From NCBI GenBank assembly GCA_038202665.1, contig JBBRES010000003.1, forward strand, positions 1 to 34,700: a stretch of 34,700 nucleotides of DNA, written 5' to 3'. Position 1 is the stretch's first letter. Each line of letters starts with the position of its first letter. This stretch comes from Candidatus Kapaibacterium sp. (GTDB lineage: Bacteria > Bacteroidota > Ignavibacteria > Kapaibacteriales > Kapaibacteriaceae). Position numbers and translations under genes: made by a program. A model generated the notes under the pieces. That model did not search any database. It was not told the DNA's origin and saw nothing but the letters and a program-made list of their open reading frames with translations. Below are positions 1 to 34,700 of the stretch, piece by piece.

Positions 1-712
1 TATGGAGCAACACAGCCACAACCGTAGAATCCACTCCACCACTCAGTGCGCAAATCACGCCACCATTTCCAACAGTCTTCTGAATGTCTGCAATCGCGGC
101 ATCGATGAACGACGTTGCATTCCATGTTGGAGAGCAGCCGCAAATGGTTAGCACAAAATTCTTGAGGAGAACGCGACCTTCTGTGGTGTGAGCGACTTCG
201 GGATGGAACTGCACACCATAGATGCGACGCTTTGGATCGCGAATCGCACAGATGTCTGCGTTCTCTGTATGCGCAAGGTGTTCGAAGCCAGTTGGGAGGG
301 CGGTAAGGTGATCTCCATGACTCATCCACACTTGCGTTGCGGCGCGCATACCAACAAAGAGATCCGACCAGTCGTCGATCGTGAGCATGGCCCTGCCAAA
401 CTCCCGCCGTGCCGCCTTATCAACCTGACCTCCCAATTGATGGGCGATGAGTTGAAGTCCGTAGCAAATGCCCAACACCGGAATGTTCAACGAAAACACG
501 TCGAACGATGGCATGGGTGCACCTTCTGCGTAGACACTCGACGGACCTCCACTAAGGATCAGTCCTTTGGGCGCTAACGCCTCGAAGGCCTCTTTCGAGA
601 TGTTGTAGGGATGAATCTCTGCATACACACCGGCCTCACGCACTTTCCGTGCTATGATCTGTGTGTACTGAGAGCCAAAGTCGAGAATAACGATGCGTTC
701 GGAGTGTGTCAT
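1..712 (-). CDS. guaA: GMP synthase (glutamine-hydrolysing), 5' part; runs off the left edge
   Basis: Not in the ORF track. Manual translation from ATG at 712 gives MTHSERIVILDFGSQYTQIIARKVREAGVYAEIHPYN (class I GATase start of GuaA). The last codons in the window read VICALSGGVDSTVVAVLLH (PP-loop SGGVDS). Confidence 0.97.
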   Translation of the reverse strand, partial: MTHSERIVILDFGSQYTQIIARKVREAGVYAEIHPYNISKEAFEALAPKGLILSGGPSSVYAEGAPMPSFDVFSLNIPVLGICYGLQLIAHQLGGQVDKAARREFGRAMLTIDDWSDLFVGMRAATQVWMSHGDHLTALPTGFEHLAHTENADICAIRDPKRRIYGVQFHPEVAHTTEGRVLLKNFVLTICGCSPTWNATSFIDAAIADIQKTVGNGGVICALSGGVDSTVVAVLLH

Positions 713-719
713 ACGTGCA

Positions 720-727
720 CAAAAATA
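720..727 (-). promoter_or_regulatory. Bacteroidota-type -7 promoter element TATTTTTG for guaA
   Basis: Matches TAnnTTTG and lies 7 nt upstream of the guaA ATG. No SD sequence in between. Confidence 0.6.
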
Positions 728-753
728 CGAAAGGGCGGCCGAGCCGCCCTTTC
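721..753 (-). terminator. Intrinsic terminator of the beta-barrel gene
   Basis: Inverted repeat GAAAGGGCGGC/GCCGCCCTTTC (729-753) followed on the minus strand by GTATTTTT, about 30 nt after the stop at 786. Confidence 0.75.
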
Positions 754-785
754 AAAACATCAGGGAAGATGAATCTATCAGAAGA

Positions 786-1433
786 TCAGTCGCCAAGATT
801 GAACAGGTAGTTCACACCAAGGCCGAAGGAAGCGGTCTTTGGATTGTATGTGGTTTCTGAAGTCGACAGTCCGCTCGTGTCATTCATTCCCGTCAGCATA
901 TAGCCGGCATGAACGAGAAAGTTTAGGCTGCCTGATTTGTTACGCAAGACTGGAATCATACCGCCAATGCGCACTTCGATGGTCGGAGATGTCTGCTTGG
1001 ACGTAATGTCTGCTTCGGTTGAACCACTCACGTTCATCAAACTATACGAGAGCGGGAATCCGAATGATGCACCAATCTGAAAGCCAGACAGGAAGAGCAT
1101 CGGAGCAATGTTAAGGTAGGATCGCTTGTAGATGAAGGTGTTGTTGTCGTTTGCCAAGGCCTCGGACTCGGGGCGCATGCGAAACGTGTATTGTGCGTAG
1201 CCAAGGTCTGCCGTAAATCCGACCGATTCGTCTGTATTCAAAAGCATCCGAAACGTTGCGGCAAAATCTGGAATGGGATTGATGTTCACCCCTGTTTTAG
1301 CACCGGTTGGGATGTTTCCCACGTTCACGCCACCCTTCCAAAGTATGCTTGGACCGATGGCCATCTTTTGAGCCTGTACCCCTGTTGCCAGCAGTAACCC
1401 AAGCAAGGCGACGACAAGAAGTGTACGTTTCAT
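786..1433 (-). CDS. Outer-membrane beta-barrel protein (OMP_b-brl_2/porin-like)
   Basis: Signal peptide MKRTLLVVALLGLLLATGVQA, alternating amphipathic strands and a C-terminal strand FGLGVNYLF. Start moved to ATG 1433, which has GGAGA upstream. Confidence 0.75.
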   Translation of the reverse strand: MKRTLLVVALLGLLLATGVQAQKMAIGPSILWKGGVNVGNIPTGAKTGVNINPIPDFAATFRMLLNTDESVGFTADLGYAQYTFRMRPESEALANDNNTFIYKRSYLNIAPMLFLSGFQIGASFGFPLSYSLMNVSGSTEADITSKQTSPTIEVRIGGMIPVLRNKSGSLNFLVHAGYMLTGMNDTSGLSTSETTYNPKTASFGLGVNYLFNLGD

Positions 1434-1485
1434 AGTGTTCTCCAATGGTGAATTGCTCGATATCCGTAAATCTACTGCGATTTAT

Positions 1486-2709
1486 TCAAGGCTCGACAAA
1501 GTCTAGGTCTTTGCCAAAGGTCTCCTTCAAGAAGAACCACCCAGTAAAAGCCAATGCCAAGACGCCGATGCCAACAACGACGGCACTTTCCACAAGTGGC
1601 GCACCTTGAAAGGATGGATGTTGACGTAGTGTTTTGAAAAGAATGAGGGCGGGCACCAAGGCGCCTCGAACAACATTGGGAACTGTGGTGGCAACCGTCG
1701 CGCGCATGTTTGTCCCGAACTGCTCGGCCGCCGTTGTCACAAACACTGCCCAATACCCTGCGCTAAAGCCCAAGAGTCCACATTGCAGATACGTTAGCGC
1801 AGCAGAACGAGCAGGGGTGAAGAGATACCATGCCACCGTGCACACCGTCATGAGCAAAAAGAACATGATGGTCCGACGTCTGCTCTTGAGCCATTGACTA
1901 ATCAGACCACTCGCAAGATCGCCCGCAGCAAGTCCCACATACGTCCACATCACACTCTGTCCAGCCTCGATGGCCTCCATGCCGCCCCCCTCCTTGGTAA
2001 ACTCCGGACTAAACGTCACGAGAATACCAATGACGTACCAGATGGGCAGGCCAATGGCAACACTGGCCAAGTAGGCGGAGATGCGATCTTTTCGAAAGAC
2101 CATGAGGAAGTTGCCGCGCACCACACCCTCTGTGCGAGTCTTGTGGAACAGACCGGATTCTCGAATGCGCACGCGCATCACAAGGAGCCCAAGTCCCATA
2201 AGTCCACCGGCCACGAACGCCGCCTTCCAATCATAGAAGTGATGTACGAAGTAGGCGGCTACAGCACCTAGAATGCCCATGCTTGCCACCACGGTTGTCC
2301 CGTAGCCACGCGTTTGCTTGGGCATGATTTCCGCAACAAGCGTTACGGCCACACCAAGTTCCCCGGCAAGACCGATGCCCGAAAGAAAGCGGAACATAGC
2401 ATACATCGGGACCGACGTGACAAAAGCATTCGCGATGTTCATGATCGAATACATGAGGATAGATCCGAGCATTACCGAGAGTCGACCTTTCTTATCGGCA
2501 AGCATGCCAAAGAGAAGTCCACCCAACAACATCCCCACCATCTGCGAATTGATGATGAATTCGCTTGCATTCTGCATCGAGGCCGCGTCTACGCCAATAG
2601 ACTTGAGAGACTCGATACGCACGATACTAAACAGGATCAGATCGTAGATGTCGACGAAATATCCAAGACCGCAAACGAGAACCGTAAGCCAAATGCGAGA
2701 AGATGTCAT
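1486..2709 (-). CDS. MFS transporter
   Basis: About 12 hydrophobic segments, motif A GMLADKKGR, RFLSGIGLAGE and EQFGTNMRAT. Start moved to ATG 2709 (MTSSR), which overlaps the cdd stop as ATGA. Confidence 0.92.
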   Translation of the reverse strand: MTSSRIWLTVLVCGLGYFVDIYDLILFSIVRIESLKSIGVDAASMQNASEFIINSQMVGMLLGGLLFGMLADKKGRLSVMLGSILMYSIMNIANAFVTSVPMYAMFRFLSGIGLAGELGVAVTLVAEIMPKQTRGYGTTVVASMGILGAVAAYFVHHFYDWKAAFVAGGLMGLGLLVMRVRIRESGLFHKTRTEGVVRGNFLMVFRKDRISAYLASVAIGLPIWYVIGILVTFSPEFTKEGGGMEAIEAGQSVMWTYVGLAAGDLASGLISQWLKSRRRTIMFFLLMTVCTVAWYLFTPARSAALTYLQCGLLGFSAGYWAVFVTTAAEQFGTNMRATVATTVPNVVRGALVPALILFKTLRQHPSFQGAPLVESAVVVGIGVLALAFTGWFFLKETFGKDLDFVEP

Positions 2710-3116
2710 GAGGGTGGCAAGGAAGAAGGGGAGAATCCCGATGGAAGAAGTTCCTGCATAGTAAAGCGTTGTTCCTTTCCGCTCAACGTCCGACATATCA
2801 CTATCATGTGCATCGACATCTCTGCCAACACCTGTCTACAAGCACCGCATGGCGTAATGGGCTCTGGCGTATCGGCAATCACCACGCAGCACACAACATC
2901 GCGATGCGCATCTGCAACCGCAGCGGTTACCGCTGCGCGCTCGGCGCATTGAGTGAGACCGTAGCTGGCGTTCTCTACGTTGCAGCCAGCATAGATTTTT
3001 CCATCTGTTGTAACAAGCGCAGCACCAACGTGGAAGTTCGAATAGGGCGCATAGGCACGCTCGCGCACAAGAGTTGCGCGCTCAATGGCCATACGAAGTA
3101 GTGACTCGTCGATCAT
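2706..3116 (-). CDS. cdd: Cytidine deaminase (homotetrameric type)
   Basis: AYAPYSNFHVGAA, GCNVENASYGLTQCAER and PCGACRQ zinc motifs; 136 aa. Confidence 0.95.
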   Translation of the reverse strand: MIDESLLRMAIERATLVRERAYAPYSNFHVGAALVTTDGKIYAGCNVENASYGLTQCAERAAVTAAVADAHRDVVCCVVIADTPEPITPCGACRQVLAEMSMHMIVICRTLSGKEQRFTMQELLPSGFSPSSLPPS

Positions 3117-3123
3117 GACTTCC

Positions 3124-3131
3124 TAGATTTG
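3124..3131 (+). promoter_or_regulatory. -7 element TAGATTTG for mutY
   Basis: TAnnTTTG match 4 nt before the GTG start at 3136. Confidence 0.5.
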
Positions 3132-3135
3132 CGAG

Positions 3136-4047
3136 GTGAAGTTCAAAGATACATTACGTACTGCCTTGCGAGCGAAGGTGGTTGCATGGTATAACCATGC
3201 CGCACGACCATTCCCTTGGCGCGTAGATGTGCCAGACCCCTACATGATCTTCGTAAGCGAGGTGATGCTTCAGCAAACGCAAGCTTTGCGCGTTGCGCAG
3301 AAGTTGCCTGTATTTCTTGAAAGCTTTCCAAGCATCCGCCATCTAGCCAATGCATCCACGGGTACAATCATCAGAGCATGGCAGGGTATGGGATACAACA
3401 GTCGAGCTCTACGATTACGTGACGCGGCACGGATGATTGTTGAAGAATTCGACGGAGTTGTTCCTTCGGATCCCGTGCAATTGAAAACGCTTCCCGGTAT
3501 CGGTCCATACGCATCCGCATCGATTGCCTGCTTCGCCTACAACAAACGAACCATTGTGCTGGATGTGAACATTCGAAGAGTGTATTCGCGGTGGATGCAG
3601 AAGCAGAAGACAACGGTTGACGTAATGTCGGAGAGCATGCTGCAGGAATTCGCGGCTATCATCATTCCACCTCGCCACCCTTCCCGCTGGCACAATGCGG
3701 TAATGGAGCTTGGAGCTCTCATATGCACGGCGCGCGCGCCGCAGTGTGGCATGTGTCCGACGTCATCTATCTGCGCGTCGGCTCATCGAATGACGGAAGG
3801 TGTGCGCATCAAGAAGGAAGAGCCCCTGTTTCGCAACGAGCCTCAGCGCATTTGGCGAGGTCGTGTGGTCGAAGTCTTGCGAGTCAAACCGCTCGGAGCA
3901 TCGATTACTGCACGTGCTCTCTTCAAAGTCACCACGCGCACAGTTGCCACAGAACAGGAAATGAAATGGTTTCGCGATCTCCTTCGGAAGATCGCGCGAG
4001 ACGGATTGATCGTACTGGACGGCGACGTTGTGCGACTGCACGATTGA
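3136..4047 (+). CDS. mutY: A/G-specific adenine glycosylase (HhH-GPD, 4Fe-4S), short form
   Basis: FPWR, VSEVMLQQTQ, WQGMGYNSRA, HhH LPGIGPY, DVNIRRV and Fe-S motif CTARAPQCGMCPTSSIC. Confidence 0.9.
   Translation: MKFKDTLRTALRAKVVAWYNHAARPFPWRVDVPDPYMIFVSEVMLQQTQALRVAQKLPVFLESFPSIRHLANASTGTIIRAWQGMGYNSRALRLRDAARMIVEEFDGVVPSDPVQLKTLPGIGPYASASIACFAYNKRTIVLDVNIRRVYSRWMQKQKTTVDVMSESMLQEFAAIIIPPRHPSRWHNAVMELGALICTARAPQCGMCPTSSICASAHRMTEGVRIKKEEPLFRNEPQRIWRGRVVEVLRVKPLGASITARALFKVTTRTVATEQEMKWFRDLLRKIARDGLIVLDGDVVRLHD
3144..3151 (-). promoter_or_regulatory. -7 element TATCTTTG for cdd-MFS
   Basis: TAnnTTTG match on the minus strand, 27 nt upstream of the cdd ATG and inside the start of mutY. Confidence 0.45.
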
Positions 4048-5358
4048 TCACAATGTGTACTTGATCCCCGCCGTGAAGACGTTGAACTGACTCACACTAT
4101 AGTCAACCGAGATTCGAAATGCATCGATGATGCCCGTTGCACCAATCGTCCACTTGATGTTCTGTGCTGCGCTGTGGATGTTCGACGACTGCGGTCTCGT
4201 GTCGCCCGGATAACACGGAAGATCCGGATTTGATGGTGCACCTGGCGAAGGAGGCTGTGGCAGCAGTCCCAACTGAATTTGAATTTCTTGTGGAAGCGGA
4301 TACGTGTACGTGGAATTCACCGAGATGGTCTCATAGGAGATTCCGGAATAGAGATCGAGCACTTCCCACAGTCGCTTGCTTGCATGAAGATTGAAGTTGA
4401 AGATCGTTGCTGTTGCATCAAGTGTTGCATTGGTGTAACCCACAGTGTTCTTCAGGTTTGTGCCCTGATAGCCGAACTGTGCTGCCATGTCGAACCAGTC
4501 TTCCGGAAAATATTGCGACAGACTATGACGGATGGCGCCGCCCCAGAACGCGAACTTCCCAACGTTCTTGTCGAACTCGACGGGTGGTATGAAGCGAATC
4601 ATGATCTCTGTCCCGAAGAGCGAACCAATTTCCAGTTGTGGCACTGCCGCAACGATGACGTTCATGTTTGCGCCGGGTGGTAGAGTGAGATAGCTGTTGA
4701 GCTTCAATCTCGACACAAGTGTATCAAGCTGCGCTGCCGTGGAGGGCGACGTTGCAAGGAGCACTTTGTATTCCGGACGTGCTCGCAGAAGTGCGAGAAG
4801 TTCTGAAGTGGAAGGAAGAATCACTCGCGTGTCGGGCTGATAGCCGAACAGCGTTGGTGCCTTCTCTGGAAGGATGAGCTTGTTCGAGTCTAGGGCATCG
4901 CGGAAAATCTCGTTCATCAACGACGTGGCAAGACCAAGCGTATCGCCGTAGTTCGGATTGATCGTGTAGACTGGTTTTCCATCAACGATTTTTAGCGACC
5001 CGTACTTCGTCAGTTCATTGCCTACGTCTGTACGCGGACCTAGATTTAACGTTGGCTTGAACCACTTCATGTCCTCCTGTACGAAGCCCACCATCGTGTT
5101 TACGCTGACGCGGAAATAGGGCTTGTCAACTTTTTTAGGAATACGTGCCCCATCAAAGAATCGAGAATTGGACGTGGCATTGATACTCACTACCATTGGC
5201 TGAATGAACGGCACAGCATTACTCTCGAAGAGCGTCTTGGTGAGGTTGCGTGTAATGTCTACGTTCAATGGCACGATCACGTTTGAACACGTATCAGGAA
5301 CTGCATGCAGAACCGTCGTAGCCACAAGAAGACATAGTATGATTTGTACGTGCTTCAT
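4048..5358 (-). CDS. Exported/outer-membrane protein, DUF6588-like
   Basis: Signal peptide MKHVQIILCLLVATTVLHA; ATG 5358 forms an ATGA overlap with the upstream gene. PQLEIG...EIMIRFIP...WGGAIRHSLSQY resembles DUF6588. Barrel-like C-terminus TAGIKYTL. Confidence 0.65.
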   Translation of the reverse strand: MKHVQIILCLLVATTVLHAVPDTCSNVIVPLNVDITRNLTKTLFESNAVPFIQPMVVSINATSNSRFFDGARIPKKVDKPYFRVSVNTMVGFVQEDMKWFKPTLNLGPRTDVGNELTKYGSLKIVDGKPVYTINPNYGDTLGLATSLMNEIFRDALDSNKLILPEKAPTLFGYQPDTRVILPSTSELLALLRARPEYKVLLATSPSTAAQLDTLVSRLKLNSYLTLPPGANMNVIVAAVPQLEIGSLFGTEIMIRFIPPVEFDKNVGKFAFWGGAIRHSLSQYFPEDWFDMAAQFGYQGTNLKNTVGYTNATLDATATIFNFNLHASKRLWEVLDLYSGISYETISVNSTYTYPLPQEIQIQLGLLPQPPSPGAPSNPDLPCYPGDTRPQSSNIHSAAQNIKWTIGATGIIDAFRISVDYSVSQFNVFTAGIKYTL

Positions 5359-5540
5359 TTGCGTGTGAGCCAATTTTTCACAAGAAGATAGACGGGAATA
5401 GCAATGATCATCATCAAAATCACCTGGAACCCAAACCACATCAGGGAAAAGATGTGGAACAGCGTCCACAACAACACTTTGAAAATCATCCATGCAATAA
5501 GCACGGCGATGACAATGGCGAGGATATTCTTCCCGTTCAT
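5355..5540 (-). CDS. Small membrane protein (61 aa, two hydrophobic helices)
   Basis: Fills the gap between the GT4 gene (3 bp away) and the DUF6588-like gene (ATGA overlap). Strongly hydrophobic with a basic C-terminus. Confidence 0.8.
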   Translation of the reverse strand: MNGKNILAIVIAVLIAWMIFKVLLWTLFHIFSLMWFGFQVILMMIIAIPVYLLVKNWLTRK

Positions 5541-5543
5541 AGG

Positions 5544-6860
5544 TTACCTTTCTACCGTTATCGCATCCAAGATGCGTGCCAAAAAGTGCGCCGATTCTCT
5601 CCGTTCGAACTTCGTCACTGCCGCAGGATCTGGCGTTGCCATGGGTTTGTTGTGCTTCCATCGAGTGTACATGGTTTCGACGATCGAGGCTACTGCCTCC
5701 ACATCATCTTGCGGTGCACTCATTCCGGCCTTCGTCTCCATCACAAGCTGTTCAATGGCGCTTCCCCGTGGAGCAAGAGCGATTACAGGTCGGTACGTGC
5801 CAATGTATTCATACACCTTGCCCGGAACAATTTCTGCGCTCTCTTTGGTCTCGTCTACAATCAGCAACAGCACGTCGCTCTTCATCAAGTACGCAATGCT
5901 CTCTGCATGCGGAACGTAGGCGATGTTTTCTACGCTTGGTGCGAAGCGAGATGCTTCGAGCATGGTTTTGACATCGTCTCCAAACCGACCCACAAATCGC
6001 AGATGAACACTCTCTGGCGAGAGCACTCCGCGCTCATGCAGCACATCGAGCGCGCGTAGGAACTTTGCCGGATTACGTCTACCGTACATCGAGCCCGTAT
6101 AGGTGATGGTGAATACGTCGTTCTTCACATAATCAACGCGCGGCATGTCGTTCGAATCGAAACCGTTCGGCACGTGATAGAACTTCGATCTCTCTAGCGT
6201 TGGATACTTCGAGAGTGCATCATCGATAATGCCTTGCCATGCGCACTCTACAGCATCCGCCTCTGCAAACACACTGCGCTCTAAAGATCTGTCGATCGCT
6301 GCCGGGAGGAACCACCTATCCGGGGTTGTGAGAAAACCCGTCCACGGATCACGAAACCCTGCAACCCATGGCCTCTTCGTTTGACGATGCAGGGCACGTC
6401 CGATGAGTGCGCAGGTATAGGGCGGCGAGGAGGTGTAGATCGCATCAATGTTTTCGCGCTCAATGAGATTCCTTCCCACCTTCACAGCCGTAAGCAACCA
6501 TCCAACCCTTGCATCTGGAATGAAGAATGTTGCGCGAATGAATTCGGCCAAGCGCTCTTTCCATCCACTGCGTTGCGCGTTCGATTTGTTCACGTTCACG
6601 TCGATGGCCGCTGATTTTTTGCCCATGAGAGAGCGATAGAGATCGTAGGGCTCGTAAATGCGAACACGATGCACGTCTACATAGTCTGGAATTTTCTCGA
6701 GCAATGACTCGTCACGTGCCGGAAAATCCCCGTTCTCAACCGTAAGAACGATGGGCTTCCATCCTGCTTCGTGCAAATACGTGACGTGCTTTAACACCCG
6801 TTGCACGCCTGGGCCACCACCTGGAGGAAAGTGATATGCTACAACGAGAACCTTCTTCAT
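5544..6860 (-). CDS. Glycosyltransferase family 4 (GT-B)
   Basis: MKKVLVVAYHFPPGGGPGVQR, FRDPW, VPNGFD, TYTGSMY and PGKVYEY. Start moved to ATG 6860 (ATGA overlap with the methyltransferase stop). Confidence 0.9.
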   Translation of the reverse strand: MKKVLVVAYHFPPGGGPGVQRVLKHVTYLHEAGWKPIVLTVENGDFPARDESLLEKIPDYVDVHRVRIYEPYDLYRSLMGKKSAAIDVNVNKSNAQRSGWKERLAEFIRATFFIPDARVGWLLTAVKVGRNLIERENIDAIYTSSPPYTCALIGRALHRQTKRPWVAGFRDPWTGFLTTPDRWFLPAAIDRSLERSVFAEADAVECAWQGIIDDALSKYPTLERSKFYHVPNGFDSNDMPRVDYVKNDVFTITYTGSMYGRRNPAKFLRALDVLHERGVLSPESVHLRFVGRFGDDVKTMLEASRFAPSVENIAYVPHAESIAYLMKSDVLLLIVDETKESAEIVPGKVYEYIGTYRPVIALAPRGSAIEQLVMETKAGMSAPQDDVEAVASIVETMYTRWKHNKPMATPDPAAVTKFERRESAHFLARILDAITVER

Positions 6861-7693
6861 GAAGGAACACGCAAGAGGAAGGCCGCCTCCATGGCCAGCG
6901 CACGAACGAATCCTAGACCTGACAGTGCGGTAATCTCGAGCGTTGGAATCCAAGGCTTACTATACTTCCAACGAAACACCGGGCGCAAGGCAAAGTATCG
7001 TTGGTCAAGTATCTCAAAGCCCTCGGCAACTGCAGAGGTGCGTACACGATTTGCGGAAAGTCGGATGACGGCAAGACGTTCGACTTCTTCTTTGTTGACC
7101 GTCGTGGTCTTGTTGATGAACTTCTGAAAGATCGACCGTGGGAGCATGTGTATGAACGGCAGCTTGGCAAGGCGCGTGTCGAGCAACTGTTGGTGTCCAC
7201 CATACGGAGAGGTGTAGGGCGGAAAGGTGAGAAGGAGAACGCCGCCGGGCTTGAGCAGACGTTTGATATTGCGTAAGGCAATACTTGTGTCGTCTAGGTG
7301 TTCAATCACATCCCGTAACATCACCAAATCAAATCTGCCATGCCATTGCGTAGGGATCTCTTCATAGATCACATCATGTTCCGTCAGTTCGACTGTGTAG
7401 CCTGCGATCGACGCGCACTTCGTTGTTACCTCACGGAGGAGCGGACCTTGGATATCGGTTCCCAAGGCATACGATGCTCCTGCATCGACGCATGCCATGA
7501 GAACACCACCTTCTGCGCAACCGATCTCTGCAACAGCCGCGCCATTGCACGATATGCCGCGAGACGCAAGCCAGGGGATGAGCGTTCCTTGTGCGAGCTT
7601 GAACTGACTAATCCAGTTTCGCGTCGTGCGTGGATGCAGCTTGGCAGAGATGATCGCTTGAACAGGATCGTGATTTGATGGAGATGGTGTCAT
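6857..7693 (-). CDS. Class I SAM-dependent methyltransferase
   Basis: Motif I AEIGCAEGG, FDLVMLRDVIEHL and LLKPGGVLLLTFP. Confidence 0.9.
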   Translation of the reverse strand: MTPSPSNHDPVQAIISAKLHPRTTRNWISQFKLAQGTLIPWLASRGISCNGAAVAEIGCAEGGVLMACVDAGASYALGTDIQGPLLREVTTKCASIAGYTVELTEHDVIYEEIPTQWHGRFDLVMLRDVIEHLDDTSIALRNIKRLLKPGGVLLLTFPPYTSPYGGHQQLLDTRLAKLPFIHMLPRSIFQKFINKTTTVNKEEVERLAVIRLSANRVRTSAVAEGFEILDQRYFALRPVFRWKYSKPWIPTLEITALSGLGFVRALAMEAAFLLRVPS

Positions 7694-7701
7694 AGAACGG
7701 C

Positions 7702-7721
7702 CAAAGTTACGTGTATTTTTG
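7702..7721. promoter_or_regulatory. Back-to-back divergent -7 elements (TAACTTTG minus 7702-7709; TATTTTTG plus 7714-7721)
   Basis: Two TAnnTTTG matches 4 bp apart in a 45-bp divergent spacer, 8 nt and 17 nt from the respective ATGs. Confidence 0.65.
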
Positions 7722-7738
7722 TGCCAATCCCTACCCCT

Positions 7739-8740
7739 ATGAAGTACTCCATCATCGTTGCCATCTATAACCGTCCAGATGAATTGGACGAGTTACTAGA
7801 AAGCCTTACACATCAGTCCTACACCGACTTCGAAGTAATCGTTGTGGAGGATGGTTCGACCATTCCTTGCAAGGAAGTTTGCGACCGGTATCATGGTCGG
7901 CTCCACGTGCAGTATTACAGCAAGCCGAACACAGGACCGGGTCCGTCGCGAAACTTCGGCTGCAGACGTGCCACGGGCGACTACTTCTTGTTCATCGACT
8001 CAGACTGCACAGTTCCCGAACAGTACATGCAGGCGATCGAGACTGCGGTTGAAGCACAGCATTTGGATGCCTTTGGTGGACCCGATCGTGAGCACGTCTC
8101 TTTTTCACCCATGCAAAAAGCCATCAGTTATTCGATGACGTCGTTCCTTACCACCGGAGGTATACGTGGGAAGAAGGTTCGCGTTGGCGGGGTTTTTCAT
8201 CCTCGCTCGTTTAACATGGGAATCTCCCGCGCAGTGTTCAACAAGACGGATGGCTTTGCGCAAATGCGATTTGGCGAGGACGTGGAGTTTAGCATACGCA
8301 TGATTGAGCACGGATTTCGAGTTGGTCTGATCCCAGATGCCTTTGTGTATCACAAGCGACGCACCGACTTAAAGAAGTTCTTCAAACAAGTGCACAATAG
8401 CGGCATGGCACGCATCAGCATCTTCCTCCGACATCGGGATTCCCTCAAGCTCACGCACACTCTCCCTGCCGCCTTCACCGTGTATTGCCTTGTTGCAGTG
8501 CTGTACACACTCTTTGAGCCACATGGTTGGGTAGCTGCCGTGCCGTTGGCATTGTTTGTTGTGGCCGTGTTTACAGAGGGGAGTGTTCGGTACCGTTCAG
8601 CATCGTTGGGCATACTCTGCATTGCCGCTTCCGTTGTGCAACTGATCGGTTACGGAATTGGATTTATCCGCGCCGTGGTGTGGCGCATCATCATGAACAA
8701 GCCGGATGTGGTAGCGTTCGAACGAACGTTTTACAAATAG
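7739..8740 (+). CDS. Glycosyltransferase family 2 with C-terminal membrane helices
   Basis: MKYSIIVAIYNR, VVEDGS, GPGPSRNFG, DxD motif FIDSD, FGEDVEF, VYHKRR and a hydrophobic C-terminus. Start moved to ATG 7739. Confidence 0.92.
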   Translation: MKYSIIVAIYNRPDELDELLESLTHQSYTDFEVIVVEDGSTIPCKEVCDRYHGRLHVQYYSKPNTGPGPSRNFGCRRATGDYFLFIDSDCTVPEQYMQAIETAVEAQHLDAFGGPDREHVSFSPMQKAISYSMTSFLTTGGIRGKKVRVGGVFHPRSFNMGISRAVFNKTDGFAQMRFGEDVEFSIRMIEHGFRVGLIPDAFVYHKRRTDLKKFFKQVHNSGMARISIFLRHRDSLKLTHTLPAAFTVYCLVAVLYTLFEPHGWVAAVPLALFVVAVFTEGSVRYRSASLGILCIAASVVQLIGYGIGFIRAVVWRIIMNKPDVVAFERTFYK

Positions 8741-9804
8741 TCTGTGACGGCGTTCGCAACACGCTCAACAGACAGGTGGTCCATGCACTGATAATCAGGA
8801 TTCGTGCATGCATGTTTGAAGTAGCACGTGCACGGTTTATCGGGTTGCAGCAAAATGCCTCTACCGTACAACTCGAATTCATGCGGATTGAAGATGTTGT
8901 TCATCAACACCACGCGTTTGCGTAAGCCAATGGCTGCGTGAAGCCCCATCGTTACCGTGGTAACAACTGCATCGCATGCATTGACGAGAGCAAAGAACTT
9001 CTTGATCGAGAATGTACCGGGATAGTATGCACCAGTTGTGGTAGCAATCGATGCATTGCGTTCATGTTCGGCCGGACCTCCGAGAAGTACCACTCTGCAA
9101 CCGCGTGCAGTAAGGATCAGCACGAGTTCTTCCCACGAGGTGAGTGGCCACTCACGCGCAACCCAACGGTCGCCACAGCCTGTATTCAAGCCTATGAGAG
9201 GTCCGTTGCCACTGGGAAGGGGGCAAGGCGCTGGACCCGGATCGTCGATCACATACTCTTGTTTCGCATACGGTAGGTTACAGATCGCGTAAATCTCTTC
9301 GGGATACGAGAGTGTGTTTTTCTGATTCACATCATCAAACAAACCCGTCAGGAATTTTGGAACGGCTCGGTCATCCACAGGATGTGGACGTCCATTCTCC
9401 CACGTATAGCCAAAGCGCGTCTGTGCGGTAACAGAGGCCATGATGGCGCATGCATGCGGGTCTTTGTCGAGGTTAATCACAACATCGAACGACGTTGCTT
9501 GAATCGTCAGCACATTCTCCAGCGTAAACGCCATCCGTTTATGCACGCTTAGCGGAAGCACATCCACTGCCTGCGTCAGCCACCAAATCTCACGCTCGGG
9601 GTAGCGTTCTTGGAGGGCGGAAAGGAGCGGGGTGGTACGGATCACATCGCCCGTTGCGGCGAGTTTGATGATCAGAATTCGACCAGTGATTTTGTCGTAC
9701 TGCGGGCACCCATCACAATGAACTCCAAGTTCCTTATGTGGTGTACATGGCACGTCGCCACGGAAATGAGAACAGTCGGAATGGATCACCATCGATGAGC
9801 TCAT
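8731..9804 (-). CDS. Glycosyltransferase family 9 (heptosyltransferase-like)
   Basis: ILIIKLAATGDVIRTTPLL, REWP, LLGGPAE and VTTVTMGLHAAIGL (a DTG-x-xH variant). Confidence 0.88.
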   Translation of the reverse strand: MSSSMVIHSDCSHFRGDVPCTPHKELGVHCDGCPQYDKITGRILIIKLAATGDVIRTTPLLSALQERYPEREIWWLTQAVDVLPLSVHKRMAFTLENVLTIQATSFDVVINLDKDPHACAIMASVTAQTRFGYTWENGRPHPVDDRAVPKFLTGLFDDVNQKNTLSYPEEIYAICNLPYAKQEYVIDDPGPAPCPLPSGNGPLIGLNTGCGDRWVAREWPLTSWEELVLILTARGCRVVLLGGPAEHERNASIATTTGAYYPGTFSIKKFFALVNACDAVVTTVTMGLHAAIGLRKRVVLMNNIFNPHEFELYGRGILLQPDKPCTCYFKHACTNPDYQCMDHLSVERVANAVTDYL

Positions 9805-9805
9805 A

Positions 9806-10552
9806 TTAGAGACGCACTTGGATCATGAACGTAAAGTTCACTTGCCATACCAGACTTTCCGGGCCTTCGTTTCGACGATCAGTTGTGAGGAGTTCACCAC
9901 GACCGCCCTCTGATGTCTGCTTCATGTCTCGTCCTATGAAGTTCACAGCACCAAGGCCAACACTCGTATTGAGGAATACCGGATAGTAGATCTCGCCTTC
10001 TATTCCGATTCGCGCGAGCGCACCTAAGCGAAACACGTCGGGCTTTGTTGGAATCGTTTTATTGACCGTTGGAACACCGTTGGCATACGTGTACACAAAC
10101 TGCAGCTCGTTATTGGTGAACATCGTTCCTCGGAGTTCAACCCCAGAGTACACTCGCGCATACGCGAGAGGGAATTCAAGAAACGAATACTCGAACCCCG
10201 CGAGCACGGTGTATGCTTGGTTTGTGTGTTTGAGAAACACCGTGTTAAAAGTTGCCGCCCACGATTGGGCACCGGTATAGGACGTATAGTCGAAGCCGAA
10301 CGGCACGCGGAAGGTTTTCTGCTTGTCAAGATCTGCATACGCACGAATGCCCCATCCAAACTGCATACCATCAAACGAGCCGCCCGTTGGAACCGTTGAG
10401 TCTTCGCCCACTAAACGGTACGTTGCGGGGTTATCGTTGACAATCCATTGCGTTGACAAACCGGTTCCGACTCGAAACCGAACTTGGGCATCAACGCTTG
10501 TGGCGAACGCAAGTGTTGCAAACACCACGAACAAGAAAATGCTGAACTTCAT
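9806..10552 (-). CDS. Putative outer-membrane beta-barrel protein
   Basis: Signal peptide ending VDA-Q, alternating aromatic/Gly strands and terminal strand VNFTFMIQVRL. Confidence 0.7.
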   Translation of the reverse strand: MKFSIFLFVVFATLAFATSVDAQVRFRVGTGLSTQWIVNDNPATYRLVGEDSTVPTGGSFDGMQFGWGIRAYADLDKQKTFRVPFGFDYTSYTGAQSWAATFNTVFLKHTNQAYTVLAGFEYSFLEFPLAYARVYSGVELRGTMFTNNELQFVYTYANGVPTVNKTIPTKPDVFRLGALARIGIEGEIYYPVFLNTSVGLGAVNFIGRDMKQTSEGGRGELLTTDRRNEGPESLVWQVNFTFMIQVRL

Positions 10553-10555
10553 AGG

Positions 10556-11587
10556 CTATACTCGTTCTCGAATGCTATAACGCTGAGTTTCAAGGGAGTT
10601 CTTTACGATAAGCTCACCAATCAGACCTATTGAAATGAGCTGAACACCAACAATGATCATGGCAACACCAAACAGAGCGAGGGGACGCTGACTCAGTGAG
10701 GTAAGTCCCAAGAACCACTCTATCACGAGGTAGAGATCTGTTGCAAATCCAACAACCGCAATGAGTGACCCAACAGTTCCAAAGAAGTGCAATGGGCGCT
10801 TGACGTAGCGCGTGGTAAACATCACCGTTAGGAGGTCGAGAAATCCCTTGAGAAATCTACTTGCTCCAAACTTCGATGTACCATACTTGCGGGAATGATG
10901 TAAAACGGGGATCTCCGTTACACGAAAACCTTCCCAATGGGCAAGGGCAGGTATGTAGCGATGCATTTCGCCGTACACCTGCACGGTGTCTACGACTTCA
11001 CGACGGTACCCTTTGAGGCCACAGTTGAAATCATGCAACTTAATGCCACTCATCATCGATGTGACGGCATTGAAGAGTTTCGACGGTATCGTTTTATGCA
11101 ACGGGTCATGTCGTTTTCGTTTCCAACCAGAAACGAGATCAAATCCTTCATCGAGCTTTGAGATCAAGGCAGGAATCTCGTTCGGATCGTCTTGCAGATC
11201 TGCATCCATCGTGATAACGATATCTCCGGTCACTTCTGCGAACCCCACTGCAAGTGCAGCGGACTTCCCATAGTTACGCCGAAAACGAATCGCCTTGAAC
11301 TTTTGGTTTTTCGAATGGATATCGCGGATGACGTTGAACGATGCATCCGTTGAACCATCGTCTATGAAGATCACTTCGTAGTTGTTGCGCGTGACTCTGT
11401 CGAGCACTTGCTCGAGTTGACGTGAGAGTTCTGGCAGTGACTCTTCTTCATTCAGCAATGGAATCACAACGCTTACTTTTTTAGCAGTGAGCGTTGGAAC
11501 AGTTCCGCCGCCGTCTCTACGCTGTTCATTGCGCGGTCGGTACCGTCGTCGTCTGTTTCGCTGTTGGTCGTTGTTCTCTTCACTCAT
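10556..11587 (-). CDS. Polyprenyl-phosphate glycosyltransferase, GT2 (ArnC/Dpm1/GtrB-like)
   Basis: VSVVIPLLNEEESL, IDDGSTD, RNYGKSAAL, MDADLQDDP, DFNCGLK, HRYIP and two C-terminal TM helices. Start moved to ATG 11587. Confidence 0.92.
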   Translation of the reverse strand: MSEENNDQQRNRRRRYRPRNEQRRDGGGTVPTLTAKKVSVVIPLLNEEESLPELSRQLEQVLDRVTRNNYEVIFIDDGSTDASFNVIRDIHSKNQKFKAIRFRRNYGKSAALAVGFAEVTGDIVITMDADLQDDPNEIPALISKLDEGFDLVSGWKRKRHDPLHKTIPSKLFNAVTSMMSGIKLHDFNCGLKGYRREVVDTVQVYGEMHRYIPALAHWEGFRVTEIPVLHHSRKYGTSKFGASRFLKGFLDLLTVMFTTRYVKRPLHFFGTVGSLIAVVGFATDLYLVIEWFLGLTSLSQRPLALFGVAMIIVGVQLISIGLIGELIVKNSLETQRYSIRERV

Positions 11588-11594
11588 GATGCGA

Positions 11595-12371
11595 CTACTG
11601 CTTAATGAATAGAGATCGTGCTGTACTTCCGTCGGCATGCGTTAGCGCGAGAACGTACGAAGCCGTAGCCAAGTGTGCTGTGTTCACACGCAGGTCTGAC
11701 CCTTCCGCCGTTCCGCCTTCTATAGCACGTCCTTGGAGATCGTACACGGTGTACGAACGTAACGGGGCCGAAGCCTTGACGTACACAACGTCTGTACATG
11801 GCTGTGGGAACACCGATACTGATTGTTCTGCTTTCTCATGCACGGTCAACGTCGTGGTGTTATACCACACAAGGAGCTTGAAAAGGGTAATGCTTGGGTT
11901 CACGATTTCCAGGCTTGCATTCGGCACAAGCTTGGCCTTTGCAACGTTGTCTGGGAAGTCTGTGTACCCGTCAACAATCCAAGCAGAATCGATCAGTTCC
12001 GGAAGCGGTGTCAACCACGTCCAATTCAACGTCCCGCCATCCCAGTTTACTTGGAGTTTGTACTCCTCGCGGTAGGCCGTACCTGGTGCAAGGTATCGAA
12101 AGTCACGCGGACTCAACCAGATAACCTCTTCAGTAGGAGGAGCGCTCCACACATAGAAGATTCCAGAAGGAAGCGGCAATGTAGGGATCTCGATCTCGTT
12201 GAGAGCGGAATCCACGCCTGCCGTTCCCAGTCTGCTTGCTCCAAGGAACATCGTATAGCTCTTCGATCCGTTAGGCGTTGTATTCTTTGCAGTCAACGCA
12301 ATCGTTGGAGTTTGTGCAAAGGATGCCACGGACGTGAGGAGAGTGAAGGCGGCAAGGACGTAGAGCTTCAT
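11595..12371 (-). CDS. Secreted protein with T9SS type A C-terminal sorting domain
   Basis: Signal peptide ending SFA-Q; CTD VFPQP...VYDLQGR...LATASYVL...LFIKQ. Confidence 0.85.
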   Translation of the reverse strand: MKLYVLAAFTLLTSVASFAQTPTIALTAKNTTPNGSKSYTMFLGASRLGTAGVDSALNEIEIPTLPLPSGIFYVWSAPPTEEVIWLSPRDFRYLAPGTAYREEYKLQVNWDGGTLNWTWLTPLPELIDSAWIVDGYTDFPDNVAKAKLVPNASLEIVNPSITLFKLLVWYNTTTLTVHEKAEQSVSVFPQPCTDVVYVKASAPLRSYTVYDLQGRAIEGGTAEGSDLRVNTAHLATASYVLALTHADGSTARSLFIKQ

Positions 12372-12397
12372 GTGGTGACGTTGGATCGTGTTGGAAT

Positions 12398-12428
12398 AAA
12401 AAAAAGGCAGCAGTTTCCTGCTGCCTTT
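12398..12428 (-). terminator. Strong intrinsic terminator after the 1031-aa gene (possibly bidirectional)
   Basis: Minus strand reads AAAGGCAGCAG-GAAA-CTGCTGCC then T8, 19 nt after the stop. The plus strand also has a T-rich tail. Confidence 0.92.
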
Positions 12429-12447
12429 CTTTTGAAATCGCCATTGT

Positions 12448-15400
12448 TTAGCGGACGATCGTCACCGTAGAGGTGAAGATGTTGCCACCGTTGCTGAGCT
12501 TCACGATATAACGACCGGCAGGAAGAGCAGCAGCATTGAGATCTGCGCTATACATACCCATCGTCATGTCTGTGTCCACCATCGTGGCCACGAGCTCACC
12601 AACTGCATTGTAAAGACCTAGAGTAACACGGCCATTGTTTACAACTGTGTAGTTCACGGCAGCCGTTTGTGCGACTGGGTTTGGAGCTACTGCAACTGTA
12701 AGTGTGTTGGCGCCAACTTCTTCGGCCATAAGGCGAATCGCTGGTGTGTTGCTATTGTCAATCTTGATTGTATTCGTAACGCCGGACTTTACTGAACCAA
12801 GGATCGAACCTGTCACTGCGTTAACCACAGTATAGTTGCGATCTGGATAGTTCATTGTCAACGACATTGGGAACGAAACACCTTGCAAGTTGATCACTGG
12901 ATTCACAACATCTTCTACATACATGTTCGTGCTGAAGCGAACATCGAAGAGGTTTAGTGGAGCAACTGGAGGCAATTCGAACATTTCACGTGCTTCAACC
13001 TTCGTACGCTCTGCAAGGTAGAGATTCGTTGACTTGCCGCTTACGTCGTTGATCGACACTTGTGTTGCACCAGCGAGAACGCTGTTGCGAGCTGAAGTCA
13101 TGTTGATACCGGTCTTCCTGTTGGAACGAGCCGACATCATCAAGTATCCGTGACCGCTGATCTTCAACCAGTGACCACGACCTGGTACGACTTCAGTAAT
13201 CGCCTCATAACCACGATCGGTGTTATAGCGATAGATGTCACCCAAGATCTCCGCACCTGTCGAACTGATGGCCAAGAGGCTGACTGCTTCTACGCTGATA
13301 GGTGTAGACAACGAACCGATCGTGTTCCAACCATCAAACAGTTCTGTAGGATACGTCTTATCATCGATGCGCGTGATACGAACACCGGCGATTGTCTTAT
13401 CAATCTCGTCTGCATACTTGATGAAGTAGCCAATACCTGGCTTCACTGTCTGGTTCTGCTGGTACGCGCTCTGTGAGAAGAACACTGGAATGTTGAGCGC
13501 CTTCTTAAAGACGTCACGATAGAATGCCGATGATGGATTCACAGGAACCGAGAGAAGGTTCCAACCCTTGTTGATAACAGGGAAGGACACAACCTTTGGA
13601 AGTGTGTACTCGATAGCGAACGCTGTGATGTCTGCATCACGAATCGTAAAGGAGTACTTCGTTCCACCTAGGTTCGTTGCTTGACGCATGTTCACGTTGA
13701 AGCGCTCACCATTCAGAATATCACGGATGAACAGATCAGATCCCGCAGGGAAATCATCTGTATCCCATGATACTACGATTGGATAGTTAAGAGCGCTACC
13801 TGCGCTGAAGCGGCAGATGTAGACAAGTGTTGTGTCCGAATAGATGTTCCGAATGTCGCGCGAGGAGAACTTCGGACGGCTTGTGCTAGCAGACCACAGA
13901 TCACCAAGACCGAACTGATAGATATCATTTCCATCTGGCGTTTGCGGATACCAACGTGCACCGAATCCATTCAATGCGTTTTGATATACGGTTTCGCCGA
14001 ACAGTGTGTCTACGGAGTCACGAGCGCGGGCTCCAACTCCGAAGATGATATTCGTACGTTCGATAGGATTGTTCGAGTTACGAAGCTCAACACGGATACC
14101 ACGAGTTGGACCGGAAGGTCCAGCTTGCCATTGGTTGCTCTCGTCGAACTGACTTGGCTCGAATGGTGGGCGGAAGTAGATGAACGTAACCTTCATGCGC
14201 ACTGGGGAAACGTCCGCCGAGTACGAAGAGAACGTCAAATATCCGATGTAAACGCCTGCTACCTCGCCGCCTTCACCAACTGCTAGTTCAGCTGGGTCGC
14301 AAATCACACGCATGTTTAGGTCACGCTGCAATACGGTTGCATTACCAAGTGGGTCTGTACCGTTCGTCGTTCCAAGGATACCCTTGTCGAGATACGATAC
14401 GAAACCTTGACGAACTGGATTTGGGAATGGGTTTACTTCACCCGATCCACCCTTGGTGAACGACTTGAATTTCAACCACTTTGAATCGGATTGGACGAAG
14501 ATGTCTGTCAAACGTGAACCAGCGGTAGCATTGATAACATCAATGTCACGTGTACCGATTCCATTTACAGCGTCATCATATGTTGAACCAGAGTCCAGAG
14601 TTACTGGATCTACGATAAACCATTGTTGGTTATTCGAATTGTCTACAGAGTCTGCAATACGGAAACGGCGATCTGAAACGCTTGTAAACGTAAAGCGTGG
14701 AATCTCGTCCGTTACTTCCAACCAAACCATGCCGAAGCGTGATGGACGAAGTGGGTCGCGAACTTGCTCTTGCTGGTTAGCGTCGACGTAGTAGTTGTCT
14801 ACGCCGCCGAGACCAGAGTAGCGGCCTGGAACTGGATCGTTCGGGAACGCAAGTTCCTTGCCAACTTGGAAGTCGTTGTAATACAGTGTGTCGTTTGTAA
14901 GGATGAGCGGAGTACGCGCACTTACCGGATTCGAAGCTGGGTTAGCCAAGACTCGGAAACGCATGTAGAACATCTCAACGAACGGACGCTGGTCACAAGC
15001 ATCTGCTGAATTTCCTGTCTGTGGAAGTGCCTTTGGCGAGATACCAGTAATCAAGACACGCTTACCACGCAAGCGGTTCTGGATTGGACTGTTAATCACG
15101 TTCTGATACGAGGTGTCTCTCGACACGTTCGTTGCAAACTCAAAGTCTTTAGCAAGGCAGCCGATAGGCATAGCTTGGTTACCACGAAGTGGACCATTCT
15201 TATCGATCCCTACGAACTCGACAGCCGTGCTATCGAATTGTACTTTGATCTTAAAGCTGTAGATCGGGAAAGCCTTGTACGTGGCTGTTGTGCGCCAGCA
15301 GTTCTTAATAAAAACTGGCACCAAAATCTCACGTACGCCATTGGCACCACTACGTGGCGCCCAGATGCGGCCGTCCGGGTAGTACGTTTGGTTCCAACCG

Positions 15401-15543
15401 GCGCCTTGGCCCGTCAGGGTAAGCGTCGGAATCTCGACCGCTTGGGCGTGTGCCCATTGCGACCCGATACCTGTCAACGCTGCAAACAAGAGAATAACGC
15501 CAATCTTGGCGCTACTTCCCCATAGAGCATATCGACGATTCAT
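12448..15543 (-). CDS. Large T9SS-secreted multidomain protein with N-terminal cohesin-like module
   Basis: GAGGAG RBS and signal peptide ending AHA-Q. Cohesin-like ILVPVFIKN...IYSFKIKVQFDSTAVEFVGI...MFYMRFRV...TPLIL. GWN duplicated module. CTD VAPNP...LYNAVGELV...LPAGRYIVKL...TIVR. Confidence 0.85.
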   Translation of the reverse strand: MNRRYALWGSSAKIGVILLFAALTGIGSQWAHAQAVEIPTLTLTGQGAGWNQTYYPDGRIWAPRSGANGVREILVPVFIKNCWRTTATYKAFPIYSFKIKVQFDSTAVEFVGIDKNGPLRGNQAMPIGCLAKDFEFATNVSRDTSYQNVINSPIQNRLRGKRVLITGISPKALPQTGNSADACDQRPFVEMFYMRFRVLANPASNPVSARTPLILTNDTLYYNDFQVGKELAFPNDPVPGRYSGLGGVDNYYVDANQQEQVRDPLRPSRFGMVWLEVTDEIPRFTFTSVSDRRFRIADSVDNSNNQQWFIVDPVTLDSGSTYDDAVNGIGTRDIDVINATAGSRLTDIFVQSDSKWLKFKSFTKGGSGEVNPFPNPVRQGFVSYLDKGILGTTNGTDPLGNATVLQRDLNMRVICDPAELAVGEGGEVAGVYIGYLTFSSYSADVSPVRMKVTFIYFRPPFEPSQFDESNQWQAGPSGPTRGIRVELRNSNNPIERTNIIFGVGARARDSVDTLFGETVYQNALNGFGARWYPQTPDGNDIYQFGLGDLWSASTSRPKFSSRDIRNIYSDTTLVYICRFSAGSALNYPIVVSWDTDDFPAGSDLFIRDILNGERFNVNMRQATNLGGTKYSFTIRDADITAFAIEYTLPKVVSFPVINKGWNLLSVPVNPSSAFYRDVFKKALNIPVFFSQSAYQQNQTVKPGIGYFIKYADEIDKTIAGVRITRIDDKTYPTELFDGWNTIGSLSTPISVEAVSLLAISSTGAEILGDIYRYNTDRGYEAITEVVPGRGHWLKISGHGYLMMSARSNRKTGINMTSARNSVLAGATQVSINDVSGKSTNLYLAERTKVEAREMFELPPVAPLNLFDVRFSTNMYVEDVVNPVINLQGVSFPMSLTMNYPDRNYTVVNAVTGSILGSVKSGVTNTIKIDNSNTPAIRLMAEEVGANTLTVAVAPNPVAQTAAVNYTVVNNGRVTLGLYNAVGELVATMVDTDMTMGMYSADLNAAALPAGRYIVKLSNGGNIFTSTVTIVR

Positions 15544-15573
15544 AAGAACTCCTCTGATGAGTAGAATTACTGT

Positions 15574-16770
15574 TCATTTCATTACCATTTTCAATCTGAT
15601 CACTCCACCACATTGCATCTGTACGAGTACAGGTGCATTTGGAAGATGATCACCGGTGATCACCATAGTCTGTTGATCGCCACGTGGAACGAATGGAATT
15701 CGTTCGCCCAACAACGTGAACACTTCTACTGACTCTGGTTGCCCATGAAGAGACTGGATGATGATGTCACCACCAATTGTGGTGCACCATGCAGTCCCTT
15801 CATCAACAACCGTCTGAAACACTGACGTTGCCAACGTCTTATTCTTAATCTCACATGTACTCATCGTGTCTGTGTTCTTGGCAACTCGACAATAACAACT
15901 GTCAACAATTCTAGTAGTTACATGAACAATTGCTCGCTTACTACTGTCGTTCGTTAGTGAACGGATACTTACTCGAAACTCTGTCGCAACGCTCTGTGCT
16001 TTCACAGTCCAAACGAATGTCGATGTGTCGGATGTCAGAACAGTCGAGATCAATGTAAACGTCGTGTCCGGTACTAATGGTTGAATACTGTCGATTGTAA
16101 AAGCTCCCGCATGTACCATTTGCAGCGTGCACTCTACAAGACCCTTTGTGATTCCTGGCATTTTCAACGTTAGTGGTAAGGATATCGATGAGTCCTTTCC
16201 AGAAACGATGTAGTTGCGTTGTTGGAACACTGAAGCGATATCGTCAGTGACTGTTCCCTTTGCGATCGTTCTCACGATGCCAGAAACGCTGTTTGAATAC
16301 TGTCGACGAAACTCACTGTTAAAGAGAACCTCGTCAAGTGAAACAGTGCTCGTATCTCCGCAGCCGCCTTTGAACTGCCCTTGAAAAGCAATCAGCGGTA
16401 GGTTTCCTCTTGCATGCTTTAAGATGGATGCTCCACCAGCATAGCAAACGCCGCCTTGATCCTTTGGACGCCAGACCGGACCGAGATCGCTCATTTGAGC
16501 AGCAAGTGTGCCTGTCGTAAGCATGTCTGTAAAGACAAGCTTAGTTGTGTCGTACTTTAAAAAGATGTCAAAGGACATGAGTGAGTCTGAAAAGTAGATC
16601 TCGCCAAGGTTGACGTAGATCAAGAACTTCTGATCACTCTGCGAAGAGCAAACATTAATCGTCTGCTGTGATGCAATGACGAGTGTGTCCGCGGCTGCCG
16701 AGGGTAAGCTGCTGACCGCCCAAAGGACGGTCAGCAGACTTATGATCCTCAACAATTTTTCAATCAACAC
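15574..16770 (-). CDS. Secreted protein with cohesin-like module and degenerate T9SS CTD
   Basis: GTG start and signal peptide. FLIYVNLGE...LMSFDIFLKYDTTKLVFTDMLTTGTLA...LIAFQGQF...VSLDEVLFN follows the cohesin pattern. C-terminal VEVFTLLGERI...LKMVMK resembles a CTD. Confidence 0.78.
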   Translation of the reverse strand: MLIEKLLRIISLLTVLWAVSSLPSAAADTLVIASQQTINVCSSQSDQKFLIYVNLGEIYFSDSLMSFDIFLKYDTTKLVFTDMLTTGTLAAQMSDLGPVWRPKDQGGVCYAGGASILKHARGNLPLIAFQGQFKGGCGDTSTVSLDEVLFNSEFRRQYSNSVSGIVRTIAKGTVTDDIASVFQQRNYIVSGKDSSISLPLTLKMPGITKGLVECTLQMVHAGAFTIDSIQPLVPDTTFTLISTVLTSDTSTFVWTVKAQSVATEFRVSIRSLTNDSSKRAIVHVTTRIVDSCYCRVAKNTDTMSTCEIKNKTLATSVFQTVVDEGTAWCTTIGGDIIIQSLHGQPESVEVFTLLGERIPFVPRGDQQTMVITGDHLPNAPVLVQMQCGGVIRLKMVMK

Positions 16771-16778
16771 GTAACGAC

Positions 16779-18821
16779 TTAGCGAACAACTGTCATTGTG
16801 GTAGTTGTGCTGAATGTGTTACCGTCTACGCGAACCATGTATGCGCCGGCAGAAACCGTAGCACCAGATGCGTCGCGACCGTTCCACTCAACATTGAACA
16901 TACCATTCGACACTTGACCGTTGAATACCGTGTTCACCAACTTGCCAAAGGCATCGTAGACACGAACTGTGTATACGCCACCAACTGGTACGTTTACTGT
17001 GATCGATGCATTCGACGTCATTGGGTTTGGATACGCGACGATGTTCTCGCCAGCCTTCATTTCGATGTTTTGAATCGTTTGATTCGACTTGTTTACATCG
17101 TTGAAGCGAATGCCGCTGAATGTATAGGCGTCTTGTTCCTGGACAGTAACGTATGCAACTGGAGTTGACACGTCGAAGGAACCATTACCTGTTACAACTG
17201 CGATTGCATTGCTATTGTCGATATCAACGTTGCCATTCACAGCGCTAACTGGATTGACATTGACGATCTCGCTATTAGATACAAACTTGACTGCAAACAC
17301 ACCTTCGTGCGGATTGTTCAAGTAGACAGGAATACGTGCCAAACCATTGCCAAGCTTTACAGGAGTTCCAAATGCCACATTGTCTGCAGAGATGGGTCCA
17401 GTAGTCTTACCAAAGTCAGGTCCAGTCGTATCGTTGTCCTTGATCCATGGAAGCATTGGAAGACGACCGCTCAAGTATCGCATGATAAGAGCCGCATCAT
17501 ATTCGTTTGCTTCATAGTAGATCTGCGTCAGGTTACTGACATCTGGAGCACGACCACCTGTACCATAAAGGCCATCGCCCTCATAGTACACACGTAGTAC
17601 TTGCTTGCTCGTGAACTGATCCACATCAATCGTACGACGCCAAATAATGATGTTTGGCGGCACTGGATTCTGGCCCACGTTCGTGGAGCAGCATGTGAAA
17701 TCAGGATTCAACGTTGTGTAGTAGAAACGACCGGAGTGATTCACATCACCCTGATACGCTTGACGCTTCCATACGCTATCGAGCGGACGGTTTGTTACAA
17801 TCGAGCGCATGATTACTCGTGCATCACCCGATGTTACACGGCGGTTTTGGGGAAGGTTCTCGTGACGAGCGCCACGGGCTGCAGATGTGTCTGCATCACC
17901 ATAGCCCCACGTGTCGAACGTGAAACGAACGATACCAGAGAAGCGGATGACAGCATCCGAGCGGCCGCCAGAAGGCTGCCAGCGAGTTGTGCTGTCGGTA
18001 CGTGTGCTTGCTCCAACATTTGGAACCCACACAAGACCATTCCAGAAGTCTGCCAAGTAACCAGGGAAACCACCGTTACCCTTGATACCAACAGTTGCAC
18101 CACGTGTTACCACAGTAGTGTTGTTTGTATAAGGATTGCCAGCAATTTGACCATAAGCGAATTCAATATCGCCTTGGAAATTGTTGTCCGCACTTGTCTC
18201 ATAGAGACGAGCTTGGAAATTGCCAACGCTTGAATTCACAGTTTGATCGTTGATGTTTAGGTTCTTCCACTGAATAACGATACAGCGGCGAACCGGCTTG
18301 ATAGTATCACAGTTCTCATCGCGATCAACATCATACACCCATGAGATCTCGGCAGGCATGTAACCTGCATTGATGTCTCCTGCTGTACGCAGACGGTGAT
18401 CACCCCAAAACGGAGCGATTACGTTATCTGGATACGAAGCTGAGTTGATGAAGAGACCATTTGGTTGTTTCGCAGGAACAAGTTTCGTGCCTTCAAAGGT
18501 CGCGAAGCCGTTAATGCTTACATAGAGTCCAAATCGCTCTGCATTGTTGAAGTTGAATCGGAAACCTGATGGGAATGGCAGATATTGATAACCGTCATCA
18601 AGATCTACAACGTTTGTTGGCGGCAGCGTGAAGCTACCTGGTGCCAAAAGGATTTTGTTCGTTCGCGAAATAGGGCACGCATCGATATCACGATACGGGC
18701 GACCTACGACGAGTGTTGGCTGGCGAAACTGGTTCGTGATCGTTTGCGCCATGCCATCCACGCCGCCTATCGCGAGAGAACAGAGTACGAGTGCCGAAGC
18801 AATCAATACCTGTCTTTTCAT
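16779..18821 (-). CDS. T9SS-secreted protein: NIDO-like + dockerin-like + cohesin-like + FlgD-Ig-type CTD
   Basis: GGAG RBS before ATG 18821 (MKRQVLIA). DDG...YVSINGFATF...IAPFWGD...VIQW...FQARL (NIDO-like). GDAD...VTSGDARVIMRSIV and GDVNHSG...ANEYDAALIMRYLSG (dockerin repeats). CTD AYPNP...VYDAFGKLV...WNGRDASG...SAGAYMVR. Confidence 0.85.
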   Translation of the reverse strand: MKRQVLIASALVLCSLAIGGVDGMAQTITNQFRQPTLVVGRPYRDIDACPISRTNKILLAPGSFTLPPTNVVDLDDGYQYLPFPSGFRFNFNNAERFGLYVSINGFATFEGTKLVPAKQPNGLFINSASYPDNVIAPFWGDHRLRTAGDINAGYMPAEISWVYDVDRDENCDTIKPVRRCIVIQWKNLNINDQTVNSSVGNFQARLYETSADNNFQGDIEFAYGQIAGNPYTNNTTVVTRGATVGIKGNGGFPGYLADFWNGLVWVPNVGASTRTDSTTRWQPSGGRSDAVIRFSGIVRFTFDTWGYGDADTSAARGARHENLPQNRRVTSGDARVIMRSIVTNRPLDSVWKRQAYQGDVNHSGRFYYTTLNPDFTCCSTNVGQNPVPPNIIIWRRTIDVDQFTSKQVLRVYYEGDGLYGTGGRAPDVSNLTQIYYEANEYDAALIMRYLSGRLPMLPWIKDNDTTGPDFGKTTGPISADNVAFGTPVKLGNGLARIPVYLNNPHEGVFAVKFVSNSEIVNVNPVSAVNGNVDIDNSNAIAVVTGNGSFDVSTPVAYVTVQEQDAYTFSGIRFNDVNKSNQTIQNIEMKAGENIVAYPNPMTSNASITVNVPVGGVYTVRVYDAFGKLVNTVFNGQVSNGMFNVEWNGRDASGATVSAGAYMVRVDGNTFSTTTTMTVVR

Positions 18822-18865
18822 AAGGACTCCAAGGTTACAAGACATTGTTTTCGATGGCGAAGAGA

Positions 18866-18894
18866 TGGGTCGGTGTGAACTTCACACCGACCCA
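18866..18894. repeat. Perfect 14-bp inverted repeat (intergenic stem-loop without U-tract)
   Basis: TGGGTCGGTGTGAA-C-TTCACACCGACCCA, starting 8 nt after the stop of the giant gene. It is followed on the minus strand by TCTCTTCG, not poly-T. Confidence 0.85.
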
Positions 18895-18902
18895 ACTTCA
18901 TG

Positions 18903-21900
18903 TTAGCGGACAAGTACGATCTGTTGTGTGACGGAGCGAGTACCATCGCTGATGCGGCAGGTGTAAACACCATTTGCAAGAGCAAGGCCATTCGATGATC
19001 CGTTCCATTCGACCATGTGACGACCAGCATCAAAGGTGCTCTTTGCAAGCGTTACAACCTTTGTACCAATTGCATCATAGATCTCTACAGACACCAATTG
19101 TGAAACCGGTGTGCTGAACGTGATCATCGTAGACTCACTGAATGGATTCGGAGCTGCCGATGTGATCGCGAGATCAGCAAGTGGAGCCTCTGTTTCATTC
19201 ACTGCAGTTGTAAAGTCATACACGATGATGAAGCCCTTGAGAGCATCGCGACTGATGACGAGCGTGTCACAGCTACCATCGGTCCTGTGACCAATGTCGG
19301 CTGCTGAGCGACCATTACCTGTCTTCATGTTATAGCTGAACAGTGCGCCATTGCTGATGTCGTCGCGGATGTAGTACGAACCTGGGTTCTGTGCATCCAC
19401 TGCTGGAATAGCAGAACGACACCATGAAACTCGAACTGGATATGTCGCAGAACTCTGTCCAGTTTCACCACCACCTTGGAAGCGAGCACGATAGATCGCT
19501 TCGCCGGCTGTGTTGCTATAAGGATAGATGTTGCGAAGAACACCATTGCGATTCGGTATCGTCCAACGAGCGTCAAAGACGTCAAGGTACGGTACTGGTG
19601 GCAATTCGTATTCACAGTAGTTCGAATCAAGTTGACCGAAGGATCCATTTTCATCACCGCGAGTTGCTGTCTCTGTTCCGCCAACACCGAAGACAAGGAC
19701 TTGGAATGCACCAAGGTTGTTCTCGACGCGAACTGGAGCAGTGAAGCGTGTAGTTGCAGACACAGAAACTGCGTAGGACAATGTGTCCTTTGCACCCGAT
19801 GCATCTTCAACCACGATTCGGATAATAACACGACCATTAACTGGTGTAGCTACCATCTTGTCTGTTGAGATAACAACAAGCTGTGTATCTGCAATTGGGC
19901 TCTTCAGTTGGTTTGGCGTTACTGTCCATGTGCCCTCTGTTGGCTCAAGTACAGTGAACGTCAATGTTTCGTTACCAGATTGCTTACGAAGAAGATCAAG
20001 GTCTGCCACACGGATGGTATCCGAATATGCCTGGTCTTTATCAACGCAACGAATAATCGGCGAAGAGAAGAGACGTGGATTGTGGTTGTGATACCTGATG
20101 GTCATCGGGAGCGTCTTGATTGCACGCAAACCACCGCGGTCTGTAACAAGTACTGTTACATTGATCGATGTGTCTGTGCGAGGAAGATCTGTAACGCGTG
20201 GTGTACCGTACAGCAAACCACTAACGCGATCGATCTTCAACCAAGCTGGAGTTGTCTTGCGTGTAGAATCAAGTGCGATCGAACCTGCCTCAGAGAAGTA
20301 GGGATCGACGGCAATTGTTGTACGTGTTTCGTTTGTGTAAATCAGTTCGTAATCCTGTGCCTGTCCGAAGTTCGGGTCATAGACCTTGATACGGCGGCTA
20401 GAATCAAGAAGTTGAATGTTGTAGTCTTCATCCTCGAGTGCGTCTGGAAGTGATTCCGTAACAATCGTAGGTTGAACATTCACGAATACACGACGTGTCA
20501 TGTAGTTGAGACCACCGTGACCATCATTGACGACAAGTGTGACGAGTGAGTCAACATTAAGAGCGCCGTTCACTTGACCGATTGGCGTCAGGATCTGACG
20601 TGCTTCGTCGGCAGCGATACGTACGTTCATGCGACCCATTGATGTAAAGTCTGCTGCCACTGGATCGGCAACACTGCTTGCATTGTACTTGCGCAAGTAA
20701 CGGCTGGCCATCCAAATTGGACGTGCCTGGAGTACTTCATCAAGTGTTGTATCACCTGGTGCTTGGCGGATAGCAGTCGACATAAAGCCGTATGCCGTCT
20801 TACCATATCGGAAGTCCCATGGGCCGAACTTCTGAACGATTGCCCGGTTGTTGTCAACTGCTGCATTGTCTTCGAACTCATCATCTGTATTCACGTCAAG
20901 CATGAATCGAAGTGAATCCGTGAGATTGGCAACGAACTGAACATTCAGATCATCCGGCTGCTGTGTTGGTGTGGCTGCTGGATCATTGTAGCGCTCATCG
21001 ATGATGGCGTTAGGAGCAATGAGGAAGCGACCAACACGGGAAACCGTTGGTGTCATACGAAGTGTGTCAATCCAAACACCGTTCTTGAACGAGTTTGTGT
21101 CTGTTGTCGTTGGATCGAGAACGATCGTTACGTCACCAGTGAGCATGCTTGTGTATTGCTGTCCACCCGTTGTTGGCTTGTAGGCCCAAACAAAGCGTGG
21201 CATGCTGTCTACAACATGAATGTGGAAGCGGTATGACACAGTGTCCATCCAAGCAAAGTCAACTGTATCCTGCTGCAAGTAGCGAGCATTCGTATTGGAC
21301 TGATTGCGTTGATCAAGTGGAATCGAGTTGTTGTCGTATGCTTCAGCATGGAAGTAGCTCGGATAGAGATACATCCAACGGCTAATCACATCTTCAGAAA
21401 TACCGGATGCACGAAGACTGTCGACGATCTCGATTGATGGTGGGAAGTTCTTCGCTACTACGCGAACTTCTTCGCCACCTGGAACGATGTACGGGTTGAT
21501 AGGACGACCACGAAGCATACGATAGCCTGTAGCTCCCCACTTCGTGCCGTTCACTCCAGAAGCATTACCTGCTGTTACCAGCGTGTCACGCAACCAGTAC
21601 TTCAATGCTGAGTTCTGATCTGTGATGCTCCAATCATAGGAGAGATACGAACCGAAGGTTGAATCCATGACTGAACGTGGATCATAGAAGCGGTTCACGT
21701 CAACGGCTGTGATCGTAAAGATCGAGTCGCGCTCTGTGTAATCAAGTGCAGCAATCGGAGTACCCGTAGAATCTGCAGGGTATGATGCTGGCTCGAAGAA
21801 CCACTTACCGTCATTCTTTGGTGTGTAGAGACGATTCTCCGTAACAAACACGCGATTGCGCATTTCAGGAATCGTCAGGTTTCGCAACGTGTCTGCAGAT

Positions 21901-24900
21901 CCCGTAAAGACAGGAGGTGTTGTCGTGTTACCAACCGTGAAGGTCAAACCACCATCAAGTGCTGGTACAACACCAGCGCGCCATAGAACAGTACGCGAGA
22001 TAACCGATACTTGGTCACCTGCAATTACTGGAAGTGCGCGGTAGCGCTCACCACCAAAGTACGTTTCCTTGCTGCCATCTGAACCTGTGTTCGAGAATGG
22101 AAGACCCGGGCGATTACCAAGGCGGAAGCCTGCACCACCAAGTTCACCAGCTACGACTGAACCATCCCAACGGCGACCTGCAAGTGCTGCTGAATCTTCA
22201 GCTGCAGCATTGCGTGCGATACGCTGAAGAAGCGTAGCGCCAGTACCATAACTGGACAGGTTCTCATAGGAACGGCGAATGTTTGGATCACCACCATTTG
22301 TGGAATCTGGCACAAGTTCTACACGTGCACGGAAGACCGTGTCTGTGAGTGTCTTCTGCATCATGTTTACGCGGATGTAGTCACCCGTGCGCTGATTGAT
22401 CACGAAGAATACTGTCTCGTTGATCGCACGGCGGTCATTGTTGCTGATTTCAGCTGTTTGACCGTAGTCTGCACGAGTTTCCAAGAACAGTGGGTATCCA
22501 ATTGGATGATCACCAATGAACTCTGTCTGAACCTTTGCGATGTATGGATACATCTCCGCATCGAATGGATTGCGCGTTGTGCGCTTTACATACTTGAGGT
22601 ACGAAGGTTGTGTAGAGTCCATGTATGCACGAAGCACAGGTGGAATACCTACTGCAAAGTCTTCGATTGGCGACATACGACGACGTGAGTAGTCTGCCGT
22701 CTTGATGTCTGTTCCCTTATCGAAGATATCGTAGATACGACCTTCCATCAAGAGCGTGTCAGGGAAGGAATAGATCGGGATTGCCTTGTACTGATAGTAC
22801 CAGGTTGACTCGAAAGGACCTTGCTCTGTTGGATTGTTCGTTGCAGTACGCATGAAACGCATGTGCGTCTTACCGTTACCTGCAATGAAGAAGCTCTCTT
22901 GAATACGTTGGAACGTATTGTTCGCGGAAATCGGAAGGATCGTCTGAACGTTCGCTTCCGTGCGACCCCAGTAGTTGCCACGAAGCGTGTCAACACCACC
23001 GAAGCCTACGCCCGTTGTACCTGCAAGAACACCCTTGGTGTCGTATGCATCTGGCAAACGGATGATGAAGCGTGCGTCATTGTCGTAGATCGAATTTGAA
23101 GCTGTGCTGAATGTAGACCATGGGAGTGGACCCGTGATTTCACCATAAAGAACTGCACCAGCAAGGTCGCTCGAAACAATGTTCTCGCTATTTACAAGTG
23201 GTCCAGTTACGGTGTCTACATTACGACCGATTGGCGATGTGGCACGGTTGCCCGTTACCAAACAACGCTGAAGGGCGATCTTAAGATCATAGTTATCGGA
23301 GTAGATGGCAGCACCACTATACGCAGAATTGTTCTGCATACGAACGCGATCCATCCAAACCGTATCTACACGAATACGAACAGAGTCCAAAATGTAAATC
23401 GCTCCACCAAGTCCCGTTCCATTCTCACGAATGGTCGTTCCTGGATGAAGAAGATTACCGTTTGCACCCTTTTGCGTTGTTCCATTACCTTGACGTGCAG
23501 GGTTTGGATACGCCATGTTGTCATAGAAGCGTGTAAGCATGCGCTCATCAGCTTTTGGTCCAGCAACGAGCCCTGTAAAGACAGCGTCATTTACTGTGTA
23601 GTCTACAACAACACCCGTTGCGTCGATGATTGGTGTTGCAAGGTCTGTGAAGAAGAAGCGCTTGCGAAGAAATGCATCCGGTGTAACCATGGCAATAGCG
23701 CCACCATTACCGTTGTATGACTTGTTCGAGCGGAATTCTACACCCTTGACCATGTTCAGATCTGCATTTACCGTGTACAATCCACCACCACCACGTACAT
23801 ATGGCTTCATCGAATCAGCAATGTTTCCAGTGCTGTTCGTGATGAAGTGTGCACGTACGAAGCGCATCGAACGACGGCTTAGGGAAAGATTCAGCGGAAG
23901 TGCAACCGCAATCGCACCACCAGAATAACCCGATGTATTGCTTGAGAACTCGACACCGTAGTTTGTACCGTAGACCCACAAAGGACCTGCTGCACCACCG
24001 GCGCCATAGACCATCGGATTACGTGCAGCGTAGATGGCTCCACCTTCCGTAATGGCCTTGTTCATTTGGAACTTGATGTTGAAGCCGTAGTTACGAGCAA
24101 CAATCACGCCGTCCGAGCCACCAATCCATGGGGATGGAAGGATGTCTGTGGATGCTTCGACATAAACAGCACCACCACGACCCGACTCGTTAGCCGAGAA
24201 GAGCGTTGATGGATTGTTGTCGAGACCACCGCGGATCTGCAATTGACCAGCCGTAGCACTCGTATAGATGGCTCCACCTTGTGAGTAGTTGCCAACAAAT
24301 TCTGTCGGTGTTGTGATGTTCGTGTTCGAGATGTACGGTGTTACCGTCTTGTTCGACGTGTAGCGACCAGCAACGATCAAGTGCGTGCCTGTACCATCAA
24401 GGTAAAGAGCACCACCACGAGCACCATTTGAACGGATACCGTTCAACAATTCGGTTGACTGGCGGTTCTCGGCGTAGTTGCCTGTGAACTCAACCGTGTC
24501 TTTACCTTGGAAGTCGTTGATACCAAGACCAACAATCATCGTTGAGCGACCCGAAATGTACAAGGCGCCACCAAATGCATCGTTCTTCTTTGAACGATCT
24601 TCGAATGGACGCGTAGACGCGCGTGTTGCAACATCTGTCACAACGCGAATATTGCCGATACGAACCGTGTCCACATTTGCCAACAACACGCGGTTGCTGA
24701 TAAAGCGGATTTGGCGAATACGACCAAGGTACATTGCCAAACGTGCATCGTCAAGTGACTGGCGCTCTGTATCCGTGAAGGATGGTTCCGCTGCACTCGA
24801 GAACAAGTTGTCGATCGAAGGAATGTTTTGCTGAATTGGCTGGGCATTCACGACACTCGTAATGTACGGGTTCGTTTGCGCAGCGTACGGCTGAAGATTT

Positions 24901-25883
24901 GCAACAGTAACTTGATTCGGAGTTGGATACAGTTGAAGGTTTGAACCCACATACTGATCAACCGGAGCTTGTTGAATCTGAAGAGCACCACCGTGGTAGC
25001 GCGCCATGTTGTTGCGGAATGAGCAACCTACAAGCCATGTACGAACAGAGAACGTAGAGATAGCTCCACCGCTTCCGTTTGTTTGGCGCAAGATGTTGTC
25101 ATTTACTGCAAACTGATCTTGACGTGTTAGTTGTTGACCATTTGAATTGGCAAGGTAGATCGGTTGATTGTCAACCGTTGTGTCCTTGCGGAAATTCAAG
25201 AAGTCTACATCACGGAAGAATGCAGCGCGTGCACCTGGCAGAACGATGATGTGACCCCATTCGCGAGAGAAGTTATTCACGTCTCCTGCAACGAATGTGA
25301 TTCGTGCTGCCGATACATTAATCCTGCTACCAAGCATCGGACGGAACCAAGGGTTCAATCTGATCGCCGCTTGTTGACCGCCAAGTTCAAGACGACCGGC
25401 CTTGTACATGATGGCCTTCGCAGGCGTGAGACCCATAAGGTTCGGATCAGAACCCAGATCTACATTAAACACAATTCCGTACTTGGACGGGTGAATCGTG
25501 GGCTCCGTAGCGATCGTGGATGTTACGACGCCAGGAGCGCCGAAATAATTCACGTCGTCGTAGCCAGTATATGGCGGGAACAGTGCATTCACTGCGTTCG
25601 CATTATACGTGGCGGAAGCGCGACCATCCGCAAGAATTCGGCCACCCGTTGAGTCGATCATTCGACCGTTCGGAAGGAACTCCACGCGGGTCCCGAGCTC
25701 AATGACTAACGTACCACCGATCGTAAACGATCCTGAGATACGGTAAATCGTGTCACGTACGAATACGCGCACTTGGCCCGGAGGGAGACTACCGCGCACT
25801 TCAACGTAGTCCTGAGCATGGACCACAGAAAAGGCGGCGGTAAGCACAAGCAGCAAGCTGCTTAGACGAAACCAACGTTGCAT
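18903..25883 (-). CDS. Giant (~2326 aa) T9SS-secreted adhesin-like protein: Pmp-type beta-helix, cadherin/He_PIG Ig domains, CTD
   Basis: GGAGG RBS before ATG 25883 (MQRWFRLSS...VHA-Q). Ten GGA(I/L/V) motifs interleaved with FxxN. PTIVTESLPDALED...PAWLKID..SGLLYGTP...VTDRGG (He_PIG/cadherin-like). CTD APNPF...IYDAIG...WNG...LANGVY...VLVR. Confidence 0.88.
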   Translation of the reverse strand: MQRWFRLSSLLLVLTAAFSVVHAQDYVEVRGSLPPGQVRVFVRDTIYRISGSFTIGGTLVIELGTRVEFLPNGRMIDSTGGRILADGRASATYNANAVNALFPPYTGYDDVNYFGAPGVVTSTIATEPTIHPSKYGIVFNVDLGSDPNLMGLTPAKAIMYKAGRLELGGQQAAIRLNPWFRPMLGSRINVSAARITFVAGDVNNFSREWGHIIVLPGARAAFFRDVDFLNFRKDTTVDNQPIYLANSNGQQLTRQDQFAVNDNILRQTNGSGGAISTFSVRTWLVGCSFRNNMARYHGGALQIQQAPVDQYVGSNLQLYPTPNQVTVANLQPYAAQTNPYITSVVNAQPIQQNIPSIDNLFSSAAEPSFTDTERQSLDDARLAMYLGRIRQIRFISNRVLLANVDTVRIGNIRVVTDVATRASTRPFEDRSKKNDAFGGALYISGRSTMIVGLGINDFQGKDTVEFTGNYAENRQSTELLNGIRSNGARGGALYLDGTGTHLIVAGRYTSNKTVTPYISNTNITTPTEFVGNYSQGGAIYTSATAGQLQIRGGLDNNPSTLFSANESGRGGAVYVEASTDILPSPWIGGSDGVIVARNYGFNIKFQMNKAITEGGAIYAARNPMVYGAGGAAGPLWVYGTNYGVEFSSNTSGYSGGAIAVALPLNLSLSRRSMRFVRAHFITNSTGNIADSMKPYVRGGGGLYTVNADLNMVKGVEFRSNKSYNGNGGAIAMVTPDAFLRKRFFFTDLATPIIDATGVVVDYTVNDAVFTGLVAGPKADERMLTRFYDNMAYPNPARQGNGTTQKGANGNLLHPGTTIRENGTGLGGAIYILDSVRIRVDTVWMDRVRMQNNSAYSGAAIYSDNYDLKIALQRCLVTGNRATSPIGRNVDTVTGPLVNSENIVSSDLAGAVLYGEITGPLPWSTFSTASNSIYDNDARFIIRLPDAYDTKGVLAGTTGVGFGGVDTLRGNYWGRTEANVQTILPISANNTFQRIQESFFIAGNGKTHMRFMRTATNNPTEQGPFESTWYYQYKAIPIYSFPDTLLMEGRIYDIFDKGTDIKTADYSRRRMSPIEDFAVGIPPVLRAYMDSTQPSYLKYVKRTTRNPFDAEMYPYIAKVQTEFIGDHPIGYPLFLETRADYGQTAEISNNDRRAINETVFFVINQRTGDYIRVNMMQKTLTDTVFRARVELVPDSTNGGDPNIRRSYENLSSYGTGATLLQRIARNAAAEDSAALAGRRWDGSVVAGELGGAGFRLGNRPGLPFSNTGSDGSKETYFGGERYRALPVIAGDQVSVISRTVLWRAGVVPALDGGLTFTVGNTTTPPVFTGSADTLRNLTIPEMRNRVFVTENRLYTPKNDGKWFFEPASYPADSTGTPIAALDYTERDSIFTITAVDVNRFYDPRSVMDSTFGSYLSYDWSITDQNSALKYWLRDTLVTAGNASGVNGTKWGATGYRMLRGRPINPYIVPGGEEVRVVAKNFPPSIEIVDSLRASGISEDVISRWMYLYPSYFHAEAYDNNSIPLDQRNQSNTNARYLQQDTVDFAWMDTVSYRFHIHVVDSMPRFVWAYKPTTGGQQYTSMLTGDVTIVLDPTTTDTNSFKNGVWIDTLRMTPTVSRVGRFLIAPNAIIDERYNDPAATPTQQPDDLNVQFVANLTDSLRFMLDVNTDDEFEDNAAVDNNRAIVQKFGPWDFRYGKTAYGFMSTAIRQAPGDTTLDEVLQARPIWMASRYLRKYNASSVADPVAADFTSMGRMNVRIAADEARQILTPIGQVNGALNVDSLVTLVVNDGHGGLNYMTRRVFVNVQPTIVTESLPDALEDEDYNIQLLDSSRRIKVYDPNFGQAQDYELIYTNETRTTIAVDPYFSEAGSIALDSTRKTTPAWLKIDRVSGLLYGTPRVTDLPRTDTSINVTVLVTDRGGLRAIKTLPMTIRYHNHNPRLFSSPIIRCVDKDQAYSDTIRVADLDLLRKQSGNETLTFTVLEPTEGTWTVTPNQLKSPIADTQLVVISTDKMVATPVNGRVIIRIVVEDASGAKDTLSYAVSVSATTRFTAPVRVENNLGAFQVLVFGVGGTETATRGDENGSFGQLDSNYCEYELPPVPYLDVFDARWTIPNRNGVLRNIYPYSNTAGEAIYRARFQGGGETGQSSATYPVRVSWCRSAIPAVDAQNPGSYYIRDDISNGALFSYNMKTGNGRSAADIGHRTDGSCDTLVISRDALKGFIIVYDFTTAVNETEAPLADLAITSAAPNPFSESTMITFSTPVSQLVSVEIYDAIGTKVVTLAKSTFDAGRHMVEWNGSSNGLALANGVYTCRISDGTRSVTQQIVLVR

Positions 25884-25978
25884 ACTACCTCCAGTTGTTA
25901 AAAACATATGCTTTGCTTACTTCTTTGTTGTTCTTTTTCATTGTCATTTCTTGGTCAGACGGAAAAAACCGAAAAGGT

Positions 25979-26689
25979 CTAATCAATTGCCATGCCAAGG
26001 CGTGCAAGACCCGTTCTTGCAAAGGATGCAAATTCGGACCCATCACTGCGTTTGACTATATCTGTATAGGACTTAGCAGCTTTTTCCTTGTTGCCGGCTT
26101 TCTCATACGCAAGTCCCGCGTAGAGGAGACATCGATCTTCGAGTCCGGACTTGCCTGAAATTCCAGCAGCCCTTTCATAGAGCTCAGCCGCTCCCGCCCA
26201 ATCGCTTTCCTGCTCCTTGCAGGCTCCAAGGCCTGTAAGAGCACCCACTTGTACCAACGGTGCATCAGAGTTTTGAGCATTTTCGAACTGCTCTTTTGCC
26301 TCTGCATACTTTCCAAGGTTTACGTAGCAATTGCCAGTCATCAGCGCTGCAAGCTTCCCTGCATCCGTGCCGCCATACTGCTCCACAATGGCCTCAAGAC
26401 CCAAAACTGTCTCGCTGCCAATAGGTGCTATGCCCTTTGCCGTGAGTGCCTTCTCGAACTCGCCCTGGTCAAAGACCGTGCGGATTCTTGAGATTGCTGT
26501 GTTGGCCTCTTCGTTTTTTTCGTGTTGCGCATTGCTATACATCATGTATCCGCCAATGGCCACAACAACAACAAATGCTGCCGCAACAAGGATGTACCAC
26601 TGTTGTTGAAGACGCTGGATAAGGCTCAACGGCGCCTCGTGAGGCGCAACTGTGGCTAATCCGTGGATCTTCTCTGCTTGATTACTCAT
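25979..26689 (-). CDS. Membrane-anchored tetratricopeptide-repeat protein (YfgM-like)
   Basis: GAGGA RBS, a single N-terminal TM helix, then TPR patterns (GNCYVNLGKYAEAKEQFE, LGACKEQESDWAGAAELYERA, AGLAYEKAGNKEKAAKSY). Confidence 0.85.
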   Translation of the reverse strand: MSNQAEKIHGLATVAPHEAPLSLIQRLQQQWYILVAAAFVVVVAIGGYMMYSNAQHEKNEEANTAISRIRTVFDQGEFEKALTAKGIAPIGSETVLGLEAIVEQYGGTDAGKLAALMTGNCYVNLGKYAEAKEQFENAQNSDAPLVQVGALTGLGACKEQESDWAGAAELYERAAGISGKSGLEDRCLLYAGLAYEKAGNKEKAAKSYTDIVKRSDGSEFASFARTGLARLGMAID

Positions 26690-26709
26690 AGGTCCTCAAA
26701 ATCAAAAAC

Positions 26710-26750
26710 AATGAGGCACACGGAGCCCTGGACGCCCCGCGCGCTTCATC
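26710..26750 (-). promoter_or_regulatory. 5' leader hairpin followed by a U-rich tract upstream of the TPR gene
   Basis: GCGCGCGGGGC/GCTCCGTGTGC 11-bp stem with three G-U pairs that only form on the minus strand. It is extended by GATGA/TCATT and followed by GTTTTTGATTTT. Confidence 0.55.
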
Positions 26751-26757
26751 GAAGACG

Positions 26758-26765
26758 CAAATATA
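26758..26765 (-). promoter_or_regulatory. -7 element TATATTTG for the TPR gene (and possibly the downstream T9SS cluster)
   Basis: TAnnTTTG match 68 nt upstream of the TPR ATG, with an AT-rich region upstream. Confidence 0.6.
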
Positions 26766-26852
26766 CCCCGTCACGGTTCAAAAACAAAAATCAATTCGTA
26801 GTCCTAACCCTTAAATTTTTAGGCGGGTTAGTGCTTGTCGGCGACCTGACAG

Positions 26853-26870
26853 TGTGAAAACGTTTCCACA
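26853..26870. promoter_or_regulatory. Near-palindromic LacI/GalR-type operator candidate
   Basis: TGTGAAAACGTTTCCACA: 18 bp, one mismatched pair, central CG with an AAA-CG-TTT core. Confidence 0.4.
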
Positions 26871-26872
26871 GT

Positions 26873-28978
26873 TCAAAAGCGTGCTGTTGATCGGATTGCT
26901 CCGATCACGTCGTCTACGCTCAAGAGAGTTGCTGCCTCGAGTGACTTTGCAAAGCCTACTGGCGTATCCTTAGACCCAACTCGAACAACAGGAGCATCGA
27001 GCGAGCTAAACAGCTCTTCCGTGATGGTCGAAGCGATCTCTCCGCCAAACCCTGCGGTTTTCTTGTCTTCATGCGCCACAACGCACCTGCCGGTACGCCG
27101 TACCGATTCGAGGACCATGTCCTTGTCCCAAGGAGCCAACGAACGGAGGTCGATAACCTCTACGCTGATGCCTTCCGTGGCTAGCCGTTCGGCTGCCTGC
27201 AGAGACCAGTGCACGGCCGTTCCATAACTGACTACCGTGACGTCCGACCCTGCACGACGGATCTTTGCCTTGCCGAACGGAATGATGAAGTCGTCCGCCG
27301 GCATGCTTGCCGACGTAGGACGGTAGTTGTACAAGAACTTCGGCTCGAGGTACATCGTGATGCCCTCAGACCGAATGGCATTGCGCATGAGCCCAATAGC
27401 ATCGTCCGCAAAGGCGGGAATCACTACTCGGAGGCCAGGTAGCGTCGTAAACGTGCCCTCGAGGTTCTGAGAGTGATAGAGGCCTCCTTGTATGTAGCCG
27501 CCACTTGCAAGACGTATAACCATGTTGGGGGCGAACTGACCTCGCGTACGCCAATAGTCGTGCGTACATTCGATGAGCTGCTCCATAGCAGGCCAGAAGT
27601 AGTCTGCGAACTCAGCCCCCTCTACGACAACTCGGATGTCCTTCCGATACCGACACATTCCGTTTGCCGTACCCACGATGAAGTCTTCCGCAATTGGCGC
27701 ATTCCAAATGCGATCGTTGCCGAATTCGTCGAGAAGACCCTTGCAGACGTTGAAAATGCCCTGCTTTTTCTTCGAGGCAACGTCCTGACCAAACAAGAAT
27801 GTGTTGGGGTTACGACGGAATTCTTCGATGAGTGCCGTGTTGATTCCCTCTCGGAAAGTGAGCTGCGGCGCCGAAGGGTCGTTGACGTACTTCGATTCGC
27901 TCGTGTCCGAATAATCCACAACGGATGGCGGAACGAGAAACTCCGTGTAGGATGAACCCACCGGATCGGGAAGTGCTTCCACAACATCTGCCGCCGCAAA
28001 AACGGCGAGCTTGTTTGCCTCTTCGATGGCGAGGAGTTCCGCGTCGGTTGCAATCCCATTGGCGATCAACGTTGCGCGCATGCGCGGCAGCGGATCGCGG
28101 GACTTCATAGCCGCAAAGTCTTCCGATGGACGGTAGAGTTCATGATTGTCGGAGTTGGAATGCGATCCGATTCGGTCGCAGTCTGCATGGACCATGGCCG
28201 GACCTTTCCCCGTTACAACGTATGCACGAGCTTCTTCGAGAGCACGATACGAGGCCATGGGGTTGCGTCCGTCACATTCGATGATCTTGAGGTTCGGAAA
28301 ACCTTTGAAGTTGTCCGACACGATCTGGTTCGAGGTCTGGTCCTTCAGCGGAACAGATATGCCGTATTTGTTATTCTGGATGACAAAGATCACAGGGAGT
28401 TTCTCACGGTCCGCACCATTGACGGCCTCGTAATAGTATCCCTCAGAAGTGGTGCTTTCTCCTGTCGAGCAGTAAACGACCTCGTCACCAGCATACTTGC
28501 GGATAGACCGAGCCAGACCAACGGCCTGCTGGGAATGGTTGCCGGTACAAGAAGAACTGTTCTGCAACCCGATGGAGATCTTGGCAAAGTGGTTCGACAT
28601 GTGGCGTCCACCCCCGGCTACATCGGCGTCTTTGCTCAAACCATTTGCGATGATCTCTTCAACCGTAACGCCCGCTGCGAGCGATGTGAGCATGTCGCGA
28701 TAGTAGGGGAACAAGTAGTCCTTCCCCGGACGGAAGATCTTGCCCATTGCAAGCTGAATACCGTCGTGACCCGCAAACGGAGCGTGATACGACCATCCCT
28801 TGGCCATCTTGAGGTAGAGAGCAGCCTTCTCGTCTAGGCGCCGCCCAAGCTGCTGGGTCTTGTACCAATCCAACAGGGTGGCAGCGTCAAACCCAGTTAC
28901 ATCAAAGGTCGCAACTGTCGGTTGCGCGGTCTTGGCCGCTACGGGGGCCGGGGCTTTCGTGGTCTTCGCTTTCGACAT
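26873..28978 (-). CDS. 2-oxoacid dehydrogenase E1, fused alpha+beta subunits (probably branched-chain type)
   Basis: Alpha part: PYYRD, TPP motif GESTTSEG...VIQNN, RIGSHSNSD. Beta part: FGQDV, NAPIAE, GLYHSQ, YLEPKFLY, IDLRSLAPWD, LDAPVVRV. Start moved to ATG 28978 (GGAG RBS). Confidence 0.92.
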   Translation of the reverse strand: MSKAKTTKAPAPVAAKTAQPTVATFDVTGFDAATLLDWYKTQQLGRRLDEKAALYLKMAKGWSYHAPFAGHDGIQLAMGKIFRPGKDYLFPYYRDMLTSLAAGVTVEEIIANGLSKDADVAGGGRHMSNHFAKISIGLQNSSSCTGNHSQQAVGLARSIRKYAGDEVVYCSTGESTTSEGYYYEAVNGADREKLPVIFVIQNNKYGISVPLKDQTSNQIVSDNFKGFPNLKIIECDGRNPMASYRALEEARAYVVTGKGPAMVHADCDRIGSHSNSDNHELYRPSEDFAAMKSRDPLPRMRATLIANGIATDAELLAIEEANKLAVFAAADVVEALPDPVGSSYTEFLVPPSVVDYSDTSESKYVNDPSAPQLTFREGINTALIEEFRRNPNTFLFGQDVASKKKQGIFNVCKGLLDEFGNDRIWNAPIAEDFIVGTANGMCRYRKDIRVVVEGAEFADYFWPAMEQLIECTHDYWRTRGQFAPNMVIRLASGGYIQGGLYHSQNLEGTFTTLPGLRVVIPAFADDAIGLMRNAIRSEGITMYLEPKFLYNYRPTSASMPADDFIIPFGKAKIRRAGSDVTVVSYGTAVHWSLQAAERLATEGISVEVIDLRSLAPWDKDMVLESVRRTGRCVVAHEDKKTAGFGGEIASTITEELFSSLDAPVVRVGSKDTPVGFAKSLEAATLLSVDDVIGAIRSTARF

Positions 28979-29006
28979 CGGAATCTCCGTTTCTGTACTT
29001 CGTTCG

Positions 29007-30461
29007 TTATTCGTGTGCATCAAGCGCGCTTTGCATCAGAGCGCTCACCATCGATGGATTGGCAGTACCTCCGGAGGCCTTGAGAACCTGGCCTACGAAG
29101 AACCCCAACAGATTGGTCTTACCGTCTTTGTACTTCTGCAAATTATCTGGGTTTGTTTGAATCACCGTGCGAACCATTTCCTCAAGCGCACCTGCGTCTG
29201 AGTTCTGCGTAAGTCCATTTTTTTCAATCACGTCGGAAGCCAGCTCGCCAGATGCCAACATTTCTGGGAAAATATCCTTGGCGACCTTGTTGCTGATCTT
29301 CCCTGCTGCAACGGCTTCCACCAATGATGCGAGCTGATCGGGCGTACATCCCGTATCTCGAATCCCACATTTTCGCTCACCCATAATCCGCATGAGCTCC
29401 GTCATAATCCAGTTCGAGACCTGCTTTGCGGCTTCATGGTCTAGGCCAGGCACGGCAGCGCAGGCTTCTTCATAGTAGTCTGCCACAGACGTTTCGTCGG
29501 CAAGGATCGAGGCGTCGTACGCTGGAAGACCGTATTGAGCCATGAATCGGCGTTTTTTAGCTAATCCAAGTTCAGGGAGGGTGGCAAGGATGGCATCAAG
29601 CCACTCTTGCTCGACAACAACGTGCGTGAGGTCCGGCTCGGGGAAATACCTGTAATCATGAGCCATTTCCTTGGTGCGCATCACTCTGGTTGCTTGTGCC
29701 GCCGCATCCCACATACAGGTTACTTGACGCACCGTGCCGCCACTCTCCACGAGTTCGATCTGCCTCTGGATCTCGTAAGCAATGGCCTTTTCCACGTTTC
29801 GGAAGCTGTTCAGATTCTTGACTTCTGTTTTGGTGCCTAGATGTTTCTGACCGATCGGACGGATCGAAACGTTCGCGTCGCACCGGAGTGAGCCTTCTTC
29901 GAGATTGCCGTCGCAGATGTTCAGGTAGACCAAAATCTGACGGACATGCATCAAGTATTGATATGCTTCGTGGGCGCTTCGCAAGTCTGGTTCACTCACG
30001 ATCTCGATAAGAGGAACGCCACTCCGATTGAGGTCTACCAGTGTGTCGATGTCGAGGTCATGAATAGACTTGCCAGAGTCCTCTTCCATGTGAATGCGTG
30101 TGATACCAATGGTTTTCACACCATCGTTGGTCTCGATCTCTACGTGGCCGTCGTAGCAAATCGGATCTGCGTACTGCGAAATCTGATAGCCCTTGGGAAG
30201 ATCAGGGTAGAAATAGTTCTTTCGAGAGAACGAGGAACGTTCCCGTATGGAACAGCTTGTGGCCAAGCCCATTTTGACTGCGAAGAGGACGAGGTTTTCG
30301 TTCAGAACAGGCAGTGTACCGGGATGACCTAGGCAGATCGGACACACGTTCACATTCGGTTGCGCACCGAATGTGGTCGGACAGGCACAAAATGCCTTCG
30401 ACGCCGTCTTGAGTTGGGCGTGAATCTCGAGGCCGATAACTGCTTCGTAAGCTGAATGCAT
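29007..30461 (-). CDS. gatB: Asp-tRNA(Asn)/Glu-tRNA(Gln) amidotransferase subunit B
   Basis: VIGLEIHAQL, RKNYFYPDLPKGYQISQ, HMEEDSGK, DLNRSGVPLIEIVSEPD, EGSLRCDANVS and YRYFPEPDL. Confidence 0.98.
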   Translation of the reverse strand: MHSAYEAVIGLEIHAQLKTASKAFCACPTTFGAQPNVNVCPICLGHPGTLPVLNENLVLFAVKMGLATSCSIRERSSFSRKNYFYPDLPKGYQISQYADPICYDGHVEIETNDGVKTIGITRIHMEEDSGKSIHDLDIDTLVDLNRSGVPLIEIVSEPDLRSAHEAYQYLMHVRQILVYLNICDGNLEEGSLRCDANVSIRPIGQKHLGTKTEVKNLNSFRNVEKAIAYEIQRQIELVESGGTVRQVTCMWDAAAQATRVMRTKEMAHDYRYFPEPDLTHVVVEQEWLDAILATLPELGLAKKRRFMAQYGLPAYDASILADETSVADYYEEACAAVPGLDHEAAKQVSNWIMTELMRIMGERKCGIRDTGCTPDQLASLVEAVAAGKISNKVAKDIFPEMLASGELASDVIEKNGLTQNSDAGALEEMVRTVIQTNPDNLQKYKDGKTNLLGFFVGQVLKASGGTANPSMVSALMQSALDAHE

Positions 30462-30468
30462 AGGGCAG

Positions 30469-30476
30469 CAAAACTA
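30469..30476 (-). promoter_or_regulatory. -7 element TAGTTTTG for gatB
   Basis: TAnnTTTG match 7 nt upstream of the gatB ATG; no SD. Confidence 0.6.
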
Positions 30477-30508
30477 CGAAGGGGCTAGGGAAGTTCTTCG
30501 AGCGGAGT

Positions 30509-31450
30509 TTAGAAGTGCAGGAACCGGCGAACGTCAATGTTTCCCCCACAGAGGATCACCCCAACGCGCTTCCCACGAAGAAGATCCGGTTGTTCGAGGA
30601 GTGACCCAATCGTGACTGTTGCTGATGGTTCCACGACGAGTTTCATGTGCTCCATGACAAGATAGAGTCCTTCCAAGATGCTGGCCTCGGTGGCGGTAAT
30701 GATGCGAACACCATGATGTTGGAGGATCTCGAAGGTATGATGGCCAAGAGATGTTCGCAGACCGTCGGCTACCGTCTGTGGGTCGCCACTCTTGATGATG
30801 TGTCCTGCTGCGAGAGACCTCATCGCATCATCGGCCATTGAAGGCTCGGCACCTATGATGTCAATGTCTGGTCGGAGCGCACGCGCAACGACGGCGGTTC
30901 CACTCATCAATCCACCGCCACCAACAGGCGCCATGATCACGTCCAGATCGCCCACGTCCGTCATGAGTTCGAGTGCTGCCGTCCCTTGTCCAGCAATCAC
31001 ACGCAGATCGTTTGACGGGTGCACGATATGTGCTCCCGATTCCGCAACAATCGATGTCAGTGTTTCTTCGCGTGCAGAAAGTGTCGGTTCACAAAACACA
31101 ATGCGTGCACCTTGCCCTTCTACAGCTCGCTTTTTCACTTCAGGTACCGTGTGCGGCATCACGATTGTACAAGCTATGCCTCGCAGGGAAGCTGCATAGG
31201 CCAACGCGACTGCGTGATTACCTGAAGAATGTGTTGCGACTCCTTGGCGTGCAGACGCATCGTCGAGCGACAATACGGCGTTCACGGCACCGCGGGGCTT
31301 GAAGGCACCGAAGTGCTGCAGGTTCTCGCACTTGAAATAGAACTGGGCATTGAATCTTCGATCGAAATAGTCGGATGTCGCAATAGGAGTTCTGCGAACA
31401 TGCGGTTCGATGCGCAGAGCAGCTTCGCGTATCGTGTCGAGCGTGATCAC
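30509..31450 (-). CDS. PLP-dependent serine racemase / threonine-serine dehydratase family protein (no ACT domain)
   Basis: FKCENLQHFGAFKPRGA (PLP lysine), HSSGNHA, IAGQGT, PVGGGGLMSG, VVEPS and CGGN; GTG start. Confidence 0.9.
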   Translation of the reverse strand: MITLDTIREAALRIEPHVRRTPIATSDYFDRRFNAQFYFKCENLQHFGAFKPRGAVNAVLSLDDASARQGVATHSSGNHAVALAYAASLRGIACTIVMPHTVPEVKKRAVEGQGARIVFCEPTLSAREETLTSIVAESGAHIVHPSNDLRVIAGQGTAALELMTDVGDLDVIMAPVGGGGLMSGTAVVARALRPDIDIIGAEPSMADDAMRSLAAGHIIKSGDPQTVADGLRTSLGHHTFEILQHHGVRIITATEASILEGLYLVMEHMKLVVEPSATVTIGSLLEQPDLLRGKRVGVILCGGNIDVRRFLHF

Positions 31451-32218
31451 TTACAGAATGATGAAGTCTTTGTTGCCATATCCGCGTAAGCGCCTACATA
31501 CTTCATATCCTTCGCGATCGCCGTCGTCGTTTGTGTTGCCTTCTACGGTCTCAAAGTACTCGTCGTGAACGGCAGTTACGATGCCAGTGTGTGTGTAGTC
31601 TGTGGAAGTTTTCGCCGCGCGCACAAGGAAGAGAGCTCCAGGTCGAAGCAATGCTTTCCTCCCTGCATCCTTCGCAATCTCTTTTTCGGTCAGAAGGATT
31701 TCCTTGTCTGCAGCCTGAGATGCGAGGATGTCGCACGAGGCAGTTGGCTTGAGTGGGTTACGGTCTACCTTCGAACCTTCCGACGCTTGAGCAAGGATGT
31801 AGGTAACGAAGCCGGCACACCATGGCCAGTCCTTGCCTTCCTTGCCATTCATGTAGAGGCGGACCCATGGACCTGCATTCTGTCCACCGATTTCCATCGG
31901 GTGCGACTTCAAATGCTGGCGCGCCGCTGCAACAACTCGCTGCGCAAAAGTCTCAGCCGTGGTCGACAAGGGGCGCGTCGCATTTCGTAGCGGAAGAAGA
32001 AGTGCGTTCCACGCCTCTTCATCTACAATGCCTGTAGCGGAGATTCTTGCTTTCGTTTGAAACTTGCGAACAGTCGCTTCTGTGGCCGCACCGAAGGATC
32101 CATCGATCGACAGTTTGCAGTCGCTCAAACAGAGCCATTCTTGGAGAAGCTTTACAGCTGCACCTTTCGAGCCGCGCTCGAGAGGTAGCTTCACTGTGTA
32201 TTCTTTTGGCAGTTGCAT
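31451..32218 (-). CDS. Peptidoglycan-binding domain + CHAP amidase/peptidase
   Basis: LERGSKGAAVKLLQ...IDGSFGAATEATVRKFQ...TGIVD (PG_binding_1); PWCAGFV, HTGIV and TVEGNT (CHAP Cys-His-Glu). Confidence 0.88.
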   Translation of the reverse strand: MQLPKEYTVKLPLERGSKGAAVKLLQEWLCLSDCKLSIDGSFGAATEATVRKFQTKARISATGIVDEEAWNALLLPLRNATRPLSTTAETFAQRVVAAARQHLKSHPMEIGGQNAGPWVRLYMNGKEGKDWPWCAGFVTYILAQASEGSKVDRNPLKPTASCDILASQAADKEILLTEKEIAKDAGRKALLRPGALFLVRAAKTSTDYTHTGIVTAVHDEYFETVEGNTNDDGDREGYEVCRRLRGYGNKDFIIL

Positions 32219-32222
32219 AAGC

Positions 32223-34190
32223 CTACATGTTACGGCGGTACTGACCGCCTACGTGATAAAGGGCGTTGGAGAGTTCGCCGAGTGAGCAAACCTTAGCAGC
32301 CTCCATTAACGACGCAAACACATTGTGGTTTTGAACCGCTGCATGCTTCAGTGTTTGAAGTGCGTCGCTCGACACATCCCTGTTGCGTTGTTGAAACGCT
32401 CGGACATTGTTGATCTGTTGCTCTTTCTCATCTACGGTCGATCGGATCACTTCGGCTGGGACGATTGTTGGTGATCCCTTTGTTGACAAGAACGTATTCA
32501 CGCCAATGATGGGATACTCACCCGTGTGCTTCAGCGTTTCGTAGTACAGAGACTCTTCTTGAATCTTGTTTCGTTGATACATGCTTTCCATTGCACCAAG
32601 CACACCCCCGCGATCGCTGATGCGTTTGAATTCTGTGAGCACGGCATCTTCGACAAGGTCTGTGAGTTCTTCGGTGATGAATGACCCTTGCATTGGATTC
32701 TCGTTCTTTGCCAATCCGAGCTCACGATTAATGATGAGCTGGATCGCAACGGCTCTGCGCACACTTTCCTCTGTAGGTGTAGTGATGGCTTCGTCGTACG
32801 CATTGGTGTGCAAGGAATTGCAGTTGTCGTAGATGGCATACAACGCTTGCAGCGTCGTTCGAATGTCGTTGAAGTCGATCTCCTGTGCGTGCAACGACCT
32901 GCCTGATGTTTGAATATGGTACTTCAACATCTGGGATCTATCGTTACCGCCATACTTGTTCTTCATCGCCTTTGCCCAGATACGTCGAGCAACACGACCA
33001 ATCACGCTGTACTCAGGGTCTACGCCGTTTGAAAAGAAGAACGAGAGGTTCGGAGCGAAGTCGTCGATGTTCATTCCCCGAGACAGGTAGTACTCCACAT
33101 ATGTAAATCCATTTGCGAGCGTAAGTGCGAGCTGCGTGATGGGATTTGCTCCCGCCTCTGCGATATGATATCCGCTGATCGAGACGCTATAGAAGTTTCG
33201 TACACCTTCTTCAATGAAGTACTGTTGCACGTCTCCCATCATGCGAAGTGCGAATTCTGTCGAGAAAATGCACGTGTTTTGTGCTTGATCCTCTTTGAGA
33301 ATATCTGCTTGCACTGTTCCGCGAACACTTTGCAATGCTGTGCGTTTGCACTGCTCGTACACGTCGGCTGGTAGTACTTGGTCGCCGGTTACGCCAAGCA
33401 ACATCAAGCCAAGTCCTGTGTTTCCCTCTGGTAGATCTGTAGTACCGTCACCATGTCGGTACACCGGTCGTTGCATTCCCTTTGTCGCAAATATCTCGTC
33501 GATCTTCCGTTGTGTTTGCGCTTCGAGACCGTTCTTTACGATATACCGCTCACATTGCTGATCGATGGCCGCATTCATGAAGAAAGAAAGAACCATTGGC
33601 GCAGGACCATTGATGGTCATCGACACCGACGTCGTAGGCGAACACAGATCGAAACCCGAGTAGAGTTTCTTTGCGTCGTCGAGCGTAGCAATGCTTACTC
33701 CCGAGTTACCGATTTTTCCATAGATATCCGGTCGCACGTCGGGATCTTCGCCATACAACGTCACCGAGTCGAATGCCGTGCTCAATCGAGCAGCTGGCAT
33801 CCCCTTGGAGAGATAGTGAAATCGCCGATTTGTACGTTCAGGTCCGCCTTCGCCTGCGAACATGCGCGTTGGATCCTCACCTTGTCGTTTGAACGGATAC
33901 ACGCCAGCGGTAAATGGAAACTCACCCGGAACATTCTCCTGCATACACCACCGTACGATCTCGCCCCAATCGCGAAAACGAGGCAGCGAGATTTTTGGCA
34001 CCTTCGTGTGAGAAAGAGAGGTAGTGTAGTTTTCTACCTTGATCTCCTTGCCGCGCACAGTGTAGGTATAGAACTCACCTTCGTAGGACAAACGTTTACT
34101 CTCCCAACCTTCGAGAAGTGCGCGCACTTCATGATGGAGCTGGACGTGCAGCTCATCATATCGTGCAACAAGTTCTTCCTTTGCGTTCAT
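32223..34190 (-). CDS. icmF: Acyl-CoA mutase substrate-binding domain of IcmF type (isobutyryl-CoA mutase fusion), N-terminally truncated or split
   Basis: [75 protein letters not shown] and the terminal GGQYRRNM are typical of IcmF. No DxHxxG or P-loop is present. Confidence 0.8.
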
Positions 34191-34200
34191 ATCAAACCAT

Positions 34201-34700
34201 TCAATTGTGTTTGATCGTATTCAACGTGATTGGCGTCGATCCCAACTTTCCTCCAACCCACAACGTGTAGATCTTATTTGCTTCGAACGAAAGATCTGGC
34301 AACTCAACAAGGATGCTTCCTGTGCTGTGAAGTCGAACCTTCATCGTGTACGCGCCTGGAGGCAAGAGGAGATAGCTCTTACCGCTTGATGCTGATACAC
34401 TAACACCCTTGTATGGGATGTTCTGCATTCCTGGTATCTCGTACACAGATGGACCGATGTTTGTGATCAGATCCACTGGTGCCGAGGCGGGCGATGCATT
34501 GATGAATCGCACGAGTGCCTGTGCAGAGTTCGGAACAGTTTCGTCTGTGAGTTTCAACGATTCGAGTCCGCCGGCCACCGTACCAATAGCGAAAACGCTA
34601 TAGGCCTTGCCTACCTCCACAGCAACCTTGATAGACGCCACTGGTATCGCACCAGCGCTCACGCTCACGGTTCGTTCGCCCGGGTCGACAAGTTGATAGG
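34201..34700 (-). CDS. DUF4397-like exported protein, 3' part; frame is open to the right edge
   Basis: [10 protein letters not shown]...[17 protein letters not shown]...GAYTMKV...[10 protein letters not shown]. The upstream in-frame codons [10 protein letters not shown] contain no stop. Confidence 0.75.

What the first reader, a model, noticed from the sequence alone, without database searches (positions are those of the whole stretch)
17448..17900. Dockerin-like module with insertions at the same position in both Ca-binding loops
Seen: repeat 1 is G-DADTSA-[~13 aa]-RVTSGD-ARVIMRSIV. Repeat 2 is G-DVNHSG-[~72 aa, includes a vicinal CC]-EANEYD-AALIMRYLSGRLPMLP. Known: the dockerin consensus is G-DxNxDGxVNxxD-AxxxxRYxxG, twice, with a 12-residue loop. 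Inference: both loops are interrupted between positions 6 and 7, so HMMs could miss the module. The 72-aa insert may be a separate subdomain. The differing residues at positions 10/11 (SG vs EY) suggest asymmetric, single-mode or two-partner binding.
Basis: partly seen in the sequence, partly recalled or inferred. Interest (0 to 1): 0.8.

Follow-up and report, generated by a model that had tools for sequence, protein, structure and literature searches.

The report
Split-loop dockerin in a Kapabacteria surface protein
A secreted surface protein of an uncultured Kapabacteria bacterium carries a protein-docking (dockerin) module whose two calcium loops are each split by an inserted segment, and the neighbouring gene appears to encode its docking partner.

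Summary
Window 17448-17900 (- strand) encodes G316-P466 of a 688-aa T9SS-secreted protein, with the motifs, the 13-aa and 72-aa inserts and the CC as described.

Across 136 family rows, the Ca-ligand positions 1, 3, 5, 9 and 12 are conserved in both halves. Insert 1 keeps its length. Insert 2 leaves 17-195 residues between loop positions 6 and 12, where a canonical loop has 5.

With the insert columns deleted, the family profile aligns end to end with verified dockerins: hhalign 98%, E 2e-13, with the score peaking at the proposed insertion points.

An AlphaFold model (pLDDT 79.6) matched only dockerins at ranks 1-13 of 48,161 PDB chains (Z 9.2-3.4; next Z 2.6). Pfam, Foldseek and a PDB sequence search miss the module.

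The module is single-copy and confined to one order-level clade. A complex model docks helices 1 and 3 on the cohesin-like N-domain of the adjacent 398-aa gene: score 0.72, best control 0.01.

R. flavefaciens ScaA and CttA dockerins already show 12-13-aa inserts in one loop (PMC5934362). This is therefore a new variant of a known kind. Ca binding and partner binding are inferred, not shown.

The parts
16779..18845 (-). Gene for the 688-aa secreted protein (P0001). Order of parts: signal peptide, NIDO-like N-domain, split-loop dockerin module, cohesin-like beta domain, T9SS C-terminal sorting domain.
   Evidence: ORF and translation. 449 homologues at E <= 1e-3, from Kapabacteria/Ignavibacteria MAGs.
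17916..18743 (-). N-terminal domain, about residues 35-310. NIDO-like; this is a lead only.
   Evidence: Pfam NIDO matches 4 of 20 family members at E <= 1 (best 4.3e-4) but not the window protein itself. The conserved motifs are visible in A1.
17436..17909 (-). Dockerin-fold module, residues W313-D470.
   Evidence: AF2 model with pLDDT 79.6 and pTM 0.76. VIA-align ranks 1-13 are all dockerins, Z 9.2-3.4. hhalign 98% with the inserts removed.
17880..17897 (-). Ca loop 1, first half (D317-A322; loop positions 1-6).
   Evidence: Column conservation: D317 in 134 of 134, D319 as D118/N14, S321 as S123/T9.
17841..17879 (-). Insert 1: 13 residues (A323-R335), with near-invariant H328 and Q333.
   Evidence: Length is conserved: 15 residues between positions 5 and 8 in 101 of 136 rows. 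H328 in 121 rows and Q333 in 133. pLDDT about 90. Residues 334-335 lie in the predicted interface.
17793..17840 (-). Ca loop 1, second half (R336-D341; positions 7-12), and helix 1 (to about T351).
   Evidence: V337 in 135 rows, T338 in 123, D341 in 136 of 136. DSSP helix at domain residues 40-51, which is residues 339-350. Predicted to contact the partner at residues 338-340, 342-343, 346-347 and 350-351.
17748..17792 (-). Linker with short helix 2 (residues 352-366).
   Evidence: 25 residues separate D12 of site 1 from D1 of site 2 in 121 of 136 rows. DSSP helix at domain residues 63-67.
17730..17747 (-). Ca loop 2, first half (D367-G372; positions 1-6).
   Evidence: D367 in 135 rows, N369 as N116/D11/H6, H370 in 135, G372 in 135.
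17514..17729 (-). Insert 2: 72 residues (R373-Y444). It starts and ends with paired Y-rich strands, has a variable tip, and contains the non-conserved CC.
   Evidence: 17-195 residues lie between positions 6 and 12 across the 136 rows (mode 41; 77 in the window). Strands at domain residues 74-78 and 143-145; pLDDT 58-83. No PDB sequence match.
17445..17513 (-). Ca loop 2, second half (E445-D450; positions 7-12), helix 3, and the conserved ...RLPxLPW tail (to W467).
   Evidence: D450 in 136 of 136 rows, A451 in 135, P466 in 136. DSSP helix at domain residues 149-159. hhalign 85% to a dockerin repeat of P0218. Predicted contacts at residues 451, 455 and 458-460.
17061..17390 (-). Beta-rich domain, about residues 486-595. 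Cohesin-like; this is a lead only.
   Evidence: The top ESM Atlas feature hits (0.88, 0.86, 0.85) are clusters in which 32%, 79% and 25% of members carry Pfam Cohesin. All score under 0.9, so this is a lead only. No Pfam hit.
16782..17033 (-). T9SS type A C-terminal sorting domain (residues 605-688).
   Evidence: TIGR04183 scores 32.5 bits against a cut-off of 23. Pfam FlgD_ig E 1.1e-11 and Por_Secre_tail E 5.5e-5. PDB PorU and FlgD chains match in the profile search.
15574..16770 (-). Adjacent gene, 8 bases downstream: a 398-aa T9SS cargo protein. Its N-domain (residues about 25-195, window 16186-16698) is the predicted cohesin-like partner.
   Evidence: ESM Atlas score 0.93; 20 of 30 hits fall in the set of clusters where some members (14-18% in the two shown) carry Pfam Cohesin. 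Por_Secre_tail in 53 of 63 orthologues. Complex model 0.72 against best control 0.01. Present in 67 of 79 homologous loci.
12448..15543 (-). 1031-aa T9SS cargo protein with a faintly cohesin-like N-terminal region. A second candidate partner, not tested.
   Evidence: Pfam Cohesin matches 7 of 47 orthologues at E <= 1 (best 0.062). The only PDB profile hit is a cohesin chain, 4dh2_A, at E 1.1. Weak Cohesin hits fall in ORFs of 1058-1078 aa about 2 kb downstream of the module, read as this gene's orthologue, in 3 of 5 relatives. Present in 73 of 79 loci.
18903..25907 (-). Upstream 2334-aa T9SS cargo protein with Chlamydia-PMP-type repeats. Part of the conserved cluster.
   Evidence: Pfam Chlam_PMP E 1.7e-12 and Por_Secre_tail. 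TIGR04183 33 bits. Present in 75 of 79 loci.

Best explanation
Residues 313-470 of this T9SS-secreted surface protein form a true dockerin-fold module, made of two loop-helix 'F-hand' Ca2+ sites related by internal duplication. Both 12-residue Ca loops are split between loop positions 6 and 7.

Loop 1 carries a 13-residue insert of conserved length with a near-invariant His and Gln. Loop 2 carries a beta-hairpin-based insert of very variable length, 72 residues here. The ligand positions 1, 3, 5, 9 and 12 are kept in both halves, so the two halves of each loop most likely still close around a Ca2+ ion, with the inserts projecting outwards.

The fold and its homology to dockerins are shown by computation here. 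The next two steps are inferred. First, the module folds in a Ca-dependent way. Second, it uses helix 1 over its whole length, with the end of insert 1, plus the C-terminal half of helix 3 to dock in a single orientation onto the cohesin-like N-terminal domain of the 398-aa protein encoded 8 bases downstream. This would tie T9SS-anchored proteins of a conserved gene cluster into one cell-surface complex.

My confidence differs by step: about 0.85 for 'dockerin fold with both loops split', and about 0.45 for 'binds the neighbour's N-domain in the cohesin-dockerin manner'.
For: Sequence:
- The Ca-ligand and flanking positions are invariant or nearly so in 136 rows.
- The spacing from D12 of site 1 to D1 of site 2 is 25 residues in 121 of 136 rows.
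- The two halves align with each other once the inserts are removed: hhalign 84.8%, E 6.6e-6.

Homology to dockerins:
- The family profile, searched against 1.84 billion representatives, gave 100 hits at E <= 1e-3. About 92 (those with E <= 1e-10) I take to be the family itself, judging from hit position and protein length. I Pfam-scanned 8 of the 100. The weak tail includes four multi-dockerin proteins (P0211 at E 2.7e-7, plus P0215, P0217, P0218) with Dockerin_1 E-values of 4e-34 to 3e-59.
- hhalign against P0218 gives 85% over helix 3.
- The unmodified profile against an 11-module dockerin reference gives 78%, in register from loop 1 position 6 to loop 2 position 7.
- With the inserts deleted it gives 98.0%, E 2.2e-13, over 59 of 63 columns. 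The score peaks at shift 0/+1. The reversed control gives 5%.

Fold:
- The AF2 model built on the 136-row alignment has pLDDT 79.6 and pTM 0.76, with the core blocks at 86-97.
- In the VIA-align search of 48,161 chains, ranks 1-13 are all dockerins: 5m2o_B (Z 9.2, rmsd 2.4, 70 of 74 residues aligned), 4fl4_A (Z 8.3, 67 of 68), 2ccl_B (Z 7.9, rmsd 1.8, 62 of 62), 5n5p_D, the ScaA dockerin (Z 7.4, 82 of 87), and so on. The next, unrelated chain has Z 2.6.
- In the second look, only 10 of 137 chains reach Z >= 2; the 8 entries listed (one row per entry) are all dockerins.

Precedent: solved R. flavefaciens ScaA and CttA dockerins have 12- and 13-residue inserts at the same place in their second loop and still bind Ca (PMC5934362, passages read).

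Partner:
- The complex model of the module with residues 25-195 of the 398-aa neighbour scores 0.72 (ipSAE, median of 3 runs). The best of 3 controls is 0.01. That mark was reached by 116 of 157 solved complexes and 2 of 215 mismatched pairs; these counts hold only roughly because my own alignments were used.
- The runs agree in at least 96% of contacts, and the partner's pLDDT is at least 61.
- The contacts fall on residues 338-351 of helix 1 and 451-460 of helix 3. By my recall, these are the classical dockerin recognition positions 9-11, 13-14, 17-18 and 21-22.
- The neighbour's N-domain looks cohesin-like to ESM Atlas: score 0.93, with 20 of 30 hits in the set of clusters where some members (14-18% in the two shown) carry Pfam Cohesin.

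Gene context: the genes are adjacent, and the cluster is conserved in 67-75 of 79 loci.
Against: Sequence and fold searches that do not find a dockerin:
- Pfam Dockerin_1 is not reached: 12.1 bits against 22.9 on the fragment, and no hit on the whole protein. Only 11 of 77 family members match at E <= 1, best 0.0052.
- The PDB sequence-profile search found no dockerin.
- Foldseek found nothing at E <= 1e-3; its best hit, at 0.34, is an endonuclease.

Limits of the models:
- The first AF2 run, on 77 closer sequences, gave a poor model with pLDDT 44.5. The good model therefore depends on the deeper alignment.
- AF2 and the complex predictor were trained on many dockerins and cohesin-dockerin complexes, so both passes may partly reflect memory of a likeness.
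- No coordinates were available to me, so I did not inspect Ca geometry or where the inserts point.

Unlike classical dockerins:
- The module is single-copy in every genome that has it.
- The window's genome, 82% complete, has no Pfam dockerin at E <= 1 and only sub-threshold cohesin hits: 7, the best at 19.6 bits against a cut-off of 24.1.

The proposed partner:
- The neighbour's N-domain has no Pfam Cohesin hit.
- Its predicted interface residues are not more conserved than the rest of the domain: mean top-residue frequency 0.41 against 0.47, permutation p 0.84.
- Other candidate partners, namely the protein's own C-terminal domain and the 1031-aa protein, were not tested. A close cousin of the true partner can also pass such a test.
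Confidence: 0.65

Rival explanations
1. The module has a dockerin fold, but its partner is not the 398-aa neighbour. It might bind the cohesin-like beta domain that follows it in the same polypeptide, either in cis as a stabilising dyad or in trans to form head-to-tail chains. Alternatively it might bind the N-domain of the 1031-aa protein.
For: - The protein's own residues 478-600 resemble cohesin clusters in ESM Atlas (0.88, 0.86, 0.85).
- In nearly all of the 100 representatives the module sits at about residues 270-470 of proteins about 620-700 aa long, the same place as in the window protein.
- The 1031-aa protein gives recurrent faint Cohesin signals: 7 of 47 orthologues, the only PDB profile hit, and hits in ORFs of 1058-1078 aa about 2 kb downstream of the module, read as this gene's orthologue, in 3 of 5 relatives.
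- Its cohesin-motif region aligns with that of the 398-aa protein at 46% probability.
- According to the tool text, close cousins of a true partner can pass the complex test.
Against:
- In P0147 only the module (residues 306-480; 37% identity, E 2e-28) is shared with the window protein, not the following domain. The module therefore does not need that domain.
- All the cohesin signals for these alternatives are below threshold.
Confidence: 0.17
2. The module is a dockerin-derived, Ca-stabilised scaffold that no longer docks to any cohesin. Its role is structural: either a rigid spacer between the NIDO-like head and the cell-anchored tail, or a frame that displays the highly variable insert 2 as the functional, ligand-binding or antigenically variable element.
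For: - Insert 2 leaves 17 to 195 residues between positions 6 and 12, while the frame is nearly invariant.
- The module is single-copy, and the window genome has no dockerin or cohesin above the Pfam thresholds.
- The predicted interface on the 398-aa protein is not preferentially conserved.
- The function of the analogous flap in the ScaA dockerin is stated to be unknown (PMC5934362).
Against: - The surface positions of helix 1 and helix 3 that contact cohesins in classical dockerins are conserved. For example, T338 is at 0.90, R343 at 0.82 and R347 at 0.74 top-residue frequency.
- The complex model places exactly these positions on the neighbour.
- Insert 1, which touches the interface, is conserved in both length and sequence.
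Confidence: 0.14
3. It is not a dockerin at all. The GDxDxS...VTxxDA motifs are convergent or a chance likeness within a different fold, and the structure models are drawn towards dockerins by those motifs.
For: Pfam, Foldseek and the PDB sequence search give no significant dockerin match. The first AF2 model was poor. The VIA-align notes say that a best Z of 7-8 is common for models without a clear match.
Against: - Thirteen consecutive top ranks out of 48,161 chains are dockerins. They cover 62 of 62 up to 82 of 87 target residues, and the next chain drops to Z 2.6.
- The whole-library profile search independently pulled out multi-dockerin proteins.
- The deletion-scan hhalign peaks at the predicted insertion points, and the reversed control gives 5%.
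- All five ligand positions are conserved in both halves.
Confidence: 0.04

Closest known systems
Ruminococcus flavefaciens ScaA dockerin (PDB 5N5P; PMC5934362, passages read)
   Same: - It has a dockerin fold with an insertion in the middle of a Ca-coordination loop, at the same place. The 12 residues lie between the n+4 and n+6 ligand positions, so the ligands sit at n, n+2, n+18 and n+23.
- It uses a single binding mode, with helix 1 in contact over its whole length and helix 3 through its C-terminus. This matches the pattern in the complex model here.
- Structural match to my model: Z 7.4, rmsd 3.3, 82 of 87 residues aligned.
   Different: - In ScaA only the second loop is interrupted, and by 12 residues. 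Here both loops are interrupted: 13 residues in loop 1 and 72 in loop 2, with 17-195 residues between positions 6 and 12 across the family.
- ScaA lost the ligands at n+4 and n+8. Here positions 5 and 9 are conserved.
- ScaA belongs to a Firmicute cellulosome with many dockerins per genome. This module is single-copy, lies in a T9SS cargo protein of Kapabacteria, and has no link to carbohydrate-active enzymes.
R. flavefaciens CttA X-dockerin (type III; PDB 4IU2; described in PMC5934362)
   Same: It has a 13-residue insert in the C-terminal Ca loop plus further inserts, which are described there as structural buttresses. Both are cell-surface attachment systems.
   Different: - Structural similarity to my model is weak: Z 3.4, rmsd 3.9.
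- CttA has five helices and an N-terminal X-module dyad. Here the DSSP of the model shows three helices of the dockerin core, and the preceding domain is NIDO-like.
- Its first loop is not reported as interrupted.
Classical type I / group 1 dockerins (e.g. PDB 5M2O, 4FL4, 2CCL; Pfam PF00404)
   Same: - They are the best structural matches: Z 9.2, 8.3 and 7.9, covering 70 of 74, 67 of 68 and 62 of 62 residues, at 24-30% identity.
- They share the duplicated loop-helix segments, Asp at position 12, and the spacing between repeats.
   Different: - Their loops are contiguous and 12 residues long. Group 1 dockerins of R. flavefaciens vary by only +/-1 residue (PMC2930009).
- They usually sit at the C-terminus of enzymes, occur in many copies per genome, and are detectable by Pfam.
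- Many have symmetric recognition residues and a dual binding mode. Here positions 10/11 differ between the halves: hydrophobic-N against E-Y.
Non-cellulosomal cohesin- and dockerin-like modules (Peer et al. 2009, FEMS Microbiol Lett; seen only as a reference-list entry, paper not held)
   Same: These are cohesin- or dockerin-like modules outside cellulosomes, in proteins that are not plant-cell-wall enzymes. ESM Atlas also lists Bacteroidota clusters that combine Cohesin with Por_Secre_tail or with Dockerin_1.
   Different: I could not read the paper, so I cannot say whether split-loop forms or Kapabacteria are covered. A full-text search for 'Kapabacteria' with 'dockerin' found 0 papers.

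Membership tests
Dockerin (Pfam PF00404 Dockerin_1; dockerin fold) | Score above the Pfam gathering threshold (22.9 bits) | tested here: not met
   The fragment scores 12.1 bits (E 0.24), and the whole protein gives no hit at E <= 10. 11 of 77 family members match at E <= 1, best 0.0052.
Dockerin (Pfam PF00404 Dockerin_1; dockerin fold) | Two tandem loop-helix (F-hand) segments with Ca ligands at loop positions 1, 3, 5, 9 and 12 (Asp at position 12) | tested here: met
   - Site 1: D317, D319, S321, T338, D341.
- Site 2: D367, N369, N/D/S371, N/T/D447, D450.

These are conserved in 116-136 of 136 rows, as one residue or as a small set of ligand-type residues at positions 5 and 9 of site 2. The two halves align with each other at 84.8%.
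Dockerin (Pfam PF00404 Dockerin_1; dockerin fold) | Contiguous 12-residue Ca-binding loops | tested here: not met
   Both loops are interrupted, by +13 and +72 residues in the window. Solved dockerins with one interrupted loop are accepted members (PMC5934362). I therefore treat this feature as typical rather than strictly defining.
Dockerin (Pfam PF00404 Dockerin_1; dockerin fold) | Three-helix fold with antiparallel helices 1 and 3, superposable on solved dockerins | tested here: met
   This was tested on a predicted model only (pLDDT 79.6). VIA-align ranks 1-13 of 48,161 chains are dockerins, Z 9.2-3.4, with nearly full coverage of the targets. One search confirms this. Foldseek was not significant.
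Dockerin (Pfam PF00404 Dockerin_1; dockerin fold) | Profile-level sequence homology to verified dockerins | tested here: met
   The whole-library profile search hits four multi-dockerin proteins. hhalign gives 78% unmodified, and 98.0% (E 2.2e-13) with the inserts removed.
Dockerin (Pfam PF00404 Dockerin_1; dockerin fold) | Ca2+ binding and Ca-dependent folding | not testable with these tools
   Inferred only, from the conserved ligand positions.
Dockerin (Pfam PF00404 Dockerin_1; dockerin fold) | Binds a cohesin module through helices 1 and 3 | tested here: inconclusive
   The complex model with the neighbour's N-domain scores 0.72, against a best control of 0.01. That mark was reached by 116 of 157 solved complexes and 2 of 215 mismatched pairs. 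At least 96% of contacts are shared between runs, and the partner's pLDDT is at least 61. The model supports binding but does not show it, and the pass may come from memory of solved cohesin-dockerin complexes.
Dockerins with an interrupted Ca loop (R. flavefaciens ScaA / CttA type) | Insert of about 12-13 residues between ligand positions n+4 and n+6 of the second loop, with a canonical first loop | tested here: not met
   The insertion site is the same. However, the first loop is also interrupted, and the second insert is 72 residues here, with 17-195 residues between positions 6 and 12 in the family.
Canonical EF-hand (helix-loop-helix) | An entering helix directly before each Ca loop | tested here: not met
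   The DSSP of the model shows no helix before loop 1 (domain residues 1-33 are coil) and only a 5-residue helix before loop 2. This is the F-hand arrangement of dockerins.
Cohesin (Pfam PF00963), for the N-domain of the 398-aa neighbour | Score above the Pfam gathering threshold (24.1 bits) | tested here: not met
   No Cohesin hit for the window protein, and Cohesin is absent from the 25 most-matched families listed for its 63 orthologues at E <= 1. The only support is ESM Atlas likeness (0.93; 20 of 30 hits in the set of clusters where some members, 14-18% in the two shown, carry Pfam Cohesin) and the complex model.
T9SS type A cargo (TIGR04183 C-terminal sorting domain) | C-terminal sorting domain above the curated cut-off (23 bits) | tested here: met
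   32.5 bits at residues 605-684. A C-terminal fragment of SprA lies at a contig edge of the same genome (E 4.2e-8).

The most novel reading that the evidence does not exclude
Kapabacteria may possess a T9SS-anchored, non-cellulosomal cohesin-dockerin assembly system. Its single dockerin per genome would have both Ca loops opened. One loop holds a conserved flap that joins the binding interface. The other holds a hypervariable inserted subdomain. The dockerin would then act at once as the plug that assembles a multi-protein surface complex and as a display frame for a fast-evolving element. This would be the first dockerin with a domain nested inside a Ca-binding loop.
Probability: 0.3. Interest if true: 0.7.

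Novelty: new variant of a known kind. Interest (0 to 1): 0.55.

Why it matters
**Fold tolerance.** The finding extends what a dockerin, or any EF/F-hand type Ca loop, can tolerate. It shows insertions in both loops at the same position, one of them domain-sized and freely variable in length, with all ligand positions retained.

**Detection.** Profile HMMs and Foldseek both miss the module. Similar split-loop dockerins may therefore be under-counted in surveys of cohesin-dockerin systems outside Firmicutes.

**Biology.** It gives a concrete, testable hypothesis for how a conserved cluster of large T9SS cargo proteins of unknown function in Kapabacteria is assembled on the cell surface.

**Engineering.** A loop that accepts 12-190 extra residues would be a natural grafting site in cohesin-dockerin tools.

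Tried and rejected
- **AF2 on the 77-row locus alignment (A2).** pLDDT was 44.5 and the model was unusable. It was superseded by the 136-row alignment A3.
- **How A3 was built.** A3 holds the window domain, 82 of the 100 representative hits and 53 locus segments. I left out 18 representatives: short fragments and the non-family rows P0211-P0218. I used 53 of the 76 non-redundant locus segments, to stay under 150 rows.
- **One structure prediction got no answer** and was repeated.
- **Foldseek against PDB.** Nothing at E <= 1e-3. Dockerins 8x39, 4uyq_B and 2vn6_B appear only among non-significant rows.
- **PDB sequence searches.** The module profile found no dockerin; the only rows are MINDY-2 at E 1.1. 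The whole-protein profile hit only FlgD/PorU-like chains for the C-terminal domain. Insert 2 alone gave nothing, best E 0.16.
- **Pfam KH_12.** It matches 25 of 77 members, but all are far below threshold (at most 17.2 bits against 27) and lie over helix 1 to loop 2. I rejected it as spurious.
- **P0213.** This repeat protein is hit 9 times by profile positions 16-43. It has no dockerin (SWM_repeat, Calx-beta) and was not pursued.
- **hhalign against two Pfam-verified cohesin segments.** I compared the 398-aa, 1031-aa and own-protein alignments with cohesin segments fetched from relatives. All were at or below 9% probability. The two cohesins also fail to match each other (0.4%), so the test has no power.
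- **Conservation of the predicted interface.** There is no enrichment on either side. This is reported in the Against line.
- **Peer et al. 2009** is not held.
- **Own C-terminal domain and 1031-aa N-domain as partners.** They could not be tested because the cap is one complex job.

Full report
**Observation.**
The finding lies in the ORF at window 16779..18845 on the minus strand, which encodes 688 aa. Coordinates 17448-17900 encode G316-P466. The two motif pairs are present exactly as described. Repeat 1 is G-DADTSA / RVTSGD-A, separated by 13 residues. Repeat 2 is G-DVNHSG / EANEYD-A, separated by 72 residues that include a CC (lengths counted).

**The protein and its family.**
- The C-terminus is a T9SS type A sorting domain: TIGR04183 at 32.5 bits against a cut-off of 23, and Pfam FlgD_ig at E 1.1e-11.
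- A word-based search found 449 homologues at E <= 1e-3 among the 8000 candidates scored. Where they are named, they come from Kapabacteria/Ignavibacteria MAGs. They are 57-66% identical at about 675-730 aa, with a distant set at 37-41% identity and 625-934 aa.
- A scan of one genome per species gave 198 relatives, of which 79 loci were kept. Each of the 79 loci holds exactly one copy of the module.
- In a sample of 301 genomes of the phylum, 18 have the module, always as one match. They belong to families f1 (8 of 9), f2 (6 of 6), f3 (1 of 1) and f4 (1 of 1) of the window's order, plus one genome of another family in the same class. None was found in the other genomes searched.
- The window's own genome, 82% complete, has one copy.

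**Conservation of the two half-sites.**
I aligned the window domain (residues 300-485) with 82 representatives and 53 locus segments, giving 136 rows (A3). Left out were 18 of the 100 representative hits (fragments and non-family rows) and 23 of the 76 non-redundant locus segments.

Every canonical Ca-ligand position is conserved in both halves:
- Site 1: D317 (134 of 134 rows with a residue), D319 (D118/N14), S321 (S123/T9), V337 (135), T338 (T123/S8/N5), D341 (136 of 136).
- Site 2: D367 (135), N369 (N116/D11/H6), position 5 (N82/D25/S22), G372 (135), position 8 (A73/V50), position 9 (N63/T48/D18), D450 (136 of 136), A451 (135).

Lengths:
- Between positions 5 and 8 of site 1 there are 15 residues in 101 of 136 rows, where a canonical loop has 2. 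This insert carries near-invariant H328 (121 rows) and Q333 (133 rows).
- Between positions 6 and 12 of site 2 there are 17-195 residues, where a canonical loop has 5. The mode is 41 and the window has 77.
- D12 of site 1 is followed by D1 of site 2 after 25 residues in 121 of 136 rows.
- The CC occurs in 2 of 136 rows.

Insert 1 is instead a conserved feature.

**Homology to dockerins.**
Standard libraries miss the module:
- Dockerin_1 gives 12.1 bits (cut-off 22.9) on the fragment and nothing on the whole protein. It matches 11 of 77 members at E <= 1.
- A PDB sequence-profile search finds no dockerin.

A profile of the module, searched against 1.84 billion representative proteins, returned 100 hits at E <= 1e-3:
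- About 92 (those with E <= 1e-10) I take to be the family itself, judging from hit position and protein length; only 8 of the 100 were Pfam-scanned.
- P0147 carries the module behind a choice-of-anchor I domain. It shares only residues 306-480 with the window protein (37% identity, E 2e-28), so the module is portable.
- The weak tail contains four multi-dockerin proteins with Dockerin_1 E-values of 4e-34 to 3e-59.

From three of those proteins I cut 11 verified dockerin modules as a reference. Results against it:
- The unmodified family profile aligns at 78% probability, in register from position 6 of loop 1 to position 7 of loop 2.
- Sliding both deletion windows gives 65.7 at +1, 60.9 at +2, 53.4 at -1, about 50 at +/-3, about 35 at +/-6 and 31-37 at +/-9. 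The reversed profile gives 5%.

The insertion points are therefore between loop positions 6 and 7, give or take one residue. The two halves also align with each other (84.8%).

**Fold.**
- AlphaFold2 on the shallow 77-row alignment failed (pLDDT 44.5).
- On the 136-row alignment it gave pLDDT 79.6 and pTM 0.76. Helices lie at residues 339-350, 362-366 and 448-458, directly after the two conserved Asp residues and in the linker. Strands at 373-377 and 442-444 flank insert 2.
- Foldseek found nothing significant.
- VIA-align against 48,161 representative PDB chains put dockerins at ranks 1-13. The top matches are 5m2o_B (Z 9.2, rmsd 2.4, 70 of 74 residues), 4fl4_A (Z 8.3, 67 of 68), 2ccl_B (Z 7.9, rmsd 1.8, 62 of 62), 4dh2_D (Z 7.4), 5n5p_D (Z 7.4, 82 of 87) and 5nrk_B (Z 7.3), continuing down to 4iu2_B at Z 3.4. 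All of them span model residues about 10-170 across both inserts. The first unrelated chain has Z 2.6.
- A second look at Foldseek's 137 chains found Z >= 2 for 10 chains; the 8 entries listed are all dockerins.

The tool warns that Z 7-8 alone is common. The weight here comes from the clean run of one family, the full coverage of the targets and the gap below them. The model was made without templates, but by a network that has seen dockerins.

**What is already known.**
Passages of PMC5934362 describe two precedents. The R. flavefaciens ScaA dockerin has a 12-residue insert in the middle of its second Ca loop, with ligands at n, n+2, n+18 and n+23. The CttA X-dockerin has a 13-residue insert in the same loop. 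The role of the ScaA flap is stated there to be unknown. PMC2930009 reports group 1 dockerins with second loops of 13 or 11 residues.

Loop interruption at this position is thus known, but only for one loop and for 12-13 residues. A full-text search for Kapabacteria with dockerin found no paper. The review of non-cellulosomal dockerins by Peer et al. (2009) is not held, so I cannot exclude that related forms are listed there.

**Context and partner.**
- The gene sits in a run of T9SS-tail genes: 2334 aa with PMP repeats, 688 aa, 398 aa, 1031 aa and 258 aa. A TPR gene lies upstream and glycosyltransferases downstream.
- The 2334-, 398- and 1031-aa genes accompany the module in 75, 67 and 73 of 79 loci.
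- The window genome has no Pfam dockerin at E <= 1 and only sub-threshold Cohesin hits elsewhere. Two of five relatives have a Cohesin hit over the cut-off elsewhere in the genome.
- Three domains in the cluster look cohesin-like, at lead level only:
  - The N-domain of the 398-aa neighbour: ESM Atlas score 0.93, with 20 of 30 hits in the set of clusters where some members (14-18% in the two shown) carry Pfam Cohesin.
  - The protein's own residues 478-600: scores 0.88, 0.86 and 0.85.
  - The N-terminus of the 1031-aa protein: Pfam Cohesin in 7 of 47 orthologues (best 0.062), and the only PDB hit is a cohesin at E 1.1.

The result:
- Score 0.72 (runs 0.76, 0.70, 0.72), against a best control of 0.01. 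That mark was reached by 116 of 157 solved complexes and 2 of 215 mismatched pairs; these counts hold only roughly, since my own alignments were used.
- At least 96% of contacts are shared between runs, and the partner's pLDDT is at least 61.
- Contacts on the module are residues 334-335 (the end of insert 1), 338-340, 342-343, 346-347 and 350-351 (all of helix 1), and 451, 455 and 458-460 (helix 3).
- Contacts on the partner are residues 65-70, 95-104, 110-117 and 147-151.

This is the geometry reported for single-mode dockerins. Because many such complexes are solved, the pass may come from memory. It shows that the pair looks like a cohesin-dockerin pair, not that it binds.

Against the claim, the partner's predicted interface is no more conserved than the rest of its domain (0.41 against 0.47, p 0.84). 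The 398-aa protein also evolves fast: 15-30% identity to its orthologues outside the window's genus, where the module-bearing protein keeps about 60-66% in its close orthologues.

**Verdict.**
This is a dockerin-fold module with both Ca loops split at the same position, invisible to standard HMMs, and asymmetric at the recognition positions: hydrophobic-N against E-Y at positions 10/11.

It is a new variant of a known kind. Ca binding, the role of the inserts and the identity of the partner remain inferences. The other two candidate partners were not tested.

Noticed in passing
window 11595-26689 (- strand): There is a run of five consecutive genes with T9SS sorting tails: 2334, 688, 398, 1031 and 258 aa. 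A TPR gene (25979-26689) lies upstream, and GT2 and GT9 glycosyltransferase genes lie downstream. The three large neighbours are syntenic in 67-75 of 79 homologous loci.
   Followed up: partly
window 15574-16770 (- strand): The 398-aa neighbour evolves much faster than its flanking genes. It is 15-30% identical to most orthologues. The module-bearing protein keeps about 60-66% in its close orthologues, and the N-terminal 330 aa of the 1031-aa protein keeps 62-73% in its close orthologues. The 398-aa protein keeps four invariant cysteines: C41, C137, C292 and C294.
   Followed up: partly
window 17916-18743 (- strand); P0106, P0115, P0118: The N-terminal domain gives sub-threshold Pfam NIDO (nidogen-like) hits in 4 of 20 family members, best 4.3e-4. 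Homologues of 925-934 aa carry a second copy of this domain (alignment columns 100-330).
   Followed up: partly
P0147 (1772 aa): The split-loop module occurs once in a different architecture: Big_5, then choice-of-anchor I, then the module, then a T9SS tail. Only the module is shared with the window protein.
   Followed up: partly
P0213 (1507 aa): A repeat protein with SWM_repeat and Calx-beta domains matches profile positions 16-43 nine times. These positions cover the first half of loop 1 plus insert 1. Its repeat unit contains 'GADTRVD...NKRLTINDGS'. Whether this is a chance sum of repeats or a related Ca motif is unexplained.
   Followed up: no
window 11595-11638: The 258-aa T9SS-tail ORF (11595-12371) and the GT2 glycosyltransferase ORF (10556-11638) overlap by 44 bases as listed. 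The true start of the GT2 gene may lie further in.
   Followed up: no
G000 contigs C10, C35, C33, C30, C15, C8, C19 (L081-L087): There are seven sub-threshold Cohesin-HMM hits (best 19.6 bits against 24.1). Five lie in open frames of 1055-1720 aa and two in frames of 570 and 230 aa, elsewhere in the window's genome. Relatives have similar hits, two of them above the cut-off. Cohesin-like modules seem common in large proteins of this clade, although the clade has only one dockerin-like module.
   Followed up: partly
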